Assembly: GCA_964427615.1 (NCBI GenBank)
Contig: CAYRUR010000003.1
Span: forward strand, 44,062-108,061
Reading direction: 5' to 3'
Source of the DNA: an uncultured Gammaproteobacteria bacterium
Lineage (GTDB): Bacteria > Patescibacteriota > Microgenomatia > Levybacterales > GWA1-39-11
Length of the DNA stretch: 64,000 bases
Made by a program: the position numbers and the translations under genes. The notes under the pieces were generated by a model, which ran no database searches, was not told where the DNA came from, and was given only the letters and a program-made list of their open reading frames with translations. Positions 1 to 64,000 of the stretch are shown one piece after another (positions within the stretch are counted from its first letter, which is position 1; each line of letters begins with the position of its first letter).

Positions 1-603
1 ATTGCCTATATCGGATTATTTGCTATCATTTTTGCTGAATCAGGTCTCTTGATTGGCTTTTTCTTACCTGGGGATAGTCTTCTTTTTACTGCCGGATTCT
101 TAGCTTCACAAGGACTGCTGGATATTTATATTCTAGTACCATTACTCTTTTTAGCAGCAGTATTGGGAGATAGCGCAGGCTATGCTTTTGGAGCCAAGGT
201 AGGAAAAAGACTTTTTCATAGAAAAGAATCTCTTCTTTTTCACAGACATAATTTAGAAAAAGCGCAGCAGTTCTATGAAAAACATGGAAAAAAGACCATC
301 ATTCTTGCTCGTTTTATGCCCGTTATTAGAACATTTGCGCCTATTGTTGCCGGAATCGGAGATATGAATTACAAGACGTTTATTACGTATAACGTTATTG
401 GAGGACTATTATGGGCAGTGTGTTTACCACTGGCTGGTTATTTCTTAGGAAGCTTAATTCCTAATGCAGATAAATATCTCCATTACATTATTGCGGTGAT
501 CATCTTTGTTTCTATATTGCCCCCAATAGTGCACGTTTTAAGAGAGAAGGAGAGCAGAGATAGTCTCATTAAATTAGCAAAACGCTTTGTACCTATAAAA
601 TAA
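1..603 (+). CDS. DedA/SNARE-associated (TVP38-like) family integral membrane protein, 5' end truncated by window start (listed ORF starts at 49 but the frame is open from base 1)
   Basis: Translation ...GDSLLFTAGFLAS...GDSAGYAFGAKVGKRLF... matches DedA family signature; multiple TM helices; reading frame open to position 1. Confidence 0.75.
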   Translation: MAYIGLFAIIFAESGLLIGFFLPGDSLLFTAGFLASQGLLDIYILVPLLFLAAVLGDSAGYAFGAKVGKRLFHRKESLLFHRHNLEKAQQFYEKHGKKTIILARFMPVIRTFAPIVAGIGDMNYKTFITYNVIGGLLWAVCLPLAGYFLGSLIPNADKYLHYIIAVIIFVSILPPIVHVLREKESRDSLIKLAKRFVPIK

Positions 604-779
604 AAACTCCTAACCTCGTTTTATATTCTAAAACTTCATTTAGCTAAAATATTCTTAGATAGAAAATTGGAGAGAACTAAGCCGAAGGTTACTTGATATA
701 AAAAACTGTTGTGTAAACACACCCTTTGCGCTTGCAAAGACAGTTTTTTTATTTCTTTCATCCTCCGGCCCTGTGTCGG

Positions 780-989
780 CTATTCAACCCAAATATGTTC
801 GCAGGAGAGACATCTTTTGTAGGTTTTCCCGGTGCTTGGGTCATGTTCAAGGATTTCTTCCTCTGGATGCCCTCTTTTGTGACACTCCTGTCGTTTCTTG
901 AGAACCTCAGGATCTAATTCCTGCTTGGTTTCACTCACATCTGTAGAGCTCATGCGTAACTCCTTCCAAAGAAACGAGTAAACCGACAA
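780..989 (-). CDS. small hypothetical protein with Cys/His cluster (possible zinc-ribbon)
   Basis: 69-aa ORF; motif CHKRGH...C-x2-C-EH; no family recognised. Confidence 0.3.
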   Translation of the reverse strand: MSVYSFLWKELRMSSTDVSETKQELDPEVLKKRQECHKRGHPEEEILEHDPSTGKTYKRCLSCEHIWVE

Positions 990-1067
990 TATTGGAAGAA
1001 ATTATACAAAATCAAAAACTAGAGAGCAATTTAAATGTAAATAAAGTATAAAAGTTTTTTCAAAACT

Positions 1068-1152
1068 CGTCATTCTGGGGAAGCTATGCGACTCCAGAAT
1101 CTGGAACGGAATAAAATTGATTCTGGATGCACTCCGTTTACCAGAATGACAA
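1068..1152. mobile_element. MITE-like palindromic element, copy 1 (termini CGTCATTCTGG ... CCAGAATGACA, internal CCAGAATCTGG and GATTCTGG...CCAGAATG sub-repeats)
   Basis: Terminal inverted repeats read directly; homologous copies at 26092-26199 and half-copy at 13316-13351. Confidence 0.55.
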
Positions 1153-1305
1153 AATTAAAAGAAGTTCTGAAATAAGGTGTAGTTTCTCGACTTAGCTCGA
1201 AACGTAAAGAAATATATTTTTCGACCAAGCGCAGTGCGTGGATAAAAACTACTATGCTTAATTAACTGTAACTCTGAAATATAAACAAAGTGAGAAGGAC
1301 GTAAT

Positions 1306-2019
1306 CTAATTAAATCGAAATTTGCGTACAAGCCCTACGACGATTCCCTGAATTTTTACATCTTTTGGATAAATGGGCTGCATAGTAGCGTTTGCTGGTT
1401 TTAGGACAACACGTCCGCTTTCTTTATAGAACCTTTTCAAAGTTGCTAAATTATCATCTACCAGTGCAACTACAATATCTCCGTCACTTGCTACTTCTGT
1501 TTTTTCTATGACTACATAATCTCCATCTAAAATGCCATCCTCTATCATAGAAGATCCTTTCACCTGTAACACGTAGGATGTCTTTTTACCGGAGATCATA
1601 GAGCTTGCAACATGAAAAGTAGCCTCAGGGTCAGAGTGAGGTTCTAGTGGACTGCCTGCTGCAATGTATCCCATGAGCGGAAGCGCAATAGAAGGGCCAA
1701 TTGCTGCCGGAGTAGCACCTATGAGGTTGCCAAGTGATTCTTTTTTGAGGATCTTGAGCGTTCTATTATTACCTTCTACTTTTTGTACATATCCTTTGTC
1801 TACTAATGATCTGATAAGCGCATGGATGGTAGAAGGACTTCTTCTATTCATAGCATCTGCCATTTCACGAAGAGTAGGAGAGTACCCATTTTGTTCTTGA
1901 AATTGGATGATGTAGTTGAGTAATTCGCGTTCTTTTTTATAGAGTACTGCTGGCATAAGAGTAAATATTAGGAAAATTAGATATAAGAAAAATATACGAA
2001 ATATTCTTGAACATTTCAA
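1306..2019 (-). CDS. lexA: LexA repressor (wHTH + S24 peptidase domain); annotated start probably too far upstream, likely true start at Met near 1956 (MPAVLYKKERELLNYI...)
   Basis: N-terminal HTH ...GYSPTLREMADAM...; C-terminal S24 fold with catalytic Ser (KGSSMIEDGI) and Lys (ATLKRF); hydrophobic 21-aa leader before internal Met is atypical. Confidence 0.85.
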   Translation of the reverse strand: MKCSRIFRIFFLYLIFLIFTLMPAVLYKKERELLNYIIQFQEQNGYSPTLREMADAMNRRSPSTIHALIRSLVDKGYVQKVEGNNRTLKILKKESLGNLIGATPAAIGPSIALPLMGYIAAGSPLEPHSDPEATFHVASSMISGKKTSYVLQVKGSSMIEDGILDGDYVVIEKTEVASDGDIVVALVDDNLATLKRFYKESGRVVLKPANATMQPIYPKDVKIQGIVVGLVRKFRFN

Positions 2020-2209
2020 GATGACAAACTATAGCAGACTATATAAAAATTTAAGCGTTTAGGGATTAGATTATTATTTAATAGCTATTAACAGGTTGAA
2101 AAGTACTTTTGATTAAATTGATATACCTTGATTTTGTCAATGGTTTATCTTAAAATGCTTAAAGCCAGGTACTTTAGTAGTCGAAGTACGTCAAGAAAGG
2201 AGGCAAAAC

Positions 2210-2542
2210 ATGCGTGTTGTTGCCTTGAAGCGTAAGACTGTAAGCCTCATGCTGGTCTTGCTGCTTAGCACAATGATGCTTGCAGCTTCGGTATTACCAG
2301 CACAAGCTGCGGCATGTTTCTCAGGTCGAGGTTTTGGCTGGAGGAACGGACACCACTACGTGTGGTTTACGGTAAACATGTCAGCTTCTCACTGGGACGT
2401 CACCGAGCCCTGGTACGTTCCAAATGCACAGCTCTGGGCACATCCGAATGATTCTGGGTATGCTGAGGCTGGATTTTCCTGGCCTGATGGTGTACCTATA
2501 CCGTTCTCAGCGAGCAATTATCAGTTGTGTGGATGGTCATAG
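2210..2542 (+). CDS. small secreted protein (signal peptide then ~80-aa Trp/Gly/Cys-containing mature domain), GC-rich relative to flanks; bacteriocin-like or cell-surface protein
   Basis: Strong RBS aggaggcaaaacATG; signal peptide MRVVALKRKTVSLMLVLLLSTMMLAASVLPAQA; coding GC clearly higher than neighbours. Confidence 0.5.
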   Translation: MRVVALKRKTVSLMLVLLLSTMMLAASVLPAQAAACFSGRGFGWRNGHHYVWFTVNMSASHWDVTEPWYVPNAQLWAHPNDSGYAEAGFSWPDGVPIPFSASNYQLCGWS

Positions 2543-2601
2543 CTCATTAGAGCGTAGTTCGTCGTAGTGGCGAATACTACGCTTTAAGGAGTATCTTATT
2601 G

Positions 2602-2673
2602 AGGTGACACCTTGTCATGCCTGGTTGGATTGGATAAAGGTCTTACTTAATCCTGTCCGACAAGGTGTCACCT
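2602..2673. repeat. long stem-loop: 15-bp perfect inverted repeat AGGTGACACCTTGTC ... GACAAGGTGTCACCT with ~42-nt loop, followed by TTTCTC; probable transcript 3' structure for the 2210-2542 gene
   Basis: Inverted repeat read directly in sequence. Confidence 0.5.
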
Positions 2674-2729
2674 TTCTCAGTATTTGACATAAGAGTTATG
2701 TTTAAGTATACTGGTTATGGAGCGAACAT

Positions 2730-2975
2730 ATGAAAACTAGTTTTAAACTAAAAATCACAGCTGGAATAGTCTTGCTGTTAGTGGCTGTAGCAAGTTTTGT
2801 GTTTAAAATTTATATTTGGGACTCTGCTAAATATACCTATTGTGTTACGCAATCTAGAGAAGAGTATCCAGAAAATACTGGTGCTCCTAGTGAAGAGCAA
2901 TTGACCTTTTTTGACGAATGTTACAAAAGTTTAAATGGACAAAAGACGATAGACCTTATATTTTCACGGAAATAA
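2730..2975 (+). CDS. hypothetical small membrane-anchored protein
   Basis: 81-aa ORF with N-terminal TM helix; no family recognised. Confidence 0.3.
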   Translation: MKTSFKLKITAGIVLLLVAVASFVFKIYIWDSAKYTYCVTQSREEYPENTGAPSEEQLTFFDECYKSLNGQKTIDLIFSRK

Positions 2976-3106
2976 ACAAAGTTGCTTTATGTGTTTTTGA
3001 GATTGATACATCTGTAACTAAGGAAAGAGTTATACACCTCTTAATGCTAGTTTGACCTTCTATTTTCAATTTTCGTTTTTCGATTTACGATCTAAGATTT
3101 CACCGT

Positions 3107-5110
3107 ATGGTACAATATGAGCGTATGCAATTTGAATTAGCTTCTGATTTTAAGCCTACCGGAGATCAGCCTCAAGCGATAGAAAAGCTTGAGAAGGGTT
3201 TGCAGCAAAATGTAAGAGACCAAGTGTTGCTTGGTGTAACTGGTAGTGGAAAAACATTTACTATTGCCAATGTTATCCAAAAAATCCAAAAGCCAACGTT
3301 GGTTATTTCACACAACAAAACACTAGCTGCACAACTGTATCAAGAGTTGCGTGATTTTTTTCCAAATAATGCAGTCTCTTATTTTGTATCCTACTATGAC
3401 TATTACCAGCCAGAAGCCTATATTCCTACCACTGATACATACATTGCCAAAGAAACCCAAATTAATGAAGAGATTGATAAACTGCGCCTGGCTGCTACTA
3501 CAAATATTTTGACCAGAAATGACACCATTGTCGTTGCCTCAGTATCTGCAATCTACAATTTAGGATCTCCTGAAGAATATGGAAATCGTTTTATAGCCTT
3601 GCAGGCAGGTGAAGCAGTAAATAGAAAAGATCTTCTAGAACAATTCTTAGATCTCATGTACTCTCGAAATGATTATGACTTCAAAAGAGCAACATTTCGG
3701 GTAAAAGGTGAAGTGATAGAAATTTTTCCTGCGTATGAGGACACGGTAGTAAGACTCGTATTGGATGCTGATGTACTTTCCAAAATTCAAATTTTAGATC
3801 CCATGACAGGAGAAATACGTGAATCACGCGAGCGAGTGGTTATTTATCCGGCAAAACATTACATCACAGAACGTTCTGTGTATGACACTGTTTTTAAACA
3901 AATACGGCATGATTTACAACTAAGAGTGGAAGAGCTGCAAAAACAAGGAAAGATGCTTGAAGCAGATAGACTCATGAAAAGGACAGAGTATGATCTCAAG
4001 ATGATGAAGGAAATTGGGTATGTCAATGGTGTTGAAAATTATTCCCGGTATTTTGATGGGAGAAAACCAGGAGAAGCACCTCATTCTTTACTAGACTTTT
4101 TTGAAAAAGCTGCAGGTAAAGATTGGCTGTTGGTAGTGGATGAGTCTCATATGACAATTCCGCAAATCAGAGGGATGTATAACGGAGACAGAGCCAGAAA
4201 AGAGGTTTTGATTAATTATGGTTTTAGATTGCCTTCTGCGTATGACAATAGGCCTCTCACTTTTGATGAATTCAGAGAAAGGATACACAGAACTATGTAT
4301 GTAAGTGCTACTCCGGCTGATTGGGAACTACAGGCAAGCGGAGAAAAGAATGTCATAGAGCAACTCATTAGACCAACGGGAATTGTAGATCCAGAAATTG
4401 AGGTGAGGTCTACTGACGGACAAATTCCTAACTTAATAGAAGAAATTAGAAAAACAATAGCCAAACAACAACGAGTGTTGGTAACTACCCTTACCAAACG
4501 TATGGCAGAGGATTTATCTGCCTTTTTGGAAGAAAAAGAAATAAAAGTAAATTATCTGCATTCAGAGATAGATACACTTGCAAGACAGGATGTTTTGGAT
4601 GATTTGCGGGAGGGAAAATATGATGTGGTCGTGGGAATCAATTTGTTACGAGAAGGTCTTGACTTGCCTGAAGTAGGGCTGGTGGCAATACTTGATGCTG
4701 ATAAAGAAGGATTTTTAAGAAGTAGATCTTCTCTTATCCAGATCATGGGAAGAGGTGCCAGAAGAGTAGACTCACGAGTATTGCTGTATGCGGATACGGT
4801 TACTAGATCCATGAGAGAAGCTATTGATGAGGTTGAAAGAAGAAGAGAATATCAACTTGCATATAATGAAAAGCATGGCATTACACCAAAAACAATTGAG
4901 AAAAGAATTCGTGAGAAATTGATAGAAAGAAAAGAAGAAGTCTCAGATGATATCAAACCACTCCTGGACAAAGAAGTATTATTGCCAGATGATAGAGAGA
5001 AAGTAGTAAAACGTTTGCGCAAAGAAATGCAGGAAGCAGCAAAAGCACTCGATTTTGAGACGGCGGCACTCTTGAGAGATAAAATTAGGTATCTGCAACA
5101 AGGAAGGTGA
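3107..5110 (+). CDS. uvrB: excinuclease ABC subunit B (UvrB)
   Basis: Walker A GVTGSGKTFT, helicase motifs, beta-hairpin region, C-terminal UVR domain (ALDFETAALLRDKIRYLQ); 667 aa. Confidence 0.95.
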   Translation: MVQYERMQFELASDFKPTGDQPQAIEKLEKGLQQNVRDQVLLGVTGSGKTFTIANVIQKIQKPTLVISHNKTLAAQLYQELRDFFPNNAVSYFVSYYDYYQPEAYIPTTDTYIAKETQINEEIDKLRLAATTNILTRNDTIVVASVSAIYNLGSPEEYGNRFIALQAGEAVNRKDLLEQFLDLMYSRNDYDFKRATFRVKGEVIEIFPAYEDTVVRLVLDADVLSKIQILDPMTGEIRESRERVVIYPAKHYITERSVYDTVFKQIRHDLQLRVEELQKQGKMLEADRLMKRTEYDLKMMKEIGYVNGVENYSRYFDGRKPGEAPHSLLDFFEKAAGKDWLLVVDESHMTIPQIRGMYNGDRARKEVLINYGFRLPSAYDNRPLTFDEFRERIHRTMYVSATPADWELQASGEKNVIEQLIRPTGIVDPEIEVRSTDGQIPNLIEEIRKTIAKQQRVLVTTLTKRMAEDLSAFLEEKEIKVNYLHSEIDTLARQDVLDDLREGKYDVVVGINLLREGLDLPEVGLVAILDADKEGFLRSRSSLIQIMGRGARRVDSRVLLYADTVTRSMREAIDEVERRREYQLAYNEKHGITPKTIEKRIREKLIERKEEVSDDIKPLLDKEVLLPDDREKVVKRLRKEMQEAAKALDFETAALLRDKIRYLQQGR

Positions 5111-5118
5111 GAGATAAA

Positions 5119-5140
5119 CCCCCGCAAAAAGAAGCGGGGG
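5119..5140. terminator. GC hairpin CCCCCGC-aaaaagaa-GCGGGGG between convergent uvrB and the 5160-5555 gene; likely bidirectional terminator
   Basis: 7-bp G/C stem read directly; U-rich tract on the minus-strand side. Confidence 0.5.
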
Positions 5141-5159
5141 CGTAAGATTCATTTGTGTC

Positions 5160-5555
5160 TTACTCTGTTACTCTAAAGTCCATCCTCCCTTCTGGAAGTG
5201 TTTGTCCCCATACTCGTACACGATAACCAGATTCTTCCAGCTTTAAGATGTGTACCTCAATTTCTTGAGTGCCTATGATGGTTTCTATATGCACATAGAC
5301 GATGTTGCCGGATTCATCGTAGTACCTCATTCTTTTGCTGTGAGGATACCATTTTTCTTCTTCTTCCCGTACTGCATAGTCCGGAAGATGCTTCTCTTTC
5401 CTCGATGAAATTTTAAGACTATATGCTGGCAGATATGAGAGGTTCCTAAAAATGAACCATTCTTCTAACTCTTTTAGAGTAATATCTTCTGTAAGAAACA
5501 AATCTATCCAATTAGCAGGTGTAATGAAGATCTTGAACATTTCTTTCTCCTTCAT
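5160..5555 (-). CDS. hypothetical protein
   Basis: 131-aa ORF, no recognisable family. Confidence 0.4.
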   Translation of the reverse strand: MKEKEMFKIFITPANWIDLFLTEDITLKELEEWFIFRNLSYLPAYSLKISSRKEKHLPDYAVREEEEKWYPHSKRMRYYDESGNIVYVHIETIIGTQEIEVHILKLEESGYRVRVWGQTLPEGRMDFRVTE

Positions 5556-5677
5556 TTACAAGGTGCCACGTTGTCTGTCGCAGTTGACAGATAGTAAATG
5601 TATTATAACTCTGTAAAGTGAAGGTGACAAGAAACAGATAGGAATGGGGTATAATGCTTAGTTATTCAGTTAATAGG

Positions 5678-5765
5678 TTACGAGTTAATGAGTTAACGAG
5701 TTTATTGTTAGTATTAAGTATAGAACGAAAGTTAAAAGGCAAAATTAAAAAATCAAAAGTATCCA
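5678..5765. repeat. intergenic motif block: GTTACGA-GTTAATGA-GTTAACGA array followed by a 7-bp-period decayed tandem array (agtatta/agtatag/aacgaaa/gttaaaa/ggcaaaa/ttaaaaa/atcaaaa)
   Basis: Periodicity visible by splitting the sequence in 7-mers; same unit types recur at 30035-30125. Confidence 0.5.
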
Positions 5766-5911
5766 TTCGACAAGCTCAGGATGCTGAGTTTACCGAAGCA
5801 CAATTAAAAAGTTAAAAGTTTGAAAACAAGCGTTTAGCGGTTAGGGTTGCGGAGCGAGTACGAATTTCGTACCCGCTCCAAGTTATCGCGTTGAGCTCTC
5901 CGTTAGTCTTG

Positions 5912-6130
5912 CTATTCTTCTTTCCATATTTTGTATATTAAATAGAGGGAAAAAAGAAGGGAAATAAGTCCCAGGGTAAGAAATTTTAACTGGAGTTCTC
6001 CAATTGAGAAAACTCCAACTGGGAAGGAAACGATGAAGGCTGCCTCTCGGTAAATTCTTTTTTTCGTGATCAGCCAAATAAGATAGAGGCCCAAAGCTAG
6101 ATCAAACGAGAATTGGAGCACTTCCAACAT
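5912..6130 (-). CDS. hypothetical small membrane protein (weak)
   Basis: 72-aa hydrophobic ORF in an otherwise long non-coding spacer. Confidence 0.2.
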   Translation of the reverse strand: MLEVLQFSFDLALGLYLIWLITKKRIYREAAFIVSFPVGVFSIGELQLKFLTLGLISLLFSLYLIYKIWKEE

Positions 6131-6329
6131 GTTTTTCTCTCTTTCCTCGAGAAACTCACAGAGACCCCTTCCGCCATTGGAAAAAGCTGTGAGTTCTAGT
6201 CAACTCAATGTGCGATAGTCTGTATTATACAAAAAAATGTCTGAATTTCAATACTATGAGACGTATGTTGTTGAAGATAAATAAAAAATGAGAATGAGTG
6301 TGGAGATTACGTTCTAAGATGAGTTAGAG

Positions 6330-7004
6330 TTACTCTTGCAGACGATAATAGGTTTCGTATAACCTTGCTGTTTGTATCAGTCCTTCACGAGGGAAATCTG
6401 CTGGGGGTGGAATATGTATGTGAAAAGGTGATGATGGATGATCTACATTTTTGACAATTGTTTCCAATGTAAGTATGCCAGAAGGGTCTTCTGTTTGTAG
6501 CTCTCGTAATAGTTCTTGTAGAGTTTTAGGACCATTTTGTGGAATTTGATAAAAGTGAGGATGGACTCCATTTTTGTGATATGGATAAGCAGATAGATCT
6601 ATCATGGTGGAAAAATCTTTTATACTTCTGTTATCCTCTGGTAGCGTTGATGCCACAAGGAGTCCCATGAGTCTTCTTCCTCCGAGAGATGCCTGATTTA
6701 GGGCGGTATGGTTTAGTCTTCGTTTTGATGTAGGTATATCTTCAACCCCAATTTCTTGTATTGCTCGTAAGTCAGTGTAAGTAAGTGCAGCTGAGGCTTC
6801 TAATAAGGAAGATCCATTTTGCACACCATGACTTATAAAAGGAAGTACCCTATCTCTATTGTTGTGTATTTCTTCTATAATTTCAGAAAACTTTTTTTGG
6901 ATATACTCTTTTCCTTCCCGAACTTCTTCTTCAGAAAACTCATCTTTTTCAGGATAATGAGAATATGGTTCATCAGATTCAATAGACATATTACTATTTA
7001 ACAA
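6330..7004 (-). CDS. hypothetical protein
   Basis: 224-aa ORF, acidic N-terminus, no family recognised. Confidence 0.4.
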   Translation of the reverse strand: MLNSNMSIESDEPYSHYPEKDEFSEEEVREGKEYIQKKFSEIIEEIHNNRDRVLPFISHGVQNGSSLLEASAALTYTDLRAIQEIGVEDIPTSKRRLNHTALNQASLGGRRLMGLLVASTLPEDNRSIKDFSTMIDLSAYPYHKNGVHPHFYQIPQNGPKTLQELLRELQTEDPSGILTLETIVKNVDHPSSPFHIHIPPPADFPREGLIQTARLYETYYRLQE

Positions 7005-7096
7005 ATATCTTTTTTGAACAATGTGAGAAGTTGATAAGAATTATGATTGAATTTTTACCTCATTTTAGGCTATAATAGTACACTTTGGGGAAAAGC

Positions 7097-7305
7097 GATG
7101 AATGAGTTAATGAGTGGCGCGTTAAAGAGTTAACGAGTTGAATTTTAGTATGAAGTATTAAGTATGGCAAGAAGAGTGTAGCAGTTTGACTTAAAATACT
7201 TACTGCTTAATACTAATTTAGATTTAAGATTTTTGAAAAAAGAGCTTTACAAACTTTATAACTTTGTAAACTCTTTAACCCGTTAACTCGTAACTCGTTA
7301 ACTAA
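7097..7305. repeat. symmetric motif block upstream of uvrA: GAGTTAATGAG..GCGTTAAAGAGTTAACGAGTT + AGTATGAAGTATTAAGTATGG ... mirrored as ATACTTACTGCTTAATACT + AACTCTTTAACCCGTTAACTCGTAACTCGTTAACT; includes an 8-bp-stem hairpin TTTACAAA-n9-TTTGTAAA
   Basis: Reverse-complement motif pairs read directly; fills the ~310-bp spacer before the uvrA start. Confidence 0.5.
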
Positions 7306-7313
7306 TAAAAATT

Positions 7314-10199
7314 ATGGCTGACGAGATTATTGTAAAAGGCGCGAGGGAACATAACCTCAAGAATATAGACCTGGAAATCCCAAAACAAAAATTAGTTGTT
7401 TTTACGGGATTGTCAGGTAGTGGAAAAAGCTCTTTAGCATTTGATACTATTTATGCCGAAGGACAAAGAAGGTATGTAGAGTCTCTTTCCTCATACGCCC
7501 GTCAATTTTTGGGCATCATGAAAAAACCAAATGTTGAGTATATCGAAGGTCTTTCCCCCTCTATCTCCATAGACCAGAAAAGCACGTCTCACAACCCACG
7601 TTCTACCGTAGGCACCGTTACTGAAATTTATGACTATTTACGTCTGTTATTTGCTCGTGTTGGTCATCCTCACTGTCCTAATTGCGGAACAGAAATTGCC
7701 AAAACCACCAAGGAAAAAATTGTAAATGAAATCACGGAAAAATATATTGAGATGACTCCTACCCGGGCTATGGTCTTAGCACCTTTAGTAAAGGGACGAA
7801 AAGGAGAATATCAGGATTTATTTAAAGACCTGCGCAAAAGAGGTTTTCAAAGAGTACGAATTGATGGACAACTATTTAATTTAGATGAAGATTTGGTACT
7901 TATAAAGACTAACAAACATACTATTGATGTAGTAGTAGACAGACTAATACTGGATAAGAATTACGAAAGACAGCGTATTTTGGAAGCAGTAGAACAAGCG
8001 CTAAGTATTGGAAATGGGGAAGTTATTATCTCCAAAGTAGAGGATAAAGGATTTACGTTTCCTGAAAAACCGAGCCAGATGCAAGATGAGCTTTTCTCAG
8101 AACGTTTTGCTTGTCCTAACTGTGGTACTTCAGTTGCCGCTGTAGAGCCCCGCTTATTTTCATTTAATTCTCCTTTTGGTGCCTGTCCATCTTGTAATGG
8201 ATTAGGATTGATTCATACAATAGATGAAGATTTGGTCTTTGCGCCTGAAATTAATATTGCAGAAGGTGGTATTCTGCCATTTTCAGACATTATTTCCAAA
8301 GACACATGGTTTGCCAGAACCGTCAGACAAGCTTTTAAAGAAAATGATATCTCGCTGTACATTCCTCTCAAAGACCTGCCTGAGGAAAAGAAAAAAATTA
8401 TTCTGGATGGTACTGGCAGTAGAGTGTACGAAGTAGCAGGAACCAATCGCTTTGGAGAAAAAACAACTATTTATGAATCATATCCAGGAGTTTTGCAGTT
8501 TTTGCTACAGCGGTATGCGGAAAGTGAGTCAGAACTGATAAAAAGAGAAGTGGAAAAGTACATGATGCCTACCATTTGTCAAAAGTGCGGAGGAGCAAGA
8601 CTGAAAGAAGAAGCTCTGGCAGTAACGGTGGGAGATAAAAACATTGCGCAAGTATCTCAGATGAGCATTGATGCCGTACATCAATTTATGTCAGGACTAG
8701 AACATACGCTGACCCTGAAAGAAAAAGAAATTGCCACAGTCATTTTGCGAGAGATACTGGCTCGACTTACGTTTTTGGTGGATGTAGGACTTTCCTATCT
8801 TTCTTTAGGACGTGAAGCCCAGACCTTATCGGGTGGAGAGGCACAACGTATTCGCCTTGCTTCTCAAATTGGAAGTGGTTTGTCCGGTGTATTGTATGTT
8901 TTGGATGAGCCATCTATTGGATTGCACCCCAGAGATAACACAAAACTAATCCAGACTCTTAAAACTTTGCGAGATATTGGCAACAGCGTATTAGTAGTAG
9001 AACACGATAAAGAGACGATGGAGGAGTCAGATTATATTTTTGATTTTGGGCCAGGTGCAGGTGAGTATGGAGGACAAATTATTGCCAAAGGTACCCCTGA
9101 AGAAATAAAAGAAGATGAGCATTCTATCACAGGACCGTATTTATCAGGGAAAAAAGATATCAATCTTAAGAAAAAAGAATTTTCTACTAAAAATACCTCT
9201 CATTTTTTAACGCTAAAGGGAGTATCAGAACACAACTTAAAGAATGTAGACATATCTATTCCGTTGGGAGCATTTGTATGTGTGACTGGTGTTTCTGGAA
9301 GCGGAAAATCAACACTTATTAATGACGTACTGTATCATGCCATTGCAGGAAAGAAAAACCCATTTCATAGACAAAAGCCAGGTGCGTTTCAAGGTTTGGA
9401 AGGGGATGAGCATATCAAACGTGTTTTTATGATAGACCAGTCTCCTATTGGCAGAACGCCACGCAGCAATCCTGCTACTTACACCGGAGTATTTAACTAT
9501 ATTAGAGAGATGTTTACGAATACACATGAAGCAAGACTCAGAGGATACAAACCAGGGCGTTTTTCTTTCAATGTAAAAGGTGGACGCTGTGAAACATGTG
9601 AAGGAGAAGGACAGCTAAAAATTGAGATGCAATTTTTACCGGATGTGTATATAGAGTGTGAATCATGTCATGGGACTCGTTATACACAGGATACGTTAGA
9701 GATTGAGTTTGAAGGTAAAAATATTGCAGAAGTGTTAAATATGAGTGTTGAGGAAGCATTGCCTTTCTTTTCATTTCATGAAGGGCTTTACAACAAGATT
9801 TTGACACTCAAAGAAGTAGGTCTATCTTACGTAAGGCTCGGACAACCAGCACCCACACTATCTGGTGGTGAAGCACAACGTATCAAATTAGCAACAGAAT
9901 TATCCAAAAAAGGAGCAGGAGGAAGTTTGTATCTGTTGGATGAGCCTACCACAGGACTGCATTTTGCAGATCTGGAAAAATTGATCAAAGTACTAAGACA
10001 GCTTGTTGATAAAGGAAATACAGTATTGGTAATAGAACACAACCTTGACGTAATCAAGAACGCTGATTATATAATAGACTTAGGTCCTGAAGGTGGAGAC
10101 AAAGGAGGAAATCTGGTAGCAGCAGGAACACCTCGCCAAGTAGCACAAGTTGCTGGGTCGTATACTGGTATGTACCTGAAAAAAGAACTCAATGTATGA
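7314..10199 (+). CDS. uvrA: excinuclease ABC subunit A (UvrA)
   Basis: Two ABC ATPase modules (GLSGSGKSSLAFDT; GVSGSGKSTLIND), signature LSGGEAQR twice, Cys-rich zinc-finger insertions; 961 aa. Confidence 0.95.
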   Translation: MADEIIVKGAREHNLKNIDLEIPKQKLVVFTGLSGSGKSSLAFDTIYAEGQRRYVESLSSYARQFLGIMKKPNVEYIEGLSPSISIDQKSTSHNPRSTVGTVTEIYDYLRLLFARVGHPHCPNCGTEIAKTTKEKIVNEITEKYIEMTPTRAMVLAPLVKGRKGEYQDLFKDLRKRGFQRVRIDGQLFNLDEDLVLIKTNKHTIDVVVDRLILDKNYERQRILEAVEQALSIGNGEVIISKVEDKGFTFPEKPSQMQDELFSERFACPNCGTSVAAVEPRLFSFNSPFGACPSCNGLGLIHTIDEDLVFAPEINIAEGGILPFSDIISKDTWFARTVRQAFKENDISLYIPLKDLPEEKKKIILDGTGSRVYEVAGTNRFGEKTTIYESYPGVLQFLLQRYAESESELIKREVEKYMMPTICQKCGGARLKEEALAVTVGDKNIAQVSQMSIDAVHQFMSGLEHTLTLKEKEIATVILREILARLTFLVDVGLSYLSLGREAQTLSGGEAQRIRLASQIGSGLSGVLYVLDEPSIGLHPRDNTKLIQTLKTLRDIGNSVLVVEHDKETMEESDYIFDFGPGAGEYGGQIIAKGTPEEIKEDEHSITGPYLSGKKDINLKKKEFSTKNTSHFLTLKGVSEHNLKNVDISIPLGAFVCVTGVSGSGKSTLINDVLYHAIAGKKNPFHRQKPGAFQGLEGDEHIKRVFMIDQSPIGRTPRSNPATYTGVFNYIREMFTNTHEARLRGYKPGRFSFNVKGGRCETCEGEGQLKIEMQFLPDVYIECESCHGTRYTQDTLEIEFEGKNIAEVLNMSVEEALPFFSFHEGLYNKILTLKEVGLSYVRLGQPAPTLSGGEAQRIKLATELSKKGAGGSLYLLDEPTTGLHFADLEKLIKVLRQLVDKGNTVLVIEHNLDVIKNADYIIDLGPEGGDKGGNLVAAGTPRQVAQVAGSYTGMYLKKELNV

Positions 10200-12058
10200 A
10201 GAGGATAGTTATTAGTTTTTTTATAGCCGTTTTTTGTTTTGGTATATCCTCGACTTCAACTACTCATGCTACAACTGAATTTGATACCTCTGTTACCAGT
10301 AGCTATCTTGCTCGTCAAGATGGATCCACTATTGTTACTCAAACTATAGAATTAAAAAATAACACAGAATATTACTACACACCTTCCTACACGCTTTCTA
10401 CTGGACTTCAGGATGTTAAAAATATCGCTGTCTATAACGCTGCCGGAGCTATTCCATTTGAAGAAATTGATAACAAAGAAGCAGGCAAATCTATAAAAAT
10501 ACAGTTTCAGGATAGAGTGGTTGGACTTGGCAAAGTAAATTATTTTACCATCACGTTTTCTACCAACAGCATTGCCAAAAAAATGGGAGATGTGTGGGAA
10601 GTAAGTATTCCTGGACTTGATAACCCTGATAGTTTTGCTGCATATCAAATAACGGTCCAAGTCCCTCAAGATTTTGGTAATGTTACTATCATAAAACCAC
10701 AAAAAACAGTTGCTGAAGGGAGCAGGACATTTTCCTTTACTAAAGATGAGATTACAAAGTCTGGTGTGATGCTTATATTTGGAAAAAACCAATATTATCG
10801 TCTCAATCTTGCCTATCACCTATCCAACAAAAATTTATTTCCTATCAAAACAGAGATAGCCCTTCCAGCCTCAACCAATTACCAAGAAGTGTTAATAGAG
10901 TCTATCAAAGAGAAGCCTATGAATACGTATAGAGACGACGATGGTAACTGGCTAGCCCTTTATTCTCTCAATCCTCAGGAAGAAAAGACCATTCATGTTA
11001 CAGCATTTGTCAAAATAGCACCTACGCCTGAGCAACAAGGACTATCTGATGAGCAAAAAAAATTGTATACACAAGAACTCTCCTATTGGGATACGAATGC
11101 AAAAATAAAAGAAGCTGCTAAAAAAATGCATTCAGCAAAAGATGTATATGAGTATGTTACGAAAAGCCTTACGTATAATTACGAACGTTTTTCTGAAAAA
11201 AGTGTGCGTTTAGGTGCAAAAAAAACCATAGAAAGTCCTGAAAATAGTGTGTGCCTGGAATTTACGGATCTTTTTATTAGTGTAGCAAGAGCAGCTGGAA
11301 TTCCTGCCAGAGCTGTGGAAGGATATGCATATACGCAAAATACAAAATTAAGACCTTTATCATTAGTAAAAGATGTGTTGCATGCATGGCCGGAATATTA
11401 TGATGAAGAGAAAAAAACATGGGTCATGGTAGATCCGACATGGGGTAATACAACAGGGGGGATAGATTATTTCTCAACCCTGGACTTTGCCCATATTGCT
11501 TTTATTACTAAAGGCAAAGATAGCACGTATCCAGTGCCAGCAGGAGGATACAAAGTGAGTGATACCTCTCAAGACGTGGTAGTAAACGTTATTACAGCAG
11601 AAGAGTTTGAAAAAAAATCAAAAAGCAGCTTTAGCGTGGATTTTGACTCTCAAGCAATAGCAGGATTTTCTATCAAAGGAATGTTAACGATTAAAAACAC
11701 TGGCTCAACTCCTTTGAAAGATAAATATATTCAAATAGACTCCACGCTCACTCCATCTCACCAAGAATACTATATTACAGACATTCCACCATTTGGTGAA
11801 AAGACGATTTTAGTCTCCTTTGATAAAACACCCTTTTTGACAAACAAAACATATAAGATTACAATTCACTTTGACGGAAAGAGTATTGAAAAATCTATTG
11901 CTGTTTCAATACTTCCTAATCCGTTATGGATTTTAATAGGAGGTGGTATCTTTGCAAGCTGTTTTATCATATCAATCATTGCCTACCGTTCCTGGCGTAT
12001 ATTTATTCAAAGACCAAAACCAAAAAATACTGTACGTCGGAAAAGCAAAAGATCTTAA
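10196..12058 (+). CDS. secreted/membrane-anchored transglutaminase-like cysteine protease domain protein (signal peptide, C-terminal TM helix)
   Basis: Core NSVCLEFTDLF...HAWPEYY...VMVDPTW matches the Cys-His-Asp transglutaminase-like triad; start overlaps uvrA stop (ATGA). Confidence 0.6.
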   Translation: MKRIVISFFIAVFCFGISSTSTTHATTEFDTSVTSSYLARQDGSTIVTQTIELKNNTEYYYTPSYTLSTGLQDVKNIAVYNAAGAIPFEEIDNKEAGKSIKIQFQDRVVGLGKVNYFTITFSTNSIAKKMGDVWEVSIPGLDNPDSFAAYQITVQVPQDFGNVTIIKPQKTVAEGSRTFSFTKDEITKSGVMLIFGKNQYYRLNLAYHLSNKNLFPIKTEIALPASTNYQEVLIESIKEKPMNTYRDDDGNWLALYSLNPQEEKTIHVTAFVKIAPTPEQQGLSDEQKKLYTQELSYWDTNAKIKEAAKKMHSAKDVYEYVTKSLTYNYERFSEKSVRLGAKKTIESPENSVCLEFTDLFISVARAAGIPARAVEGYAYTQNTKLRPLSLVKDVLHAWPEYYDEEKKTWVMVDPTWGNTTGGIDYFSTLDFAHIAFITKGKDSTYPVPAGGYKVSDTSQDVVVNVITAEEFEKKSKSSFSVDFDSQAIAGFSIKGMLTIKNTGSTPLKDKYIQIDSTLTPSHQEYYITDIPPFGEKTILVSFDKTPFLTNKTYKITIHFDGKSIEKSIAVSILPNPLWILIGGGIFASCFIISIIAYRSWRIFIQRPKPKNTVRRKSKRS

Positions 12059-13253
12059 AAAAAGAGTTTCCTCATACTTTAATAAGGGGAGGGCTCTTGA
12101 TGCCAAAACGATCAACTTGGTTGAAAAGATAGCCTCTATTTCCTATGTACCCGTAGCTTCGGAAATTGAAGCCTTTTTACTGGAAGCAGAGTACATCAAA
12201 GAATATCGGCCGTTTTATAACATAAAAATGGCTGATGACAAATCATTTCCCTATTTGGCCATAAGTAAAGGAGAGAATCCCCATATCACTATCACCCGCA
12301 AACGCAATCTAGAACAAGCGGATTATTTTGGTCCTTATCCTAATGTTACTGATTTAAAACTTGTCTTAAAACTCTTGAGAAAAATCTTTCCTTTTCAAAC
12401 AGTAAAGAATCATCCTAAAAAAGAATGCCTATATTATCACCTCAAACAATGTCCTTGTATTGCTGTGCATCCAGAACTGACAGATGAGTATACAAAAAAC
12501 CTGCGAAATATAAAGCTGTTTTTAAAAGGAAAAAAAGAAGCCATTATCAAAGACCTGGAAAAAGAGAGAGATACCTATGTAAAACAAGAAGCTTTTGAAA
12601 AAGCGCAGGAAATACAGAGAAAAATTGAGAAAATACTGTTGGTTAGCAGTGAACATTACAGCCCTTTTCGGTATCAAGAACGGCCTGATTTGTACTACGA
12701 AAGATTGCAAAAAGAGGTTGAATCATTAAAGTCCATTTTACAATCCCATCACCTGGACATAAAAAAACTGGAGAGAATAGAGTGTTATGATATTTCAAAT
12801 ATCCAAGGAAAAGAAGCAACGGGGTCTATGGTGGTACTTATAAATGGCGAAACAGCAAATAAAGAGTATCGCCGATTTAAAATCAAGTCAAAAAATACTC
12901 CAGATGATTTTCATATGATGAAAGAAGTAATAACACGCAGGATCAAAAACACGCAATGGCCGTATCCTGATTTATTTGTCATAGATGGAGGAAAAGGACA
13001 AGTAGGGAGTGTATTGCCAATCTTGAGACGCAACGGTATTCTCATTCCAGTTATTGGTCTTGCTAAAAGAGAGGAAATTATTGTTATTCCTCAAGAAATG
13101 CAGGAACATGAATTTGTGTATGAGGAAGTAAAATTACCAAAAGACACACCTGGTATCAATCTCCTGCGTAAAATAAGAGATGAGGCTCATCGTTTTGCTT
13201 TGACGTATCACCGGAATTTACGTAAAAAAAGACTATTGTCTTTGCTTGGGTAA
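11943..13253 (+). CDS. uvrC: excinuclease ABC subunit C, short form (GIY-YIG + UVR-like + RNase H-like endonuclease domain; lacks the C-terminal (HhH)2 domain); GTG start overlapping the upstream gene by ~115 bp, true start may be further in
   Basis: N-terminal GVYLFKD...ILYVGKAKDLKKRVSSYF (GIY-YIG); C-terminal YDISNIQG...PDLFVIDGGKGQ (UvrC endonuclease domain); only 436 aa. Confidence 0.75.
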   Translation: MVSLQAVLSYQSLPTVPGVYLFKDQNQKILYVGKAKDLKKRVSSYFNKGRALDAKTINLVEKIASISYVPVASEIEAFLLEAEYIKEYRPFYNIKMADDKSFPYLAISKGENPHITITRKRNLEQADYFGPYPNVTDLKLVLKLLRKIFPFQTVKNHPKKECLYYHLKQCPCIAVHPELTDEYTKNLRNIKLFLKGKKEAIIKDLEKERDTYVKQEAFEKAQEIQRKIEKILLVSSEHYSPFRYQERPDLYYERLQKEVESLKSILQSHHLDIKKLERIECYDISNIQGKEATGSMVVLINGETANKEYRRFKIKSKNTPDDFHMMKEVITRRIKNTQWPYPDLFVIDGGKGQVGSVLPILRRNGILIPVIGLAKREEIIVIPQEMQEHEFVYEEVKLPKDTPGINLLRKIRDEAHRFALTYHRNLRKKRLLSLLG

Positions 13254-13315
13254 CTTCAGTATACTACTTCGCTTTGTATACACAAAAAATAGTAATAGCT
13301 GATAGCATCTACTGG

Positions 13316-13351
13316 TTGATTCTGGTCGTACTCCGTTTGCCAGAATGACAA
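13316..13351. mobile_element. half-copy of the GTCATTCTGG/CCAGAATGAC MITE-like family (right arm only: TTGATTCTGGTCGTACTCCGTTTGCCAGAATGACAA)
   Basis: Near-identical to right half of copy at 1068-1152. Confidence 0.45.
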
Positions 13352-13449
13352 TATGTAAAAGACTTTTGAATTTGATTTTGAACTATACAAAGCTTCGTTA
13401 GGTATTATATATTGTATTTTGTAAGCAAAGGAGTATACAATTTATCTAT

Positions 13450-13851
13450 ATGAAGGATTTGCTCAAGAGTCTTTTTCTTAACTCCTTTGCACTTTATACA
13501 ACTGCTCTTTTGTGGGATGGTTTGCACATATACGGAGGATTATCAGTGATCCTGATTGTAGGCGTACTGCTAACCATCAGCAGAGCTGTTCTTGATCCAT
13601 TACTGCAATTTATAACCTTACCGTTACGAGTGTTAACACTTGGCCTTTCAAATGCTTTGACTTTTGGTCTTATCCTTTTTATACTATCATTCTTGTACAA
13701 AAAGATTGAGGTTACCAGCTTTACTTTTGAGGGGATATCATTATTTGGAGTGAGTATTCAGGGATTTTATGTCTCAATACTTTTGTCTTATATCATAATC
13801 TCTGTTACAATATACGTGATAACCAAAGGAGTTGAGTGGGTATTCAATTAA
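13450..13851 (+). CDS. DUF360/YvlD-like 4-TM membrane protein (phage holin IV superfamily-like)
   Basis: 4 TM helices, PLLQFITLPLRVLTLGL motif typical of DUF360. Confidence 0.5.
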   Translation: MKDLLKSLFLNSFALYTTALLWDGLHIYGGLSVILIVGVLLTISRAVLDPLLQFITLPLRVLTLGLSNALTFGLILFILSFLYKKIEVTSFTFEGISLFGVSIQGFYVSILLSYIIISVTIYVITKGVEWVFN

Positions 13852-13854
13852 TAT

Positions 13855-14067
13855 ATGAGCATTTTTACTATTATACAGATCGTTATTTCAGTATTATTGA
13901 TTATTTCTGTTGTTTTGCAGCAGAGAGGATCATCTATTGGCGTGGCATTTGGAGGTACAGGAGAAACATATAGAAGTAAAAGAGGAGTAGAAAAGTTACT
14001 TTTTTATGCCACTCTTATTCTTGCTGCACTATTTGCAGGAGTTTCGATTCTCGCGCTTGTTTCCTAA
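13855..14067 (+). CDS. secG: preprotein translocase subunit SecG
   Basis: 70 aa, two TM helices, LQQRGSSIGVAFGG...YRSKRGVEK pattern typical of SecG. Confidence 0.65.
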   Translation: MSIFTIIQIVISVLLIISVVLQQRGSSIGVAFGGTGETYRSKRGVEKLLFYATLILAALFAGVSILALVS

Positions 14068-14088
14068 TCATATTCAGTACTCATACTT

Positions 14089-15438
14089 ATGGCTCAAGTT
14101 AGAAGACGCTACTACATTTGGCTTTTGAGGGCATACATTAAAAAGTGGAAAAAAACTATTTTTACCTCGGTGATTATTGGTATCGGCATTTTTTTTGCAT
14201 TATTTAGTATTTTTAATTTTTACGTTCAACCTCTCATTACGAATAAAGCTCAGAGAATTGGATACGCAGGTGTATTTACTCCTCAAAGTATACCTGAAGA
14301 ACTACTTCGCAATATCAGTTTTGGACTTACAAAAGTTGAGAAAGATGGTAGTATTGCTCCTGCTGCCGCTTCAAAATGGGAGATAAAAGATAAAGGGAAA
14401 AAGTATGTGTTTCACCTTAAAAAGGGACAACGGTTTCATAACGGGAAGGAATTAACCAGTAAAACATTAAATCTTAATTTTAAAGACGTAAAAAGAGAAA
14501 ATATAGACGAGTACACTGTGGCATACACACTCAAAAGTCCGTATGCTCCTTTTTTATCAGCAGTTTCTCAGCCCATTTTAATTGATGGATTCTCAGGATT
14601 AGGGGATTATCAGCTAAAAAAACTTGAGTTAAATGCAGGTTTTGTCAAAACGATGATTTTACAAAGTAGACAAGATACATCCTACAAGAAAACTATTTTG
14701 TTTTATCCCACTCAGAGAGCAGTAAAACTAGCGTTTATGTTAGGAGAAGTTAACCAAATAAATGATGTTAACTCTCTTAAAGTTGACAACACAGATCTTG
14801 CAAGTTGGAAGAATCTAAAACCAGAAAAGAACACTTCTTATGCAGAGCTAGTAACTCTTTTTTATAATAACGCAGACCCCAACCTTTCCAATAAAAAACT
14901 CAGACAAGCACTTAACTATGCGCTTCCCAGTGTATTTGAAGAAGGTGAAAGAGCTTATTCATCTATTCCACCCACCTCTATCTATTTTTCTAAGGCTCCC
15001 AATTACGGTATTTCTGACCAGGAAATTGCCAAAAAGCTGTTGGAAAGTTCTGGAGCAGATCTAAAAGAAGGAGTAACGATAACTACCACAGATGAATACG
15101 TAGAACCGGCAAAAAAAATAAAACAAGCATGGGAGGGAATTGGAGTCAAAACAAACGTTGAGGTAGTGAATGCTTTTCCTTCAAAATTCCAGATTCTTTT
15201 GCAGCCGTTTACGTTACCTAAAGACCCTGATCAATATACTCTCTGGCATTCTGGACAGACCAATAATATTGTGCATTTTAAAAACTTGCGCATTGATAAG
15301 TTGCTTGAAGATGGAAGAGAAAAAGAAGTAAGTCAAAGCGACAGAATTAGTATTTATGCTGATTTCCAAAAATATTTATTAGATGAGGTGCCTGCTTCCT
15401 TTTTATACTTTCCGTACAAATTTACTCTTTCGAGGTAG
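14089..15438 (+). CDS. membrane-anchored extracellular solute-binding protein, family 5-like (peptide/nickel-type ABC substrate-binding protein)
   Basis: N-terminal TM anchor, ~400-aa periplasmic-type domain with SBP_bac_5-like segments; weak assignment. Confidence 0.4.
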   Translation: MAQVRRRYYIWLLRAYIKKWKKTIFTSVIIGIGIFFALFSIFNFYVQPLITNKAQRIGYAGVFTPQSIPEELLRNISFGLTKVEKDGSIAPAAASKWEIKDKGKKYVFHLKKGQRFHNGKELTSKTLNLNFKDVKRENIDEYTVAYTLKSPYAPFLSAVSQPILIDGFSGLGDYQLKKLELNAGFVKTMILQSRQDTSYKKTILFYPTQRAVKLAFMLGEVNQINDVNSLKVDNTDLASWKNLKPEKNTSYAELVTLFYNNADPNLSNKKLRQALNYALPSVFEEGERAYSSIPPTSIYFSKAPNYGISDQEIAKKLLESSGADLKEGVTITTTDEYVEPAKKIKQAWEGIGVKTNVEVVNAFPSKFQILLQPFTLPKDPDQYTLWHSGQTNNIVHFKNLRIDKLLEDGREKEVSQSDRISIYADFQKYLLDEVPASFLYFPYKFTLSR

Positions 15439-17794
15439 TGTCTTCTGCTGTACTATGTCTGGTAAAAACATAAAAATTATCTAGTTGATAGGTAATGGAA
15501 TAGGTATTGCTCTGGAGTAAATAGTGTAAAAGATCTGCCTCATAAGAGTTGTCTTCAATACTGCTATCCAGTAATATCATCACTTTTGCGACTTGATCCA
15601 GACCTCGAGGGACAACATAAATACCATCTCTATGTGAAAGATGCGCTCCTAAATTGTTAGATACTGCCAGTGGCATAGCAGCTGGAATAGTCTGTAAATA
15701 AGCGTTAATTAGTTCTTTATTAGGACGAGGTTGTGTCCAAATCTCTATAGAAGCATACCTAGCTCCTGGTAAAGGACCATACAACCATGCACTCAAAAAA
15801 GCAAAGAAGAGCAGATAGTAAAATACAAATAAAGGAGTTATAAAATGCCAGCGCAGTGCAAGAATTCTTTGTATACCAAAAACAGTAGCTATATACACAA
15901 ACGGTAGAATAACTGCTGCATAATGATACCAAATATCACGCAGATTACTGTTATTTGATAGCAGATTAATAGTGAGATCTGGAAGAGCAAAGATAAGAAA
16001 TAGAGGTGATAAGAGTGCTAAAAATCCGGTTGAAAGGAGTAAAGTAACTAAGTAGTGGAGACTATCCCAGGTAAGAAGTTTTGAAAACGTAAGGAAAGGA
16101 TTGAGGAAAATGGTGGTAATAATCTGGATAGTATTATCTCCAAAATCGCTGAGGTAAGAGAGCGCAAAATGGTGTGATCCACGTGCTTGAGGAATCAAAA
16201 AACGCATAAGGAGCAGAAAGATGGAAAGAGAAGTAATAGAAATAACGCCACCAAGTTTCTGATACCCTTTGACTATGACATACAGCCCAAAGAAGAAAGC
16301 AATCAAATACACATTTTCTTTCGTAAGCACTGCTAGGAAAAGAAAGAGTAAAAACCATTTGATGCTTCTGATGTACAAAAAGTAGAAAGCAGCAATTAAG
16401 AACGTGGTTGCAAACGTAACAGCATGAAAATCAAAGAGATTTTGTCTTTGTATCAGTGGGTTGAGCAAATAAGAAAGTGAAAGAGCAAGAGCAATATAAT
16501 TATTTTTTATAACTCGCTGTGCCAGTAAGTAAACAAAAATACTACCGAGAGCAATTACTACCGTCTGTAACACCAGAAGCATTCGAGCATCTGGCCAAAT
16601 AAAATAAAAAGGAGCTAACAAAATAAGCAAAAAATCAGCATGGACTGCCAAGCGTGAAATACTTTCTGTAGCATCAGGATTGGTTAGCATAAAAACTTTG
16701 CCGTGCATCGTATTCCATACTGTCTGATCCATGTTTCCCAGGTCAAAACGACCAGTGAAGAAATTATGATATTTTTGGACAGATACATACGTAAAGTAGC
16801 TAATATAGCTAATAACACTGGTAAGTAGTATCAGAAAAGAAGCAGGTATTTTCTTTACAAATGAATGGTTAGGAAATGTTATTTTAGTTAACGAAAAAGT
16901 AACTACCAAAAAGATTACTTCACTGGCAATAAAAGCAATACGCAATATAACAGAAAGCGCGGAAGCCAAAGATAGTGGTAGAAAAGGAGTAAGACCCAAT
17001 GTGAGTACTACTTCACGCACTCCCAAACCCATAGGAGTAACAAAAGAAAGATAACCAATTAGCCAGGAAAAAACAAAAAAGGAGGCAAACTGTACAAAGA
17101 ATACAGGACTGAGCGAAGTAAATGAGGCAGCAACTAAATAATTGCCAATACCAAAAAATATCCAAGCCAGTACAAAAATAAAAAAGATGTGGGTAAATTT
17201 AGCAAAAGAGAGAATGGAAATTCTTTTTTTCTTTAAAAAAGTAAGCATTGCTATGCCTGCAAAAAGTGAGATTATAAAAACTAATAGCAAGAGAATAATA
17301 GGTGAAATAGAAAGACGTTCTTCTACAAAGGCAAGAAGGCTTTGAGCGAAAAAGAAAATGCTTGGGATAGATACAACTGCACTTGAGAAAAGGAGCAAAA
17401 AAGATTCTACAACCAGTCCTTTAATCACTGTTTTCGAAGGGATGTCAAATTCCTTAAAATACTGGACTCTGGCAGCAAATGAAAAGATGTTGCCTGGAAT
17501 GTAGCGCTTTGTCTCTCCCAAAGAAAGGAGATAGTTGCTCTTTGTGTAAGGCACATCATGTCCTAATTTCTGAAGAATTAATTTCCAACAGATGGCTTTT
17601 AAGAGGAAAAAGAGCAGCATAAACCCTAAACCCAGCACAAGGCTAACCATATTTGCATGCAGTAAGTGGGTGCCTATGTCATCCTTTGCTTTATAAATAA
17701 TAGAACCGATAAAGTAAAAAGAAAGAAGAGTAAGTGGAATACCAAAGAAGAATTTAATAATCTTTTTGATATTTGGCTTATTTTTCAGAGGCAT
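15422..17794 (-). CDS. large polytopic membrane protein (about 20 TM helices; N-terminal UPF0104/LPG-synthase-TM-like region, C-terminal DUF2079/GT-C-like region); probable lipid-linked glycosyl carrier/transferase partner of the adjacent GT2
   Basis: 790 aa, highly hydrophobic; 17-bp overlap with GT2 gene suggests co-transcription. Confidence 0.45.
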   Translation of the reverse strand: MPLKNKPNIKKIIKFFFGIPLTLLSFYFIGSIIYKAKDDIGTHLLHANMVSLVLGLGFMLLFFLLKAICWKLILQKLGHDVPYTKSNYLLSLGETKRYIPGNIFSFAARVQYFKEFDIPSKTVIKGLVVESFLLLFSSAVVSIPSIFFFAQSLLAFVEERLSISPIILLLLVFIISLFAGIAMLTFLKKKRISILSFAKFTHIFFIFVLAWIFFGIGNYLVAASFTSLSPVFFVQFASFFVFSWLIGYLSFVTPMGLGVREVVLTLGLTPFLPLSLASALSVILRIAFIASEVIFLVVTFSLTKITFPNHSFVKKIPASFLILLTSVISYISYFTYVSVQKYHNFFTGRFDLGNMDQTVWNTMHGKVFMLTNPDATESISRLAVHADFLLILLAPFYFIWPDARMLLVLQTVVIALGSIFVYLLAQRVIKNNYIALALSLSYLLNPLIQRQNLFDFHAVTFATTFLIAAFYFLYIRSIKWFLLFLFLAVLTKENVYLIAFFFGLYVIVKGYQKLGGVISITSLSIFLLLMRFLIPQARGSHHFALSYLSDFGDNTIQIITTIFLNPFLTFSKLLTWDSLHYLVTLLLSTGFLALLSPLFLIFALPDLTINLLSNNSNLRDIWYHYAAVILPFVYIATVFGIQRILALRWHFITPLFVFYYLLFFAFLSAWLYGPLPGARYASIEIWTQPRPNKELINAYLQTIPAAMPLAVSNNLGAHLSHRDGIYVVPRGLDQVAKVMILLDSSIEDNSYEADLLHYLLQSNTYSITYQLDNFYVFTRHSTAEDTTSKE

Positions 17795-18731
17795 ATTTTA
17801 TCGGATATTCGTCTTCTTTTACTCCTGAATGAACAAAGAGATCAGCAAGTAATCCAGTAAATATAGTCTGTATTCCTGCTAATACAAATAGTATACCAAA
17901 TAACAATAATGGTCGTTGTCCAATGCTTGCTCCGTTGATTTTTAAAATAATAAGATATAAAAGACTAACAGCTCCAATGAAGAAGATAAAACCACCAACT
18001 TTCCCAAAGAAATGAAGCGGCCTTCTGGTGTACTTGGTAATAAAGTAAATAGTTACCAAATCAGGAATATCAGTAAATACTTTTGTCATTTTGTATTTTG
18101 ACTTTCCGTATTTTCGAGGATGATGTGTTGCTTCTTGTTCTCCTACCTTAAAACCCATTTCATTGGCAATAACAGGAATAAAACGATGCATGCCTCCATA
18201 GATATAAATATTTTTTGCTAAGTCTTTTTTAAAGATTTTAAGACCGCTATTCAAATCATGAACCTTCATATCAAATAAGAATGAGACCAGACCATTAAAA
18301 AATTTAGAGGTAAATCTTTTATACAAATTATCTTTTCTATTTTTTCTCCATCCAGTTACTAGATCAAAATTGCCTTTTACCATTTTTTCATGGAGTGCTT
18401 TGATATTTTTAGGATCATCTTGTAAGTCTGCGTCAAGGGTTACAATAAATGCTCCTCTAGCTTCCTTAAAACCCAACATCATTGCATTTGATTTCCCAAG
18501 ATTTCTTCTAAAAGAAAAAACTCGTATTTGCTCATACTGTTTTTCCAGTCTTTTCAAGATATCAAAAGAAGCATCAGTAGACCCATCATCTACAAAAATG
18601 ATTTCATACGGTGCTTTTAGTTTTGAAAATTGAGTGGAAATGCCTTGCAGCAACTCTTTCAAACTTTCTTCTTCATTGTATACGGGAATAACAATTGAAA
18701 ATTGTACAGTATTCATAATAAATTCTTTCAA
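17778..18731 (-). CDS. glycosyltransferase family 2 (polyprenyl-phosphate sugar transferase, DPM1/GtrB/ArnC-like) with C-terminal TM helices
   Basis: FSIVIPVYNEEESL...IFVDDGSTD...LDADLQDDP motifs of GT2; two C-terminal TM segments. Confidence 0.8.
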   Translation of the reverse strand: MKEFIMNTVQFSIVIPVYNEEESLKELLQGISTQFSKLKAPYEIIFVDDGSTDASFDILKRLEKQYEQIRVFSFRRNLGKSNAMMLGFKEARGAFIVTLDADLQDDPKNIKALHEKMVKGNFDLVTGWRKNRKDNLYKRFTSKFFNGLVSFLFDMKVHDLNSGLKIFKKDLAKNIYIYGGMHRFIPVIANEMGFKVGEQEATHHPRKYGKSKYKMTKVFTDIPDLVTIYFITKYTRRPLHFFGKVGGFIFFIGAVSLLYLIILKINGASIGQRPLLLFGILFVLAGIQTIFTGLLADLFVHSGVKEDEYPIKYASEK

Positions 18732-18815
18732 GAATTGCTTGTAAGTATATCAGAAATGAGGCTAATTCACAAAAGGAATTCTTCTTCTTTCTTCACCCTT
18801 TCCTAAGAGGAGAGA

Positions 18816-18912
18816 GTGGGGGTGAGGTTGAAAAAAGTATGTCTTTTGTAAATCGTATAGTTGGATGAATACTTCCTTTCTTTCACCCTCACCTTAGTCC
18901 TCTCCCTCAGGA
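18816..18912. repeat. imperfect long inverted repeat AGAGGAGAGAGTGGGGGTGAGG ... CACCCTCACCTTAGTCCTCTCCCTC (plus CCTC-agga-GAGG hairpin) upstream of tRNA pair
   Basis: Reverse-complement arms read directly, ~45-nt spacer. Confidence 0.35.
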
Positions 18913-18991
18913 GAGGAAATGTATATAATCTCTAAACCTGAAATAGGTGCGCATTGCTTTCTGTTTTCTGCTCACCGTTTTTTTCTCATTC

Positions 18992-19075
18992 CTGAATCTC
19001 AAATCTTGAATCATACATTCTGAATCTTGCCTTCATACTTAATACTTACTTCTTAATACTTTATTCTCTTTCTAA
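18992..19075. repeat. 7-bp-period decayed tandem array (cctgaat/ctcaaat/cttgaat/catacat/tctgaat/.../taatact/tacttct/taatact), 12 units
   Basis: T at every 7th position across 11 of 12 units; contains ATACTTAATACT motif shared with 5.7, 7.1 and 30.0 kb spacers. Confidence 0.5.
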
Positions 19076-19128
19076 CCTTTTGATTGAGTGTTATAGGGTT
19101 ATTTGGTACAATTGTGAGGAGTAAAGAT

Positions 19129-19201
19129 GCGCTCGTAGCTCAATGGATAGAGCACTGGTCTTCGGAACCAGTGGTTGGGGGTTCGAGTCCCTTCGAGCGC
19201 G
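19129..19201 (+). tRNA. tRNA-Arg (anticodon TCG), CCA not encoded
   Basis: Cloverleaf folded by hand: acceptor GCGCTCG/CGAGCGC, D GCTC-aatggata-GAGC, anticodon stem CTGGT/ACCAG loop cTTCGga, T-arm GGGGG-ttcgagt-CCCTT, discriminator G. Confidence 0.7.
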
Positions 19202-19306
19202 CATTTTAATACTGCATAATTTTTCTTCCGATTCCATTTTATCTAGTACTATCAATTTTCTTGCTTAGGTAAAGGTGAGATAGTATAATAGGGAAGTCCG
19301 AATCTC

Positions 19307-19379
19307 GGGCGACTAGCTCAATTGGCAGAGCAAGTGGCTCTTAACCACTAGGTTCAGGGTTCGAGTCCCTGGTCGCTCA
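19307..19379 (+). tRNA. tRNA-Lys (anticodon CTT)
   Basis: Acceptor GGGCGAC/GTCGCTC (one G-U), anticodon stem AGTGG/CCACT loop cTCTTaa, T-arm CAGGG-ttcgagt-CCCTG, discriminator A. Confidence 0.7.
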
Positions 19380-19636
19380 CAAATCATTACTTTTCACCAC
19401 GAACTTCTGGTTATAAAGTTCTCTTAATAAGTTCTGTGGAAGATTGAGGTGTATATCAATTCTTTCAGGAATCATTTGCCCGCTACAAAGAGCTTGGAGT
19501 GAACTTTAGACATATACTTGATAGCTATGTTGCATAAAGAGGGATTGTACTTTGTTGGTTTTCCCATAAGCATACTTTAATTATACCTTTTTGAAGGTAA
19601 AGTTAGTTAAGAATTAACCACTAAACACTCAATAAA

Positions 19637-20398
19637 GTGTCCATCGTTTTGATATACTCCTCTTGTATGAAAAAGACAAAGAAAATATTACGCAGCAAAT
19701 TAGAACACTATTCTCGTGATAAAAAGCAACTTACTCCACCATTTGCCACTATGAAGATGTCGCAGATTTTTTGGTATAGCGAGATGCTACCAGAGTTTAT
19801 TTGGATAGATTCATTGGTAAGTTACTATGGTGAGCTTGAAGCATCTATTTATTACAACAAGGTACTAGATATGCTTGATGAATATAACCTAGATAAGGAC
19901 AAAATACTTCTTGGTACTGTATCGTCATTCAATCAGATTGACCCTAAAAGCAGAAAGCTCATTACTGACAAGAATAAATTTCTTATAGAGGATGCACTTG
20001 TTAAACCTTTTGGGGCAATTATCAATCTTTATCCTGATATACCAATGAAATGGTTAATTAAAGGTCAACAAATCTATGGAAGCAAAGAAGATGCTATTAA
20101 AGAAGTAAGAGAAGCAATACTTCGTTTATTTCCAGCAAAGGATTCTCATAGTGGTTTTTGCCGTGCCGTTCCACTAAATCGCTTTTTTAAGCATAATAAG
20201 TTATTTATTACTCAGAATATGGAGGAAACTATTAAAGCTATTGAGGAATATCCTAATGGTGATAGGTATAGAGCTGAATCATTTGCACGAAATGTTATAA
20301 ATATGGAGTTTGAAAGAAGAAAGGCGGAGGACAACAATTTTATAAAATGGAGTAAGTATTTTTGGAATTATAATTATAGTCTTACTAAATGTATATGA
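19637..20398 (+). CDS. hypothetical protein (first gene of tRNA-adjacent island)
   Basis: 253-aa ORF; 10-bp overlap with next gene implies an operon; no family recognised. Confidence 0.4.
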   Translation: MSIVLIYSSCMKKTKKILRSKLEHYSRDKKQLTPPFATMKMSQIFWYSEMLPEFIWIDSLVSYYGELEASIYYNKVLDMLDEYNLDKDKILLGTVSSFNQIDPKSRKLITDKNKFLIEDALVKPFGAIINLYPDIPMKWLIKGQQIYGSKEDAIKEVREAILRLFPAKDSHSGFCRAVPLNRFFKHNKLFITQNMEETIKAIEEYPNGDRYRAESFARNVINMEFERRKAEDNNFIKWSKYFWNYNYSLTKCI

Positions 20399-21636
20399 AA
20401 GACGAAGCAAAGAAAAAAGAGATTATTGATTTTACTGGTAAAATCGCCTCTTTGGGGCGTGAACTGATTGATGAAGTTATTAAAGTAATTGAGGAACAGC
20501 AGAAAGAAATAAAAGTTGACTTATTTAGTCCAGAGAAAGACCAAGTAATTAATGGTTTATTTTTTAGAACTCTCCGCTTTTATCACTCATTCGTAATTAG
20601 CTTCCATTTTTGGTCAATGGATATGTCAGAAATAATTACGAGGTCAATGCTTGAAAGTAAGTACTATCTAAAGTTCCTATTAGATAATGATAAAGAAGAA
20701 TTTTATCAAGAGTTCGTTAAGTATGGTATAGGACAAGAGAAACTCTATAAATTACATTTAGCTCGTTTAATAGATGAGGGGAAAATTGAAAAAACAGATA
20801 GTCTTGTAGATTTTATTGATTCTCAAAGTGATGACGAAATATGGGACGAATTAGTTTCAATTAAATTAAAAAACTTTGATGATATTAGAAAAATAGCTGA
20901 TTCAATTGGTGAAAAGGATTCTTATTCACTTGAATACCAACCTTACTCAATTACAATACATGGCCAGTGGCCAGCACTTCGGAAGTTTTATTTGAGAAGA
21001 TGTGAAGACCCGTTGCATAGGTTTCACTACATTGGTACAACTCAACTTCCTCCATTAGACCCTCGTACTTTATTTCAAACAGAAGCTATTTTTTATGATA
21101 CCTACTTACTATGGATTAAGCATTATGGTTTAGAAGATAAAATCAAACCTCTACTAGATAATTATGCTAAAAAGTTAGATAGTATATTTAGTATGGAAGA
21201 AAAATTAAGAAAAGGCACAGTTTGTTTTATTCAAGACGGTAATAGTATACTTCTCGCTTTAATTGAATACGCTTCAACTGATAGAAAATGGAATGGTATT
21301 GGAGGTTTTGCAGAAGAAGGAGAATCTTTAGAAGAAGCTGTTGTTCGTGAAGCAAGTGAAGAAACTGAAATATCTCTTGATAAGAATGACTTAAAAAGGG
21401 TTGCGGAGCTAAACTTCTCACCATCTTTTCAATTAAATGTCTTTTTAGCAAGCAAATGGAGTGGTGAGCTTAATATAAAGGATAGTTCACTAAAAGAACT
21501 AAAATGGTTTCCCAAAAGTGATTTGCCTTATGAACAGATGCACGAAGGCAATAGAGATTGGCTAGAACCAACTCTAAAAGGCAAACTAGTTAGATTGGTT
21601 GACAATAAACTAGAAGAAGTAAGTTCTTTTGAGTAA
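20389..21636 (+). CDS. two-domain protein: uncharacterised ~270-aa N-terminal domain fused to a C-terminal NUDIX hydrolase domain
   Basis: Nudix box GGFAEEGESLEEAVVREASEETEI (GX5EX7REUXEEXGU) near C-terminus; N-terminal region has no recognisable family. Confidence 0.6.
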   Translation: MYMKDEAKKKEIIDFTGKIASLGRELIDEVIKVIEEQQKEIKVDLFSPEKDQVINGLFFRTLRFYHSFVISFHFWSMDMSEIITRSMLESKYYLKFLLDNDKEEFYQEFVKYGIGQEKLYKLHLARLIDEGKIEKTDSLVDFIDSQSDDEIWDELVSIKLKNFDDIRKIADSIGEKDSYSLEYQPYSITIHGQWPALRKFYLRRCEDPLHRFHYIGTTQLPPLDPRTLFQTEAIFYDTYLLWIKHYGLEDKIKPLLDNYAKKLDSIFSMEEKLRKGTVCFIQDGNSILLALIEYASTDRKWNGIGGFAEEGESLEEAVVREASEETEISLDKNDLKRVAELNFSPSFQLNVFLASKWSGELNIKDSSLKELKWFPKSDLPYEQMHEGNRDWLEPTLKGKLVRLVDNKLEEVSSFE

Positions 21637-21938
21637 TTAAGTTCTAGTTTTAGTATGAAGTTGGTGTAGTACAGCCATATCTGATGATTCAGTTGATATT
21701 ATATTGACCTTCAAGGACTTTACTGGTGATAGTGGTGACTTCTGGAATAAAATCGGCTCTGCCTGAAACTCCAATTTCCCCAACATAGTTCCAGGAGTCA
21801 TAAACTTTGGTAGTATTTCTTCCAGAAGACTGTATTCTTTGTTACTGCATACTTGATTTTCATATATTCATATTCTACCAGGTAATATTAATTATTGTTA
21901 ACTACAGGTTAAGGGTTTATAATACTAAATTATCTACA

Positions 21939-22640
21939 AATATGAAAAGTGTCAGGGATTGGGAACATCAACAAATGCAGAATACCCCTCGTCCAGAAAC
22001 TCAAATTATAACCTTACTTACAGAACACTTAGAAAGTATTGGTAACCTGCGTAGCGAGGAAAATAGGGAAAGCTCAATAGCTTTTGAAGAGTGGCAATCA
22101 AGTGTTGATTCTATTTTAAGGAGAATATTCGGTGAAAAAAGTCCAGAAAGAGAAAAGTTTAATGAAATAAATTATTATCCGACAGTTGGGAGTATTAATG
22201 AATATGTAGATTATACGGCAGATTATATTAAAGCATATAATGATGGTCTGGATAAAGCTTCTGGACAACTCCGAAGTATTATAAAAATGCTTCAATCACT
22301 GGGCATGCCAGTATCTCAGCCTGTAATTAAAAAAACTGGTACCACGATTAGTGTAAATCCTATTTTTAATCAAAACCAGAACAACGAAATGAAACAAGAA
22401 CAACATCAAGAGGTAAATATTACCTTAGAACAAGCGTTGGATAATTCATTATCATATATTAAACAACACCACACGGAAGAGACTATTAAAAACGCAGAGG
22501 ATGTTCTACAACCTTTAAAAGAAAAAGATGTGACTTGGCCACAAGTTCAAAAAGCTATAATGTTTTTTCTGGGTTTAGGACGAGAAGCTTTTTTCGCTTT
22601 TGCTCCTGTACTATATCAGATGGCAATGACTAAACCTTAA
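21939..22640 (+). CDS. hypothetical protein (ORF extends to 21807 but upstream part is hydrophobic/low-complexity; Met at 21939 more plausible)
   Basis: ORF only; no homology recognised. Confidence 0.35.
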   Translation, partial: NMKSVRDWEHQQMQNTPRPETQIITLLTEHLESIGNLRSEENRESSIAFEEWQSSVDSILRRIFGEKSPEREKFNEINYYPTVGSINEYVDYTADYIKAYNDGLDKASGQLRSIIKMLQSLGMPVSQPVIKKTGTTISVNPIFNQNQNNEMKQEQHQEVNITLEQALDNSLSYIKQHHTEETIKNAEDVLQPLKEKDVTWPQVQKAIMFFLGLGREAFFAFAPVLYQMAMTKP

Positions 22641-23029
22641 TTGAATGTTTTTTTATAGGTAATTGGCCATAAAGTACTTATTCTTTTGAGCTTTATTTTT
22701 ACCAATTCTAATAAGTTTACTATCCATTTTATATTGTGAAATGACTAATCTATATTTATCATAATAGTCGATAGGTATAATATAATCATTAGGTAGTTCC
22801 TGGTGAGAATTAATGTCTGACTCGATATTAATACGCCAAACCTACTGCAGACAATAAATAATAGTGTGGTTTTAGTACTACCTTTAGTCCACATCATGTT
22901 GCAAGATTAATAAAATTAAATTGGAATCCCCATTATTGTATTCTTAGTAATAAAGCAATTCCTTCATTTATTAAGTAGTATTACAAGAAGTTTAATAGAA
23001 ATTAGGTGAGTATTGAAGCAATTTTGTAA

Positions 23030-24484
23030 ATGGTTTATGCTAAGAATGTGAGAAAAAAGAAAGTACAAAACAAACTGTACGTTTTACCATCTTCTGCAGG
23101 AAAAATAGAACTAGCCTTTATCCTTTTGCTCGGTGCGCTTATTTTTGGTGCTGCTATGATGGGAGGGCTTATTGGAAAGAAAAAACTATCAGAAACAGCA
23201 ACTCCTATGTCAACAGAAACCAATGTTGTATGTTGTGATACAGGGGATGGAGATGCTTGCAAACCACAAACAGGAGAAAATCAGAAAATTACTTACAATG
23301 GAGTAGAATATGGACTGATTAAATCGGATGTTCAATTTATAGAAGGAAATTTACATTTACAAGACTCAGGTCAAAAAGCAAATGGTAATCCAATTATTAT
23401 CAATCCTTCAGAAGGTCATGGATTGAGGATCCCACAAGTACAATCTGGCTGTGAGCGTCCTAATCCTGTGAGCCAGAAAAAAGATCTTTATTTTGCAAAA
23501 ACCCCACCTGATCCATACATGTTTATGAAACCCGGTTGGACTTATAACCAAATGCAAACTTATTGTACCTCTATACCTGATGATCAAATGGTTTTTGTGT
23601 GTAAAAAGGATTGCCAACCACAAGCCTGCTCTATTGGGAGCTCTGACCATACTATCAAGTGTTACGGCACTACCAATAGTGTGTATGACGTATATTTCAG
23701 GCTTAATGATTTCCCTTCTCCTGGTATTCCTGACTTTATTAAGTATTGTGACAAAACAGCAATTCCCAATCAAAAATCAAATGAGGAGATAAAACAGAAA
23801 ATTGTAGTACCAACAGGTGAAGGGGGAGATAAAAAAGAATCATTACAACTAAAGACCTTTTCTATTATTGGCCAACGAGCTGCCAGTCCTGTTTTTTCAC
23901 CTCTTTGTAAACCTGCTATTTATCTCTATCCTCCTCAAAAAACAAATATCAATGTACAGGTACATCCAGAAGGTCCCATGACACTTACTATTCCTCCCTA
24001 TCCTGCAAATGGATGGAATGTTACCGCATATCCTGATGGAAGAATTATAAGTGGTACAAATACATTTGACTATTTATACTATGAAGCAGAAATTCCGGAT
24101 GAGTTTGTCTCAGAAGGAGATACTGGATACGTGGTAGAACAGAAAAATATAGAAAGTTTTCTTAATACAATACTACCCAAACTGGGATTAAATGAGAATG
24201 AAACAAAAGCATTTGTAGAATATTGGGTAAAAGCGCTTAAAACATCACCATATTTCGCTGTGCGAATAGTTTCAGATGATGACTTACATGCTATGGCTCC
24301 TCTGACTATTTCTCCTAAACCCGATACGGTCATCCGCGTTACATTGCTTTTTACTCCCTTAGAAAAGAAGATATCCTTGAAAGAGCCAACTATTTTGCCA
24401 AAAATTCGTAAAGGATTTACGGTCGTCGAATGGGGCGGACTCTACAAACAAGATAAAGACCACCCCTTCACCTGTTTTATGTAA
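23030..24484 (+). CDS. hypothetical membrane-anchored extracellular protein with Cys-rich N-terminal region
   Basis: TM helix near N-terminus (LAFILLLGALIFGAAMMGGLIG), multiple Cys pairs, 484 aa. Confidence 0.45.
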   Translation: MVYAKNVRKKKVQNKLYVLPSSAGKIELAFILLLGALIFGAAMMGGLIGKKKLSETATPMSTETNVVCCDTGDGDACKPQTGENQKITYNGVEYGLIKSDVQFIEGNLHLQDSGQKANGNPIIINPSEGHGLRIPQVQSGCERPNPVSQKKDLYFAKTPPDPYMFMKPGWTYNQMQTYCTSIPDDQMVFVCKKDCQPQACSIGSSDHTIKCYGTTNSVYDVYFRLNDFPSPGIPDFIKYCDKTAIPNQKSNEEIKQKIVVPTGEGGDKKESLQLKTFSIIGQRAASPVFSPLCKPAIYLYPPQKTNINVQVHPEGPMTLTIPPYPANGWNVTAYPDGRIISGTNTFDYLYYEAEIPDEFVSEGDTGYVVEQKNIESFLNTILPKLGLNENETKAFVEYWVKALKTSPYFAVRIVSDDDLHAMAPLTISPKPDTVIRVTLLFTPLEKKISLKEPTILPKIRKGFTVVEWGGLYKQDKDHPFTCFM

Positions 24485-24547
24485 AAAAGAAGAGCGTTTA
24501 GCGTATAGTGTATAGCGCTTAGATTTTAGGAAAAACTATTAAACAGA

Positions 24548-24638
24548 CGTCATTGCGATCCTGAGCTTGTCGAAGGAGAAGCAATCCCCTTACGAAAAAA
24601 GATCGCCACAGGAACTAGCGTTCCTTCGCGATGACAAT
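24548..24638. mobile_element. MITE-like element, variant family (termini CGTCATTGCGATC ... TTCGCGATGACAA) preceded by GCGTTTAGCGTATAG heptamer motifs
   Basis: Imperfect terminal inverted repeat with same GTCAT...ATGAC ends as the 1068/26092 family. Confidence 0.4.
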
Positions 24639-24768
24639 ACAGTTTTCCCTTTAGAATTTCGAATTTAGTGCTTAGAATTTAATCCTCATTTTCTTACTTG
24701 ACTTTATTTATGAGCAGCAAGTAATATATCCCTCGCGCTTGTTGTAAGAAAGCCGTAAGAATAGCTCT

Positions 24769-26076
24769 ATGATATCTGCCCTGCCCAAAAAAACCTTCAA
24801 AAAAATTGCGAGTTTACACCAGAAAATGCAATCATTACCCAATGAAATACGGCATTTGATATATGCCAATGCTATGCTTTCATTTGGCATGGGAGTAAGC
24901 TCTCTCTTCTTAAATATTTATCTCTGGAAACAGAGCAGCGGTCTACAAGACATCGTAACCTTTAATCTCATTCAGTATCCTGCGATTCTTTTTGCATTTA
25001 TTGTTGTAGGGATTATCAAAACTTCAGTAAAACTAAAACAAATGATGGGATTTGGATTTTTACTGTATATTGCCGGTTATGCATTGCTGATGATGTTAGG
25101 GAAACATGCAGTTGAGTACCTTCTTCCTCTTGGTTATTTATTTGGTATTGCAACTGGTTTTTATTGGGCTGGCAATAATACACTCACTTTTCTTTCAACA
25201 AAGGAAAAAAATAGAGATACTTTTTATGCACTCAATGCCTCAATTGGTTCATTTATATCAGTACTTACACCTCTTGTCAGTATGCTTGTTTTTTCTCAAT
25301 TTTTATTGCATACCCAAAGTGAATACACCCGTTATTTTTTACTTTTCTCTGTAGCCATTCTTATTTTTAGCTTTGGACTGTACTACTCGCTCAAACTGCC
25401 AAGTACACATGTGCCTAAAATTCGAGCGCGAGATACTATTAACCCCTTAAAGGATAGAATGTGGCAGATCGTTTCACTTTCACTTTTTTTTGAGGGATTT
25501 AAGGGAGGATCAGCAGGATTTATTGCATCCATCCTTACTTTCCAAGTTTTGACAACAGAGTTTGATATGGGATTATACAACAGCATTTTTGCCTTGTTAA
25601 GTGCAGCTGTTGCTTACAAGATGGCAGGGCGTTTGAATAAAAAAAATAGGATGAAGTTTGGATTTGTAGGTGCTACGTTATTTTTATTCTCTAATATTTT
25701 TTTTATAGGCATGTTTTCCTCAACTGGAATTTTAATTAGCTCTGCTATTGCTCTTTTTGCCAACCCTCTCTTTAGTGTAGGACTGGCTTCATCATTTTTC
25801 AGAGCTATAGACCACAATCCCAATCATAAAGAAGAATATTATAAATACATAACGTTTAGAGAGTTGATTCTTACTGTAGGTAGATTCTGTGGTGCATCTT
25901 TCTTTCTACTATTCTTAAATATCGGCAGCCAACTCACTATGGCAAAAGTATGGTATTTATTCTTAGGAGTTATTCCTCTGATTTATTTTCTGCTGACCCG
26001 CCATTTTGAGAAAATGATAGAAAAAGAATTAGCGTTTCAAAGTACCTCATTGCTTGAAGAAGAAGCTCAGAACTAG
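24769..26076 (+). CDS. major facilitator superfamily-like transporter (12 predicted TM helices)
   Basis: 435 aa, polytopic membrane protein with two 6-TM halves; weak MFS loop motifs. Confidence 0.5.
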   Translation: MISALPKKTFKKIASLHQKMQSLPNEIRHLIYANAMLSFGMGVSSLFLNIYLWKQSSGLQDIVTFNLIQYPAILFAFIVVGIIKTSVKLKQMMGFGFLLYIAGYALLMMLGKHAVEYLLPLGYLFGIATGFYWAGNNTLTFLSTKEKNRDTFYALNASIGSFISVLTPLVSMLVFSQFLLHTQSEYTRYFLLFSVAILIFSFGLYYSLKLPSTHVPKIRARDTINPLKDRMWQIVSLSLFFEGFKGGSAGFIASILTFQVLTTEFDMGLYNSIFALLSAAVAYKMAGRLNKKNRMKFGFVGATLFLFSNIFFIGMFSSTGILISSAIALFANPLFSVGLASSFFRAIDHNPNHKEEYYKYITFRELILTVGRFCGASFFLLFLNIGSQLTMAKVWYLFLGVIPLIYFLLTRHFEKMIEKELAFQSTSLLEEEAQN

Positions 26077-26091
26077 AAGTTATTTCAAAAC

Positions 26092-26199
26092 TGTCATTCT
26101 GGTAAGCCAATAGGCGCATCCAGAATCTCGATTGGTTCATAAATTGATTCTGGGCAAGTCCTTCGACCATGAGCTCAGGACCGAATGGCCAGAATGACT
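26092..26199. mobile_element. MITE-like palindromic element, copy 3 (CTGTCATTCTGG ... CCAGAATGACTA), 108 bp
   Basis: Same termini and internal CCAGAATCT / AATTGATTCTGG blocks as copy at 1068-1152; extra CCAGAATCAG fragment at 26238-26248. Confidence 0.55.
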
Positions 26200-26262
26200 A
26201 AATAAGGAGGTTTTGAAATGAGTTCTAGGTAACTTGTCCAGAATCAGAAAAGAGTTTATAAT

Positions 26263-27003
26263 TTGGCTTTGATTATGGACTTTATATATGCTCTTGGTAT
26301 CCCACTAGCCATTTTTTTATTAAAAACACTAAAAAAGGCAAAAGCAGGGAGGCGGTTAGGTATTACCAAAAAAAATGAAGTATTTCTGTATTTATTCTTA
26401 TTTTTAGTGTCATTTGTTCTAGTTACTTTTTTCCCAAAAGAGTTAGACCAGTTCCTTTCTTCTTTCACGGCAGGCAATCAGCAGTCCACTTCTGAAACAA
26501 AACAGCAAATATCACAAAATACAACAGTTACCCGTGTTATAGATGGCGATACAGTAGAAATACAAGGAGGAGCAAAAGTGAGATATATAGGCATAGATAC
26601 CCCGGAGTCAGTCAAACCAAATACACCTATTCAATGTTTTGCCAAAGAAGCTTCTGAGAAAAATAAAGAACTAGTATTAGGCAAAGAAGTAAGGCTTGAA
26701 AAAGATGTTTCAGAGACTGATAAATACGGAAGACTATTGCGATATGTGTATGTAGGAGACACCATGATAAATGAAGTACTAGTAAAAGAAGGATATGCAC
26801 ATGCGGTCTCATATCCTCCAGATGTTAAATATCAAGAAAAGCTACGATTTGCAGAGCAGTTTGCTCGGGAAAATAATAAAGGACTATGGAATTCATGTAA
26901 TCAAGAAAGTACTTTTAATTCACAACCCATAAATGCAGTTTTTCAGTCTCCTATTATAGAAGCAGGTAGTTCGGCAAAAAAAAGGATTCTGGGAAATGTA
27001 TAA
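26263..27003 (+). CDS. membrane-anchored thermonuclease (staphylococcal nuclease/SNase homologue)
   Basis: VTRVIDGDTVEI...RYIGIDTPE...YGRLLRYVYV...EGYAH motifs of SNase fold; N-terminal TM. Confidence 0.8.
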   Translation: MALIMDFIYALGIPLAIFLLKTLKKAKAGRRLGITKKNEVFLYLFLFLVSFVLVTFFPKELDQFLSSFTAGNQQSTSETKQQISQNTTVTRVIDGDTVEIQGGAKVRYIGIDTPESVKPNTPIQCFAKEASEKNKELVLGKEVRLEKDVSETDKYGRLLRYVYVGDTMINEVLVKEGYAHAVSYPPDVKYQEKLRFAEQFARENNKGLWNSCNQESTFNSQPINAVFQSPIIEAGSSAKKRILGNV

Positions 27004-27128
27004 TACAAAGTATGGACTTGGCTCAAGAAGTGTTTGTTATTTTACTTCCTATTTTTCTATTTGTTACTACTATTATTGGAATCCTGGCAATTATTTTTGC
27101 AAGAAAGAATACTAAAAAGTGAGACACT

Positions 27129-28370
27129 TTACAAATGAGAGTATTCTTTTCGTATTTCCTCACGTTGATACTTGTCTGCTAGAAACCCATTTGGTTTTGT
27201 GGGTAATTTAGGTGCGTATGCCAAATATCCATTGCGCACTATATGTCCCCCATACTTTTTATTGAGACTATCTACCGCTTTTAAGAGTTTGTCTTGACGG
27301 GGATCTTCAAAAAGAGAGTAAGTAGTAACTTTTTTGTCTTCAATACTGCTCACCCAAATACTTATTTGCCGTACCATCCATTGCCAATTCCATTTTTGAT
27401 ATAAAAAGTAACATACTTCAAAAATATCTTGTCCTTTATCCATATACCTATCAGTCGTTTTTCTGCCTTGCATACTTTTTTCTCCCGCCAGAGAAAGTCC
27501 TACTGTTTTGGCTTTTTTATCTAGTTTGCGCAACTTTAATGCTACTTCTTCGCATAATTCATACATGATTTGTAAAATTCTTTCCTGGCTATATTCATTT
27601 TGAGGAAGACAATAGTTCCTGCCCACAGACTTAACTGTTTCCTGATGAGTGAAATGACGTACTAGACTCACATCTTTTCCATACGCAATATCTTTGAGAT
27701 GTAAAGCGCATACATTGCCAAATTCTTTTTTTAAATGAAAAAGAGGGTAGTCTCGTAAAGTAAGTAAATTTGTGATTCCCAGACAATACAGTCTCTTTTT
27801 CAATCGTTCTCCAATACCACACACTGTAGTCAGTTTGATTTGTGCATAAATAGTATCTAAATTTTTCTCATTAATTTCAGCAAAGCCATCTGGTTTATCA
27901 AGACCTGAGGCTAATTTTGCCAATAGTTTGTTGTGAGAAAGACCCACAGATACCGTAACCACAGGTCCAATTTCATTTCTAATGTCTGCTTTAATGCGTT
28001 CTACTACGCTAAAAATAGAAGGGTATAGATGCATGACAGGAGTCAAATCCATAAAAAGCTCATCCAAAGAAAAGAGTTCTACTATAGGACTATAACGACT
28101 GCAAATATCCAAAAACTTTTTGGTGATATCAAGATACCGGTCAAAATCAGCGGGGATAAAGATGATTTCAGGACAGATATTAACCGCTTCCCACGTACGC
28201 ATGCCTGTTTTTATGCCTTTTTTCTTTGCTTCGCGAGAAGCAGCAATAATACAAGTTCTGCCATTTGTTGCCGTAACACCAATAGGGTGATTACGTAAAT
28301 TAGGATTAAAATGTTGTTCACAGCTAGCAAAATAAGAATCAAAATCAATACAAAGAATAGTGCGTTTCAT
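27129..28370 (-). CDS. dinB: DNA polymerase IV (Y-family translesion polymerase)
   Basis: ILCIDFDSYFASCE... and SLDE motifs, little-finger domain; 413 aa. Confidence 0.85.
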   Translation of the reverse strand: MKRTILCIDFDSYFASCEQHFNPNLRNHPIGVTATNGRTCIIAASREAKKKGIKTGMRTWEAVNICPEIIFIPADFDRYLDITKKFLDICSRYSPIVELFSLDELFMDLTPVMHLYPSIFSVVERIKADIRNEIGPVVTVSVGLSHNKLLAKLASGLDKPDGFAEINEKNLDTIYAQIKLTTVCGIGERLKKRLYCLGITNLLTLRDYPLFHLKKEFGNVCALHLKDIAYGKDVSLVRHFTHQETVKSVGRNYCLPQNEYSQERILQIMYELCEEVALKLRKLDKKAKTVGLSLAGEKSMQGRKTTDRYMDKGQDIFEVCYFLYQKWNWQWMVRQISIWVSSIEDKKVTTYSLFEDPRQDKLLKAVDSLNKKYGGHIVRNGYLAYAPKLPTKPNGFLADKYQREEIRKEYSHL

Positions 28371-28545
28371 GCTGTTTTACGTTCACTTCAAGAGTACTTT
28401 ACCGTTAGAGTAAAATCCAAAACAAGTACATTTTTATCACTTTTTTAAGGGCAGTAGGAATCATAGGTGTAATAACTATATGAGAAAAATACTAGAAAAT
28501 CAATTGAATAAAAATAGAAATAACTATGACAAAATAGAGCAATTT

Positions 28546-29964
28546 TTAAGAGGAGGGAAGATCAGAAAAACGCACCTGTACTCCTTCTGTTTTTTTGTTT
28601 TTTAAAAGAGTAGAAGAAAGTATTTTATACGCATCATAGTCGAAAGAGTAATCATATGTTTTTACTTCCTGCGTATATTCAGAAATAATAGTGCGCTGGA
28701 TAATACACCATTTATCTATTAAAAATATCTCTTTATTTCCTTCATCATCTTTCTCTTCAAAAAAAATAGGGCCCGCAAACGGCCATTTTTTTATTTTGTA
28801 GTCATAGAATGCTTGCAAAAAACGGATGTTATAAAACAAGGCCTTTTCTTTTCCTACACATGCTCCTTTACACCATCCTAATTGATGCGCAAAGCAAGAT
28901 CCATTAGTGCTTTGCAAACCTAATATTTTTTGACACAATCCTCTTTCTTTAACTAAATTATTTAGTAAGTCTTTGGCTTGCTTTTTAGAACGAAAAACTC
29001 CCAAAACATTTTCAATTTCATCAACTGTTATACTCTTTTTGTGTTCTAAAACCACTGTGTCATACCCATTTTTGTCTGTTGTTTTTTTAAGATAGGTAAG
29101 GAGTCTTTTTTCACGCAATTTTCTATTGTGTAATGGCTGCATTTTTTTGATCAATTGGCTTTCTAATAATTGTGCTCCTAAGTCTCCACATGTTTTGATA
29201 GTCTCGATATGTTTTACTTCCTGAGTAAGCTGCATTTCTTTGGAAGAAGTGTAATCGCTTGAGAAATGGGAAAGCACTCTTTCTCTGATATTCTTGCTTT
29301 TTCCAATATAAAGCGGAGTAGATACATCTCCGTAAAAAATATATACACCAGGACTTTCAGGTAAGTCATTGAGTTTTTTTTCTGAAAGGTGGAGTGGAAT
29401 AGTAGGTTTTTTCAACACGTAGGAAATAGCCTCCGATATTCTCCTGTCCGGAAATTCAGTTTGCAGTTTTTTGTAAAACTCCCATACAACCTTAGCATCA
29501 TCAAATGCCCTGTGTCGTGCTTGACAAGAAATATCAAAACGTTCCATAAGGCTATCTAAGTTATGTCGAGTATGCTGAGGATATAAAAAACGGGAAAGCT
29601 TTACCGTACACAGATGTTTGCTGGTAAAAGAAATACTATGTCTTCTGAATTCATTGCGTAAAAATCCGTAATCAAAGCGCACGTTATGTGCCACAAAAAT
29701 ACATCCTGCAAGCATTTGTAAAATTTCTTCTTTTTTGTCTTCAAAAAAAGGAGCTCTTTCTAAATCTTGTTTTGAAATACCAGTAAGACTTTCAATAAAA
29801 GGAGAAACATGCATACCAGGGTTCAGAAGCGTTGAAAACTGGTCTATAACTTTATTTTCCTCAACTCGCAGGATGCCTATTTCAATAATTTTGTCATACA
29901 CAGGGCTATTTCCTGTGGTCTCTATATCAACAAAAGCAAGAGAAGAAGGAAGATCTTTTACCAT
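28546..29964 (-). CDS. fusion protein: N-terminal DEDDh 3'-5' exonuclease (DnaQ-like) + C-terminal GIY-YIG nuclease domain
   Basis: FVDIETTGNSP...HNVRFDYGFL...RHRAFDDA (Exo I-III); GVYIFYGD...LYIGKSKNIRERVLSHF (GIY-YIG). Confidence 0.75.
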   Translation of the reverse strand: MVKDLPSSLAFVDIETTGNSPVYDKIIEIGILRVEENKVIDQFSTLLNPGMHVSPFIESLTGISKQDLERAPFFEDKKEEILQMLAGCIFVAHNVRFDYGFLRNEFRRHSISFTSKHLCTVKLSRFLYPQHTRHNLDSLMERFDISCQARHRAFDDAKVVWEFYKKLQTEFPDRRISEAISYVLKKPTIPLHLSEKKLNDLPESPGVYIFYGDVSTPLYIGKSKNIRERVLSHFSSDYTSSKEMQLTQEVKHIETIKTCGDLGAQLLESQLIKKMQPLHNRKLREKRLLTYLKKTTDKNGYDTVVLEHKKSITVDEIENVLGVFRSKKQAKDLLNNLVKERGLCQKILGLQSTNGSCFAHQLGWCKGACVGKEKALFYNIRFLQAFYDYKIKKWPFAGPIFFEEKDDEGNKEIFLIDKWCIIQRTIISEYTQEVKTYDYSFDYDAYKILSSTLLKNKKTEGVQVRFSDLPSS

Positions 29965-30034
29965 AAGAAAAGTACCACCATACTAGCAAAAGAGGCATCT
30001 CATTAGCAAGCAATTAAATCTAAAACTAGTATAA

Positions 30035-30125
30035 AGTATGAAGAAGTAAGTAGTAAGTATAGAAAGAAATTAAAAAATAAAAAGTCAAAAAGCAAAAGTA
30101 GATGGCAAAAGTAAAAAGTTTTAAG
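30035..30125. repeat. 7-bp-period decayed tandem array, 13 units (agtatga/agaagta/agtagta/agtatag/aaagaaa/ttaaaaa/.../gcaaaag/taaaaag)
   Basis: Same unit vocabulary as 5710-5765 array. Confidence 0.5.
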
Positions 30126-30318
30126 ATTCTGTATATACTACATACTATATACTAAATACCCACTTTTAACTCTTTAACGCGCAATCCATTAACTTACTTG
30201 TACTTAAGCCCTAACCACTCAACGATACCGGCCCTGTACCAGACGGTACGGGACGGGCTTCGTAACCGTTTACCAAAAATCAATCCTCCTCATGGATCCT
30301 GAATTAAATTCAGGATGA

Positions 30319-30560
30319 CAAGCTTTGGTAGTTTTATATTTTTTCTAAACGCTAAACGCTTCTCTTTCTGGATCCTAAATCCCTCCTTTGTCAAGGCTTC
30401 GGAAGGGCACAGCAAGTTCCTCCGATTTGATTGCAGTTCAGGCCTAGGCTCTGAAGAGCCTTCAAGTAAAAGATACTGTAAGTGCTCGTAGAGATGACAC
30501 ATTTGTGGTGGTTTTAGTAATTTTTTCTAAACGCTAAACCCTATACGCTAAACGCTTGCT
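30319..30560. repeat. pair of ~45-bp direct repeats (GGT..TTTT..ATTTTTTCTAAACGCTAAAC(G/C)CT...) ~190 bp apart, each containing (CTAAACG)x2; between them hairpins ATCCTGAATT/AATTCAGGAT and AGGCTCT-ga-AGAGCCT
   Basis: Read directly; the annotated minus-strand 70-aa ORF 30290-30502 lies wholly in this repeat region and is probably spurious. Confidence 0.4.
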
Positions 30561-30595
30561 CTCTGTTTACTGTTTTCTGTTCTCTGCCTTCTTCT

Positions 30596-30623
30596 TAATT
30601 CCTAATTCATAATTCTTAATTCG
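30596..30623. repeat. tandem heptamer array (TAATTCN)x4: ttaattcc taattca taattct taattcg
   Basis: Read directly. Confidence 0.55.
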
Positions 30624-30669
30624 TACCTTCCAACTCGTTAACCCGTTAATAACCAATAAAGAATAATTT

Positions 30670-30706
30670 CTAAACCCTAAACCCTAAGCCCTAAACGCTA
30701 AACGCT
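30670..30706. repeat. tandem heptamer array (CTAAACS)x5: ctaaacc ctaaacc ctaagcc ctaaacg ctaaacg (telomere-like CCCTAAA-type motif)
   Basis: Read directly; same heptamer also at 30345-30360, 30527-30556 and reverse-complemented at 5823-5850 and 24493-24520. Confidence 0.6.
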
Positions 30707-30793
30707 CCATACTCACACACCTCCCTCCTTTTTCTCACCTTATCCTTACATTTTGTACCTACAATAGAGTTTCATTATTCTTATTGCATTATT

Positions 30794-31678
30794 ATGGATA
30801 ACCCAGAGCCTTATATCATTGAAAAAAAGGAAACTGATAAAGAGAATGAGATAGAAGAAATAATAAAACCTGAAGGTATTTACTCTATCTTGTATGGAGT
30901 TCACATCCTACCTACAGATCCCAATCTTTTACCCCAAAACGTATCAGCAGTATTTCTAGAAACAGGCATGATTAAGTGGGAAGATTACAGCATGGATTCT
31001 CTCAATTATTTGCGTAACCATAGGCAATACAAAGAAATCTTTGAGCAAATGGAAAAAAAGAAAATAACGCTTTTGTTAGGAGATGTAAATTATAGGTTTT
31101 CCTGGCTTATTCCATTTCTTGATATTGCAGTTTTACAAGCAGAGGCAAGTATGGGTATGAAATTACTAAAAAATAGTTTGGCAACCTTCAATAAAAATGA
31201 AAAACTTTCAAAAAAAGATATAGCAAAAATAATGGGAGGATCAGCAGCAGGATTATGGCTTTTATTGCCCATGCTTCCTGATTTAGTAAGAGCTGTATCC
31301 GTACTTACTAATGCAGGACTGAAAAAAAGTGCTACCCTACAAAAAGCAGTGTATAAATTACATCCTGAGTTATTTTTACTTCTAAAAACAATAAGAGAGG
31401 CAGTAATAGCTGAAAAAGAGCAAAAGCTTATGGAACATATAGGTAATAGACCTCATTTTGCAACTATAATGGGAGGAGCGCATACCGGTCTGGAAGATCA
31501 AATACTGGCAACACGTGAAGAAAGGCTTAAAACACTACAAAGATTAAAACCAGTCATCAAATTACTGGTAGTTCCTGAATCCTTCTACCAATTGGCACAG
31601 TGGAACTTTAATGGAAATGAGTGGGAGCTAACACGGATATACAATTTACCTGAATTAAGAGAGGTTGTGGAAGAATAA
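30794..31678 (+). CDS. hypothetical protein
   Basis: 294-aa ORF, acidic N-terminus, one internal hydrophobic segment; no family recognised. Confidence 0.4.
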   Translation: MDNPEPYIIEKKETDKENEIEEIIKPEGIYSILYGVHILPTDPNLLPQNVSAVFLETGMIKWEDYSMDSLNYLRNHRQYKEIFEQMEKKKITLLLGDVNYRFSWLIPFLDIAVLQAEASMGMKLLKNSLATFNKNEKLSKKDIAKIMGGSAAGLWLLLPMLPDLVRAVSVLTNAGLKKSATLQKAVYKLHPELFLLLKTIREAVIAEKEQKLMEHIGNRPHFATIMGGAHTGLEDQILATREERLKTLQRLKPVIKLLVVPESFYQLAQWNFNGNEWELTRIYNLPELREVVEE

Positions 31679-32030
31679 ACAGAAGCTTATTTTAAAGCCT
31701 CATATCTTAGCTTTACATATCAATTATCAATCTGTTTTTCCTTCTGCACCTTCCAAGATAAAGGTGTTCATATCCTGTTCATTTATGACATTTTTTCTCC
31801 CTTTGAAGACTTTGTGAAATCAGATATCATATGAAAATAAAGAAGTTCTTTCACTTGTTTTAGCGATCCCTTTTCCAAAGAATTGACTATGCCTGCCCCA
31901 TCCGACCAAAAAGATCTTTCTGAAAGATGATGAAAAGTAAAAAATAAAACAATCCAGAAGTTTTTTCCCCAATTGCTTAAAGAACATACTTTTATTATGC
32001 TATATTTGCGTTTGATATAATAAACAAAAT

Positions 32031-32831
32031 ATGACAGAAGATATTATCTCATTGTTAGAAACTATTAACGATGTTGCACAAGATACGTTTGATGAAGTAA
32101 TAAAAAAAGGTAATTACCAGAAAATTGGAGATCTTTCTACCAATGAAATAGTAAGGTATATAGCAGAATCCTTGACTTCACGTAAAGATAATAAACCCCA
32201 TATTACCGCACAATTTCTCGGCTCACCTGGATCAGGAAAATCACAACTGGCTACTCTCACGCGACAAAAACTAGAGAGAGCAATTATCATTCCTGTTGAT
32301 GATTATAATAAGGGCACCAGAGAGGATAGAAGGAAAATAATAAGAGAAGGGAGTACACCTCTTGATGAAAAAGATTTTGCGCAATTAAGAGAAGATGTAC
32401 TAATGCTGCGAAAATTAAAAACTGGAGAGTCTTCACATCTTCCAGAAGCAATTGATCTCAATACTGGCAATGCTCTCGTAAGAGAAATATACAAAAGAGT
32501 AACAGGTCCTTTTGAGTTTATATTGGTTGATGGCAATTTTTATGTGGGAGACAAACAAGTATGTGGACTAGATCTTGATATGCTCATTTATCTGCATATG
32601 GATGATAAAACACGGCTTCAAACGAGACTTTTGAGAGACTTAGTACCAGGTAAAATGAGAGGAAAAGATGCAGATGAAATTGTAGAACAATTTTTAACTC
32701 GTCGTGAATCTCAAGATAAAGCCTTTACTATCCCATTTATGGATAAAGCAGAAATCTTAATTACCACTCATCCTCATTTTTCTTCAAATGCTATTACCGA
32801 TTTTACGTATACTGTTTTTAGAAAAAAATAA
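32031..32831 (+). CDS. P-loop nucleoside/nucleotide kinase-like protein (uridine kinase/phosphoribulokinase-type fold)
   Basis: Walker A FLGSPGSGKSQLA followed by IIIPVDDY and FILVDGNFY segments resembling the uridine kinase family. Confidence 0.45.
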   Translation: MTEDIISLLETINDVAQDTFDEVIKKGNYQKIGDLSTNEIVRYIAESLTSRKDNKPHITAQFLGSPGSGKSQLATLTRQKLERAIIIPVDDYNKGTREDRRKIIREGSTPLDEKDFAQLREDVLMLRKLKTGESSHLPEAIDLNTGNALVREIYKRVTGPFEFILVDGNFYVGDKQVCGLDLDMLIYLHMDDKTRLQTRLLRDLVPGKMRGKDADEIVEQFLTRRESQDKAFTIPFMDKAEILITTHPHFSSNAITDFTYTVFRKK

Positions 32832-32896
32832 TCTCGAATAATATATTGATCTCACTAGAGTTCTACTCAAATTTACTACATTACAATTACAACACT

Positions 32897-33550
32897 TTAT
32901 TCTTCAGCTAATGATTGAGTGTAACCTAATTTAACAAGTTCTTCATACGCAGACCACACATCTTCTGGTATATCCTGAGGAATTTGATATCCCTTTTCTG
33001 CATATAATTTGATGCGTTGCAAATCACCTACCATAGATTGTATCGAAGCATCTTTACCTCTAGGAGAGGTATTCATATATTCATCATAGGAAACTTGGGG
33101 AGAGCTCATGATTACTTCTACTTCTGGCCATTGTTTTTTTATAGTCGCATATGTTCTTCTTTCTATATATGGCTTTTGAACAACAATAATGCGTTTTGCA
33201 TGAATTCCATGCTTTTCTAGTAAAGCTTTTGTAAAAAGCGTATTTTCACCTGAATTTTTTGTTTGAGTCTCTAATAGTACATTTTCTTTTGGTAACCCAA
33301 ATTCCTGAGCTGCTTCAGATAATGTCTCTGCTTCTGTCTTATCCCAAGAAGCAGTGGAATCACTTTTATGACCTGAAAAAACAACAATCGGAGCATAGCC
33401 TTGTAAAAAAAGTTCTGCTGCTCGTTTGCCAATGGTGGGATTATAGCTGCCAAATACCACAATCGCATCTGCCTTTTTTAAAGTATGATGCATGAGGCTA
33501 TAATTCCAGATCCTCTTTGCAAGATTATCTATATATTCTCTTGAGGGCAT
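32897..33550 (-). CDS. DUF218 (YdcF/SanA/ElyC-like) domain protein, copy 1
   Basis: AIVVFGS...VVFSG...ENTLFTKALL pattern; 217 aa; ~92% aa identity to paralogue at 38840-39493. Confidence 0.5.
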   Translation of the reverse strand: MPSREYIDNLAKRIWNYSLMHHTLKKADAIVVFGSYNPTIGKRAAELFLQGYAPIVVFSGHKSDSTASWDKTEAETLSEAAQEFGLPKENVLLETQTKNSGENTLFTKALLEKHGIHAKRIIVVQKPYIERRTYATIKKQWPEVEVIMSSPQVSYDEYMNTSPRGKDASIQSMVGDLQRIKLYAEKGYQIPQDIPEDVWSAYEELVKLGYTQSLAEE

Positions 33551-33568
33551 GAGTAGATTATAGTATAA
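32897..33568. repeat. direct repeat A (~670 bp, ~90% nt identity to 38840-39547) bounding the copper cassette
   Basis: Nucleotide alignment by eye from stop codon through ~18 bp beyond start (CATGAGTAGATTATAGTA shared). Confidence 0.6.
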
Positions 33569-33762
33569 AAGTTGAATATGATGAAAATCATCGAGAGTAT
33601 ACGTTAAAAATCAAATACCTATCTCAGTATGGGAGAGTATTTATTGTCCTCTCCTTTCCTCAAGCTAAAAAATAATGTAAATCGTACATTACATTGATTT
33701 TAGCAGTAATACAAGAAAGCAGCACATCACCTAAATGCAGATATTTTTCAATTCTATAACTG

Positions 33763-34086
33763 TTGCTTGACATGAAGATTGATCTAGTGGTAATATCCCT
33801 CATAGGGGGATATATGGCATACAGACCAAAAGACACTCACGAAAGAATTACTCACCGCCTCAAAATTGCAAGAGGACACCTTGATAAAGTAATCAAAATG
33901 ATGGAAGAAGATGCTTATTGTATTGATGTAATGCATCAAATACAGGCAGTTGAGTCTGGATTAAAAGAAACTGGCAATCTACTTCTAGAAAATCATCTTA
34001 AATCCTGTGTAGCTGATGCAATTAGTAAGGGTAAGACAGATGAGTCTATTGCTGAAATAATGCAGGTATTTAAGAAAAAAACTTAA
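33763..34086 (+). CDS. csoR: CsoR/RcnR-family metal-sensing transcriptional repressor (likely true start at Met ~33814)
   Basis: RLKIARGHLDKVIKMMEEDAYCIDVMHQIQAVESGL...HLKSCV: conserved Cys/His/Cys of the CsoR family (DUF156). Confidence 0.7.
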   Translation: MLDMKIDLVVISLIGGYMAYRPKDTHERITHRLKIARGHLDKVIKMMEEDAYCIDVMHQIQAVESGLKETGNLLLENHLKSCVADAISKGKTDESIAEIMQVFKKKT

Positions 34087-34103
34087 TATGAGGAGGTGAT
34101 CAT

Positions 34104-34748
34104 ATGAAGAATGAAACTTTGAAATATCTATTAGGTGGAGTACTAGTTGGTGGTATTGCTGTATGGGTTATTACAATCTCAGCTATTAATTCTAATAATA
34201 CGAAAATGATGCAAATGATGGGAATAAGAGCAACAAACGGACAAAACACTCCTCAAAACCCAGATAATATAGACGCACATTTCATTGAGCAAATGATTCC
34301 TCATCATGAAGATGCAATCACCATGGCGAAACTTGCACAAACAAAAGCACAACATCCAGAGGTGAAGCAACTAGCAGATAACATCATTGAATCTCAAGGG
34401 AAAGAAATAAATCAAATGAAAGAGTGGTATAAGAATTGGTTTGGAAAAGAGGTTCCCACAGGAGACCAAATCATGAACCAACATGGAATGATGAGAGGAA
34501 ATGGTATGCATATGGGGATGGGTGATGAGACTGATATGGCACGACTTGAGCAGGCGGAAGAATTCGATAAAGCATTTATTGAAGAAATGATACCTCATCA
34601 CCAAATGGCAGTTATGATGGCAAGTATGCTTAAAAGTGGAACACAAAGACCAGAAATGAAAAAACTTGCTGACGATATAATAACTGCTCAAACTAATGAG
34701 ATAAACCAAATGAGACAATGGTATTCTGCTTGGGGATACAACCAGTAG
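34104..34748 (+). CDS. DUF305 family protein (copper-resistance associated, two His-rich MIPHH-type repeats), N-terminal TM anchor
   Basis: Two copies of FIEQMIPHH/FIEEMIPHHQ motif and Met/His-rich linker. Confidence 0.65.
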   Translation: MKNETLKYLLGGVLVGGIAVWVITISAINSNNTKMMQMMGIRATNGQNTPQNPDNIDAHFIEQMIPHHEDAITMAKLAQTKAQHPEVKQLADNIIESQGKEINQMKEWYKNWFGKEVPTGDQIMNQHGMMRGNGMHMGMGDETDMARLEQAEEFDKAFIEEMIPHHQMAVMMASMLKSGTQRPEMKKLADDIITAQTNEINQMRQWYSAWGYNQ

Positions 34749-34795
34749 TCTTTTTAAGAGGTGCAATACATGTGCTTCTTCTGAGAACATAACGT

Positions 34796-35153
34796 ATGGA
34801 AATTGATAAATTACTTGTCGCCTTATTCAGTGTTGGTGGAGTGGCTTTAACCTATTGGTTTTTTCTCACGAAAAAAGATGAAGAAGTTGTGGTGGTAAAG
34901 ACTAACACCGTAGATGTTACTGTAGAGGGCGGATATTCTCCTCATGTTATTTCTATCCCAAAAGGTAAAACAACAACAATAAATTTTTTTCGTAAAGACC
35001 CAAGCTCATGCCTTGAAGAGGTTGTTCTTCCAGATTTTAAAGTACGAAAGTATCTGCCTCTCAATAAAATGACATCTATTTCAATTACTCCTAAAAAAGA
35101 AGGTACGTATGAATTCTCGTGTGGTATGAATATGTTTCATGGAAAAATAAAAG

Positions 35154-35161
<8 letters not shown>
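34796..35161 (+). CDS. small membrane-anchored cupredoxin-like copper-binding protein
   Basis: C-terminal [14 protein letters not shown] resembles cupredoxin Cys/Met/His copper site; paralogous to C-terminus of the 37389-38525 product. Confidence 0.45.
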
Positions 35162-37385
<2,224 letters not shown>

Positions 37386-37388
37386 AGT

Positions 37389-38525
37389 ATGAATATTAAG
37401 GTTAAAAAACAAACATTATTGATTTCTGCAGTACTTACATCACTTTTTCTCATTGGTTTTCTTTTCTTAAAAATTAATGCTCTGGAAAATGCATCTCCTT
37501 CAGCACCAACACCTCAGGATATCAATCTTTGGGCGATATTTCTTACTGGACTACTTACAGGTGGATTAACGTGCCTCGCTGTGCAGGGAGGATTATTAGC
37601 AGCAACTATTGCCCAAAGAGAAGAGGAAAAACTAAAAGAAAAAACGAAACAGTCAGGCAATGCGCTTCCTATTTTAGCTTTTCTTGTAGCAAAACTTATC
37701 GCCTATACTGCTCTTGGATTTCTTCTTGGATGGTTTGGCTCACTATTTCAGTTATCCCTTATGGCTCAAATTATTATGCAAGTAGCAGTTGCGGTGTTCA
37801 TGATCACAACAGCACTAAATATTCTGAATGTGCATCCAATTTTTAGATATGTGGTAATTCAACCTCCTAAGTTTTTAACTCGACTTGTCCGTAATCAATC
37901 TAAAAGTAAAAGTTTATTTGCACCTGCATTACTCGGAGCTTTTACCGTATTTATCCCTTGTGGTACTACTCAGGCAATGATGGCATTAGCAATTGCTTCA
38001 ACAAGCCCATTTTTGGGAGCAGCAGTACTATTTGCCTTTGTATTAGGCACATCTCCTTTATTTTTTACACTCGGCTATTTTGCTACTAGGCTAGGAGAAT
38101 CTTTGCAACAAAAATTTATGAAAGTAGCTGCTTTTGCACTCATACTATTAGCTTTTTTTAATCTGAATAATGTTCTTGCTTTGTCAGGAAGTTCATGGAC
38201 ACTGGATAGTATATTTAAACAATTTGAAGTAAAAAACACCCTATCCCACACTGCTCCTAAACAACACGTTGTTATCTCAGTACAAAATAGTGGTTACAAT
38301 CCTAATGTCATCACAGTTAAAGCTGGAACAAATGTTTCATTCACAATAGAAAACAGAGGGGTTTATACTTGTGCTTCAGCTTTTACTATTCCTTACTTTA
38401 ATTTTCAAAAGGTTATCCAAGCAGGAAAATCTGAAACTATCGCTTTAAAAATGCCTGACAAACCAACACAAATTCCATTCATGTGTAGCATGGGAATGTA
38501 TAGGGGGGTGATTAACGTAATATGA
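37389..38525 (+). CDS. polytopic membrane protein with conserved TM cysteines and C-terminal cupredoxin-like domain (copper handling; exact family uncertain)
   Basis: TM Cys in GGLTCLAVQGG and FIPCGTTQAM; C-terminal ...FMCSMGMYRGVINV like cupredoxin site. Confidence 0.45.
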   Translation: MNIKVKKQTLLISAVLTSLFLIGFLFLKINALENASPSAPTPQDINLWAIFLTGLLTGGLTCLAVQGGLLAATIAQREEEKLKEKTKQSGNALPILAFLVAKLIAYTALGFLLGWFGSLFQLSLMAQIIMQVAVAVFMITTALNILNVHPIFRYVVIQPPKFLTRLVRNQSKSKSLFAPALLGAFTVFIPCGTTQAMMALAIASTSPFLGAAVLFAFVLGTSPLFFTLGYFATRLGESLQQKFMKVAAFALILLAFFNLNNVLALSGSSWTLDSIFKQFEVKNTLSHTAPKQHVVISVQNSGYNPNVITVKAGTNVSFTIENRGVYTCASAFTIPYFNFQKVIQAGKSETIALKMPDKPTQIPFMCSMGMYRGVINVI

Positions 38526-38734
38526 AAAAAATAAAACTAATAATTGAAGGCATGCACTGTACCACTTGTGCTATGAATATTGATGGTGAGTTAGAGGATA
38601 CAGAAGGAATTAAAAGTGCCAGTACTAATTATGCGAAACAAGAGACTGAAGTTGAATTTGATGAAAATAAAGTTGATGATAAGAAAATAGTTGAAATAAT
38701 TAAAGAAGTTGGATATTCAGCAACCATCAAATAA
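38522..38734 (+). CDS. copZ: copper chaperone, heavy-metal-associated domain protein (CopZ-like)
   Basis: GMHCTTCAMNI metal-binding motif, 70 aa ferredoxin-like fold. Confidence 0.75.
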   Translation: MKKIKLIIEGMHCTTCAMNIDGELEDTEGIKSASTNYAKQETEVEFDENKVDDKKIVEIIKEVGYSATIK

Positions 38735-38839
38735 ATTTTTTTGTGGAGTAGTACTTTCCAAGTATTCTTCTAACTAAAACCCATCTTTATTTCTTAAACT
38801 ATCAAGTTGTTTAATGTTTTAGTTAACATTTAAGATGTC

Positions 38840-39493
38840 TCATTCTTCAGCTAATGATTGATCATAACCCAGTTTAACCAACTCTTCATATGCTTCCCAA
38901 ACATCTTGTGGTATTTCCTGAGGAATTTGGTATCCTTTTTCTGCATATAATTTGATCCGTTGCAAATCACCTACCATAGATTGTATTGATGCATCTTTTC
39001 CTCTGGGAGAAGTATTCATGTATTCATCATAGGAAACTTGGGGAGAGCTCATGATTACTTCTACTTCTGGCCATTGTTTTTTGATAGTAGCATATGTTCT
39101 TCTTTCTATGTATGGCTTTTGAACAACAATAATACGTTTTGCATAAATTCCATGCTTTTCCAGTAAAGCTTTTGAAAAGAGCGTATTTTCACCTGAATTT
39201 TTTGCTTGAGTCTCTAACAATATATTTTCTTTTGGCAACCCAAACTCCTGGGCTGCTTCAGATAATACTTCTGCCTCTGTTTTATCCCAAGAAGCTGTAG
39301 AATCACTTCTATTACCTGAGAAAACAACAACCGGAGCATATTCTCGTAGAAAAAGTTCTGCTACTCGCTTAGCAACAATAGGATTATAACTACCAAATAC
39401 CACAATAGCATCTGCCTTTTTTAGCTCATGATGCATGAGACTATAATCCCAAATCTTTTTAGCAAGATTGTCTATGTATTCTTCTGAGGACAT
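38840..39493 (-). CDS. DUF218 (YdcF/SanA/ElyC-like) domain protein, copy 2 (ORF extends to 39529 but start at Met 39493 aligns with copy 1)
   Basis: Near-identical to 32897-33550 product. Confidence 0.5.
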   Translation of the reverse strand: MSSEEYIDNLAKKIWDYSLMHHELKKADAIVVFGSYNPIVAKRVAELFLREYAPVVVFSGNRSDSTASWDKTEAEVLSEAAQEFGLPKENILLETQAKNSGENTLFSKALLEKHGIYAKRIIVVQKPYIERRTYATIKKQWPEVEVIMSSPQVSYDEYMNTSPRGKDASIQSMVGDLQRIKLYAEKGYQIPQEIPQDVWEAYEELVKLGYDQSLAEE

Positions 39494-39547
39494 GAGTAGA
39501 TTATAGTAGAAAACCCACACAAGGAGCAATTTACTAGGCGATACTAG
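38840..39547. repeat. direct repeat B (partner of 32897-33568)
   Basis: See repeat A. Confidence 0.6.
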
Positions 39548-39610
39548 AATTTACTTTTCAACGATTGCATAGCATCTCTATGAAACTTTATAACTCTACA
39601 TAAAATTAAA

Positions 39611-40636
39611 TTGTATAATAAAATTATGAATAATCCTTTGGAATGGGATGAAGCTGATTTGCTAAAATTAATAGAATTCAAAATTCAGGAGAGTTTAGAG
39701 TTAGATTATAAAGCATGTGGCGCTCTAGATAAACTGAATAATGGGAAAAAGAACATTGTTAAAGAAATAAGCAAAGATGTTTCTGCTTTTGCTAATTCAG
39801 CAGGTGGAGTAATTGTGTATGGTATTCTGGAAAAAGATAACTTACCCATTGATTTAGATATTGGTTTTGACCCTAAAATTATTTCAAGAGAATGGCTAGA
39901 GCAAGTTATAAACTCAAATATTCAAAGAAGAATAAGTGGAGTAAGGATTAATCAAATTGAACTAAGTGGAGAAAGAAAAGGTAGAGTTGCCTACGTAGTA
40001 TCGATTCCACAAAGCATACATGCACCACATCAGGCTGCAGATAAAATATTTTACAAAAGATTTAATTATCTATCTGTTGCAATGGAAGAGTATGAAATAA
40101 GGGACATATCTAGAAGGAATAGTTCTCCTGATCTCGAATTGGACGTTTTGTTGTATGGAAATGGAGATTTAGCAAAAGATACAAATGGTCATCCATTCAT
40201 TGAACTTCAAGGTCTTATAACAAACCTATCTCAAACTGCTGCTGAGTATGCTGTTATCTCTATATTTATAGATGATAGGTTAGAAATTAAAGAAACAGGA
40301 GGTATGAAGGATTATCCTACCTTCATGCCATTTGGTAATAATAAAACTCTATATGTAAACAGACTAGAGCTAGAATGGTACATACCACAAAAGATGCCAA
40401 TATTTAACGGCCACTCATATCACGTCACAGAAGATAGAAAGTTTATAAAGTTGAATTTACCAGCAAATGCATTTGAAATGAACGAAAAATTTCTACTTGC
40501 TTCCAACATAAAGGCTCCAGGTATGACCGAAAGATACAAAAAATATATTATTCAAATAAGCAAAGGTGTAGCTGAAATAAAAGAAGTCGAGGATATCAGC
40601 GAATATTTTTCAATTAAAAACTTACACTTAACCTAA
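39611..40636 (+). CDS. AlbA_2 (Schlafen-like, divergent AAA/ATP-binding) domain protein
   Basis: N-terminal E...LELDYK ... AFANSAGGVIVYGI pattern characteristic of Pfam AlbA_2; 341 aa. Confidence 0.45.
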   Translation: MYNKIMNNPLEWDEADLLKLIEFKIQESLELDYKACGALDKLNNGKKNIVKEISKDVSAFANSAGGVIVYGILEKDNLPIDLDIGFDPKIISREWLEQVINSNIQRRISGVRINQIELSGERKGRVAYVVSIPQSIHAPHQAADKIFYKRFNYLSVAMEEYEIRDISRRNSSPDLELDVLLYGNGDLAKDTNGHPFIELQGLITNLSQTAAEYAVISIFIDDRLEIKETGGMKDYPTFMPFGNNKTLYVNRLELEWYIPQKMPIFNGHSYHVTEDRKFIKLNLPANAFEMNEKFLLASNIKAPGMTERYKKYIIQISKGVAEIKEVEDISEYFSIKNLHLT

Positions 40637-40761
40637 TTAGGTTAATTATCGAATCTCCATTTGAGGTAGTCTACCGAATGATGTTCAAACTTGCTTTAGT
40701 AGATAAAGATTGCATATAAGACATTCAACAAATTGAAACAGCAATGGAATAAATACGAAAC

Positions 40762-41322
40762 TTATACCGTCGTTTGTGTCGGGTCGAGGAGTACCCAATT
40801 ATTCGATACAGAAGGTTCGCTACAGAGATTGCGATTAAAACAACATGGCCTTCTCATTCCTTTGTTGAGTTTGGATAGTGCAACTTCAATATGCTTTTGG
40901 CGTGTTTCCGGAGTTTTGACAGCTCGTATCCAGCGAATCCAATCCCAACGTGCCATAGGAGTTATATCCAACCAAAGCGCTTGTGCCTTTGGGTGAGCAG
41001 CCAAGGCTTTTTGTAAATCATCAGGCACCTCAGGTTCTATCCATTCTTTCGTCGGTTCTAGCTCTACAGTAATCGTGTCGCCCACATCAGCATGAGCGTT
41101 ATCAAGCAACTTTTCATCAGGTCTGAACCAGTGACTCGATTTTTTCCCTGGTGCATACCTCCCATCCGGCTCAAGCAAGGCTTTAAAAGAAGCGCCATTG
41201 ATAGTTCCCTTAACCATTGTCATTCCTCGTGAGGGGAGTTTTGCACTCACTTCTGGAGGAAGCCTAAGAATGGTCCAAGAGCCGATTTTAAAAAGTTTTG
41301 TTTTAAAATGGATTTTTGACAT
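40762..41322 (-). CDS. DUF1905 + YdeI/OmpD-associated family protein; noticeably GC-richer than surroundings
   Basis: KLFKIGSW..LRLP...GDTITVEL (DUF1905) and AHPKAQALWLDITPMARWDWIRWI...PETRQKHIE (YdeI-like). Confidence 0.5.
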   Translation of the reverse strand: MSKIHFKTKLFKIGSWTILRLPPEVSAKLPSRGMTMVKGTINGASFKALLEPDGRYAPGKKSSHWFRPDEKLLDNAHADVGDTITVELEPTKEWIEPEVPDDLQKALAAHPKAQALWLDITPMARWDWIRWIRAVKTPETRQKHIEVALSKLNKGMRRPCCFNRNLCSEPSVSNNWVLLDPTQTTV

Positions 41323-41450
41323 ATCTCCTTGCTCCTTGATTGCTCTTATGGTATTTATTATACCAAGTCTTCACTTTTTGCTCGAAGACGACTATTTAAG
41401 ATTCTACATATGAAGAGATTATGACAAAGGTTGGAATTTGACCCCTTTTT

Positions 41451-42083
41451 TTACAACGAAGAACGAAATCCAATTAACACAAGAAAAATCACTGCTATTG
41501 CTGGAGTTAGCAACATTAGCAGAATATTAATTCCTAAGTTAGAAATAAGACTCCATGCAATGTCATCTCTCTTAAGCTTAAATAAAGATAATACAATTAT
41601 TAGGAAGACATTCCCCACTATCCAGATTAAATAACCGTACTTTAAAGATGTTAGATTTAAAAAGTGGGCTGCAATAATCTCAAGTGGGTTGTAGAAAATT
41701 GTACTCAGCTCACCTGAAAAAAGGATCCAAACAAGAAATAGTGTGCTGGTAACTAAGTAAGCTAGCAATAAGTTAGGAACAATACTCAATGCACTGTTCT
41801 CTCTCTTAAGTTTAAATAAAGATAATACAATTGTTAGAAAAATATTTCCCACCATCCAGCTTAGATAACCGTACTTAAAGGTCATTAGAATGAAAAAGTA
41901 GGCTACAATAATCATAAGTGGATCGTAGTTACCCAGATTACTCAGTTTATCCCGATCACCTGAAGAAAGCGTCCAGACAAAAGACATCCAGACAAGAGGT
42001 AGCGTGTTGGTAACTAAGTAAGCTAGCACCCCAAATTTAATATGTTTTAATATTCTTCTCACAGAATGTACATTATTATACAC
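41451..42083 (-). CDS. hypothetical membrane protein built from an internal tandem duplication (~80-aa 2-TM unit x2)
   Basis: Repeat units AYLVTNTLPLVW...KYGYLSWMVGNIFLTIVLSLFKLKRE and AYLVTSTLFLVW...KYGYLIWIVGNVFLIIVLSLFKLKRD; nucleotide-level duplication visible (~41556-42020). Confidence 0.4.
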   Translation of the reverse strand: MYNNVHSVRRILKHIKFGVLAYLVTNTLPLVWMSFVWTLSSGDRDKLSNLGNYDPLMIIVAYFFILMTFKYGYLSWMVGNIFLTIVLSLFKLKRENSALSIVPNLLLAYLVTSTLFLVWILFSGELSTIFYNPLEIIAAHFLNLTSLKYGYLIWIVGNVFLIIVLSLFKLKRDDIAWSLISNLGINILLMLLTPAIAVIFLVLIGFRSSL

Positions 42084-42138
42084 AAAATAGGGTAGATCAA
42101 GCTAAACTGGATTTTTACGGACTCAAAATGTAATTGTG

Positions 42139-42211
42139 GGTGGCTGACGGGATTCGAACCCGCGGCCGCCGGTACCACAAACCGGTGCTCTACCGCTGAG
42201 CTACAGCCACC
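42139..42211 (-). tRNA. tRNA-His (anticodon GTG) with encoded G-1
   Basis: Reverse complement folds as cloverleaf: G-1, acceptor GTGGCTG/CAGCCAC, anticodon loop uuGUGgu, T-arm GCGGG-ttcgaat-CCCGT. Confidence 0.7.
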
Positions 42212-42264
42212 ATGCAGATCTCATGTATTATACAAAAAATGAGGGTGAATTACTACAAATGGGG

Positions 42265-42942
42265 TTAGCCAACAATTTCTCCTTCTATGTATCCTCTTTC
42301 TTTTTTATCTTTCATAGCCCTTGCATACAGTACTCCGACTACAAAGCCTGCTATATGTGCCCAGAAAGCAATTCCTCCTTCTTCTCCCATTCCCATCTGT
42401 AGTGAAAATGCACCTGAGATAAGTTGGATAAAAAACCAGTAAAAAAGATATAAAACTGCCGGAATCTCTACAATAGTAATAAAGAAAAAGATAATTAAAA
42501 GCGTCTTTATGCGCGAGTGAGGAAAAAGTATATAGTAAGCTCCCAATACTCCTGAAACAGCACCAGATGCACCCAGCATTGGAATAGGGGAGTCTGTCAT
42601 CAGAAAAAACTGGGTAAGATTACCAATAATGCCTGCAACCAGAAAGAATAATAAAAAGCGAATTTTACCAAAATAATCCTCTACATCATCTCCAAAAATC
42701 CATAAAAACCACATATTAGATATGATATGCAAAATAGAACCATGCAAAAACATGGCTGTAACAAATGGAATAAGAGATGAAAAGTCAGCAAAATTTACTT
42801 TCTGAGGGGTAAGCGCATATTGCAGCGTGAATGTCTCAGGAGACGTAATTTGAAAGTAATACAGTACTGCATTGATTATGATAAAAAAGATAGTAAGAAT
42901 GGGAAATGAACGTGATTTTACAGAATCAGAAATCGGGAACAT
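42265..42942 (-). CDS. rhomboid family intramembrane serine protease
   Basis: GASGAVSGVLGAYY (GxSG catalytic Ser) and AHIAGFVVG (catalytic His) in TM helices; 6 TM. Confidence 0.75.
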   Translation of the reverse strand: MFPISDSVKSRSFPILTIFFIIINAVLYYFQITSPETFTLQYALTPQKVNFADFSSLIPFVTAMFLHGSILHIISNMWFLWIFGDDVEDYFGKIRFLLFFLVAGIIGNLTQFFLMTDSPIPMLGASGAVSGVLGAYYILFPHSRIKTLLIIFFFITIVEIPAVLYLFYWFFIQLISGAFSLQMGMGEEGGIAFWAHIAGFVVGVLYARAMKDKKERGYIEGEIVG

Positions 42943-43101
42943 ATTTTATTTAGCAATTGTATCAGTGAAGAGAAAAATTGGCAATTTATTAGGGTAATAG
43001 ATACGTAAGAATGCGCTTTATTATTCAAACTAAACGTAAACTATAACTGGTAAAATAAGGCTTTAAATTATATCTGGCGAAGCCAGGTGCAGACTTGTAC
43101 C

Positions 43102-43177
43102 TGGCGCCCCTGGAGGGAATCGAACCCCCAACCTTTTCCTTAGAAGGGAACTGCTCTGTCCGTTGAGCTACAGAGGC
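43102..43177 (-). tRNA. tRNA-Arg (anticodon TCT), CCA encoded
   Basis: Reverse complement: acceptor GCCTCTG/CAGGGGC (one U-G), D GCTC-aacggaca-GAGC, anticodon stem TTCC/GGAA loop cTTCTaa, T-arm GGGGG-ttcgatt-CCCTC, then GCCA. Confidence 0.65.
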
Positions 43178-43214
43178 GAATGTACGGAGATAGGATATAC
43201 CAAAAATATAACCT

Positions 43215-43457
43215 ATGTCAAGCTCAACGGATTATAACAATAAGCAAAACAGAAAACAACCCATAGCATGGGGAGACCTATCAAAAGAACAGCAAAACAT
43301 CATTATTGATCTTCTTTCCTTGGTTAAGATTATTAACAAATTCGCTGCTACCTCTGACTTTGCAGAGAAGTTTTCTACTCATTCACAAACAATAGAATAT
43401 CAGGCCAGAAAAAGAATAAATGCCTACGAAAAGGCTAGAAAGGAAACGATTAAATAA
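43215..43457 (+). CDS. hypothetical protein (first ORF of phage-derived region)
   Basis: 80-aa ORF. Confidence 0.3.
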   Translation: MSSSTDYNNKQNRKQPIAWGDLSKEQQNIIIDLLSLVKIINKFAATSDFAEKFSTHSQTIEYQARKRINAYEKARKETIK

Positions 43458-43458
43458 T

Positions 43459-44106
43459 ATGAAGCCTAAGTACATGAGAAGTATAGGTGGTAGTAGGGAA
43501 AGATTCGTAGAGTTTATGCTCGATACTCCATACCCATTAATCATATTCTTTTTCCTAGCTCTTATAGCTGCAGCTATCGTAAGAGGCATTACCTTACATG
43601 AAGAGGGACTAGTAAAGAGTGCAGAAGCACAAGAGTTGCTAAGTCCTATTCCAACACCAACCATAACACCAACTCCTACTGCAACGCCTACACCTACAGA
43701 AGAACCTAAGAATGAGAGGGTTCAAAAGTTGAAGAGCTTTTTGATAGAGCAAAAATCACCTCTTGCTCCTTATGCAGAACTGATTGTAGAGCAAGCAGAT
43801 AAATATGACATCTCATGGACATTAGCAACATCCATCTCTGGTAAGGAGTCATCTTTCGGTAAAGAGATTAAACCAGGATCTTACAACGCATGGGGAGTGA
43901 TGGCATGGGACGCAAACGGTAAGAGATATATTAGAAGCTTTAACTCATGGGAAGAAGGAATTATTTTTGAAACTAAGCTTATCTCTAAACATTATAGAGA
44001 GAACATGAACAAGGCTATACAAGAAAAATACTGCCCTAGCTTTGAATGCTCACCAACATGGGTACAGACCGTAACAGAATTTCAGGAGGCTATCAACAAT
44101 GAATAA
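43459..44106 (+). CDS. membrane-anchored peptidoglycan hydrolase-like protein (glucosaminidase/FlgJ-type domain) with PT-rich linker; frame opens at 43420
   Basis: TM helix, (PT)n linker, then ...DISWTLATSISGKESSFGKE...NAWGVMAWD...FNSWEEGI resembling Pfam Glucosaminidase. Confidence 0.4.
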   Translation: MKPKYMRSIGGSRERFVEFMLDTPYPLIIFFFLALIAAAIVRGITLHEEGLVKSAEAQELLSPIPTPTITPTPTATPTPTEEPKNERVQKLKSFLIEQKSPLAPYAELIVEQADKYDISWTLATSISGKESSFGKEIKPGSYNAWGVMAWDANGKRYIRSFNSWEEGIIFETKLISKHYRENMNKAIQEKYCPSFECSPTWVQTVTEFQEAINNE

Positions 44107-44234
44107 ATTTATAGAAATTACAGAAATAATGAACAGACTTATCGCAAGCACAAAACTAGATTTAATTAAGAGTTGGGTTCTTCTTAATCAAAGTCTAGAA
44201 GTCTTACCAGAAGTAAGGCACGGCTTAGAGGAGG

Positions 44235-44465
44235 ATGCAGAAAATGAATGATAAAGATTTTTACGATACTACATTTTTATACGACACGCTCTATTTATTA
44301 GAGAATCATTTAACTGATTTAACTCAGTGGAGTGTATATAACGAAGACGTATGTGAGGAAGACATTTTAGAGTTGAGAGAAAAATTTGAACAAGTAAAGA
44401 AAATACTCTTTTTAGTAGGAAAAACGCTTGATAGTGATACTGAAATGGAAGGAGAAAATGAATAA
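44235..44465 (+). CDS. hypothetical phage protein
   Basis: 76-aa ORF. Confidence 0.3.
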   Translation: MQKMNDKDFYDTTFLYDTLYLLENHLTDLTQWSVYNEDVCEEDILELREKFEQVKKILFLVGKTLDSDTEMEGENE

Positions 44466-44670
44466 AAAACTTATAACAATCAAACTGATGGACCGTATTA
44501 GTGAGATTTATGACGACCAAAGAATTACTGCTGAGGAGGCACTAGACCTGATGCACATGGTATCGGAGTTATCCCGACTGGCACAGCACAAAGGCATAGA
44601 CGGACTGAACGGCGAGGAAGAAGCCAAACCACTGGCCTCAATTAGTCAGGAAGGGGGAAGGGTTTTATGA
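44428..44670 (+). CDS. hypothetical phage protein
   Basis: 80-aa ORF overlapping neighbours by a few codons. Confidence 0.3.
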   Translation: MIVILKWKEKMNKKLITIKLMDRISEIYDDQRITAEEALDLMHMVSELSRLAQHKGIDGLNGEEEAKPLASISQEGGRVL

Positions 44671-45227
44671 GAGAAATCAAGTTTAGAGCGTGGGATAAAA
44701 AAACAAAACAGATTATTAAATATGTTACTCCGATAAATAATGAGTGGTGTATCACCTTTGTTAATAGATTTGGGATGACCGATACTTTTGACGGGGACTT
44801 GGAGTATATGCAATACACCGGCCTCAAGGACAAGAATGGGAAAGAGATATATGAAGGGGATATTGTGCGAGTCAAGCACGGTATCGGAGACGATGGAGAG
44901 GACTACTACTCAGAGGGATACTATCAGGTTTTTATAAGTAGCCTTTACGGGATCGAGTTGCGTTTTAAGCGGTTGATCAATAAGGATAAGCGAAATCAGT
45001 ACCCTATCTACACCACTCTCAGCTCTTATTACAACTCATTGGGTATTGATTATATGAGTCAATCCTTTGATCAGTTGGCAGTTTTGGGTACGTGGGGGGA
45101 GAACCATATTTCAGGCAATAGATGGAAGGAGAATCACTATTCAAACGACATTAAGGTCATTGGCAACATCTACGAGAACCCAGAGTTATCTAATAGCACA
45201 GAAGCATACGTAAGAGAAGAAAAATAG
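44667..45227 (+). CDS. YopX family phage protein
   Basis: N-terminus MREIKFRAWDKKTKQ is the YopX hallmark. Confidence 0.6.
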   Translation: MREIKFRAWDKKTKQIIKYVTPINNEWCITFVNRFGMTDTFDGDLEYMQYTGLKDKNGKEIYEGDIVRVKHGIGDDGEDYYSEGYYQVFISSLYGIELRFKRLINKDKRNQYPIYTTLSSYYNSLGIDYMSQSFDQLAVLGTWGENHISGNRWKENHYSNDIKVIGNIYENPELSNSTEAYVREEK

Positions 45228-45283
45228 TATGGACAATTATCAGAATTATCGCAATTTAGGAGAATACGACAACATCGACACTG

Positions 45284-46195
45284 ATGAGTGTGAAGATGAA
45301 GGAGAAGATCATGAGTAACTTATCAATTACACAATACGTAAACAACGACATTATCTTGAAAAACATTCAAGATGTTTTAAAAGACAGAACACCACAGTTT
45401 ATAACCTCTGTTGTGTCTTTAGTAAACAGCAGTGATGCATTAAAAGAGGCTGATAAAAAATCAGTACTAGGTGCATGTTTAACTGCAGCATCTTTGAATT
45501 TGCCAATTAACCAAAATCTGGGCTATGCCTATATCATTCCTTACAAAGATAACAAAAAAGGCGTAACAGTAGCTCAATTCCAGATGGGCTACAAAGGGTA
45601 TATCCAGCTCGCTATGAGAAGCGGACAATTTCAAACACTGAATGTTACAGACGTAAGAGAAGGAGAACTTAAAGAAGTAGATAGATTATCAGGGGAAATG
45701 AAATTTGAATGGGCTACTGAGAAAAGAGATTCACTTCCTGTTGTTGGGTATGTTGGCTACTTCAGACTTATAAACGGATTTGAGAAAAAGCTATATATGA
45801 CATCTGAGGAATTAAAAAAGCATGGTGTTAGATTCTCAAGCTCATATAAGAGGGGTTACGGACTCTGGAAAGATGACTTTGATGCAATGGCTAAAAAGAC
45901 GGTTATCAAGCTTCTGTTATCGAAATACGCTCCCATGAATACAGAGATGACTCAAGCTCAGGAAGCAGATCAAGCTTTAGTAACTGATAACGGATATGAG
46001 TATATCGATAACCAGAAACTTACTCCTGAAGAAGAAGCAGATATCAAAGAAAAGGAAAGAATAAAGAAGTTTATAACAGAAGCAAAAACACTTAAAAATC
46101 TAGAAGCTTGCAACACTGCTGTATATGACTCAACAGACCAAGAATTAATTGACATGTATGAAGCAAGAGTGAAGGAATTGGAGGGTAAAAAATAA
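45284..46195 (+). CDS. recT: RecT-family single-strand annealing protein (phage recombinase)
   Basis: ...SVLGACLTAASLNLPIN...GYAYIIPYKD...AQFQMGYKGYIQLAMRSGQF matches RecT family core. Confidence 0.7.
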   Translation: MSVKMKEKIMSNLSITQYVNNDIILKNIQDVLKDRTPQFITSVVSLVNSSDALKEADKKSVLGACLTAASLNLPINQNLGYAYIIPYKDNKKGVTVAQFQMGYKGYIQLAMRSGQFQTLNVTDVREGELKEVDRLSGEMKFEWATEKRDSLPVVGYVGYFRLINGFEKKLYMTSEELKKHGVRFSSSYKRGYGLWKDDFDAMAKKTVIKLLLSKYAPMNTEMTQAQEADQALVTDNGYEYIDNQKLTPEEEADIKEKERIKKFITEAKTLKNLEACNTAVYDSTDQELIDMYEARVKELEGKK

Positions 46196-46258
46196 TGGAC
46201 CACGATAGGTACTTAGAAATTGAGGCAGAAAGATTTACAGGAGAATATTACGACTTAG

Positions 46259-46489
46259 GTGATGAGGAGGAAGAAAATAATGAATAACTACTATTTTACA
46301 TTTGGACAAGTACATACACATTCTGTAAACGGAAAAACATTTGATAAGGACTGCGTGGTTTCAATAAAAGCTGGTTCTAGTGACTCAGCTCGTAGAAAAA
46401 TGTTTGATACGTTTGGACAGAAATGGGCTTCTCAATATGAAACTCAACCAGATATGAGATTTTACCCAGGAGGAATAATAACACTATGA
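46259..46489 (+). CDS. hypothetical phage protein
   Basis: 76-aa ORF between recT and exonuclease genes. Confidence 0.3.
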   Translation: MMRRKKIMNNYYFTFGQVHTHSVNGKTFDKDCVVSIKAGSSDSARRKMFDTFGQKWASQYETQPDMRFYPGGIITL

Positions 46490-47175
46490 ACACAATAGAC
46501 TTTACAAATTACAAATTCAGATCAAGCTCTTTACCTAACTTAATGGTTAAATCTCGCAGTAAATCAGATCCTTTATCTGAGACTACTAAAGCATATCTTA
46601 GAGAACTATGGATTAAAGAAATGTTTAAGCGTGAGAAGTACGACACAAAAAACAAGTTTACCGATAAAGGCATTGCTTGTGAGTCAGATAGTCTTGATTT
46701 AGTACAAATCGTTACTAAACAGACTTACTTTAAAAACAGAAAGGAACTATCAAATGATTTCATTACTGGCACACCTGATGTTATTTTAGAAGACTCAATT
46801 ATCGATATTAAAACTTCTTGGGATATCTGGACATATGGTAGCACCACAGAGGACAGCGCTAGAAAGACATACTACTATCAACTCTTAGGGTACATGTGGC
46901 TTACCAATACTAAAAAAGCAAGCCTTATGTACTGCCTAGTAAACACGCCAGAGGATATCATGAATGATGAGTTATATCGCTTGAGTTTTAGATATCCAGA
47001 AATTAATGAAAGTGATGAAAAGGCCAATAAGTACAAAAGAAACTATATCTTTGATGATATAGATCACACTCTGAGACTTAAAAAATATGACTTTGAATTT
47101 GTAGAAGAAGATATCAACGAATTGCAAAACAAAATTGTACTTGCCCGTGAGTACATGAATGGTTTGAGTTTGTAG
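46486..47175 (+). CDS. YqaJ-like PD-(D/E)XK recombination exonuclease (partner of RecT)
   Basis: FITGTPDVILEDSIIDIKTS = D...E.K nuclease motif; position immediately after recT. Confidence 0.55.
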   Translation: MNTIDFTNYKFRSSSLPNLMVKSRSKSDPLSETTKAYLRELWIKEMFKREKYDTKNKFTDKGIACESDSLDLVQIVTKQTYFKNRKELSNDFITGTPDVILEDSIIDIKTSWDIWTYGSTTEDSARKTYYYQLLGYMWLTNTKKASLMYCLVNTPEDIMNDELYRLSFRYPEINESDEKANKYKRNYIFDDIDHTLRLKKYDFEFVEEDINELQNKIVLAREYMNGLSL

Positions 47176-47214
47176 ATTTATAAAAACTGTCCTAGCTTTT
47201 TTGGGAAGCTAAAT

Positions 47215-47484
47215 ATGAATAACTTGCCGCCACTCAGAGGTAAACAAAAAGTAATTTACCGTCTCATTCAAGAGGCGGGAGAAAAGGGAATTAACGCTAA
47301 TGACCTTAGACGTACTACCTATACTGTAGACGTGCCTAAAGTTGTATCAGAGTTAAACAAGAAAGGGTACAGCATTTTCTCTAAAAGAGAGAAAGACGGC
47401 ACAGCAACTTATTCACTTACCACACTTCCACAGAAGCCTAGAACGTATATTTTTGAAGGTAATAGGGCTATACCTATTTATTAA
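47215..47484 (+). CDS. hypothetical small phage protein (possible DNA-binding)
   Basis: 89-aa basic ORF. Confidence 0.3.
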   Translation: MNNLPPLRGKQKVIYRLIQEAGEKGINANDLRRTTYTVDVPKVVSELNKKGYSIFSKREKDGTATYSLTTLPQKPRTYIFEGNRAIPIY

Positions 47485-47486
47485 AT

Positions 47487-48356
47487 ATGAAATGGTTTAA
47501 ACACGAAGCAGACGCTTCACAAAATAAAAAGGTCAGAAAGTTGAAGAGAATGTACGGGGCTGAAGGCTATGCAGTATATTTTCAAATCGCTGAGTTTATA
47601 GCAGAAGACATTGAAAAAGACAATGTTAATGATTGGGGATTCTTACCTCATGAGTATGACGATATGGAATTCTTAGCAGATGAAGTAGGTATAGAAGATG
47701 TGGAGAAATTAAAAGAAATTATAGAGTTCTGCTGCAGCAATCCAGTGAATTTATTTGAGAAAAGAGAGGGAAGAATTTATTGTGAAAGAGTATTAGAACA
47801 GGCAGATGAATATACTCAGAAATTAATTAAACAAGCGAAAGGTAATTTAGGTGAAAAATCGGGAGAAAGTGAGGCTAAAGAAGAGACTGAATCAGAAGTG
47901 AATCGGGATAGTATCGGGAGTAAATCGGGAGACAATCAAGAGTCAGTCGGGCATAAGAAGAAGAAAGAGAAAGAGAATCAGAATGAGAAAAAGAAAGAGA
48001 ATGAAAAAGAAGAAAAGGATTTAAAAAAATCCATTGCTTATTTGTCTAGTTTTCCTTTAGAAGATTTTGCAGAGATTGATATTACGGAAAAACAACTGAG
48101 ATTAGAGGCTCAAAAAGCGCTCAACTGGCTCAAGTCAGAAGGCAAAAGAAAGAAAGATTATCAAGCATTTTTTGTTAATTGGATTCTAAGAAACTACAAA
48201 ATGAAGTCAGAGGTAGTACTTTTCCCTGAGCATAAAAAAGTTCCACCAGAACAGCGAGTCTCAAACGAAAAAATGCAACAGCTCAGGCAACAGTTAACAG
48301 GAATCGCAAAATCTAAGTCAGTCAATGGAGAGGAGGTGAAAAACAATGGAGGATAA
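47487..48356 (+). CDS. Lin1244/Lin1753-like (DUF4373) N-terminal domain protein, phage replication initiation/organiser-type; K/E-rich low-complexity middle
   Basis: N-terminus MKWFKHEADASQNKKVRKLKRMYGAEGYAVYFQIAEFIAE matches DUF4373. Confidence 0.55.
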   Translation: MKWFKHEADASQNKKVRKLKRMYGAEGYAVYFQIAEFIAEDIEKDNVNDWGFLPHEYDDMEFLADEVGIEDVEKLKEIIEFCCSNPVNLFEKREGRIYCERVLEQADEYTQKLIKQAKGNLGEKSGESEAKEETESEVNRDSIGSKSGDNQESVGHKKKKEKENQNEKKKENEKEEKDLKKSIAYLSSFPLEDFAEIDITEKQLRLEAQKALNWLKSEGKRKKDYQAFFVNWILRNYKMKSEVVLFPEHKKVPPEQRVSNEKMQQLRQQLTGIAKSKSVNGEEVKNNGG

Positions 48357-48515
48357 ACAGATTATACGAGTAGTGGAAGCAGCCCCTGAGTATCAGAAAA
48401 AGATGTCTTGGGGAGGAGTAACCAAAAACGGTTATATCCACTACGAGTTATCTAACGGAGAAAAAGTAACTGCACCGTTACAAAAGAAATAAAGCAGTCT
48501 TAGGCAGACTAGTAA

Positions 48516-48821
48516 ATGAAAGGAGGTGAAAATAAAAATATGAAAAGTAAAAAAACAAGTAAAACAAAAAAAATAGAGAAAGTTGAAGAAAAAGTTCAGA
48601 AAGAAAAACCAGTGAGATTTATTGTTACTGGTGCAAAAACTAAAGACTCTTATTTTAGATACGCTTTTTTTGAACCAGTAAGCGAGACATATGGATTCTC
48701 TACCAAAGAAAAGCTTCTTAAGTGGCTTGAGAATGAATGTTCTAACCCTAGAGAAGTAGAAATCTACTCAGTAGGCGAAAGACTTAGTGTAAAAGGAAAC
48801 TTTGAGTTGGTCTTGAAGTAG
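48516..48821 (+). CDS. hypothetical phage protein
   Basis: ORF only. Confidence 0.3.
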   Translation: MKGGENKNMKSKKTSKTKKIEKVEEKVQKEKPVRFIVTGAKTKDSYFRYAFFEPVSETYGFSTKEKLLKWLENECSNPREVEIYSVGERLSVKGNFELVLK

Positions 48822-48995
48822 ATTATCTCTTGTTCGTTGGCTTGAAGGCGTAGGCAGCTTCAGGCTAACAAAGAATAGATAACAAAAACATATGAATAAA
48901 GAAGATTTAATTGTTTTATTAATTGTAACAGCAGGCTATATAGCCTCAGTGATATTGTTTGGGTACTTTGTGCTGTCGGGAGGGAAATTTTAAAG

Positions 48996-49508
48996 ATGAA
49001 AAGAAAAAATAAAAAAAGTGAATTCGGAAGAGGTTTTATATATTGCTTAACTATGTTTGCTATTCATTTTGAAAACAGTCAAGCAAAGAACATTAGGAAC
49101 AGACATTTCTTAATGACTAAAGAAAACAGGACAGAGTACTTAACTGATTCTCCACCAATTAATAAAGATTATGGATTTAACGAGGATGTTAAGTGGTGGT
49201 ATGAGAAAATCGTTCCCATTTATGGATCATGGGAAAAAGCACTGTCCTCAGATATCGAGACATGGGCAAATGGTGCATCAGACCACCTATACGAAATTGA
49301 AACTCCTAAAAAATGGAGAGGAACAGAAATAGAAAGAAAAGTGCTAGAGTTACAAGATTTTGGGCTAGAGATAGGGCATGGTTTTACTGGAAAGACATAC
49401 ACAATTGATGATTTTAATAAATTAAAGAAGTTAGTTAGTGAGATAACTAAGTTAGTAGATGAAAAATTAGGGGTTGAACAAATAGACGCAATATATGGAG
49501 AGCTTTAA
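48996..49508 (+). CDS. hypothetical phage protein
   Basis: 170-aa ORF. Confidence 0.35.
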   Translation: MKRKNKKSEFGRGFIYCLTMFAIHFENSQAKNIRNRHFLMTKENRTEYLTDSPPINKDYGFNEDVKWWYEKIVPIYGSWEKALSSDIETWANGASDHLYEIETPKKWRGTEIERKVLELQDFGLEIGHGFTGKTYTIDDFNKLKKLVSEITKLVDEKLGVEQIDAIYGEL

Positions 49509-49520
49509 GTTTTACTAGAT

Positions 49521-49886
49521 ATGAAACTAAAAACACATAAAACAGAAACAAGTATAGTGCATAGCCTAATAGAGTTTCTTAACTATAACGGGTTTGCAGT
49601 ATGGAGACAAAATACAGGAGGAAGAACAGAAAAAAATAAAGACGGTTCCGAAAGATACATCAAATTTGGCATGACAGGACAAAGCGATATTATCGGTATC
49701 TATAGAAAAACTGGCAGATTCGTAGCTATAGAGGTTAAAAAGCCTGGAAAGATAGATACCGTCACACCAGCACAACAGAGCTTTTTAGATTATGTTTTTT
49801 GGGCTAAGGGTATCGCTTTTGCAACAACTAGTATTGAAAATACTGTACACCAGTTAAGGAATTTTGGAATAGATATAGAAGCCTAA
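49521..49886 (+). CDS. VRR-NUC domain nuclease
   Basis: ...GQSDIIGIYRKTGRFVAIEVKKPGK...TPAQQSFLDYV pattern (PD-(D/E)XK, VRR-NUC). Confidence 0.55.
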   Translation: MKLKTHKTETSIVHSLIEFLNYNGFAVWRQNTGGRTEKNKDGSERYIKFGMTGQSDIIGIYRKTGRFVAIEVKKPGKIDTVTPAQQSFLDYVFWAKGIAFATTSIENTVHQLRNFGIDIEA

Positions 49887-50035
49887 TATGACAGACAAAC
49901 AACTAAAAATCATTGTACGTGAGATAGCTTATCTAAAAGAATTCAAGGATAGAGCTGCAAGAAGTAACTACACAGAAGCATGGCAGTTTGAAGAAGAATT
50001 GCTTCAAGAATTGAAGGAGACAGAAGAAAAATAAT

Positions 50036-50623
50036 ATGAAAATCTTATACATAGACACAGAAACAACAGGACTAGATCCAAAAATTAACGACATCATTCA
50101 ATTATCAGGAATGATTGAAATAAACGGGGAAATTAAAGAGACATTTAACTTTGATGTAAGACCTGTAAATATAGAAGCTATCTCAGAAGAAGCACTTAAA
50201 GTCACAGGTAAAACAAAAGAAGAGATACTAGCCTACCCTGAAGCAAGTGAGATATACCACAAGTTTGTCAGAATGCTTGATAGATATGTCTCCAAATACG
50301 ATAGAACAGACAAGATGTATGTTGCAGGATATAATGTGCGGTTTGATGTTGAGTTCCTAAAGTCTTTCTTTGATAAAGCAAATAATCCTTATTTTGGCTC
50401 ATACATCAACTGGAAGACTGTTGATCCTATGCCCATTATGCACTTCTTAGAGTACATAGGGATGTTGTCACTTGAGAATTATAAGTTAAGTACGGTGTGT
50501 GAATACTTTAAGATTCCACTTCAAGCGCATGACGCTATGAGCGATATTGAGGCTACAAGGGCATTGTTAAAACATTTGGAAGGTGGATTTTTAGTGAGGG
50601 ATTTTGAGGAGGTGCAGGGATGA
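50036..50623 (+). CDS. DEDDh 3'-5' exonuclease (DnaQ/DNA pol III epsilon-like)
   Basis: LYIDTETTGLDP (Exo I), GYNVRFDVEFL (Exo II), HDAMSDIEAT (Exo III). Confidence 0.7.
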   Translation: MKILYIDTETTGLDPKINDIIQLSGMIEINGEIKETFNFDVRPVNIEAISEEALKVTGKTKEEILAYPEASEIYHKFVRMLDRYVSKYDRTDKMYVAGYNVRFDVEFLKSFFDKANNPYFGSYINWKTVDPMPIMHFLEYIGMLSLENYKLSTVCEYFKIPLQAHDAMSDIEATRALLKHLEGGFLVRDFEEVQG

Positions 50624-50937
50624 AAGTAGAAACATTTATTAAAAAATTAAAACTTATAGAGAATTATCATATACAAACTTTTTTTGATAAGGAATATGGC
50701 GGTGCTTGTCCTTGCTTCTCAGGCAGTAAAACAATTGACGGTAAAAAGTTATATGTGTGGGGAAGGTGTTGGAGAGTCTCGGATAGTTTTGGTGCTCAAG
50801 AGCTTCATGTAGGCGGAGAACTTGATAAAAAGACTATTAGAGTTATTGCAAAGATCATTAAAAAAGCTCTTGATGCTCAAAAATGGTACAACACTTATCG
50901 TATTTATTACCATGATTTAGATTTTTTTAGGAAGTGA
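50620..50937 (+). CDS. hypothetical phage protein
   Basis: 105-aa ORF, start overlaps previous stop. Confidence 0.35.
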   Translation: MKVETFIKKLKLIENYHIQTFFDKEYGGACPCFSGSKTIDGKKLYVWGRCWRVSDSFGAQELHVGGELDKKTIRVIAKIIKKALDAQKWYNTYRIYYHDLDFFRK

Positions 50938-51094
50938 TTATGAAAGTATATAAAGACAAAAATATAAATGTTTGGCTAGTTGATTTAGGCATATTTCATG
51001 TTCTGTTTTATAAATGGGGTTTTGGATTAGATAAGCGTGAGTATCTTAAAGAATTTAATGTTATAGGTTATAAGAATATTTTTAGAATTAGAAT

Positions 51095-51769
51095 ATGAAC
51101 GACTTAAAACCATTTAAACATGGACAGGAAGGAACACATTACGCCTGTGTTGAGATGATAAAAAAGTACGGTAGTAAGGTTGGGTGTTGTGGATGCAATA
51201 AACATATGTGTGACGCTTATCCTTGGGAAATAACAACGCTAGAACCACGTCTAGCAGACGAACAAACCAAACAAGAAAAAGGAGGATTCTTAATTGATGA
51301 TCGTCCTGGTGTTATTCCCAAAAAAGCAGCTTTGAAAATGAAGAGGATGTTAGAGAAAAAGGGGTATGAGGTTAGCTTAGTTTCTGAGATAGATATGGAA
51401 GAAAAACAAAACAAAAATAACACAACTGATTGGGAAAAGCTTATGAGCAAACCGTATCACGAATGGAAAAATGACGAGGACATTATTGTTAGAACGATTT
51501 ACTTCATAAATCAACTTTCGCCACATAACCTGTGGAAAGGGTATGAAGCAGTACAAGACCTTCTCAAAAAACGAGATGAACAATACGCTATGGAAATAGC
51601 AACGTATGAATCGAATGAAGAACAACGGATGACTGTATACAAGGCAGGGTTGATAGAAGAAATTGAGGGTATGAAAAAGAAAATGTGTTGTGATGAATGC
51701 GATTCATTTGACGATAAAAATCAAACATTATCACATGTTATTGAGCGCATAAAGAAATATGGAAAATAA
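51095..51769 (+). CDS. hypothetical phage protein with Cys-rich N-terminus
   Basis: CVEMIKKYGSKVGCCGCNKHMCD and C-terminal CCDECD motifs; 224 aa. Confidence 0.4.
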   Translation: MNDLKPFKHGQEGTHYACVEMIKKYGSKVGCCGCNKHMCDAYPWEITTLEPRLADEQTKQEKGGFLIDDRPGVIPKKAALKMKRMLEKKGYEVSLVSEIDMEEKQNKNNTTDWEKLMSKPYHEWKNDEDIIVRTIYFINQLSPHNLWKGYEAVQDLLKKRDEQYAMEIATYESNEEQRMTVYKAGLIEEIEGMKKKMCCDECDSFDDKNQTLSHVIERIKKYGK

Positions 51770-51947
51770 GAAAAAAATAATTATTGTTTACATACCAAAC
51801 GAACAACACGCAGACCATGTAGGTGAACCAGTGATAGAAAGTTTTGTTTCTAAGGAAAAAGCATTTATAAGAAGTGTGGAGTTAAAAGAAAGGTTACAAG
51901 ACCATCAGATATATCAAAGAATTGATTTAACAATAAAAGTTGATTAA
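51759..51947 (+). CDS. hypothetical small phage protein
   Basis: ORF only. Confidence 0.25.
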   Translation: MENKKKIIIVYIPNEQHADHVGEPVIESFVSKEKAFIRSVELKERLQDHQIYQRIDLTIKVD

Positions 51948-52022
51948 TTATGGAAATTATAAGTTATATATTATTTTTAACTCTATGTGCAATCATAGGT
52001 TGGGAGTTAGGAAGAAGATGAT

Positions 52023-52238
52023 ATGAAACAAATAATGTATGCTCTCTACACAACTAAAAACTCTAAAATGCCCAGACATATTTATGCACGAGCAAAAGAT
52101 GCGAAAAGTGAGCTTTTTGCATTACGCAAAGTAGGAATTACATGGGGAATAATTGAAAGGGTAGAAGTAACCAAAAAAAACGAGACTGCTTATGATATTT
52201 GTCACCATGAGTACAGAAAGGAGAAGCATGAAAAATAA
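52023..52238 (+). CDS. hypothetical small phage protein
   Basis: ORF only. Confidence 0.25.
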   Translation: MKQIMYALYTTKNSKMPRHIYARAKDAKSELFALRKVGITWGIIERVEVTKKNETAYDICHHEYRKEKHEK

Positions 52239-52521
52239 ACAAGAAGTAAAACAAGCAGTGAGAGATATTCTTTGGATGGCGAGGAGATACGCTGATGGGA
52301 GAAAAACGTATGCACCTCATTTATTTAACGATGCCTACGACACATTAAGAGATGAATTTGGAGATGAGATTGATCCTTATACAGCTGGAGACAAGGAAAG
52401 TGCTTTAATGCTAGATCCAATGATAGAACATAGCCATATTCATCCTTACGCCTTGTATGGAGATAATTCTGAAATAGATACAAATGTGAGGCTCAAAGAA
52501 AGGAAGTATTATGGAAAGTAA
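52192..52521 (+). CDS. hypothetical phage protein
   Basis: ORF only; alternative start near 52225. Confidence 0.3.
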   Translation: MIFVTMSTERRSMKNKQEVKQAVRDILWMARRYADGRKTYAPHLFNDAYDTLRDEFGDEIDPYTAGDKESALMLDPMIEHSHIHPYALYGDNSEIDTNVRLKERKYYGK

Positions 52522-52783
52522 AAAGAAAGAATTACTAGATCAGTTTGATGAGGTGGCTTATAACGAAGTTGTATATGGTAATCCTACGGGTACTGAAGAG
52601 GGATTCGTAAAATGTAAAAATTTTATTTCTCATGCTTTCGATGTGATTGCTGAGGAGGCATATCGAGAAGTAAATGAGGTCTTATTGCAAGGTGAAGATA
52701 CGGAGGAAACTACAAGAAGATTTATACGAGTGAAAAGCTTTTTAGTAAATAAATTAGATTCTAGTAAGGAGAAAAAAGAATGA
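52511..52783 (+). CDS. hypothetical phage protein
   Basis: ORF only. Confidence 0.3.
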   Translation: MESKKKELLDQFDEVAYNEVVYGNPTGTEEGFVKCKNFISHAFDVIAEEAYREVNEVLLQGEDTEETTRRFIRVKSFLVNKLDSSKEKKE

Positions 52784-53037
52784 AAATCTTAGGTTATATT
52801 TTGTGGACATATTTCTATTTCGGGCTTGCAAGCATGATTGTTAATGGGAGAACGAACTTTGACAAATCTGCTGGCATATTTCTGTTTGGAGCTATGACGA
52901 TTTTAACGACTGTGTCACTTTTAAAACCCAATACAGAATCGGGAGTAAGAGAATGTAATTGTGATTGTCACATGATGATAGGAAACCCAAATCAACCAGA
53001 GCATTGTAGTATTTGTGAGGAGGAGAAAAAAGGATGA
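52780..53037 (+). CDS. hypothetical small membrane protein with C-terminal Cys cluster (CNCDCH...CSICEEE)
   Basis: ORF, one TM. Confidence 0.3.
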   Translation: MKILGYILWTYFYFGLASMIVNGRTNFDKSAGIFLFGAMTILTTVSLLKPNTESGVRECNCDCHMMIGNPNQPEHCSICEEEKKG

Positions 53038-53144
53038 CCTGTAAAAACTGTAAAAAATTAGCACGAATAGTTAATAGGGATAGTTTGTGTAGCCGTTGCT
53101 TTGTATTGCAGGGGTTTGATGATTGTAGAAAAGAAAGGAGGTGA
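53034..53144 (+). CDS. possible 36-aa zinc-ribbon peptide (MTCKNCKK...CSRCFVL), not in supplied ORF track
   Basis: ATGA overlap with upstream stop, two CxxC pairs, RBS-like aggagg just downstream belongs to the next gene. Confidence 0.25.
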   Translation: MTCKNCKKLARIVNRDSLCSRCFVLQGFDDCRKERR

Positions 53145-53464
53145 GTAAGATGAAAATACAAATTGATACAGACCATAAGACAATAAAAATTGAGAATGAT
53201 GTTTCTATCGAAAAACTGCTCAATACATTAAAAAAACTTTTTCCTAACAATGAGTGGAAAGAATTTACATTACAGACTAATACAGTTATCGAGCGTTTCC
53301 ATAGTCCTATCGTAGTTGAGAAGTGGAGAGAACCATATTATCCCTGGTGGAGTACTCGTTACTATTCACAAAATATGGATCATTCGCTTTCATCTAAGCT
53401 TATGGCTAAATCTGATGATAACCGTTTCTCTTTAAAGTCTGGAGTTTTTAATGTAGAGGCGTAG
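53141..53464 (+). CDS. hypothetical phage protein
   Basis: 107-aa ORF preceded by aaggaggtga RBS. Confidence 0.35.
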   Translation: MSKMKIQIDTDHKTIKIENDVSIEKLLNTLKKLFPNNEWKEFTLQTNTVIERFHSPIVVEKWREPYYPWWSTRYYSQNMDHSLSSKLMAKSDDNRFSLKSGVFNVEA

Positions 53465-54353
53465 TCTTTTGCTGGTAGGGACATTCATGCCCTTACCAAG
53501 AGAAGATTAAGATAGTTGCTCTTTGATATCTTTTTGCGAGAGTGGCGCACCAAAGATGGTGAATAAGCAGGTTGGGTGAAAACCCTTCATCAGTTTATAG
53601 ACTGAGAAACCTGACGAATGAATAGGTAGACGCTAGGACTTTGGCTGGTAACTGGAGTCTGAATTATACATAAGTGGAAGTCCTTTGGGAAATGACCGAG
53701 TATACCACGGCTAGAACCATAAAAAGGTGTAAGGTGACGGACGGCTATCCAGCTTCTGCTGGTGTGTACCGCAAATCCTTGCCTCTCGCAACAAGCTATT
53801 AAGGAAAGTTCTTTGATAATTTACTGCTGAGGAGATATCTATGGGCAGACAATTAGGGATGGACGAGTTCCACTATCGGTCAATAGTGGATTGCTTAGAC
53901 TCCATAACTACTCTTCTACGGAAAGGACCAATCCGTATCATCAAATTTCTAAAACTTGTGTCACGGAAAAATAACAGATTCTCCTCAGCAATAAGTTATT
54001 AAGGATGTTTTTAGGAAGAAATAGTTATGAAAGAATACATGTTTTTATTACATAGACAATCAAACTGCCGAATACTTAAGATTACAGAGTTTCGGTAAAT
54101 AGGTTTGATTGGACTGAAGTTGAGCTTTGGTGTTGGAGAATTGTCATAAATTTATCTGGTTCACAACACAAGATCCTGCCGCATCGAAGCTCAACTCGCT
54201 TACTTTTGTTATAATGCAAAATATGGAAGAAATTAAACAAAAACTCGAAGCATGGGTTGGGGAAATGATAAAGGATACGTTACTGAGTACAAGGTGTGGA
54301 GAGGAAAGTATTACTTAGTTAAAGAATATGACTTTTAGTAGATAAGAGATTAT
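53465..54353 (+). ncRNA. candidate large structured non-coding RNA (or ORF-less self-splicing intron): ORF-free, GC-elevated, many nested perfect helices including a GGGU-GAAA-ACCC tetraloop hairpin
   Basis: Helices read directly: 53473-53499; 53574-53585 (GAAA loop); 53745-53758; 11-bp long-range TGCTGAGGAGA/TCTCCTCAGCA 53824-53834 with 53980-53990; 7-bp CCACTAT/ATAGTGG 53870-53889; 9-bp CAATCAAAC/GTTTGATTG 54058-54111 enclosing 5-bp CCGAA/TTCGG; 10-bp AGTTGAGCTT/AAGCTCAACT 54117-54196 enclosing GTGTTG/CAACAC. Strand uncertain. Confidence 0.45.
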
Positions 54354-54743
54354 ATGCAAACAACAACTTTAGAAACATCAAAATTATTGAAAGAGGCGGG
54401 GTTTCCGCAGGAAACAGAGCATTGTTATGTAGAAAGAACTTATGAACCTGGTCTTGTGGGGAATAATCCAGATATTGAGCTTATACGTTCAGAAACCATA
54501 AATAAACATTACTATCATAAGGTGTCTGATGAAATGATTGCTTACTCACCTACCGCAGATGAAATACTAGATGAGTTGCCACATTCTATTGAGTTAGAGG
54601 GTGAAGTCTACAATCTAAGGATAAGTAAATTCATAGATGGATACGGTTTATCTTATAGTTGGCGTGACGATTGCTACAATGAATCCCTAGCCGAAGCAGC
54701 AGCAAAGATGTATTTTTACTTGAGAAAGGAAGGGATTATATGA
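54354..54743 (+). CDS. hypothetical phage protein
   Basis: 129-aa ORF. Confidence 0.35.
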   Translation: MQTTTLETSKLLKEAGFPQETEHCYVERTYEPGLVGNNPDIELIRSETINKHYYHKVSDEMIAYSPTADEILDELPHSIELEGEVYNLRISKFIDGYGLSYSWRDDCYNESLAEAAAKMYFYLRKEGII

Positions 54744-54994
54744 AAGAAGAAAATACTAAAAAATGTAGTTTTGAGCCATTTGATACGTATAAAGGAAAAA
54801 CATTATTTTTTACACTAGGAATACAACCGTCCTATTTTAGACCATTACTTGCAAGATGTAAAAAGTGTAAAACTAATCATGTTTTTAGTTATAAAGAGGC
54901 GTGTGAGAGGGATCAAGAACCAGCTATTGACACGAATTATGTAGGTGTACTTACCCATCCTGATAGTGGTGGGTTTCCAGCATACAATGAGTAA
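54740..54994 (+). CDS. hypothetical phage protein
   Basis: 84-aa ORF, overlapping start. Confidence 0.3.
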   Translation: MKEENTKKCSFEPFDTYKGKTLFFTLGIQPSYFRPLLARCKKCKTNHVFSYKEACERDQEPAIDTNYVGVLTHPDSGGFPAYNE

Positions 54995-55076
54995 TATGAA
55001 AAAAGAAAAAAATCAATATAAATAGATTAAAAAATAATTTTTACACACTTTGAGAAAGTATAAAAAACATTAAACA

Positions 55077-55373
55077 ATGAAGCAACACATAACTATACAA
55101 CAATTTAACGAAACATCAGAAAAAGGTAAAAGAGTAATAAGAAAATGGTGGTACTCTAAAGGGTATCAATATAATGACTTTGATGCTGACGGAAATGAGA
55201 TAGAAGATCCTCTTATGTCAATTGGTCAAATGATCGAATTTTTAGGTGAGGACTGGGTGGATTACGTTTTTGTAGCAATGAAAGATGGAAGTATATTGTT
55301 TAATTTCCAAGGTGAGTTATGTGATGCACTTTATGAGGTTGTGAAGAAGGTAGCAGAAAGCGATATTAAATGA
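55077..55373 (+). CDS. hypothetical phage protein
   Basis: 98-aa ORF. Confidence 0.35.
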   Translation: MKQHITIQQFNETSEKGKRVIRKWWYSKGYQYNDFDADGNEIEDPLMSIGQMIEFLGEDWVDYVFVAMKDGSILFNFQGELCDALYEVVKKVAESDIK

Positions 55374-55444
55374 TTTATAACAGTAGTGAAGAGATGATAT
55401 AATAAAGATAGATAAAACGTTGTGGGAACTATTAGCAACGTTTT

Positions 55445-56161
55445 ATGCAATTTAACCCAACCGACAAAAGCAAGAGTATAATAGCCGATATAGATTTTCT
55501 CCTCTTCGGCTCTGGTGAAACCTTTAACAATGACTATTCCCTTCCTGACAGAACGAGAAATGTTAATATCTCTTGGGATGAGGCAGTCGCAGAACTCTAC
55601 AAAGCCGACCCAAACTATAAGTGGGATGATACTACAAACGCTGATTTTCCCATTGCCACCATTGACTTAGAAGCAGGACAAGACCACTATACACTCCTTG
55701 ATACAGCTCTTGTAATTCATAGAGTACGTGTTAAAGACAGAAATGGCGAGTATAAAACGCTTACTCCTGCTCTGCGAAGCGAATTAACAGACAGCGAACT
55801 AAATGCAACAGGTACACCTGATAAATATTACAAAATGGGTGGTGCTGTATTTCCTGTGCCTGTACCTGATTATGGTGCAGCAGAGGGTGTAGAACTTGAA
55901 TTCCAGAGAGGAGCAAATCATTTCTCCACTACAGACACCGATAAATCTCCTGGCTTTAACCCACAATTTCACCAATTTCTATCAATTGGCGCAGCTTTGC
56001 GTTATGCGTTAGCTAATGGGATGGGTAAAAAAGTATCTCAATTAAGTGCTTATAAAGAGGCAATTAGAGCCTCTATTAAAGAACACTACGAACGTAGAAG
56101 CCCTGATGAAAAGCCAAGATTAAAGTTAAGAAGAGAGAATCCAAGGAGGTTTGGGCTATAA
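55445..56161 (+). CDS. hypothetical phage structural-module protein
   Basis: 238-aa ORF at the head of a run of tightly packed large ORFs. Confidence 0.4.
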   Translation: MQFNPTDKSKSIIADIDFLLFGSGETFNNDYSLPDRTRNVNISWDEAVAELYKADPNYKWDDTTNADFPIATIDLEAGQDHYTLLDTALVIHRVRVKDRNGEYKTLTPALRSELTDSELNATGTPDKYYKMGGAVFPVPVPDYGAAEGVELEFQRGANHFSTTDTDKSPGFNPQFHQFLSIGAALRYALANGMGKKVSQLSAYKEAIRASIKEHYERRSPDEKPRLKLRRENPRRFGL

Positions 56162-56163
56162 CT

Positions 56164-57951
56164 ATGGCAAAAGAAATACAATCATCATTGTTTAAGCGAA
56201 TTGAGAGTGAGATTAATACATATATCTCTGGTAGAGTTGAATTAAGTCCTGGTGTATTTTTCTCTCAATATAAAACGATTAATAGAATATATAGGTTTAA
56301 GAACCGTGATCTTTCCGGATCTAAGATCAACTCAGACCTTTCTTATAACTACTACTTTGATATTATTTCTCCCCGTGTTGATAGTGAAGTAAAAAACTTA
56401 CGGTTTGATACAAAGCATATTCTTGTGTTCTCCGAAGATCCACGTAAAGACTTTGCTGCAGTGTTTCTTGCCAATGCTTCTCTAAAAAGCTGGATGGCCG
56501 AAAACGGTGAAGACGAGAAATTAAAAGAAGCAGTTGAGGAGTTTTCAGGGAATGGCAATATCGGATTTAAAAAGGTAGCAGGAGGATATGAGATTGTTGA
56601 CGCTCAAAACACCTACATTACCAACCAAATAGCAAAAACTGTTGATGAAACAGATATTATAGAACGTCACGAAATGAGTCCTTCACAAATTAAAAGGATG
56701 ACCGAATGGGATCAGGACATTGCAGATGTGGTGATTAAAGACCTTGGTGACAAGAGCTTTACTTCCTCTAAGGACACAACACCGATTTCAACGACAGGGA
56801 AAAAGTATGAAATCTTTGAATTTACCGGAGAAGTTTCAGAAAAAGAGTTTAATGAAGTTAAGGGTCTTGAAGGTGGAGATCCAAATAAATACTTTCTTGC
56901 AAAAGTTATTGTTGCAGGTCTAAGTCAAGAGGGTAAGGGAGAAAAATATCCGTTGTTCGTTGAAAAACTAAAAGGAAAGATGTCTGATTACTACAAGTAT
57001 GCGCATAGAGGCCGATATGAGGGAAGATTCTGGAGAGTAGGAGTGTATGAGTTACTATTTGACCACCAGATTAGGGCTAATGAAATAGGTAATCAATTAT
57101 CTCGTGGACTTGAATGGGCTTCAAAAGTAATCTTTCGAAGTAGAGACTCTAAAGTATTACAAAATATAAGGGCGGACCTTGACAATGGGGACGTAATAAT
57201 CACAGACGATCTTACCCAAGTTAATGTTAGGCTGCAGGGGCTTGACCAATTAATTGCTGATTGGAATAGGCTCATGAACGATGCTGATAGACTTGCTAAC
57301 TCAATGGAGGTTACACGAGGTGAATCTTTACCTTCCGGTACTCCGTTTCGTATGGGGATTCTTTTAGACCAGAACGCAGGAAAGATATTCTCACACATAA
57401 GACAGAAACTCACACTCCCCTATAGGAGTGTCTTTAGAGAGTGGGTTATTCCTGAACTACTTAAAGACATGAAAGCTAAAGAAGTTTTTCAGTTTTTAAA
57501 CGATCAGACAATTATTGAACAGTTACAAGAAATACTGGTGCAGTCTTGGTATATGAATAATCTAGTCGCTATTGGACCACATACTCAAGAAGTGGCTGAG
57601 GCTATTAAGCAACAGAAATTAGAAGAGATAAAAAAGAAAGACATAACTATTAAAAACGTCAAAGAGATATGGGCAAACATTAGACCTAGAGTGTTTGTTA
57701 CTATCACTGGTGAGAATTACGACTTGCAAGATCAACTGCAAGACCTTGTAAGCTTCCTAAACCTTGAACAAGATCCAAGAAGAATTGAGTGGATTCTGGA
57801 TACTATCTACAAAACTAGAGGCATTCCAATCCCTCCAAAACAAGAGCAACAACCAATAGAAAACCAATTAACAGGGAATACACCCACACAAACTAGACCA
57901 GAAAGACAGTCCCCAGAACAAAGAGAGGCAGAACAGCCGATGATCCAATAA
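56164..57951 (+). CDS. large phage protein (595 aa), possibly portal or other virion protein; family not recognised
   Basis: Size and position in late-gene-like block only. Confidence 0.4.
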   Translation: MAKEIQSSLFKRIESEINTYISGRVELSPGVFFSQYKTINRIYRFKNRDLSGSKINSDLSYNYYFDIISPRVDSEVKNLRFDTKHILVFSEDPRKDFAAVFLANASLKSWMAENGEDEKLKEAVEEFSGNGNIGFKKVAGGYEIVDAQNTYITNQIAKTVDETDIIERHEMSPSQIKRMTEWDQDIADVVIKDLGDKSFTSSKDTTPISTTGKKYEIFEFTGEVSEKEFNEVKGLEGGDPNKYFLAKVIVAGLSQEGKGEKYPLFVEKLKGKMSDYYKYAHRGRYEGRFWRVGVYELLFDHQIRANEIGNQLSRGLEWASKVIFRSRDSKVLQNIRADLDNGDVIITDDLTQVNVRLQGLDQLIADWNRLMNDADRLANSMEVTRGESLPSGTPFRMGILLDQNAGKIFSHIRQKLTLPYRSVFREWVIPELLKDMKAKEVFQFLNDQTIIEQLQEILVQSWYMNNLVAIGPHTQEVAEAIKQQKLEEIKKKDITIKNVKEIWANIRPRVFVTITGENYDLQDQLQDLVSFLNLEQDPRRIEWILDTIYKTRGIPIPPKQEQQPIENQLTGNTPTQTRPERQSPEQREAEQPMIQ

Positions 57952-57955
57952 TAAT

Positions 57956-59389
57956 ATGCAAGATGTAGATTTCAAAATTGAGTTAGATCAATTCAATGAG
58001 GGTCTTAGTCCCTTAGCTCATGTTGATGATAAAACATTTATAGGAAACAGGGGACAGGCAAGCGAGATGAAAGCGGATATTATCTCAAAGCCCGGATTTA
58101 TTACTCAAAGCCCTGCACTAGCAGACCTTACCAATGGCAATCAAGCAGGAGTGGTTGACCAGCTTATTAGACACATACTCGATAAACCAACAGCAGTAGA
58201 TACTACCTACGCTGTAGGCACTACAAAATTGTTTAAGCTCTCATCGACAGAGGTTATAAGCGGTGGTACTCCTTCATGGCCTCAAACAATTGCAAATATG
58301 GTAGAGGGCGAGAGTGTTATAAGACTTAAAGCTAACTTATTTACCTTCTATAACAAAGCATCAGGTGGTGATATCGCAGCAATGCCTTTATCTACAGAAG
58401 TTATTGACGCAACATGGGGGAGTGTTACGGATCAAGCACTTGAAAAAGCACCACATCCATCAGCTGCTAAAGAAGATGTTATGGTGTTTGGTAATGGAAG
58501 ATATTTAGGGGTATATGTTGAAGGATTGAATATACTTGATACCCAAAAACTAGACTTTGGTGAGGGAAGTGAGGTAGCAGACGTAGTATTCCACTCAAAT
58601 GTTTGGTGGATAGCCGTTAATTACGGAGAAGGAAAGAGAGGGCAAATATATCTTTACGATGGATCTGCAGCTTCTAACATTTTATCTGATGAAGCAGGTG
58701 TAGGGGACCAGAGAATAGGCTTTCTTTATGTTCTGAATGGTGTAATTTTTGTCTCTTACGAATCTAAAAGCTCTGATGGGTATAGTATAGGCTATCTATC
58801 AGGGAAAATCATTAAACCTCTAAGGTATTTTACTGGCAGTTTACCAGACCATAGGCAAAAGGCTTTATATAAAAATACAATAATCTCTGTATCCGGCCAA
58901 GATATCTACTCGTGTGGTGCTTCTGTCGGACAACTACCTATCCAAATATCAAGATTAGCAGACGGAGGACACGCAAATATAGGAGGTATTGCTGCTCCTT
59001 TTGGTACTCCACTTATTGCCTCAAGCGATGGCGACACCAATCATAGACTTGCTAAGTTTGACGGTTTTTCAACTGACTCTAACTGGAAGAGTATCTTTTT
59101 AGATACTGCTCGTGGCGTAGATTTAGGGAAGATTGTCAAAGTAATCGTCCAAACAAAACCTCTTGCGCTAAATGCACGATGCGATATCACTCTAGAGGGG
59201 GATCAAGGAGCTGAAACATCAAGTGCCCTAGTAGTATCGGGAGAAGGCAAAACATGGCATGTTTTTAAGAGCATCGATCTAAAAGCAGTCCCAAACGTAA
59301 GAGTGGTAATTAATTATGCCAACGGGGACACGATAAATGATTGTCCGGTTAGGAAAATAACGTTACTTGGTAATTTTGTAGAAAGGTAA
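57956..59389 (+). CDS. phage structural-like protein (477 aa), Gly/Ser-rich beta-type composition
   Basis: ORF, composition typical of tail/baseplate proteins; no family recognised. Confidence 0.4.
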   Translation: MQDVDFKIELDQFNEGLSPLAHVDDKTFIGNRGQASEMKADIISKPGFITQSPALADLTNGNQAGVVDQLIRHILDKPTAVDTTYAVGTTKLFKLSSTEVISGGTPSWPQTIANMVEGESVIRLKANLFTFYNKASGGDIAAMPLSTEVIDATWGSVTDQALEKAPHPSAAKEDVMVFGNGRYLGVYVEGLNILDTQKLDFGEGSEVADVVFHSNVWWIAVNYGEGKRGQIYLYDGSAASNILSDEAGVGDQRIGFLYVLNGVIFVSYESKSSDGYSIGYLSGKIIKPLRYFTGSLPDHRQKALYKNTIISVSGQDIYSCGASVGQLPIQISRLADGGHANIGGIAAPFGTPLIASSDGDTNHRLAKFDGFSTDSNWKSIFLDTARGVDLGKIVKVIVQTKPLALNARCDITLEGDQGAETSSALVVSGEGKTWHVFKSIDLKAVPNVRVVINYANGDTINDCPVRKITLLGNFVER

Positions 59390-59393
59390 AAAT

Positions 59394-59753
59394 ATGAAAA
59401 AAAGCATCGTCATACCAATTCTTAACAATGAGTACAAAGCTGTCGTGTGTTGGGGTGATCTTAAATACCTTAGAAAGTTAATGAGAGATTGGGGGTATGA
59501 GGAGCCAGCAGAGCAAAATGACTTGGATGAGAGAAGAGGGGTCTGTTTTTCTCACAAAGATTGTGCTCCGATTATTGCTTTACCAAGATATCCCAAAACA
59601 GCAGAGGAGATAGGAACACTGGCACATGAGGCTTTCCATGCCGTAGACCATATCTTTGACAAAATACGAGCATATAAAAGTGATGAAGTATTTGCTCACT
59701 CTGTAGGAGCTATTGTAAGGCAAGTATTAGAGCTTAAAGAAAGGAAGAAATAG
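59394..59753 (+). CDS. hypothetical phage protein
   Basis: 119-aa ORF. Confidence 0.35.
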   Translation: MKKSIVIPILNNEYKAVVCWGDLKYLRKLMRDWGYEEPAEQNDLDERRGVCFSHKDCAPIIALPRYPKTAEEIGTLAHEAFHAVDHIFDKIRAYKSDEVFAHSVGAIVRQVLELKERKK

Positions 59754-60071
59754 TATGAAAAGAATCAGTATTAATTTTAATGAGTATGGCAGGTTTTTTA
59801 AACTGGTTATCAACCACTGTGGGATAAGGTTTTTGATAGGTATCGCAGTTCCTTATCCTTGGTATGGGAAATATGTAACCCCGTGTAGGTTTGAAGAGCC
59901 TAAAACGAAATTTCACATCAGATATAAAGTTTTACTTTTTAATTTTTAACATGGCAAAAGCAATAAAAGATAGGAAAAGAAAATCTGGAGCCTGCTCAAT
60001 CTGCACTGGAGAATGTATGTTGCATATCAAATTCTGGTTTATAGATATAGTGTTTGACTAGGATAAGCAGT

Positions 60072-60410
60072 ATGGCAAAAACAAAAGATATAACACCACA
60101 ATTTAGATTAATGACAGCTGAAGAAGAACTTGCAATGCCTTTTGTGCAAGAATCAATGGGAATGTCTATGGGAGGACTGTCTATGTACTCTAACTCTTTT
60201 AAGAGGGGGTATGGAGACAATGTATTTGGATCAAATGAGCAGGGAATATGGTTAGGTGCTGCAGATTACGAAAACGCACCACTTAAGATGGGTATGGACG
60301 GAAAAATAAATATCTCCGGTAGTAATGGTGTAAACTCCTCTCTCCTTACCGAGAAAGGGTTAATTTTGTACAAAAATGATCTCCCTCAAGTTGTTATTGC
60401 AATAATTTAA
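60072..60410 (+). CDS. hypothetical phage protein (Gly/Met-rich); frame opens at 60054
   Basis: ORF. Confidence 0.35.
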   Translation: MAKTKDITPQFRLMTAEEELAMPFVQESMGMSMGGLSMYSNSFKRGYGDNVFGSNEQGIWLGAADYENAPLKMGMDGKINISGSNGVNSSLLTEKGLILYKNDLPQVVIAII

Positions 60411-60412
60411 CT

Positions 60413-61627
60413 ATGCAAAATATTACAAGAATCGCTCTTCCTGGATATAACGCCCTAACAGATACAAATAGAGATCACTATAGTGTATTTGCTGATGAGG
60501 ATAATATTCTTATTAAAGAACTGCTTTCTGATGAAAGAAGCATTGCTGAATACAATGTTCTAGCAACAATCCCTCATAATTTAGGATACATACCTCTAGC
60601 GTTTGTTTGGGGAAACTTGTACTCAAGTGAAACAACCTGGCAATTGATTACAAATCAATTTAATGCTGTTACGGTGCCTCAAGTAATTCAGGCTGTAGAT
60701 ACAAAAAATTTATACATTTACAATTTTGGCGGTAGAGGATCAGACCTACCTACGTACTCACGAATTTTCTATGATGATATGTCTGAATTAGGAAATCCCG
60801 AAATAACAGAAGATTCAAACGTAGTTAAAATTGCCAGACCCGGTAAAAGTGCAGATTCTTTAAACCCTAATGACTACATCATTCACTCTTCTTTGAATAA
60901 TTTAAAAATACTTTACCAGGGTAAAAAGACTATAAGCCTTAATCCTGACTTAAATTCATTTCCTCATGATGCTAATATCGATAGTCCATTTCAATGTTTG
61001 GTTTTTGTAAAGTTTCCCGATGGTAAGACCACACTAGCTGGATACCCCCCTACAATGTCTTATGACGAAAGTAAGGGCGTTACTGTGCGTGTAGACGGAA
61101 CAAACATATATGTTGTTTCTTCTGGAAGCTTTACAGCTGAGTTTAGTTACTTTTTCTTTGGGAAAGGAAAGGATGGGTTAATTACTCTAGGAGGACCAAC
61201 TATATCAGTAGCAAAAGACGGTATTAATGCTCTAACTAATACTAACCCAGACAACTTTAATTTTCATAGTCATTTTCCAACTCTTAAGTATTATATGTCA
61301 GACAAGTATGACATGGGTTCAGTCAGTACTACAACTGTCAAGCTCATTCCTCACGGTTTGGGGTATACTCCTTTTTTTGCTGGGTACGTGAGTGATCTTT
61401 ATCAGTTTAATGTGTTTAATAATAATAGTGAGCCAGTATATGCCTTAACCCCATACTATTTAGGAAGATCAACGTTTGGAAGTCCAAATAAAGACGTAGG
61501 TGCTTTTATTTATGCAGATAGTGATTATCTCTACCTGAAAGCGTACTTTCAACCCAATGCATTAGGCACCAATTTTCCATTTAATAAGTTTTTTTATAAG
61601 ATATTTAGAAACAACCTGAACTTATAA
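60413..61627 (+). CDS. phage tail fibre/receptor-binding-like protein with internal two-fold repeat (ALPGYNALTDTNRDHY... / AKDGINALTNTNPDNF...)
   Basis: Internal duplication read in translation; no family recognised. Confidence 0.4.
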   Translation: MQNITRIALPGYNALTDTNRDHYSVFADEDNILIKELLSDERSIAEYNVLATIPHNLGYIPLAFVWGNLYSSETTWQLITNQFNAVTVPQVIQAVDTKNLYIYNFGGRGSDLPTYSRIFYDDMSELGNPEITEDSNVVKIARPGKSADSLNPNDYIIHSSLNNLKILYQGKKTISLNPDLNSFPHDANIDSPFQCLVFVKFPDGKTTLAGYPPTMSYDESKGVTVRVDGTNIYVVSSGSFTAEFSYFFFGKGKDGLITLGGPTISVAKDGINALTNTNPDNFNFHSHFPTLKYYMSDKYDMGSVSTTTVKLIPHGLGYTPFFAGYVSDLYQFNVFNNNSEPVYALTPYYLGRSTFGSPNKDVGAFIYADSDYLYLKAYFQPNALGTNFPFNKFFYKIFRNNLNL

Positions 61628-61693
61628 GTGCAAATAGATGATATAATAAAAACATACCAATAAAACGTTGTGGAACACATTTCATAACGTTTT

Positions 61694-63088
61694 ATGGCAT
61701 ATACCGCACAACAACTAGGATTAACAGCGCCAGCAGGAGGGTTTGAGGATGGAGGTTGGTATGGTGGACATAATTACGATGCTGCTACCCAAACCTTTGG
61801 AGAAAAAAACCAAATCTGGTCTAAATCTCTTCCTAGCTCTGGACAACAAGTATCCCAAGAAGTAAGACAGCAATCAGCAGACGCTCAAGGGGTCTCGCTA
61901 CAAGACTTTGACACCTTTCTTTTTGGGGCTAACGCTAGTAATCTGCAGGGAAACCAAAACGTTCCTTTCTCTTCAGGAGCGAATGAAGAATATCTTAAAG
62001 GGATTAGTGCTCAAATGGAGGCAGCCCGTAAAGCACTTGAGGACTCACTGAGAAAACAGAGAGAAGAAAACGATTCAAGACTTGCAGAACTAAGGAAGAA
62101 AGAGCAAGAAACACTTGGTAAAGTTGATGAACTTACTACTCCATTCCGTGAAGACCTAGAAAATACAGAGCGAGAGCGCTTACACATAAATAAGAATTTT
62201 GAAGAAAATCAAAAATTGGTTGATGAGTTAGATAAACTCTTGACCGAAGGAAATGAATATATCCGCCAACAAAAAGAAGTTACCGGACTTGCTGCAATAC
62301 GCAATCCAAGAGTACAAAAAGCAATGGAAGACGTAATAGCCCGTGTGGGTGTTATCGAAGCTGTAATTAATGCCCGAAACGGCCAAATAGCTCAGGCTGA
62401 AAATATGATTGACCGTACTGTTAATGCTATAACGCAAGACAGGATGGATAGAATCTCTTACTACGAAACTGTCTTAAACCTCAACAATCGTGATATCGTA
62501 TCGCTTGATGCAGATAATAAGAGAATTGCTGAAGAACAACTAAATATTCTCAAAGTAGATCTCTCACGTGCACAGGCAACAGTTGATTTCATAAAAGAAA
62601 AGATGGTTGACCCTCAATTTGCTTCACTAATGGGAGAAGCTGGTGTGTCCTTGAATATGAGTGTGGGTGAAATAAACTCCAGACTAACGCAAGCTCAAAT
62701 AAATCGTGAGATTAGAGAGCAGGCAAACAAAATAGCTTTGCAAGGTGGAGTTGCTGTAGCAGATCCTTCTTTGGTACCAGAAGATCAATTGGTAAGCTTC
62801 ACTGACTCACGTGGACAGGTTCACTACTATAAATTACCAGCAAGCAGTGGTGGAAGCGGTAAGGTTAGCGAGACTGACTATGTTGAAGCCTTAAAGCAAG
62901 ATGCAAGAAGTGGACTAACACTAAGTCAAATATTTGCAATTTACTCAGGGTATCTTGATCCCGACCAAATTTATCAACTATACAATGCAAGCAGTATATA
63001 TGGACCAGATAAAGGAAACGTTTCAAACCTTGCAAAGTTTGGTGTTACCCAACCTAAGTCAAGTGATTCGGACGAGGATCTTTTCTAA
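61694..63088 (+). CDS. phage protein with long central coiled-coil region and Gly-rich N-terminus
   Basis: Heptad-rich stretch ~100-330 aa; 464 aa. Confidence 0.4.
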   Translation: MAYTAQQLGLTAPAGGFEDGGWYGGHNYDAATQTFGEKNQIWSKSLPSSGQQVSQEVRQQSADAQGVSLQDFDTFLFGANASNLQGNQNVPFSSGANEEYLKGISAQMEAARKALEDSLRKQREENDSRLAELRKKEQETLGKVDELTTPFREDLENTERERLHINKNFEENQKLVDELDKLLTEGNEYIRQQKEVTGLAAIRNPRVQKAMEDVIARVGVIEAVINARNGQIAQAENMIDRTVNAITQDRMDRISYYETVLNLNNRDIVSLDADNKRIAEEQLNILKVDLSRAQATVDFIKEKMVDPQFASLMGEAGVSLNMSVGEINSRLTQAQINREIREQANKIALQGGVAVADPSLVPEDQLVSFTDSRGQVHYYKLPASSGGSGKVSETDYVEALKQDARSGLTLSQIFAIYSGYLDPDQIYQLYNASSIYGPDKGNVSNLAKFGVTQPKSSDSDEDLF

Positions 63089-63090
63089 AT

Positions 63091-64000
63091 ATGACAGTAA
63101 GTTCAGGTTTTTTAAAACATAGAGCTAGAGTGTTAGGGCTCAACGACGAAGAAAAGGAAGAAAAAATAAAACAAGAGTTTTCAAGGCTTGGAAAGGGTTT
63201 CTTGGAAAATAGACAGCAAGTTCTCAGCACAGCAACAAGGAAATCCCCACCTAAAAAACAGGTTATACAGGACGAGAAGCCAATAGTTAAGGAGGAAGAT
63301 GAACCAGGGGGGATTATTCAGGGAATTACGGATATAGTTAGAACAGTAACTCAGGAGGTTGTAAAACATTTCGAAGAGAAAGCACCAATCACAGCTTTAC
63401 TTCAAGGGAAACCACAGGAAGCTCTGTCAAGGCTAGATAGAACCGTAAGAGAATCTAATCTTGCAAGACTCACGCCAGAAATTGACTCTCAGACTGGAAA
63501 AATTAAAAGAGAGTCTGTTGAAGGTGCTATTGAAGGCGTAATGGATTTTGCAACTCTTGGAGTAGGGACAATCACAAAAAAGAGTTTTGAGGCTATTGCT
63601 AAAGCAACTGATCCAAAAACGATTAAAACAATTCTAAACACTGAAATATTCAAAAACGCTCCTGATGACTTAGTTAACGAGATTGCAAAACGATTCTCAA
63701 AAATCAATGATCCAAAAGTAATACAAAATGAATTAGATGAATTTAAGAAAATCAGCGATCAAAAGATTCCTTTGGAGAAGCAGGTTGACGTTCTGGATGA
63801 GGGGTCTTTGATTCACGACCAGCGTACACTCCTAGAAAAAGCACCAAAAGCAAAAACCCCAGAAACAGAAGTCCCCGCAGGTTTAGATCTTTCCGGTCAA
63901 CCTCTCCAATCATCATCCCAAAAAAGAGGACTGCCCCAATCCCAAGAAGGGTTAGAATTACAATCTCAAACATCCAATAGATTATACAACGAAGATCCAA
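63091..64000 (+). CDS. phage protein, 3' end beyond window (not in supplied ORF track because no stop within window)
   Basis: Frame starting ATG 63091 translated by hand to window end without stop (MTVSSGFLKHRARVLGLNDEEKEEK...). Confidence 0.4.
   Translation, partial: MTVSSGFLKHRARVLGLNDEEKEEKIKQEFSRLGKGFLENRQQVLSTATRKSPPKKQVIQDEKPIVKEEDEPGGIIQGITDIVRTVTQEVVKHFEEKAPITALLQGKPQEALSRLDRTVRESNLARLTPEIDSQTGKIKRESVEGAIEGVMDFATLGVGTITKKSFEAIAKATDPKTIKTILNTEIFKNAPDDLVNEIAKRFSKINDPKVIQNELDEFKKISDQKIPLEKQVDVLDEGSLIHDQRTLLEKAPKAKTPETEVPAGLDLSGQPLQSSSQKRGLPQSQEGLELQSQTSNRLYNEDP

Follow-up and report, generated by a model that had tools for sequence, protein, structure and literature searches.

The short palindromic repeats scattered through the 64-kb stretch of DNA analysed here (the window) are probably non-autonomous, gene-less miniatures of a palindromic mobile family of Patescibacteria, the full-length form of which carries the gene of a GIY-YIG nuclease. 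It is conceivable, and we propose it tentatively, that this nuclease is also the enzyme that mobilises the family. With equal reserve we suggest that such elements could constitute a new class of prokaryotic mobile DNA, in which a minimal Slx1-like GIY-YIG nuclease would mobilise hairpin-bounded cassettes together with their miniatures. The pairing of a palindromic miniature repeat and a minimal GIY-YIG nuclease seems to be undescribed. The searchable literature yielded no description of these termini, of a CPR MITE or of a bacterial GIY-YIG gene bounded by inverted repeats, and the terminal sequences themselves occurred there only as primers.

The exact 10-mer GTCATTCTGG, counted on both strands, is present five times in the 64 kb, at 1069, 1141(−), 13340(−), 26093 and 26189(−), against a chance expectation of about 0.1. 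The repeat family proposed by the first-pass annotation is therefore real, its two full copies, solo unit and variant lying at or near the places where they had been reported, with the terminal inverted repeat and the internal blocks CCAGAATC and GATTCTGG present in the window elements as described (Table 1). The inventory was correct for the copies that it listed but had missed two further units, one degenerate (26222–26245) and one solo with another stem (30295–30319), whilst the ‘right-half copy’ that it placed at 13316–13351 reads as one single unit. The related element noted at 24548–24638 likewise held up: with its GTCAT...ATGAC termini and compensatory stem changes it is a member of the same superfamily. 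This wider superfamily takes in the variant, with its stems ATTGC and ATCGC, as well as the unit at 30295, the stem of which is ATCCTGA.

Table 1. Repeat elements of the window and the parts of which they are composed.
Feature	Positions	Length	Strand	Sequence or description
Copy 1, full gene-less doublet	1069–1150	82 bp	.	
Copy 1, left unit	1069–1101			GTC-ATTCTGG-GGAAGCTATGCGACT-CCAGAAT-C
Copy 1, spacer	1102–1118			
Copy 1, right unit (inverted)	1119–1150			module TAAACGGAGTGCAT
Copy 1, outer inverted repeat, arm	1058–1066			
Copy 1, outer inverted repeat, partner	1164–1172			GTTCTGAAA
Solo unit	13318–13349		−	GTC-ATTCTGG-CAAACGGAGTACGA-CCAGAAT-C
Variant doublet	24549–24635	87 bp	.	termini GTCATTGCGA...TCGCGATGAC
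Variant, left unit				stem ATTGC/GCAAT
Variant, right unit	24601–24635			stem ATCGCG/CGCGAT
Copy 2, full gene-less doublet	26093–26198	106 bp	.	
Copy 2, left unit	26093–26127			module TAAGCCAATAGGCGCAT
Copy 2, spacer	26128–26145			
Copy 2, right unit	26146–26198			module ...GGTCCTGAGC..GGTCGAAGGACTTGC
Copy 2, outer inverted repeat (I12), left arm	26083–26091		+	TTTCAAAAC
Copy 2, outer inverted repeat (I12), partner	26210–26218			GTTTTGAAA
Degenerate unit	26222–26245		+	GTTCTAGG-TAACTTGT-CCAGAATC; 23 nt right of copy 2
Solo unit, other stem	30295–30319		−	GTC-ATCCTGA-ATTTAAT-TCAGGAT-C; perfect 7-bp stem

Every window copy lies between genes and none inside a gene, in agreement with the intergenic placement first reported. 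Copy 1 had been put upstream of lexA (1306–2019); since lexA is on the minus strand, the copy is in fact downstream, separated by 155 nt from the lexA stop codon, and lies upstream of a small ORF (780–953) on the same strand as lexA. Copy 2 begins 17 nt past the stop of an MFS transporter gene (24769–26076) and does precede the thermonuclease gene (26263–27003), as had been stated. The solo unit 13318–13349 sits inside the 196-nt uvrC–DUF360 spacer, and the unit at 30295–30319 within a repeat-rich 830-nt spacer (29965–30793). The former is akin to the right unit of copy 1, within repeat family D5 and with 80% identity over 55 nt. The degenerate unit contains an additional CCAGAAT at 26238, and with CTTGT-CCAGAATC it represents the family's short module class. 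Both full copies are enclosed by TTTCAAAAC...GTTYTGAAA, an outer inverted repeat that may have been a pre-existing hairpin used as the insertion target.

Predicted folding energies were −33.1 kcal/mol for copy 1, −38.5 kcal/mol for copy 2 and −29.6 kcal/mol for the variant (z −5.3, −3.1 and −3.2, respectively, against shuffled controls), and the solo unit 13318–13349 folded no better than its shuffled controls (z −0.85). Rfam gave no match at the gathering threshold across the whole window and none at E values up to 1 in the element regions. No transposase or integrase was found in the window by Pfam annotation of most ORFs of at least 100 aa and three shorter ones, together with precomputed Pfam assignments for the uvrA-to-glycosyltransferase block, which bears out the first-pass annotation in this respect, and an HMM search of the six-frame translation found no copy of the small GIY-YIG nuclease in the 64 kb. 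The window itself belongs to Patescibacteria, its UvrA being approximately 72% identical to named Levybacteria proteins. Given the solo unit, the degenerate unit and the approximately 80% identity between copies, the window elements read as ordinary relics, old and decaying, whose present effect is probably neutral or limited to intergenic RNA hairpins.

The building block of the family is a hairpin unit of the form GTC-A(N6)-(loop or variable module)-(N6′)T-C, with the stem ATTCTGG/CCAGAAT in the window. Two such units, inverted around a spacer of 0–33 nt, make up an element with the ends GTCATTCTGG...CCAGAATGAC, so that each element contains the four alternating 7-mers ATTCTGG, CCAGAAT, ATTCTGG and CCAGAAT. 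This four-block layout, with mosaic modules, was found in 87 distinct elements parsed from other genomes among the matches listed; the gene-less elements measure 63–119 bp and have perfect 10-bp termini, with at least 87 distinct copies elsewhere and two full copies in the window. The module classes (GGAG...GACT, TAAG...GCAT, C...CTTGT or bare CTTGT, CACC...ATTGT, and CGAAAG) combine freely, and the elements are thus mosaics. Short units of the form G-A(N6)-NCAAG-(N6′)T-GAC numbered 138 across all loci, and in these the loop and the GTC/GAC flanks are constant while the stems vary. Since 132 of the 138 are perfectly complementary over 13 different stems, the stem is kept as a structure and not as a sequence. 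The termini of the elements also look like an outward-pointing −35 hexamer.

A scan of one genome per species (185,579 species, 596 Gb) with the pattern GTCATTCTGG-N58-88-CCAGAATGAC returned at least 119 loci, compared with approximately 17 expected by chance on our own estimate, and chance cannot yield the inner blocks seen in 87 of the elements. Most of the matches listed were in Patescibacteria (CPR bacteria), with hosts among the Roizman-, Gottesman-, Curtiss-, Davies-, Shapiro-, Howlett-, Magasanik- and Komeilibacteria, Kazan and Saccharibacteria. A minority of the listed loci came from bins that carry the names of Beta-, Alpha- or Gammaproteobacteria, Dehalococcoidia and others, although a number of these assignments are doubtful. 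A Cytophagia-type family has the same 10-bp termini but forms a single long hairpin. None of the loci of this analysis lay inside an rRNA gene, and neither the DNA pattern nor the protein was found in 2.9 million viral contigs. The Logan contigs of the window's organism stop at these repeats.

The boundaries of the elements are sharp. Four copies in one Patescibacteria MAG, three of them 97–99% identical, align only from GTCAT to ATGAC and have flanks that are unrelated from the first outside base, and a Curtissbacteria operon spacer that is filled by a short element has an empty orthologous spacer in two related contigs. The two closest relatives of the window, which have its order of genes and 81% identity in UvrA, contain no ATTCTGG element in 13–17 kb, and the uvrC–DUF360 spacer measures 21 nt in the nearest relatives (including L202) compared with 196 nt in the window. 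At this level of UvrA identity the divergence is too great to define the insertion junctions of the window; the closest homologue of its MFS transporter is only 53% identical. The flanking target-site duplications that the first-pass annotation had suggested looking for are absent in 175 of 192 elements. Instead, the flanks follow the pattern Y...R, with a pyrimidine at −1 in 94% of elements and a purine at +1, and complementary flank pairs are over-represented (TA 71, CG 48, CA 27, TG 25). Flanking inverted repeats of at least 7 nt accompany 22 of the 192 elements, against 9.3 in shuffled controls, a modest excess of approximately twofold, and at two loci (L057 and L076) the element lies within the loop of a terminator hairpin.

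Coding sequences are among the insertion sites, with 18 of 89 elements among the matches listed lying in frames that are open for at least 150 nt on both sides. Among the host proteins are UvrD/PcrA (twice), DnaX, NusA, MurB, a DNA ligase of the ATP-dependent type, a MutY-like glycosylase, an acyl-CoA synthetase and a nicotinate phosphoribosyltransferase, as well as several membrane proteins of large size. The peptides that the elements add start with RHSG, VILG or SFW and finish with QND or ARMT, and when the two UvrD proteins are aligned each insertion is a clean gap in the other, at variable loops. Six translated elements gave no match in Pfam or NCBIfam at E values up to 10. The lengths of the in-ORF elements leave remainders of 0, 1 and 2 on division by 3 in 4, 4 and 10 cases, respectively, and since they are not all multiples of 3 either the junctions vary by 0–2 nt or the elements were adjusted after insertion. 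A fixed target duplication of 1–2 nt, considered as an explanation of how frame is kept, was dropped because these lengths fall in all three residue classes.

Taken at the level of sequence, these comparisons show a family with sharp boundaries that has been dispersed to unrelated sites, in-frame positions within genes included. The reasoning of the first-pass annotation, by which a lack of other copies and of duplications would point to a regulatory palindrome, is accordingly misleading, as duplications are absent and yet the family is dispersed over many genomes, also within coding sequences. Evidence of recent transposition was sought and not found at two identical nuclease proteins present on many contigs (14 and 24 of which were read); each protein holds one conserved locus, and there is thus no sign of ongoing transposition in those populations. 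The indels between near-identical Curtissbacteria contigs turned out to be other sequences and not these elements.

Three long elements from different lineages, of 348–403 bp, have termini and units as in the short form and contain an ORF in the spacer. This ORF, of about 91–102 aa, encodes a Slx1/UPF0213-like GIY-YIG protein (Pfam PF01541, E values 5e-12 to 1.5e-11; no match in NCBIfam), and across 31 nuclease sequences the Tyr, Arg, His, Glu and Asn positions show little or no variation. When metagenomes were searched by protein alone, 58 of 80 homologues had GTCATTC[TC]GG and its complement both within 220 nt of the ORF, where the chance of a terminus lying near the ORF is approximately 4e-4 per side; several of the remaining homologues were truncated or had near-miss termini. 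The cassette runs from a variable 5′ unit through a short leader and the ORF to a short 3′ unit (G-ATTCYGG-ACAAG-CCRGAAT-GAC), with a TATAAT-like box in the leader of one subfamily and a stop codon of the ORF that is often the TGA of the right terminus. A 356-bp cassette in a Levybacteria genome is fitted between two genes, 2 nt after the one and 10 nt before the next.

The nearest neighbour of each nuclease is always of the same stem type, and nuclease identity is 69.6% within a stem type compared with 59.0% between types, a difference that none of 2000 permutations reached. As far as these alignments go, they show that nuclease and units are inherited together and that the gene is systematically bounded by the units. 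The right unit of copy 2 in the window can be aligned along its full module with the right units of two nuclease-bearing cassettes (L122 and L180), so the homology between window and cassettes exceeds the 10-bp ends. The description of the repeats as MITE-like and non-autonomous therefore stands in so far as they are gene-less and have a longer coding form elsewhere, but not as regards the partner, which is a GIY-YIG nuclease, nor as regards target duplication. The partners suggested at first, of the IS630/Tc1, IS200/IS605 or TnpB type, were not found, the gene between the units being the small GIY-YIG nuclease.

Nuclease-bearing copies are rare, with three complete ones among the at least 119 loci found by pattern, whilst the nuclease family itself comprises at least 7,986 protein clusters at E ≤1e-10, the named members of which come from CPR lineages. 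The 3′ unit beside the ORF is nearly always of the short ACAAG type and many short elements have two long modules, so that simple internal deletion cannot explain all of the short forms. Hybrids that combine an ATTCTGG unit on the left with an ATTCCGG unit on the right also occur (L140, L142 and L186).

The AlphaFold model of the nuclease (pLDDT 91.9) is a single domain. Among solved structures the UPF0213 proteins BH0048 and EF2693 come closest to it, followed by Slx1 and then the N-terminal domain of UvrC, with weak match statistics, as expected for 90 residues; PDB entry 1zg2, also top by fold, matches the nuclease by sequence (E value 4.5e-4). No NUMOD or helix-turn-helix DNA-binding domain was found in the 91–102 aa, which amount to a bare catalytic domain. 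Slx1 is a structure-specific nuclease acting on branched DNA (PMC1564403), and by analogy an activity of this kind would fit a hairpin or cruciform substrate for the cassette nuclease.

In the mechanism that we envisage, the nuclease, acting in trans, would recognise the hairpin or cruciform made by the units and would nick on or close to the GTC boundary. Strand transfer is not a reaction that a hydrolytic GIY-YIG enzyme can itself perform, and to our knowledge GIY-YIG nucleases are not a known transposase class. Because such an enzyme only hydrolyses DNA, insertion would have to rely on host replication, repair or ligation. Host replication and repair might complete the copying or insertion; alternatively, a snapped-back single-stranded element could be ligated into the nick, its paired termini joining the 5′ and 3′ ends, a route that would leave no duplication and would provide a reason for the pairing of the termini.

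The main rival to this reading, which we regard as unlikely, is that the doublets spread independently and that a free-standing GIY-YIG homing gene colonised the spacer as a secondary invader, using the units as homology arms and converting gene-less copies through them. Such an invasion would suit an ORF that is always in the spacer and is tightly tied to the short 3′ unit only, the 5′ unit being as variable as in short elements, and it would suit the mismatched stems of the three hybrids and the scarcity of complete nuclease-bearing copies; moreover, GIY-YIG enzymes are known homing endonucleases (PMC1564403; PMC11270868). Against this, the nuclease clades follow stem type perfectly at the nearest-neighbour level, the terminus itself contains the stop codon of the ORF, the protein consists of a catalytic domain alone and lacks the DNA-binding domain of homing enzymes (PMC1564403), and no other candidate mobilising enzyme was seen. 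Were the rival nonetheless correct, the window elements would remain non-coding partners of a GIY-YIG element.

REPINs are inverted hairpin doublets that occur between genes and lack target-site duplications, and the present elements resemble them in being inverted doublets whose imperfect hairpins have a conserved 5′ tri-nucleotide, in leaving no duplication and in their mostly intergenic placement. It is nevertheless highly improbable that a RAYT gene elsewhere, coding for an IS200/IS605-like Y1 HUH transposase, provides for their movement, given that 58 of 80 cases have a GIY-YIG nuclease gene between the units and that Pfam revealed no transposase in the window, evidence that covers the window and the loci found by protein. 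Slighter still is the probability that the repeats originated as host regulatory palindromes, that is, operators, terminators or structured non-coding RNAs conserved at these genes. Their strong predicted hairpins, the intergenic position of all window copies and the −35-like appearance of the termini are what such palindromes would show, but the element occurs at unrelated sites in many genomes, in both orientations and inside coding sequences, is missing from the syntenic regions of the nearest relatives, has a mosaic interior and finds no Rfam match even at E values up to 1. Regulation is thus disfavoured as the origin of the family, and individual copies could have been co-opted later. The least probable origin of all is that of a classical MITE, derived by deletion from an insertion sequence of the DDE type, for instance IS630/Tc1, in spite of the terminal inverted repeats, small size and multiple copies; 175 of the 192 elements are without a target-site duplication, the flanks are inverted Y...R and not a direct TA repeat, and the long forms with the same termini encode a GIY-YIG nuclease instead of a DDE enzyme.

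Should mobilisation by the GIY-YIG nuclease be true, it would provide a function for the very large family of small proteins annotated as ‘GIY-YIG nuclease family’ or UPF0213-like (the at least 7,986 clusters above) and add a new partner enzyme, from a class of nucleases that is not known as a driver of transposon-like spread in bacteria. It would also account for the in-frame peptide segments in essential or conserved Patescibacteria proteins, and may explain the uncharacterised GIY-YIG and short non-intron insertions in Patescibacteria rRNA genes. The elements break assemblies and create spurious ORFs and gene splits in bins, and a family model would improve annotation. A 90-residue enzyme that recognised DNA hairpins could, if this reading is true, be a useful reagent.

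Among known systems, Rickettsia palindromic elements (RPEs) are scattered over a reduced genome and lie between genes as well as in frame within them, where they add a peptide segment. The present elements are similar as short palindromic repeats found between genes and in frame in conserved protein genes (18 of 89 here), but have no sequence relation to RPEs. NCBIfam presumably includes RPE domain models, and the six translated elements found no match there. We know of no enzyme associated with RPEs, whereas the full-length form here carries a GIY-YIG nuclease gene, and the host phylum is different. With REP/REPIN–RAYT systems the family shares a hairpin unit with a conserved 5′ flank, inverted doublets, the absence of duplication and a cognate gene flanked by units; it differs in having a hydrolytic GIY-YIG nuclease in place of a Y1 HUH transposase, mosaic interiors and frequent coding insertions. 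Like MITEs the elements are small, non-coding and multi-copy with terminal inverted repeats, but they lack a target-site duplication.

Free-standing homing endonuclease genes (phage seg genes and I-TevI relatives) are likewise selfish genes for GIY-YIG nucleases (PMC1564403). In contrast to these, the nuclease of the element is a bare catalytic domain of 91–102 aa from the Slx1/UPF0213 branch, its gene is bounded by structured inverted repeats with gene-less derivatives at many unrelated sites, the insertion sites are mutually unrelated, and the elements are absent from the 2.9 million viral contigs. The stand-alone UPF0213 proteins BH0048 and EF2693 have the same size and, according to the model, the same fold as the element nuclease, the difference being that a large Patescibacteria branch is here the cargo of a bounded repeat element. 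Dunin-Horkawicz et al. (2006) treated prokaryotic Slx1-like proteins as mainly vertically inherited and cited literature that predicted a role in repair; they also described one recent insertion into an HsdR gene and asked if more GIY-YIG proteins are parasites (PMC1564403). Close to the present elements is also a 2024 survey of insertions in CPR rRNA genes, in which all GIY-YIG ORFs were in insertions unlike group I or group II introns, at scattered, poorly conserved sites and with many short (<200 bp) ORF-less insertions alongside (PMC11270868). The searched main text of that survey mentions no inverted repeats or hairpins for these insertions, which are plausibly members of the same family as the elements described here.

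Two loci from other genomes, L070 and L084, encode large membrane proteins that are homologous and carry an element at a matching position. One genome belongs to the Gottesmanbacteria and the other to the Roizmanbacteria, and despite the shared position the modules, the variable interiors of the hairpin units, differ between the two elements. In L070 the reading frame of the membrane protein is broken by the element. The common position may go back to an insertion long ago, mark a hot spot or result from faulty assembly. Two Curtissbacteria contigs with 100% identical flanks (L213 and L214) differ by a 143-nt two-hairpin segment with GTCA repeats at its bounds. They differ further by a 70-nt indel, as a result of which one contig has a split serS; neither segment nor indel is the ATTCTGG element.

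A second family has 10-bp termini in common with the elements, but consists of a single long near-perfect hairpin (GTCATTCTGGAAGAACCTTCCCTCG...), and is multi-copy in one Cytophagia-labelled bin and two unclassified bins. At copy 1, the full element beside a small ORF, the terminus ATGACG is followed 17 nt on by TATACT, giving a promoter-like score in the direction outward from the copy, toward the small ORF; resemblance to a -35 hexamer is general for the element termini ATGACA/G. Heptamer-like short repeats (TAAACGC, TTAGCGT, AGTTAAC/GAGTTAAT) occur in many intergenic spacers of the window and make up most of the sequence of one 830-nt spacer, and at loci L075 and L100, from Roizman- and Shapirobacteria, elements are flanked by similar TAACAAT-type runs.

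Coordinates of features in the window and at loci (L numbers) from other genomes
Feature	Location	Strand or orientation	Remarks
Element in membrane-protein gene	L070 3104-3188
Element in homologous gene	L084 2695-2783
Single-hairpin family	L003, L023, L031, L036, L043, L049, L077, L086, L088, L112, L117
Distant small GIY-YIG gene	L045 1-520		Howlettbacteria
Small ORF	window 780-953	minus
Promoter-like site	window 1045-1073	minus
Heptamer-like short repeats	window 5668-5761, 7105-7158, 7267-7303, 24492-24532, 30166-30194, 30338-30360, 30520-30556, 30662-30707	both	recurring sequence
Repeat-rich spacer	window 29965-30793
Polymerase and fusion genes	window 27129-29964	minus
300-nt direct repeat	window 32870-33169 and 38813-39112		86% identity; two DUF218 genes
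160-nt tandem repeat	window 41535-41694 and 41769-41928		82% identity; within ORF 41451-42083 (minus)
tRNA-Arg	window 43102-43177
Gene block	window about 43400-64000	plus throughout

Between the two DUF218 repeat copies lies a metal-resistance block (CsoR-like repressor, DUF305, cupredoxin, P-type ATPase and a DsbD-cupredoxin protein) which looks like an acquired island. The ORF carrying the tandem repeat has no Pfam match. The long gene block, probably a prophage, adjoins tRNA-Arg and has a strong GC skew; among its genes are those for YopX, RecT, VRR-NUC, a DnaQ-like exonuclease and an SU10-type adaptor.

The Howlettbacteria locus holds a small GIY-YIG gene that is more distantly related. 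On one side of it is an intact tRNA-Lys(CTT) and on the other a tRNA-like pseudo-copy, which has the 5' and 3' parts of the intact tRNA and hairpins in place of the anticodon arm. This arrangement suggests another insertion style for the small GIY-YIG protein family. In the window, a Y-family polymerase gene (impB/mucB type) adjoins a gene whose 472-aa product joins an RNase_T exonuclease domain to a GIY-YIG domain; both are host repair genes, and the fusion's GIY-YIG domain is distinct from the small cassette nuclease.

Follow-up and report, generated by a model that had tools for sequence, protein, structure and literature searches.

The spacer in front of the uvrA gene in a 64-kb stretch of bacterial DNA (hereafter the window, taken at its full length) is filled by a symmetric block of short repeated motifs. 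The question that this locus raises is whether the block should be read as a regulator-binding architecture common to repair genes or as one of a family of small selfish insertions, the two readings that were put forward in the first-pass annotation of the window. Every motif string quoted there for the symmetric block in the uvrA upstream spacer was found at the position given, and the reported recurrence of the motifs (at 5665-5723, 19031-19067, 30028-30197 and 30625-30649) was confirmed and lies far above chance as judged from shuffled sequences. Taking the evidence together, we consider it probable (roughly 0.7) that the block is a lineage-specific, non-coding insertion into the leader of uvrA and a member of a family of mosaic repeats, and not the operator of a repair regulator.

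The locus and its host

The best named homologues of the encoded UvrA and of a Cho-like protein belong to Candidatus Levybacteria / Patescibacteria, and judged by these homologues the host appears to be a Levybacteria-like CPR bacterium. The UvrA protein is 81% identical to that of the closest relatives. The window starts with lexA (on the minus strand), uvrB, an accessory segment of 2.2 kb, uvrA, a gene encoding a transglutaminase-core protein and a uvrC-like gene, and the spacer that holds the block is located between the minus-strand ORF 6330-7004 and uvrA. The ORFs that flank the block (uvrA itself aside) had no family match in Pfam or NCBIfam, and the ORF that adjoins uvrA in one of the relatives (L005) is not homologous to the one that adjoins uvrA in the window. 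Further on we found a minus-strand operon at 27.1-30.0 kb (encoding a Cho-like nuclease with the domains RNase_T, GIY-YIG, UvrC_M and Cho_C, and a Y-family polymerase (dinB), with the gene start at 29964) and a prophage from 43 kb onwards.

The block is not an assembly artefact, since an independent Logan contig was identical to the window across it (100% identity over 13,583 nt). Logan contigs of the source genome break off within repeat-rich spacers, at 5774-5783 and at 30262. The contigs of two sequencing runs were identical and no presence/absence variation was seen between them. The part of the genome that was covered comprised the 64-kb window and about 1 kb past its left end.

Anatomy of the block

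The block (7101-7306, ~205 nt) consists of nested inverted arms that are built from degenerate GAGTTAAY octamers and AGTATKA heptamers (Table 1). An inverted-repeat finder yielded outer arms of 38 nt (7102-7139 and 7269-7306, 79% complementary) and inner arms of 21 nt (7145-7165 and 7196-7216, 86% complementary). According to TRF the arms are tandem arrays with a period of 8 (GTTAAAGA / AACTCGTT) and a period of 7 (AGTATGA), and the arrays inside the left half, A-left, cover 7121-7139 and 7147-7166. The alignment showed that the right half, A-right, is split by an extra segment of ~47 nt at about 7220-7266; a small hairpin lies mostly within this segment and its 3' arm reaches into the right outer arm. 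A-left and A-right are 74% identical, which is no closer than unlinked copies are, and the unique core of 30 nt between them has GAGTGTAG and AGTTTGACT in common with a 29-bp tandem array found in a relative (L006).

Table 1. Position of the block, of the uvrA leader and of related tracts in the window
Feature	Coordinates	Strand	Description
Module copy B	5665-5723	+	single, no inverted partner; nhmmer E=1.9e-13; BLAST to 7105-7158
uvrA promoter TTGAAT-N18-TATAAT	7047-7076	+	GGC before the -10; promoter scan, 10/12 positions matched; upstream of the block
Original leader remnant and uORF	7087-7133	+	SD-like GGGG at 7087-7090; ATG at 7098 to TAA at 7133
Module copy A-left	7101-7167	+	four degenerate GAGTTAAY octamers, 7-nt linker, AGTATGAAGTATTAAGTAT; nhmmer E=1.5e-16
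Unique 30-nt core GGCAAGAAGAGTGTAGCAGTTTGACTTAAA	7166-7195		loop of the inner hairpin
Module copy A-right	7196-7306	-	inverted partner of A-left; nhmmer E=8.8e-13
Small hairpin TTTACAAACTT / AACTTTGTAAA	7246-7270		arms 7246-7256 / 7260-7270, 11 nt, 91% complementary, 3-nt loop
uvrA	7314-10199	+	ORF; Pfam UvrA domains; leader carries the block; no SD directly before the ATG
AGTATTA heptamer tract	19031-19067	-	~60 nt upstream of tRNA-Arg(tcg); TRF; context unrelated to repair
AGTATNA tract	30028-30060	+	inverted pair with the heptamer end of copy C, 30138-30154; TRF
Module copy C	30134-30197	-	upstream of the promoter of the cho-like/dinB operon; nhmmer E=7.9e-13; BLAST
Partial octamer tract AACTCGTTAACCCGTTAA	30625-30649	-	nhmmer E=0.14, partial; TRF

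The motifs occur in the window far more often than expected. For GAGTTAACGAGTT, with at most two mismatches, there were 11 matches (1.79 +/- 1.44 expected; 0 of 100 shuffles reached 11), for AGTATTAAGTAT, with at most one mismatch, there were 7 (0.91 +/- 0.90 expected; 0 of 100 shuffles reached 7), and the composite pattern ATACTNNATACT-N5-16-AACTCKTTAACNC had 4 matches where none was expected. The octamers contain GTTAAC (the HpaI site), and a role as restriction site was considered as well; the 14 occurrences against 16.9 expected give no signal of avoidance or of a decoy, and the idea was therefore rejected.

The block is predicted to be able to fold into a long imperfect hairpin. Folded as RNA it reached -59.4 kcal/mol, versus -43.2 +/- 3.9 in shuffled sequences (z=-4.15), and folded as DNA it had a z of -4.25. 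Apart from a uORF of 11 codons the block has no coding capacity (no ORF of more than 36 aa), and the only matches to Rfam 15 in the whole window at gathering threshold were 4 tRNAs.

A dispersed module of about 60 nt

Each half of the block is a copy of a module of ~60 nt, in which about four GAGTTAAY octamers are followed by a linker of 7 nt and then by AGTATKA heptamers, two or three in number. In the window there are four copies (A-left, A-right, B and C), which align in one register with 65-77% identity. A self-BLAST of the window connected 5668-5721 to 7105-7158 (81%, E=3e-7) and 7105-7165 to the reverse complement of 30135-30194 (E=1.3e-5), and A-left and C, whose loci are 23 kb apart, have an exact and non-repetitive 17-mer (GCGCGTTAAAGAGTTAA) in common. 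Copy B, reported before at 5678-5720 and described as lying beside the spacer downstream of uvrB, is indeed present, but its placement is different: it is found in the middle of the 2.2-kb segment between uvrB and uvrA, beyond ORF 5160-5555(-) and between two minus-strand accessory ORFs, and is continued, as far as about 5880, by tracts of AAAAGNN and GCGTTTAG and by a hairpin rich in GC. A fifth, partial copy adjoins a TP_methylase gene ~0.9 kb left of the window (L087 6648-6689).

We observed no spread of the module beyond the source genome. A module profile (nhmmer) matched the four copies, the same copies on other contigs of the source genome and the partial fifth copy, and gave no match in other CPR loci around uvrA and cho (1.19 Mb). 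An exact-pattern scan of the composite module against the GTDB species representatives returned only two chance matches in coding DNA, and the source genome is therefore not among these representatives. The composite pattern had 0 matches in JGI metagenomes and 0 in IMG/VR viral contigs, and blastn against plasmids and phages revealed no module copy. Among everything searched, the module thus appears confined to the source genome. A second full-length palindromic copy was not seen in the window or in the 1.19 Mb of loci, and elsewhere only single modules were found. No transposase domain was detected in the 35 window ORFs scanned against Pfam and no IS was found in the window. As these were not found, nor a convincing target-site duplication (see below), it is the dispersal alone that speaks for mobility of the module, and with copies of such limited identity there is no sign of recent activity.

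The spacers of the window contain many other tracts. We counted 24 arrays with a period of 7 or 8 in the window (3.75 per 10 kb versus a median of 0.62 in 87 loci), of which 17 fall within intergenic DNA, which makes up 20% of the window (p=1.5e-7). The arrays occupy 7 spacers and are concentrated in a few long ones. For instance, the 830-bp spacer at 29965-30793 is almost wholly made up of chained tracts (AGTATNA, AAAAGNN, ATACTNN, CTAAACG/CTAAACC, TCTCTGT, TTCTTAA and AACTCGTTAAC) and small GC-rich hairpins. Within it, the AGTATNA tract and the heptamer end of copy C form an inverted pair (17 nt, 88% complementary) across an AAAAGNN tract of ~95 nt, and the partial octamer tract is surrounded by CTAAACG, TTCTTAA and TCTCTGT heptamer tracts. 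The AGTATTA tract near the tRNA gene (19035-19067) is in self-BLAST a 91% match to the reverse complement of 30028-30060. Tracts also flank a hairpin upstream of a gene encoding an MFS transporter (24493-24681), and a TTCGATT tract was identified by TRF just before the ATG of uvrB (3058-3091).

An insertion into the uvrA leader

The position of the block relative to the uvrA promoter is informative. The promoter, which is of the sigma-70 type (TTGAAT-N18-GGCTATAAT in the window) and located upstream of the block, is conserved in the closest three relatives obtained for the leader comparison (L004, L005 and L006), with TTG...GGCTATAATA invariant (alignment A2). The distance between the -10 and the ATG is 56, 60 and 19 nt in L004, L005 and L006, respectively, versus 237 nt in the window. 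With a conserved promoter and so much shorter a gap in the relatives, the block is therefore to be seen as sequence that was inserted into the uvrA 5' leader in this lineage, downstream of the promoter and missing in the relatives. In 29 further uvrA loci the -10 mostly lies 10-25 nt before the ATG, so that the short leader is ancestral and the long one derived. In line with an insertion, the sequence on either side of the block (27 nt on the left, 10 nt on the right) adds up to normal leader length, and the SD-like GGGGAAAAG left of the block aligns with the SD-like region of L005. The uORF in this remnant (11 codons, MNELMSGALKS) extends into the left outer arm; any function of the leader remnant or of the uORF is speculative. 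At the flanks of the block (...GCGATGA/AT... and ...AAT/AAAAATT, the slash marking the border) at most 1-3 nt of A/T could be duplicated, which is indistinguishable from chance.

Two candidate promoters in the block were rejected. The sequence TTGAAA-N18-TATAAC in the extra segment (7233-7262) has a -10 without T at position 6 and was not called, and TTGCCA-N17-TAAAAT, on the minus strand, comes from a region in which promoter-like matches do not exceed those of shuffles (9 against 6.0 +/- 2.2).

We propose that two inverted copies of the dispersed module were placed around the 30-nt core, the right copy with the ~47-nt piece nested in it, and that the resulting block may be one of a genome-wide set of mosaic intergenic repeats, which would consist of degenerate 7-8-nt tandem tracts and would often be palindromic. 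Because the register and unique segments are common to the copies, the module would have spread by copying, and transposition in trans or recombination / template switching may have been the route. Replication slippage would have altered the unit numbers, and probably acts on top of the copying. The block would be transcribed from the conserved promoter as part of a uvrA leader of ~237 nt, and this leader may fold into a long imperfect hairpin of which the base ends 8 nt before the SD-less ATG. The effect on uvrA would probably be neutral or mildly modulating, via mRNA stability or translation initiation. Of the readings that had been offered before, the family of small selfish insertions agrees with what we found, namely an insertion relative to three relatives and a dispersed, in-register module that is confined to the source genome.

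Regulation of repair genes, slippage or a structured RNA

The main alternative would be a species-specific cis-regulatory module for SOS / nucleotide-excision-repair genes, in which the tracts act as arrays of regulator sites, or as an RNA leader hairpin, that co-ordinate uvrA, the uvrB region and cho-dinB. All full module copies in the window are indeed located within the uvrB-uvrA interval or upstream of the operon encoding the Cho-like nuclease and the Y-family polymerase, the TTCGATT tract directly precedes the uvrB ATG, and in a different CPR species (L016) a palindromic block of heptamers separates the promoter of uvrA from the ATG. An enrichment near SOS-type genes could be seen within the window, with tracts in 4 of the 6 lexA-uvrB-uvrA and cho spacers versus 2 of the 18 other host spacers (one-sided p=0.018, a post hoc statistic in which four of the six spacers belong to one contiguous 5-kb segment), but across other loci the enrichment upstream of uvrA was not significant. 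With the window included, arrays were found in 9 of 63 spacers upstream of uvrA and in 26 of 339 others (OR 2.0, p=0.09), and in the CPR-like subset, with the window excluded, in 4 of 24 versus 13 of 107 (OR 1.4, p=0.51). The clustering near SOS genes was also not replicated in the organism represented by L004 and L091, of which the uvrA and cho spacers are without a TRF-detectable tract. Moreover, the module is located downstream of the uvrA promoter, yet upstream of the -35 of the cho promoter, while copy B lies between accessory ORFs, and tracts are found as well beside the tRNA-Arg, MFS transporter and TP_methylase genes. The cho promoter is conserved in L091, where the spacer measures 116 nt versus 830 nt in the window. 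Relatives that have kept LexA (72.6-74.3% nt identity of the lexA gene) and the promoters lack the block motifs in their lexA, uvrB, uvrA and cho spacers. They do share a segment of the lexA-uvrB spacer (window about 1985-2035) that is invariant in all four genomes (AAAAATATACGAAA...CTTGAA-N3-TTCAAGATGACAAA) and unrelated to the block motifs. This segment shows how conserved regulatory DNA appears in the lineage, and the block is unlike it. For the same relatives without motifs and the variable position of block and promoter, we rejected an array of LexA operators (SOS boxes); the CTTGAA-N3-TTCAAG palindrome and the AATATACGAAA segment, searched in the window, did not recur at uvrA or cho. The inconsistent position relative to the promoters, the absence of the motifs in relatives and the tracts beside non-repair genes all speak against the common regulator-binding architecture of the first-pass annotation, and we regard a cis-regulatory module as unlikely. 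Nevertheless, the SOS-type clustering and the uvrA-leader block of L016 leave room for a role tied to these genes.

The block could also be a local microsatellite product, generated in place by slippage and quasi-palindrome template switching without any copying between loci, the likeness of the sites then reflecting a mutational bias that they share towards certain AT-rich oligomers. The number of units does vary among the tracts, which are tandem 7-8-mers of a degenerate kind, and AGTATNA, GAATTAA and AAAAGTN heptamers occur in distantly related CPR loci too. Heptamers are the commonest class of long simple repeats in prokaryotes, and slippage of the polymerase has been held responsible for them (Mrazek et al. 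2007, as summarised in PMC4679880). Against purely local formation stand the single register of the four copies over ~60 nt, including the non-repetitive linker and unit-specific deviations, and the 17-mer that A-left and C have in common over such a distance; with BLAST E-values as low as those given above, common descent of the composite unit is therefore indicated and not independent slippage, and the local origin seems very unlikely to us. The predicted fold, stabler than that of shuffles, the hairpin base near the uvrA start codon and the uORF with SD-like element that overlaps the 5' arm would be expected of a dedicated structured RNA that controls uvrA (riboswitch, thermosensor, sRNA or attenuator). 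The stability of the fold is trivial because of the inverted duplication, however, and no Rfam family matched 5500-7400 at E<=1. The block is conserved in no relative, its arms are simple tandem repeats, and copies B and C lie outside any leader. A dedicated RNA of this kind appears highly improbable. The practical consequence of the reading that we prefer, an insertion of mosaic repeats into the leader, is a negative one: annotation of the block as an operator of repair genes is to be avoided.

Comparison with known repeat families

By analogy, the block can be likened in its behaviour to an STRR hairpin, to an inverted doublet of the REPIN type and to a mosaic of the BIME/BOX type. Of each family with which it was compared it lacks one or more of the defining features, and it has no sequence similarity to anything in the collections searched. 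The STRRs (short tandemly repeated repetitive sequences) of filamentous cyanobacteria are intergenic tandem repeats of ~7 bp that are often capable of forming hairpins; their function is unknown and an effect on transcript stability or on translational coupling was proposed (PMC2670836). The tracts of the block are likewise ~7 bp in unit size, intergenic, dispersed, hairpin-capable and located between or upstream of genes. This resemblance is partial, as the inner arms consist of AGTATKA heptamers whereas the outer arms have a period of 8 (GAGTTAAY). In addition, the block differs from STRRs in its CPR host, in its AT-rich and degenerate units and in the joining of tracts in a fixed module of ~60 nt that is itself dispersed. 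To our knowledge, the motifs of the block have no sequence relation to the STRR1-3 heptamers.

REPINs are extragenic doublets of REP sequences, inverted around a spacer, that can form a hairpin in single-stranded DNA or mRNA and are mobilised by RAYTs, and REP singlets occur as well (PMC3116915). The block similarly consists of two inverted copies (A-left on the plus strand and A-right on the minus strand), is predicted to fold into a hairpin and is extragenic, and single modules also exist. In contrast to the GC-rich imperfect palindrome of ~20-35 nt in REPINs, the module consists of 60 nt of tandem oligomers and is itself no palindrome; neither a RAYT nor a transposase of another kind was seen in the window, and the two halves are no more alike than unlinked copies. 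The BIMEs of E. coli and the BOX elements of pneumococci are modular and hairpin-prone assemblies of short motif types in variable order and orientation, which are co-transcribed with their neighbours. The block also mixes several short motif types within spacers, but has no sequence similarity to these elements, its modules are microsatellite-like and the tract sequences mostly differ between species of the lineage.

Direct repeats of the heptamer TAACTGA were described in Beggiatoaceae, Cyanobacteria and Bacteroidetes, where they are intergenic and close to start codons, often with the nearby ribosome-binding site missing and with no pattern in the function of the downstream gene (PMC4679880). 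In the window, too, tandem tracts of heptamers are concentrated in intergenic DNA near start codons, many of the neighbouring ribosome-binding sites are lacking, and the genes that follow have no common functional theme; unlike the single direct heptamer of that system, they comprise many heptamer and octamer types that are mostly inverted and nested. Like a MITE, the block is ~200 bp in size, non-coding and AT-rich, has inverted ends, is located in a promoter-adjacent spacer and is not found at the orthologous position of relatives. Unlike a MITE, it lacks a clear target-site duplication, a further copy of full length and a parent IS of which the ends match, and its inverted ends are formed by repeats internal to a module that is also found singly. 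A full-text search of the literature returned no paper that joins Patescibacteria, simple sequence repeats and intergenic DNA. Small intergenic repeats that form hairpins are a known class, of which the block is a new and species-specific member, in a phylum where they have been little studied.

Similar tracts in other CPR genomes

Judged from the loci compared, mosaic repeats appear to be common in the Levybacteria-like CPR lineage, and most of the tract sequences seem to differ between species. For instance, L004 has tracts of its own (AAAAGTN, GAATTTT, TTGAATA and CTAGCGT), inserted where L005 has 4 bp or nothing. The palindromic block in the uvrA leader of L016 is composed of AATCTCA / TTTAAGA (z=-5.45), and the one in L008 (5920-6040) is built from yet other heptamers. 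We also found a palindrome of the AGTATNA heptamer around a loop of ~30 nt in L014 (14205-14293) and, just after uvrA, a palindromic block of GAATTAA / AAGTAGT in L038 (3090-3190). The AGTATNA and GAATTAA heptamers thus recur in two other CPR loci, while most blocks use different heptamers.

CPR genomes are usually pictured as small and streamlined. In the window, species-specific hairpins of mosaic tandem repeats fill spacers of up to 830 bp, and the leader of an essential repair gene holds one of these hairpins. Were the same true genome-wide, the repeats could serve as a cheap marker for strain typing, would cause assembly breaks in CPR MAGs and would offer a natural system in which to ask how hairpin repeats spread without an obvious transposase. 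A more far-reaching thought, which we consider quite unlikely, is that these repeats form an undescribed and fast-evolving mosaic-repeat class in Levybacteria-like CPR, of which the modules prefer promoter-proximal DNA of damage-response genes (the uvrA and uvrB leaders and the region upstream of cho-dinB) and the hairpins tune SOS/NER genes independently of LexA; the AGTATNA and GAATTAA palindromes at the distant loci (L014 and L038) might in that case be explained by a protein common to these genomes, by which they are recognised or generated. Other uvrA leaders were found to be lengthened as well, by unrelated small hairpin elements (L022, L007, L011, L018 and L027).

The NER genes and their spacers

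From the sequence comparison, the uvrB-uvrA junction is a variable hotspot, with a different content in the window and in each of three related loci that share its uvrA promoter (L004, L005 and L006; see table). The NER gene set itself is unusual, yet kept in relatives: it includes a uvrC-like gene without a GIY-YIG domain and, encoded apart from it, a protein of Cho type (RNase_T, GIY-YIG, UvrC_M and Cho_C) whose operon partner is a Y-family polymerase; a transglutaminase-core gene is invariably found between uvrA and the uvrC-like gene.

We also found a segment of the lexA-uvrB spacer (~1985-2035, AAAAATATACGAAA...CTTGAACATTTCAAGATGACAAA, containing a palindrome at 2006-2020) that is invariant across four genomes. 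This segment may be the lineage's LexA operator or promoter; within the window it is not repeated at uvrA or cho.

Positions of features in the window and in related loci
Feature	Locus	Position	Content
uvrB-uvrA junction	window	5110-7040	two or three unannotatable ORFs, minus strand
uvrB-uvrA junction	L004	9901-10001	99 bp
uvrB-uvrA junction	L005	9314-10001	single unrelated ORF
uvrB-uvrA junction	L006	7391-10001	three ORFs
NER gene set	window	10196-12058, 12117-13253, 27129-29964	
GTCATTCTGG...CCAGAATGAC hairpin family	window spacers	1049-1190, 13316-13362, 26074-26205	copies or fragments (n=3)
Further small GC-rich hairpins	window and L087 (extension left of the window)	window 24540-24640 and 30293-30320, L087 6800-6826	GTCATTGCGATCC...GCGATGAC; GGATCCTGAATTAAATTCAGGATGAC
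Copper-resistance-like island	window	33763-38735	CsoR-type repressor, DUF305, cupredoxin, P-type ATPase with HMA domain, DsbD-like protein, small HMA-like ORF
Prophage	window, continuing into L089 (prophage-side extension)	~43420-64000	RecT, YopX, SU10-type adaptor, terminase, LPD38 giant protein

Repeats and assembly breaks

A perfect 29-bp tandem array (GTGTAGAGAAGCTACACTAGTTTGACTGA) flanks an N gap in L006 (2362-2601), where it adjoins a truncated PPDK gene. This array and the loop of the inverted-repeat block in the uvrA leader (window 7175-7192) have GAGTGTAG and AGTTTGACT in common, a combination without further occurrence in the 1.19 Mb of other CPR uvrA and cho loci compared.

The spacers also carry a second family of small hairpin repeats, unrelated to the block module and recognizable by its GTCATTCTGG...CCAGAATGAC ends; an element of this type lies between the uvrA -10 and the ATG in a distant CPR uvrA locus (L022, ~8230-8300). 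The further GC-rich hairpins have heptamer tracts on either side. Segments 30314-30360 and 30493-30542, both units of a hairpin tail plus a CTAAACG tract, are 82% identical. Logan contigs, assembled independently from this genome, break off at 5774-5783, 19356 and 30262, two of the three within repeat-rich spacers (5774-5783 and 30262) and the other inside the tRNA-Lys gene. Spacer repeats probably fragment short-read CPR assemblies.

Copper island, prophage and internal duplication

The copper-resistance-like island is enclosed by a 672-nt direct repeat (32899-33570 and 38842-39513, 88% identity), each copy of which contains a DUF218 gene. Further downstream, a prophage adjoins tRNA-Arg(tct) (43102-43177), and heptamer tracts are nearly absent from it. 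The minus-strand ORF at 41451-42083, which is without family assignment, contains an internal tandem duplication (41535-41767 and 41769-42028, 73% identity over ~250 nt).

Follow-up and report, generated by a model that had tools for sequence, protein, structure and literature searches.

A split Aditi-type gene pair without DitB and with a NUDIX fusion as a candidate anti-phage module

Introduction

Aditi is an already known anti-phage system, described experimentally as a pair of proteins, DitA and DitB (Millman et al. 2022, bioRxiv 10.1101/2022.05.11.491447), and its mechanism is unexplained. Canonical DitA and DitB were verified for this work on plasmids of C. difficile and S. salivarius. 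The rules by which PADLOC and DefenseFinder call Aditi need both the DitA and the DitB gene. For NUDIX domains, the other element of the locus considered here, a role as interchangeable effector modules of CBASS and UG23 reverse-transcriptase systems has been suggested (PMC9226505). In an E. faecalis screen, a tested DUF5677 ORF was not among the ORFs reported active (PMC12632615).

Here, we analyze a block of four genes within a 64,000-nucleotide stretch of DNA, referred to as the window, to which all coordinates apply. With a probability of roughly 0.55, we read the locus as a split Aditi-type module that lacks DitB and carries a lineage-specific NUDIX fusion, its role in defence being suggested by homology and gene context. 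Two of the four genes lie outside this cassette.

Results and discussion

The preliminary description had placed four plus-strand ORFs, here termed A to D, downstream of a tRNA-Arg(TCG)/tRNA-Lys(CTT) pair. Both tRNA genes were confirmed using ARAGORN and Rfam, and the four ORFs were confirmed as well:

19129-19202, plus strand: tRNA-Arg, anticodon TCG (ARAGORN; Rfam tRNA, 69.9 bits)
19307-19380, plus strand: tRNA-Lys, anticodon CTT (ARAGORN; Rfam), left neighbour of the gene block
19637/19667-20398, plus strand: gene A ORF, 243 aa from ATG 19667
20389/20395-21636, plus strand: gene B ORF, DUF5677 part and NUDIX part
21807/21942-22640, plus strand: gene C ORF, 232 aa
23030-24484, plus strand: gene D ORF, 484 aa

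Gene A starts 287 bp past tRNA-Lys, and its ATG at 19667 agrees with the lengths of its homologues (nine proteins of 241-252 aa). The 10 bp overlap of A and B noted earlier holds for a B start at ATG 20389 and shrinks to 4 bp (ATGA) with ATG 20395 as the start, as in NCBI's 413-aa copy of the protein. An overlap of this kind suggests that both genes may be translationally coupled.

The statement that the block contains no recognisable families besides NUDIX proved wrong. In B, the ~270-aa stretch described as an unknown domain belongs to Pfam DUF5677 (PF18928; residues 52-203, 57.9 bits vs a gathering cut-off of 27.1), which is matched by 27/27 family members, and the defence database search proposed as a check returned the PADLOC DitA profile for both A and B. 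Gene A covers positions 3-234 of the 486 profile positions (E 9.3e-12) and gene B positions 250-442 (E 2.5e-18). When compared with canonical DitA via hhalign, the A family aligned to columns 2-239 (probability 95%, E 3.5e-8) and the DUF5677 part of B to columns 304-478 (probability 99.3%), two regions that do not overlap, with ca. 21-25% identity in aligned columns. Relatives L001-L003 displayed the same complementary two-half pattern. On the level of sequence profiles, gene A and residues 1-265 of B correspond to one ~490-aa protein, the DitA of Aditi:

19667-20398, plus strand: gene A, counterpart of DitA's N-terminal half (PADLOC DitA; hhalign; no Pfam family)
20395-21189, plus strand: first 265 aa of gene B, C-terminal half of DitA, DUF5677 (Pfam; PADLOC DitA; hhalign)
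20947-21027, plus strand: DUF5677-half motifs S-x3-H-G-x-W and C-x2-P-L-H-R-x-H (columns without variation in alignments A1 and A4)

Together, the two segments span the DitA profile end to end. Both motifs of the DUF5677 half are common to canonical DitA, and the pair as a whole shares the DitA invariant motifs YGIGQ-KL, S-x3-HG-W and C-x2-P-x-H-x-F-H. As in Aditi, the genes are compact and overlapping, and they are carried by mobile elements and defence islands. In contrast to Aditi, where DitA is one polypeptide of 488-490 aa, the protein is divided here into 243 and ~265 aa, a NUDIX domain is appended to B, and neither the window nor any of the 34 related loci contains DitB. Judged solely by the overlap of the genes and the division of the homology between them, A and B would assemble as a heterodimer reproducing the DitA fold.

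DitB was sought in several ways. For A to D, PADLOC gave no DitB match at E <= 1. With an HMM of verified DitB proteins, the best match among all six-frame ORFs of the window and of loci L001-L004 had an E of 0.55. Neither C nor D is DitB-like (DitB: ~355 aa; hhalign probability <1%), and 0/34 related loci yielded a DitB match. A 549-aa protein encoded on Rhodococcus pyridinivorans plasmids, which has DUF5677 (PF18928) in common with B (34% identity over 174 aa), is likewise found without an adjoining DitB but differs from the split pair in being a single long polypeptide with no NUDIX domain. The A/B pair may represent an Aditi-type anti-phage module, probably acting by abortive infection, that needs no DitB.

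The DUF5677 half of B was modeled with AF2 as an all-helical structure (pLDDT 82). It is predicted to be a helical bundle with modest similarity to the HEPN fold, and compared with HEPN toxins and KNTase C-terminal domains only ~100-116 of its 265 residues align. Neither Foldseek nor sequence profiles returned a HEPN/KNTase relation for this half, and the 27-sequence alignment shows conservation of S-x3-H-G-x-W but of no HEPN Rx4-6H motif. The Cys and His residues of an invariant cluster (H-G-x-W ... C-x4-H-R-x-H) look like a putative metal site.

The A/B pair is present in 34 other loci from hosts with a GC content of 31-59%, and in 31 of these an A-like gene lies directly 5' of a B-like gene, so that DitA is split there too. 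Similarity of these loci to the window is restricted to positions 19650-21200, and each of the 26 homologues of the DUF5677 part (262-295 aa) ends at the junction (21189). The two genes of the split DitA form a self-contained cassette that is horizontally mobile and found in unrelated hosts, several times in defence islands or close to large serine recombinases. It is conserved and, as estimated from the sequence comparison with L004 (dN/dS of 0.046 for gene A and 0.041 for the DUF5677 part), under strong purifying selection at dN/dS values of 0.04-0.05. Its surroundings vary. In L001 the pair is found with GmrSD, Mrr, an EcoRI-type methylase, an HNH helicase and a serine recombinase, and in L003 with HsdR and SocA-like genes, whereas in L002 it sits among signalling and transport genes and in L012 it adjoins metal-resistance genes, with no defence island in either case. 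The pair also occurs directly 3' of small HTH and FtsK-gamma-like genes on small elements with serine recombinases. Searches of 2.9 million viral contigs and 50,697 phage records retrieved no counterpart of the pair, which is therefore not typical phage cargo. The earlier suggestion of a phage-defence module is supported for A and B by the DitA homology and the defence islands of L001 and L003, but not for the four genes as one unit.

The C-terminal NUDIX domain of B was recognized correctly from the start (Pfam PF00293, residues 273-392, 55.2 bits vs a cut-off of 21.1). It is separated from the cassette by a short junction:

21190-21207, plus strand: 18-nt junction AGTATGGAAGAAAAATTA between cassette and NUDIX part, with an in-frame ATG at 21193
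21208-21636, plus strand: NUDIX hydrolase domain of B, MTH1/MutT-like (Pfam NUDIX; Nudix box 21304-21372)

The Nudix box (residues 306-328 of B) has the sequence G-x5-E-x7-R-E-A-x-E-E-x-E-I. It keeps the catalytic E, RE and EE, whereas the final G of the consensus GX5EX7REUXEEXGU, its penultimate residue, is replaced by E. The best solved relatives are MTH1/NUDT1 (E 2e-8), followed by NudC (E 1e-7). Likeness to MTH1/NUDT1/MutT extends to the WNG-x-GG and PY/F-x-QM ... W motifs and the complete catalytic Nudix-box residues; besides the G to E replacement, the domain differs from these enzymes in being fused to a defence-type protein and in reading G-N at the 'DD' positions of zebrafish NUDT1. 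We take this DD pair to be the base-recognising Asp119/Asp120 of human MTH1. NCBIfam MutT equivalogs score far below their cut-offs. An assignment to NudC NAD(+) diphosphatase was rejected, with NF001299 matching in the NUDIX core only (47.3 bits vs a cut-off of 158) and the NudC accessory domains NUDIX-like_N and zf-NADH-PPase giving no match in B. Similar to the CBASS and UG23 proteins, a NUDIX hydrolase is physically joined to a defence-type sensor here. However, those are 2TM-NUDIX proteins recurring in many systems, whereas the present case is a single-lineage fusion of a cytoplasmic MTH1-like domain.

The NUDIX fusion does not characterise the family. It is unique to one organism, and the mobile cassette ends exactly at the junction. 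The closest relative, L004, is 86% identical at the DNA level up to 21189, where a stop codon and unrelated DNA follow, its cassette lying in different right-hand surroundings. Homology to the start of a stand-alone NUDIX gene in L009 begins at 21208, and the stand-alone double-NUDIX protein P0027, 58% identical to the NUDIX part, begins with MRKGTVCF vs ...MEEKLRKGTVCF in the window; a NUDIX-GNAT protein (P0028) is 50% identical. The closest NUDIX relatives, encoded by stand-alone, NUDIX-NUDIX and NUDIX-GNAT genes, are located in non-defence contexts. No B homologue of the 34 loci carries a C-terminal extension, and among the matches from 5.8 billion proteins only the identical protein combines DUF5677 with NUDIX. 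The fusion was seen in one lineage only among ~60 family members examined, namely in three assemblies of one organism, and the ORF is identical in SRR7082976 and SRR7082966. The fusion is lineage-specific and probably recent, as judged from these comparisons. Gene B, lacking a stop codon at the end of the cassette, runs in frame through the junction into the MTH1/MutT-like NUDIX part. The NUDIX part was most probably once a separate nucleotide-sanitising gene that was joined to B by a small recent deletion or insertion, and it may still act as a hydrolase, either within the fusion or from its own ATG.

Alternatively, the fusion could be adaptive, with the A/B complex sensing infection and the NUDIX domain serving as effector or accessory enzyme whose substrates might be (d)NTPs, NAD-derived molecules or a nucleotide signal; nucleotides would then be the currency of Aditi-type systems. 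The intact catalytic residues, the continuous ORF in three assemblies, a match to the PADLOC defence candidate PDC-S07 (E 6.7e-10) and the NUDIX effector modules proposed for CBASS and UG23 speak for this reading, and because the split variant has no DitB, another partner activity is conceivable. We nevertheless consider it rather unlikely given the confinement of the fusion to one lineage, the NUDIX-free L004, the non-defence contexts of the closest NUDIX relatives and a PDC-S07 match that does not surpass the generic Pfam NUDIX match. Further, the NUDIX part has kept its own start region and an in-frame ATG, as expected from recent accidental read-through. That an error of assembly or sequencing, or a pseudogene in decay, accounts for the fused ORF is barely credible. 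Although an indel of 1-2 nt at the junction would be enough to make or undo the fusion and frameshifted copies of B exist in some metagenomic contigs (L033, L038-L040), the junction sequence is identical in the window and two separate assemblies from different runs, the ORF comprises 415 codons with no internal stops, and conserved motifs are kept in both halves.

The similarity to DitA might also be uninformative with respect to phage defence, and the pair might be other mobile-element cargo with an addiction (toxin-antitoxin-like), maintenance or regulatory function. Its position beside HTH and FtsK-gamma-like genes on small serine-recombinase elements, the surroundings in L002 and L012, the absence throughout of the DitB required to call Aditi and the DUF5677 ORF not reported active in E. 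faecalis would all fit. The homology of the pair to a defence protein validated by experiment, which extends over both halves, the restriction-type and other defence genes around the pair in L001 and L003 and the lack of viral and phage matches make such a role distinctly unlikely, as does the result that no gene of the locus matches a toxin-antitoxin family in Pfam, NCBIfam or PADLOC. Finally, A to D could form a single tRNA-integrated island acting as a unit, as had been proposed. Four plus-strand genes straight after two tRNA genes, the somewhat low GC of A, B and C (0.31-0.35 vs a window mean of 0.36) and assembly breaks at the palindromic element described below and within tRNA-Lys (two independent assemblies, at 19352 and 19354) are in line with this idea, which is nonetheless very improbable. 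No integrase or recombinase domain was found in A to D and no att-like direct repeat of the tRNA-Lys 3' end within 19000-27200, none of the 34 other loci has C or D beside the pair, and the flanking genes are housekeeping genes (repair, envelope). In addition, C and D are set apart by gaps of 305 and 390 bp, C has a promoter-like site of its own (TTGTTA-17-TATAAT, 21895-21923), D is one of thousands of envelope-type proteins, and the composition of the block stays within ~2 sd of the window's genes, a housekeeping GT2 gene being equally AT-rich. A split Aditi-type module made up of A and the DUF5677 half of B, next to unrelated genes, remains our preferred reading.

The right-hand part of the block comprises the following features:

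21942-22640, plus strand: gene C, orphan with a hydrophobic C-terminal tail, 232 aa, outside the conserved cassette
23030-24484, plus strand: gene D, N-terminal membrane anchor, 12 cysteines, 484 aa, unrelated neighbour
24549-24635, no strand assigned: palindromic unit ("MITE-like"), 87 nt, 10-nt terminal inverted repeats

A search of 5.8 billion proteins with gene C retrieved itself alone. Weak similarity was observed to the PADLOC candidate PDC-S35 (E 1.9e-8, profile positions 8-97, 90/264) and to phrog_29450 (E 1e-6), and identity to a hypothetical protein of an inovirus-like prophage was 29%. Gene D, with a hydrophobic segment at residues 30-48, is a member of a huge, unnamed envelope-type protein family (6,347 homologous cluster representatives at E <= 1e-3) that has a conserved C-terminal domain of ~200 aa. 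It has no Pfam match, and fusions to CarboxypepD_reg domains occur among its relatives. An MFS gene lies at 24769. None of the translated intergenic fragments matched a PHROG family. No syntenic relative was found, a search of genome contigs with the flanking GT2 gene giving nothing above 27% identity.

Of the repeats reported earlier, heptamer arrays are present but weak, with a TRF score of only 36 and 3.6-4.6 copies. The MITE-like element has the size and terminal inverted repeats of such a unit (GTCATTGCGA / TCGCGATGAC, one mismatch; fold z-score -3.2). No further copy was found in the rest of the 64-kb window or in the compared loci. Two sequencing runs, assembled independently from short reads, gave contigs L044 and L045, each of which stops at 24551 within the palindromic unit, as expected for a repeated element.

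Gene layout of the tRNA-adjacent block

A tRNA pair followed by four plus-strand genes, as set out in the preliminary description, was recovered by ARAGORN, Rfam and ORF calling. The starts of the genes, here called A to D, were set by homologue lengths and exact-sequence look-ups.

19129-19202, plus strand: tRNA-Arg(TCG), found by ARAGORN and Rfam
19307-19380, plus strand: tRNA-Lys(CTT), found by ARAGORN and Rfam
19667-20398, plus strand: gene A, 243 aa
20395 or 20389 to 21636, plus strand: gene B, 413 or 415 aa
21942-22640, plus strand: gene C, 232 aa
23030-24484, plus strand: gene D, 484 aa

The described 10-bp overlap of B with the preceding gene was seen for a B start at ATG 20389; starting at ATG 20395 gives a classic ATGA overlap of 4 bp. 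Both flanks of the block are made up of housekeeping genes, encoding UvrA, a transglutaminase-like protein, UvrC, a solute-binding protein, a DUF2079 membrane protein and a GT2 glycosyltransferase upstream, and an MFS transporter, a staphylococcal-type nuclease, a Y-family polymerase and an exonuclease downstream. A secreted staphylococcal-nuclease-type protein encoded at 26263-27003, 1.8 kb 3' of the block, gives a hit (E 1e-34) to C3a212 ('SNc+LTD'), a candidate model of PADLOC. Immediately 5' of tRNA-Arg lies a tandem array (19031-19067) of CTTAATA in 4.4 copies, alternatively a 14-mer in 2.1 copies. Contigs from two separate sequencing runs (L005 and L006) start at 19352-19354 inside tRNA-Lys, which may mark a strain-level branch point or merely reflect tRNA conservation across species.

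Genes A and B as a split DitA

The anti-phage system Aditi was described as two proteins, DitA and DitB, with no detectable domains in either and no mechanism (bioRxiv 10.1101/2022.05.11.491447). A later survey keeps the system as unclassified. On plasmids of C. difficile and S. salivarius, canonical DitA has 488-490 aa (E about 1e-214 to 1e-221) and canonical DitB 354-356 aa (E about 1e-120), with the DitB gene overlapping the DitA 3' end. Using the PADLOC DitA profile (486 positions), A was found to cover positions 3-234 (E 9.3e-12) and B positions 250-442 (E 2.5e-18). Profile-profile comparison aligned the A family with DitA columns 2-239 (95%) and the B family with columns 304-478 (99.3%). 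Both approaches place the two proteins on separate DitA regions, and A and residues 1-265 of B are therefore by homology the N- and C-terminal halves of DitA. In B, Pfam gave above-threshold matches to two domains, DUF5677 (residues 52-203, 57.9 bits) and NUDIX (residues 273-392, 55.2 bits). The C-terminal NUDIX domain reported earlier is thereby confirmed, and the statement that the genes otherwise belong to no recognisable families is refuted by the Pfam domains of B and the DitA matches of both proteins.

Two features separate the pair from Aditi as defined: DitA is present as two polypeptides and DitB is missing. A/B is a split, DitB-less two-gene form of DitA, for which we infer a defence activity and mechanism. 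The earlier suggestion of a phage-defence-type context therefore holds for A and B as DitA halves but not for the four genes as a unit, and the activity itself is a prediction from sequence. The natural split places a DitA domain boundary at roughly positions 240-300 and yields two small halves that can be expressed separately in structural or interaction studies. The PADLOC and DefenseFinder rules for Aditi demand both genes, so that a split DitB-less form would escape them and Aditi-like modules may be under-counted.

The AF2 model of the DUF5677 half is of good quality (pLDDT 82, pTM 0.79) and almost all helical. This half carries the invariant motifs YGIGQEK, an E/D-rich motif, S-x3-H-G-x-W and C-x2-P-L-H-R-x-H, all common to canonical DitA, and its Cys/His cluster may bind metal. 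The model of A is mediocre (pLDDT 66) with conserved N- and C-termini that are disordered, as would fit segments folding only against B. No structural neighbour was found for the A model. Foldseek returned no significant match of the DUF5677 model in the PDB, and the B-family profile had no match among PDB sequences.

Distribution and selection of the pair

Searching 5.8 billion proteins with B yielded 25 relatives that are 44-58% identical, each of 262-295 aa and with DUF5677 only; for A, 8 relatives (241-252 aa) were found. In every context recovered for these proteins, the A-like gene lies directly 5' of the B-like gene with an overlap of 4-13 bp. A metagenome scan contributed 24 more loci, and the total of 34 was checked with local HMMs. 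A immediately precedes B in 31 of the 34, the exceptions being one contig edge and two B-like genes without A, and neither DitB nor the C-terminal extension of B was detected in any of them. A six-frame HMM search likewise found no DitB in any frame of the window. The GC content of the hosts ranges from 0.31 to 0.59, and similarity of the window to the other loci is confined to 19650-21200. A and B evolve under strong purifying selection, their dN/dS against the closest relative of the pair (L004, 86% DNA identity) being 0.046 (A) and 0.041 (DUF5677 part of B). Comparative sequence analysis describes the split pair as a conserved, mobile, DitB-less cassette, and shows that DitA-type proteins persist under selection without DitB.

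In four metagenomic contigs (L033, L038, L039 and L040) the B-like gene is fragmented across two or three reading frames, representing either decaying copies or sequencing errors. A Rhodococcus pyridinivorans plasmid (L043, NZ_CP040721, 3047-4696) encodes a 549-aa single-chain DUF5677 protein with no adjoining DitB; DitB-less DitA-like genes therefore occur unsplit too.

At one locus (L001) the pair lies in what is clearly a defence island, alongside GmrSD, an EcoRI-type methylase, two Mrr-type nucleases, an HNH-helicase, a serine recombinase and a PDC-M36A gene, and another locus (L003) carries HsdR, SocA-like and AAA genes. Within the dense island of L001, a low-GC genome, a 480-aa DUF8370/PDC-M36A protein adjoins the pair (5822-8801, 2-bp gap), possibly forming a three-gene variant. 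Six further loci (L012-L017) are small elements with an XRE-type HTH gene and an FtsK-gamma-like gene, one of which (L014) also has a large serine recombinase nearby (516 aa). These small elements fit the reported enrichment of DUF5677 beside serine recombinases, in a study where the DUF5677 ORF tested is absent from the ORFs reported active (PMC12632615). The small element (small genes, FtsK-gamma-like gene, A and B) is found on opposite sides of a DEAD-helicase and NUDIX gene pair in L014, L015 and L017 versus L016, indicating that it is mobile or invertible. As to a phage origin of the pair, phage records gave no DNA match and the B family is missing from 2.9 million viral contigs.

Origin of the NUDIX fusion

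Among the 5.8 billion proteins, DUF5677 and NUDIX are combined only in the protein of the window organism, making the fusion a private feature of this lineage. Two separate assemblies (SRR7082976 and SRR7082966, both 100% identical to the window) contain the same 415-aa ORF, which speaks against an assembly artefact. DNA homology to L004 spans window positions 19699-21189 and then ends; the L004 gene (270 aa) stops there, and the next gene, on the minus strand, is unrelated. The 18-nt junction between the two parts of B (21190-21207) reads AGT ATG GAA GAA AAA TTA and contains an in-frame ATG at 21193. Directly 3' of it, 21 nt are identical to the start (MRKGTVCF) of a stand-alone NUDIX gene (P0027, locus L009). 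The end of L004 homology and the match to the P0027 start point to an end-to-start join. We rejected a deletion that would have brought B together with a NUDIX gene close by, as the NUDIX gene 3' of the pair in L014 has just the Nudix box in common with the window domain.

Based on the single-lineage distribution and the junction anatomy, we consider it more likely that a separate gene was captured recently, possibly as a neutral event, than that the fusion is functional. The NUDIX part shares 58% identity with P0027 (NUDIX-NUDIX, beside a GNAT gene) and 50% with another protein, P0028 (NUDIX-GNAT), and neither locus is a defence context. The catalytic residues E, RE and EE are retained in its Nudix box (residues 306-328). 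Among solved structures, the NUDIX part comes closest to MTH1/NUDT1 (E 2e-8) and to the NudC core (E 1e-7), although the residues aligned with the 'DD' pair of NUDT1 are G-N, and B falls far under the cut-offs of the NCBIfam equivalogs NudC and MutT. Since CBASS and UG23 systems have been suggested to use NUDIX domains as exchangeable effectors (PMC9226505), the fusion may, though less probably, be functional. That the split DitB-less pair is an autonomous anti-phage system and its MTH1-like NUDIX fusion also functional seems unlikely to us, at a probability of roughly 15%, but would provide the first mechanistic handle on Aditi. A functional fusion would suggest a nucleotide substrate, with DitA-type (DUF5677) proteins acting through, or being regulated by, nucleotides, for example if infection triggered the hydrolysis of (d)NTPs or a nucleotide signal. 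The favoured capture, if accidental, would be a clean case of an in-frame fusion between a mobile cassette and another gene.

Island question and right border

While the initial observation is largely real, the conserved unit is two genes and not a four-gene island of unknown families, an idea that the split DitA pair corrects. No repeat of the tRNA-Lys 3' end was found as an att site, and no integrase or recombinase is present. Two candidates for decayed mobile-element genes in the three intergenic gaps, a frameshifted "KPTKY" HTH-like frame beside tRNA-Lys and a P-loop-like fragment between C and D, had no match in PHROG searches and were dropped. Base composition was rejected as a sign of foreign origin, with A and B about 1.5-2 sd below the window genes and one housekeeping gene equally AT-rich. 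Promoter and terminator scans were set aside as well, their counts being within about 1.4 sd of shuffled expectation. Searching genome contigs with the flanking GT2 gene for syntenic relatives gave a best match of 27%.

At the right border, the element described as MITE-like is a palindromic unit of 87 nt (24549-24635) with 10-nt inverted termini. The heptamer arrays flanking it, AGCGTAT x3.6 (24493-24517) and TTTAGAA x4.6 (24650-24681), are weak and marginal. Contigs of two sequencing runs (L044 and L045) both end at 24551, inside this unit, which suggests a dispersed repeat even though the 64-kb window holds one copy.

Genes C and D

Neither C nor D was DitB-like in direct comparison, and the idea that one of them is DitB in disguise was rejected. 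Word-indexed search returned no homologues of C, and phage records gave no match. Partial matches were obtained to the defence candidate PDC-S35 (90 of 264 positions) and to phrog_29450. A 264-aa hypothetical protein on a Klebsiella plasmid (L042, NZ_CP132684, 4995-5789) weakly resembles the N-terminal region of C (29% identity, E 1e-3) and is encoded in the accessory region of an integrated inovirus-like prophage (Zot, II/X replication protein, secretin).

D is not homologous to the 462-aa gene after the L004 pair. It has 12 cysteines and carries a membrane anchor at its N-terminus; the simplest reading is a host-lineage envelope protein. No Pfam model exists for its family, which comprises 6,347 cluster representatives at E <= 1e-3 and 910 at <= 1e-30. 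Conservation is highest over about 200 aa at the C-terminus (residues ~270-484), which form an uncharacterised extracellular domain of wide occurrence, and some relatives of D are fused to CarboxypepD_reg or ankyrin repeats.

Follow-up and report, generated by a model that had tools for sequence, protein, structure and literature searches.

Structure of the array spacer and its gene neighbourhood

We analysed a 64,000-nt stretch of DNA (the window) in which a heptanucleotide array, CTAAACC-CTAAACC-CTAAGCC-CTAAACG-CTAAACG, occupies positions 30670–30706 of the plus strand as the 3′ module of a composite element. TRF placed the array at 30670–30703 (period 7, 4.9 copies, 88% matches, score 54, consensus CTAAACC), confirming the five-unit heptamer array described in an earlier sequence-only reading, and an ATG at 30794 lies 85–91 nt downstream of its end. 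The preceding linker, CCAACTCGTTAACCCGTTAATAACC-AATAAAGAATAAT (30627–30669, plus strand), has counterparts in paralogs at L002:218–260 and, as the reverse complement, at 2070–2097 of the window, and carries a predicted promoter-like site (TTAACC-18-AATAAT) that ends 3 nt 5′ of the array. Further upstream on the same strand, TRF recovered the second array that had been claimed, TAATTCN (TTCTTAA; 30592–30626, 4.4 units; TRF span 30592–30622, 4.4 copies), and a TNTCTGT array (30560–30587, 3.9 units) homologous to the TTTTCTG block at L002:128–150 and to 18962–18975 of the window. At 30521–30556 (plus strand), ATTTTTT is followed by CTAAACG-CTAAACC-CTATACG-CTAAACG (TRF, 4.3 units), an 82% duplicate of 30314–30360 (plus strand; TRF, blastn), where GATGACA...TATTTTTT leads into 2.3 units of CTAAACG and a predicted promoter-like site (ATGACA-16-TATTTT) ends at 30342, 3 nt before the array at 30345. 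The spacer also contains a CTANATA array with a AACTCTTTAACGCGC..ATTAACT module (30131–30200, plus strand; 79% match to the reverse complement of 7105–7165), and ATACTTA-type and ACTTTTT-type arrays (30021–30125; TRF, blastn) that are rich in pyrimidines on the minus strand, 60–160 nt upstream of the start of a cho-like gene (29964). The ORFs in the spacer were all short (≤70 aa) and ran across the repeats, and Rfam searches at gathering and permissive thresholds returned tRNAs and no other known RNA family.

The recurrence of the CTAAACGCTAAAC dimer was only partly as claimed. Exact plus-strand copies were found at 30345, 30527 and 30691, but the reverse-complement copies reported at 24493 and 5823 were not exact; they match at 13 of 14 positions within decayed arrays (24495–24508, reverse complement CTATACGCTAAACG; 5831–5844, reverse complement CTAACCGCTAAACG). 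A further copy lies at 2056–2069.

The genes around the array spacers include the repair genes lexA, uvrB, uvrA, uvrC, dinB and the cho-like gene, and arrays also lie beside a tRNA, an MFS transporter and a methylase gene. The best named homologs of the window proteins came from Levybacteria/Microgenomates (CPR) at 45–60% identity, and on these homologs the host is placed as an uncultured, probably ultra-small, CPR-like bacterium. A cyanobacterial origin was rejected, as no HIP1 GCGATCGC sites were present and the homologs were from CPR. Exact-protein look-ups for ORFs 61694–63088 and 6330–7004 returned no record. The remark that such repeat-filled spacers are unexpected in a compact genome was fair for a CPR-like host; the orthologous gene of the nearest relative (L085, 60% identity) has an upstream spacer of 117 bp, which is non-syntenic and hence uninformative.

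Array blocks in other spacers of the window

Related arrays were found in spacers across the window. Upstream of lexA, an AATAAT-CTAATCC-CTAAACGC module (2054–2097, minus strand) matches the reverse complement of 30640–30685 at 80% and contains a predicted promoter-like site (TTTTCA-18-AATAAT), and a TTCNATT array (3058–3098, plus strand; TRF, 4.9 units) ends 9–16 nt before the uvrB ATG. The composite arrays upstream of gene 5160–5555 (5660–5848, minus strand; blastn, alignment) read, on that strand, CTAACCG-CTAAACG, ACTTTTA arrays, a hairpin, ACTTTT/GCCTTTT arrays, an ATACTTA array and a AACTCGTTAAC array. At 7105–7171 (minus strand), a module of an ATACTTA array and a AACTCGTTAAC array faces the minus-strand gene 6330–7004; its mirror image (7188–7308, plus strand; alignment, RNA fold) faces uvrA (ATG 7314), with a AACTCGTT array that stops 11 nt before that ATG. 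Both mirror modules contain predicted promoter-like sites within 7142–7214 (TTGCCA-17-TAAAAT and TTGACT-17-AATACT, respectively). A TTTCTG block with an ATACTTA array (18962–19075, plus strand; 73–77% match to L002:128–216) lies directly upstream of a predicted promoter-like site of tRNA-Arg (TTGATT-18-TACAAT). The CTAAACG/CTATACG-family array at 24492–24532 (minus strand; 90% complementary to 30526–30556), which reads AGCGTTT-AGCGTAT-AGTGTAT-AGCGCTT on the plus strand, begins 8 nt past the stop codon of gene 23030–24484, and a TTTAGAA array (24650–24684, plus strand; TRF, 4.6 units) lies 88 nt upstream of the MFS gene. In total, the CTAAACS family occurs in five spacers within ~65 kb. The longer decayed arrays noted at about 5710–5765, 18992–19075 and 30035–30125 were real and share unit vocabulary as proposed (5707–5761 vs 30046–30100, 80%; 19035–19067 vs the reverse complement of 30028–30060, 91%). 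Hairpin elements neighbouring the array blocks have GTCATTCTGG/CCAGAATGAC termini, and a separate iteron-like 11-bp array (47890–47951) lies inside a phage-type initiator gene.

Pairwise comparison and alignment identified the array clusters in at least six spacers as paralogous copies or fragments of a single composite block whose modules follow a fixed order. Region 30594–30699 matched L002:181–283 at 77% over 106 nt (blastn, E=8e-17), and 11 further significant blastn pairs joined the spacers at 2.0, 5.7, 7.1, 19.0, 24.5 and 30.0–30.7 kb, giving a similarity network (E from 1e-3 to 8e-17) that also includes the spacer immediately left of the window. The order of modules was T-rich arrays, ATACTTA array, AACTCGTTAAC array, AATAAAGAATAAT and CTAAACS array (alignment A5), and unit numbers varied among the copies. 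The suggestion of a spreading repeat thus held, with both units and whole multi-array blocks present as paralogs in at least six spacers and in both orientations. The copies are dispersed, intergenic and recognisably homologous, as in MITE or REP-BIME-type elements; neither blastn nor alignment revealed consistent ends, boundaries or terminal inverted repeats for the blocks.

Excess of 7-nt periodicity in non-coding DNA

Tandem arrays of 7-nt units were strongly over-represented, solely in the non-coding chromosomal DNA of the window. Non-redundant period-7 arrays numbered 14; the 40 block shuffles averaged 2.3, with 5 as the highest count. Non-coding DNA, which makes up 22% of the window, contained 12 of the 14 real arrays. 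The counts for periods 8, 9 and 10 were 6, 8 and 1, respectively. Lag-7 identity in non-coding DNA was 0.301, compared with 0.284 ± 0.0034 in shuffles (z=5.1), and coding DNA showed no excess (0.270). By part of the window, the value was 0.310 in the chromosomal part and 0.286 in the prophage-like third, where the excess was absent. The TRF and autocorrelation check that had been proposed therefore found, within these 64 kb, a 7-bp excess over shuffled AT-rich sequence. The apparent single variable column per unit, as in TAATTCN (N = C, A, T, G), was considered as a sign of designed degeneracy and rejected (permutation P=0.085, non-significant), the within-array variation being distributed as expected from random decay. 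The arrays also differ from iteron or origin-type arrays, having a period of 7 rather than ~11–22 bp and no rep gene nearby.

Array length in independent assemblies

The arrays were too short and imperfect for ready slippage and were invariant across two independent assemblies. Perfect 7-periodicity in the window extended over at most 18 nt (~2.6 units), and the imperfect arrays had at most five units. Logan contigs from SRR7082966 and SRR7082976, which are consensus assemblies of two sequencing runs assembled independently, were base-identical to the window and showed no unit-number variation. The identical stretches (30612–30793, 29965–30262 and 5100–5783) cover the array at 30670 and three other array regions; the former was unchanged in contig L004, the arrays at 30021–30125 were unchanged in L001, and the 5660–5848 block matched L002 and L003 identically up to 5783. 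The Logan contigs end within repeat-filled spacers, where the repeats break short-read assemblies.

Phase variation, which had been raised for these arrays, was not borne out. Contingency loci of this kind, in which slippage in unit number would alter promoter geometry and switch adjacent genes, are very unlikely here. Tandem repeats do occur in the promoter-containing spacers, two of them adjoining predicted −10-like hexamers, and promoter heptamer repeats can modulate expression of the Haemophilus hmw genes. However, substitutions interrupt the arrays, array lengths were equal at four regions in assemblies of two runs, distances to start codons vary, and the arrays are flanked by housekeeping genes of DNA repair and by a tRNA.

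The same data bear on chance in AT-rich DNA, assembly artefact and contamination with eukaryotic telomeric (CCCTAAA)n sequence, which we regard as extremely improbable sources of the arrays. The spacers are AT-rich and CTAAACC-CTAAACC matches the plant-type telomere unit, but shuffles that keep local composition did not reproduce the excess, the same sequence was recovered in the independent Logan assemblies, and the array is internal, between bacterial genes, with no perfect CCCTAAA dimer; all three sources were refuted on these grounds. The likeness to a telomere was coincidental, since just two CTAAACC units are perfect and elsewhere the family reads CTAAACG or CTATACG. The data give no indication of a genetic switch or a telomere.

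Polarity and position relative to genes

The blocks were polarised, the G-poor, pyrimidine-rich strand usually being the sense strand of the downstream gene. This held for pyrimidine content in 15 of 18 arrays (p=0.0075, a value that overstates independence because the arrays are paralogous), G was below C in 14 of 18, and the polarity reversed mid-spacer where the flanking genes diverge. Upstream regions in general showed no G-depletion, and the polarity was not shared by upstream regions at large. The distance from array to start codon ranged from 11 to more than 250 nt, giving no single value as a fixed-distance arrangement would; only the arrays at uvrB and uvrA (2/18) lay within 20 nt of an ATG, the remainder being 55–380 nt off. 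Counts of predicted promoter-like sites did not exceed those from shuffled AT-rich sequence (4 vs 2.0 ± 1.6; 22 vs 16.1 ± 4.1).

Such consistent polarity, together with the gathering of arrays in spacers of a DNA-repair neighbourhood and the identical units in several spacers, would fit recognition of the arrays by a DNA- or RNA-binding protein, e.g. a nucleoid-associated protein or an SOS/NER regulator. We consider this improbable, as there are at least eight distinct unit sequences, each in 2–5 imperfect copies, a 7-bp spacing does not keep phase with the DNA helix, and the tRNA, MFS transporter and methylase gene are likewise flanked. Moreover, close relatives among the Omnitrophota swap units wholesale, and no candidate binding protein was identified.

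Predicted folds and arrays in relatives

The mirror modules at 7105–7171 and 7188–7308 together form a predicted long nested hairpin, and the RNA fold of 7085–7316 reached z=−3.8. The region of the array at 30670 (30520–30796) was essentially unstructured and without an inverted partner (−16 kcal/mol over 277 nt, z=−0.6), and the cho-side leader likewise gave z=−0.6. No obvious SD sequence was found 3′ of the arrays at uvrB, uvrA and the gene at 30794.

Similar arrays were found in some relatives, in Omnitrophota and in viral contigs, often as inverted, hairpin-forming pairs with quick turnover. The Microgenomates relatives L016, L013, L020 and L021 contain clusters of decayed heptamer arrays with different units. 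In the Omnitrophota yajC-secD spacer, one version carries AGCGTAT/CTAAACG and the other GATGCTN/GAGNATC, with SecD 96% identical; both versions have inverted arms of 4–5 units beside the ATG (fold z=−3.3 and −5.1), and other folded spacers gave z=−3.95 and −6.1. More distant orthologous yajC-secD spacers lacked arrays entirely (4 nt in L093), which argues that the arrays are dispensable. The 20-mer ATTTTTTCTAAACGCTAAAC matched Omnitrophota-type metagenome contigs, and (CTAAACG)3 matched 4 viral contigs, compared with 9, 5 and 4 for three composition-matched control heptamer triples. Because the controls are equally common, CTAAACG is not special and its telomere likeness is coincidental. Horizontal transfer or a special status of CTAAACG was accordingly dropped, as shared units can also be convergent.

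These folds raise the possibility, which we put forward tentatively, that the blocks are functional hairpin or leader cassettes. Inverted arrays would be selected for forming stem-loops, in mRNA leaders or intercistronically, with effects on stability, processing or translational coupling, and single-orientation G-poor arrays would serve as unstructured leaders for genes without Shine-Dalgarno sequences. The mirror-image arrays of the 7085–7316 leader, the retention of inverted arms while units are replaced at yajC-secD, and the lack of an obvious SD after three arrays are consistent with this, as are the proposal that STRR hairpins stabilise transcripts or couple translation (PMC2670836) and the TAACTGA repeats at start codons without an RBS (PMC4679880). 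Against it, the region of the array at 30670 and the cho-side leader are unstructured, and arrays are missing from the more distant orthologous spacers. A broader proposal, to which we give still less weight, is that ultra-small uncultured bacteria (CPR and Omnitrophota) and some of their viruses may carry an undescribed class of fast-evolving intergenic cassettes of heptamer arrays, often mirror-image hairpins, copied between spacers, in which architecture and not sequence would be conserved. Architecture here would mean arm length, inverted symmetry, polarity and position beside promoters or start codons. If true, the proposal implies either that a portable function (promoter, leader or mRNA structure) is under selection or that a dedicated enzyme generates the cassettes.

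Discussion

Taken together, the array at 30670 is probably one module of a dispersed, modular, non-coding family of short, decayed heptanucleotide arrays, an STRR-like LSSR, in a host related to Microgenomates/Levybacteria. A slipped-strand origin, as the sequence-only reading had considered, agrees with the excess of heptameric SSRs known from bacteria, as PMC4679880 and PMC4692102 relate with reference to Mrazek 2007. Arrays would be born by slipped-strand mispairing that favours a 7-nt step, in line with the polymerase-footprint idea of Mrazek 2007, and would then decay by point mutation. Whole blocks may be copied from spacer to spacer through recombination, gene conversion or a transposition-like process, with inverted copies arising via template switching. 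The element would probably be selfish or neutral DNA, with one orientation tolerated more than the other because the element shares a transcript with the adjacent gene or supplies it with AT-rich promoter-like and unstructured, G-poor leader sequence. This origin by slippage and copying is partly compatible with a function as hairpin or leader cassettes. Slippage alone does not explain the recurrence of the same composite order, nor the persistence of inverted-arm architecture in Omnitrophota despite the change of units.

An intergenic excess of heptamers has been known since 1990 (STRR) and 2007 (LSSR survey). Its occurrence in a reduced CPR-like genome is informative because non-coding DNA there should face shrinking pressure: either the process behind the arrays has the strength to fill spacers of 0.3–0.8 kb, or the blocks are useful. 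Metagenomic data offer handles on the mechanism, namely the modular, polarised organisation of the blocks and, in Omnitrophota, the replacement of units at 96% flanking identity with the inverted arms kept. Heptamer repeats can also mislead gene callers.

Short non-coding modules dispersed in spacers in a fixed order are familiar from BIME/REP, BOX and Correia elements, which are orientation-biased relative to genes and may include hairpins or promoter-like sequences. Defined palindromes or TIRs characterise REP and Correia elements, and the REP transposase is RAYT. The blocks described here resemble these elements in their fixed-order dispersed modules and orientation bias; those elements, however, are not tandem heptamers, and no defined ends or mobilising enzyme were identified for the array blocks.

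Among heptamer repeats, GGGAATC in Xanthomonas and GGGGAYT in Nostoc are intergenic (Rehm et al. 2015, PMC4692102). They share with our arrays the intergenic tandem arrangement, sometimes as inverted pairs, and a position that is kept while length and sequence vary widely between close relatives, but they are G-rich and G-quadruplex-capable, whereas ours are AT-rich, poor in G and lack G4 potential. TAACTGA direct repeats occur in marine Beggiatoaceae, some Cyanobacteria and Bacteroidetes (MacGregor 2015, PMC4679880). Like ours, they are small intergenic sets of heptamer copies (2–6) that run forward relative to the downstream gene (15 of 18 arrays here); some of them abut start codons without SD, and one unit is seen across unrelated phyla. 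That system has a single dominant unit in 169 sets, in contrast to the many units in fixed modular order here, where only 2/18 arrays adjoin a start codon; TAACTGA itself occurred five times singly in the window and never as a tandem dimer.

Cyanobacterial STRRs (Mazel et al. 1990, mentioned in PMC2670836 and PMC4692102) are hairpin-capable 7-bp repeats described as being of no known function (PMC2670836). Our arrays are likewise heptamer tandem repeats, hairpin-capable, with units found again in several spacers of the window, but the host is no cyanobacterium and cyanobacterial arrays are typically longer and more perfect. The STRR1–3 units (CCCCAGT, TTGGTCA and CAACAGT) formed no tandem dimers in the window. 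In many bacteria heptamers outnumber every other LSSR class, with replication slippage and a ~7-nt polymerase footprint as the proposed origin (Mrazek 2007, as summarised in PMC4679880 and PMC4692102). The window shows the same head-to-tail 7-nt excess over other periods, mainly in intergenic DNA; it differs in that the arrays have at most five units, are decayed and stand in fixed-order multi-array blocks copied among spacers, and in that the CPR-like lineage lies outside those surveyed. The kind of repeat is thus already known from cyanobacteria and other bacteria, and CPR is a new instance of it.

Period-7 arrays are in excess in chromosomal non-coding DNA

The five-unit array described in the sequence-only reading, CTAAACC-CTAAACC-CTAAGCC-CTAAACG-CTAAACG, was located at 30670-30704 (TRF score 54, 88% matches, 4.9 copies, period 7), and the TAATTCN array claimed about 50 bp upstream was found at 30592-30622. 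The same 829-bp spacer holds further period-7 arrays at 30560, 30527, 30345, 30132, 30067 and 30041 (TRF). The dimer CTAAACGCTAAAC, said to recur in both orientations, was exact at 30345, 30527 and 30691, whereas its reverse complements at 24493 and 5823 were inexact, both being 13/14 matches inside decayed arrays.

The window contained 14 non-redundant period-7 arrays, compared to a mean of 2.3 and a maximum of 5 in 40 shuffles keeping local composition, and 12 of these lay in non-coding DNA, which makes up 22% of the window. Lag-7 identity in non-coding DNA was 0.301 compared to 0.284 ± 0.0034 (z = 5.1); coding DNA of the window showed no excess. The earlier reading had named shuffled sequence as its own test; since array count and lag-7 identity both exceed the shuffles, the claimed 7-bp excess holds within the 64 kb. 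These results indicate that the period-7 feature is real and statistically robust.

From about 43 kb on, the right third of the window is prophage-like. This region (43100-64000) adjoins tRNA-Arg(tct) at 43102-43177, has every ORF on the plus strand and strongly positive GC and AT skew, and encodes a RecT-like annealing protein (45284-46195, plus strand), a RecE/YqaJ-like exonuclease (46486-47175, plus strand) and a replication-initiator-like protein (47487-48356, plus strand); most of its large ORFs had no Pfam/PHROG match. Heptamer arrays were essentially absent from it, and its lag-7 identity was 0.286, with no excess, compared to 0.310 in the chromosomal part. Within the phage-type initiator ORF, an 11-bp-period array, (G/A)AATCGGGAGN x ~5 (47890-47951), is followed by an AG-rich low-complexity tract (47958-48017); by analogy with lambda O/ori, the array looks like an iteron-type origin inside the initiator gene.

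The source organism and its DNA-repair neighbourhood

The window is bacterial, with four tRNAs, dense ORFs and ~36% GC. A cyanobacterial host was suspected first, because heptamer STRRs (short tandemly repeated repetitive sequences) are a classic cyanobacterial feature; it was ruled out by zero HIP1 sites and by the Cho-like exonuclease flanking the flagged spacer, whose best named homologs are from Candidatus Levybacteria. The nearest protein among 5.8 billion was only 60% identical, and related loci in species-representative genomes came from Levyibacteriota, Gottesman-, Roizman- and Woesebacteria MAGs at 45-56% identity, so the source is most probably a CPR/Microgenomates-like MAG, and a rather isolated one.

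The left two-thirds of the window, rich in arrays, form a DNA-repair neighbourhood in which SOS/NER genes are clustered to an unusual degree: lexA, uvrB, uvrA and uvrC, followed by dinB (IMS family) and a (Cho-like) fusion of DnaQ-exonuclease and GIY-YIG (1306-13253 and 27129-29964). The uvrC ORF (GTG start 11943) overlaps the upstream transglutaminase-like ORF by 116 nt (11943-12058), so its real start probably lies further downstream, and the crude ORF map wrongly scored 12059-13449 as non-coding. A perfect palindrome, CTTGAA-CAT-TTCAAG (2006-2020), directly upstream of lexA could be a lexA operator. Recognisable Shine-Dalgarno sequences were missing before several array-preceded genes (uvrB, 3100-3110; uvrA, 7300-7316; an MFS gene, 24755-24771; a 294-aa ORF, 30780-30796) and present before others (e.g. 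2210, with AAGGAGG); their usage may be patchy in this organism. Two minus-strand DUF218 paralogs (32897-33550 and 38840-39529) share a 300-nt direct repeat in their 3' portions (32870-33169 and 38813-39112, 86% identity), and the ORF at 41451-42083 carries a 160-nt internal tandem duplication (41535-41694 and 41769-41928, 82% identity).

Arrays as modules of a composite element

The heptamer arrays are not independent of one another. All-against-all blastn of the spacers, including 1.1 kb left of the window taken from Logan contig L002 of the same organism, returned a network of significant matches, chiefly 30594-30699 with L002:181-283 (77% over 106 nt, E = 8e-17), 18962-19067 with L002:128-216, 5707-5761 with 30046-30100, 5668-5721 with 7105-7158, and, as reverse complements, 2054-2097 with 30640-30685, 7105-7165 with 30135-30194 and 24493-24523 with 30526-30556. 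Aligned on the G-poor strand, the block copies share a single module order, running from T-rich TTTTCTG/ACTTTTT arrays through an ATACTTA array, a AACTCGTTAAC array and the non-repeated AATAAAGAATAAT to the CTAAACS array. By this shared order, the flagged array is the 3' module in a single copy of a composite element. Unit number varies among the copies (2 to 4.9 units for the CTAAAC array).

Array-bearing spacers also carry a second repeat class: hairpin elements of 85-110 nt, bounded by GTCATTCTGG/CCAGAATGAC, that fold at z-scores of -3.6 to -5.7 and match nothing in Rfam. These lie at 1068-1152, 13316-13351, 24548-24637 and 26091-26200 (minus strand), with related pieces at 30291-30320, 5766-5800 and L002:54-83. 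Their ends read GTCATTCTGG...CCAGAATGACA, and some have an internal CCTGAGCT..GTCGAAGG motif. The elements are MITE/REPIN-like. They often adjoin heptamer arrays, and together the two classes fill roughly three-quarters of spacer 29965-30793, as estimated from coordinates. A strong hairpin with a 13-bp stem, GGAGCGAGTACGAA-TTTCGTACCCGCTCC (5850-5885), adjoins a CTAAACG-type array; the surrounding 134 nt folds at z = -4.3 (plus strand) and -3.4 (minus strand).

Gene polarity, promoter-like sites and folding

The arrays are polarised relative to genes: in 15 of 18 non-coding arrays the pyrimidine-rich strand is the sense strand of the downstream gene (binomial p = 0.0075, optimistic because the copies are paralogous), and G<C holds in 14 of 18. 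Both divergent spacers switch polarity midway, close to 7167/7193 and close to 30119/30131. Upstream regions of this genome do not show such polarity in general.

The CTAAAC arrays at 30345 and 30670 have sigma-70-like hexamers ending 3 nt ahead of them (ATGACA-16-TATTTT and TTAACC-18-AATAAT, respectively); the ATGACA end of the hairpin elements doubles as a -35-like hexamer. Promoter-like sites also occur in the homologous module upstream of lexA (TTTTCA-18-AATAAT) and in the mirror modules between gene 6330-7004 and uvrA (TTGCCA-17-TAAAAT, minus; TTGACT-17-AATACT, plus). Their counts showed no excess over shuffled AT-rich background, so these sites are leads, not evidence. The mirror arrays of the uvrA leader (7085-7316) pair into a long nested hairpin (z = -3.8); the flagged region contains hardly any G and is unstructured (z = -0.6, with -16 kcal/mol over 277 nt).

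Arrays are short, decayed and unvarying between assemblies

Phase variation, proposed from sequence alone, is unsupported. Perfect 7-periodicity extends over 18 nt at most in the window, the arrays lie anywhere from 11 to >250 nt from the ATG rather than at a fixed distance, and unit number did not vary at the regions compared: the window was identical to Logan contigs assembled independently from SRR7082966 and SRR7082976, with L004 covering the flagged array, L001 the arrays on the cho side, and L002 and L003 those at 5.6-5.8 kb. Logan contigs end at window 30612, 30262 and 5783, all within repeat-filled spacers, as expected for multi-copy sequence. Substitutions within arrays are spread as under random decay (P = 0.085).

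Arrays in other lineages and a possible mechanism

Among 80 loci from related or homolog-bearing genomes, several of Microgenomates type (L016, L013, L020 and L021) showed decayed heptamer arrays in clusters and built from other units, some adjoining start codons and none with CTAAACS tandems. Scanning metagenomes for the junction 20-mer ATTTTTTCTAAACGCTAAAC brought up three contigs, at ~45% GC, with the architecture seen in the window. One of these, L088, was assigned to Candidatus Omnitrophota by its SecDF protein. Its orthologous yajC-secD spacer is 4 nt without an array in a relative at 78% SecD identity, a short inverted pair, GAGCGCATAGCGTTTAGTA-TTTC-CTATACGCTAAACACT, at 86%, inverted arms of another unit family, (GATGCTN)4...(GAGNATC)5, adjoining the ATG at 96%, and (AGCGTAT)4-ATTTTTT-(CTAAACG)4, four units per arm, at 98-100%. 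Array-bearing spacers of this lineage fold strongly (z -3.3 to -6.1). By this series, arrays of the lineage arise, lengthen and are replaced fast, with a recurring inverted-arm architecture. Contig L090, from the same Omnitrophota genome, carries inverted 9-mer arrays, GGTTACGGA / GTAACCTCC, at both ends of a trpE-like gene (131-227 and 1705-1802; z = -6.1), missing in relatives at 86% and 78% identity; they make up a dispersed family of hairpin arrays whose unit is 9 nt long.

(CTAAACG)3 occurred in four viral contigs of 34-62% GC, some with inverted pairs. Three composition-matched control heptamers gave 9, 5 and 4 viral matches, therefore nothing sets CTAAACG apart as a unit; arrays of heptamers, whatever their sequence, are generically common. 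Cross-phylum unit sharing may be convergent, and we do not claim horizontal transfer. It seems improbable that ultra-small bacteria and their viruses carry heptamer cassettes of a distinct class, conserved in architecture.

We infer that slipped-strand mispairing would generate the arrays, favouring a 7-nt step for which Mrazek et al. 2007, as summarised in PMC4679880 and PMC4692102, offer a polymerase-footprint rationale, and that substitutions would then erode them. Blocks may be copied among spacers by recombination, gene conversion or a transposition-like process, template switching could yield mirror copies, and orientation bias might reflect co-transcription, or promoter and leader activity that is tolerated or useful. 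The main rival, cassettes selected as RNA hairpins or leaders, is in part compatible with this mechanism and gains some weight from the Omnitrophota comparison. Behind it, in falling order of likelihood, come protein-binding arrays, contingency loci, telomere-like sequence and chance.

Comparison with known repeat families

By membership tests, the arrays qualify as heptanucleotide long simple sequence repeats (LSSR). The modular organisation of their blocks resembles that of BIME, BOX and Correia elements. Cyanobacterial STRRs are close, being 7-bp, dispersed, hairpin-capable and of unknown function (PMC2670836, PMC4692102), but strict membership fails on host and units. Also close are the TAACTGA repeats of Beggiatoaceae, Cyanobacteria and Bacteroidetes, forward-oriented sets of 2-6 copies that in some cases sit at SD-less starts and are common to several phyla (PMC4679880), and the G-rich heptamers of Xanthomonas and Nostoc, which differ among close relatives and include inverted pairs (PMC4692102); the window arrays fall outside both the TAACTGA and the G4 repeat families. 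The literature searched, with thin coverage of subscription papers, yielded no account of repeats of this kind from CPR or Omnitrophota. The arrays are best classed with known intergenic heptamer repeats, here in a CPR-like host, and their modular, polarised organisation is a modestly interesting twist on these.
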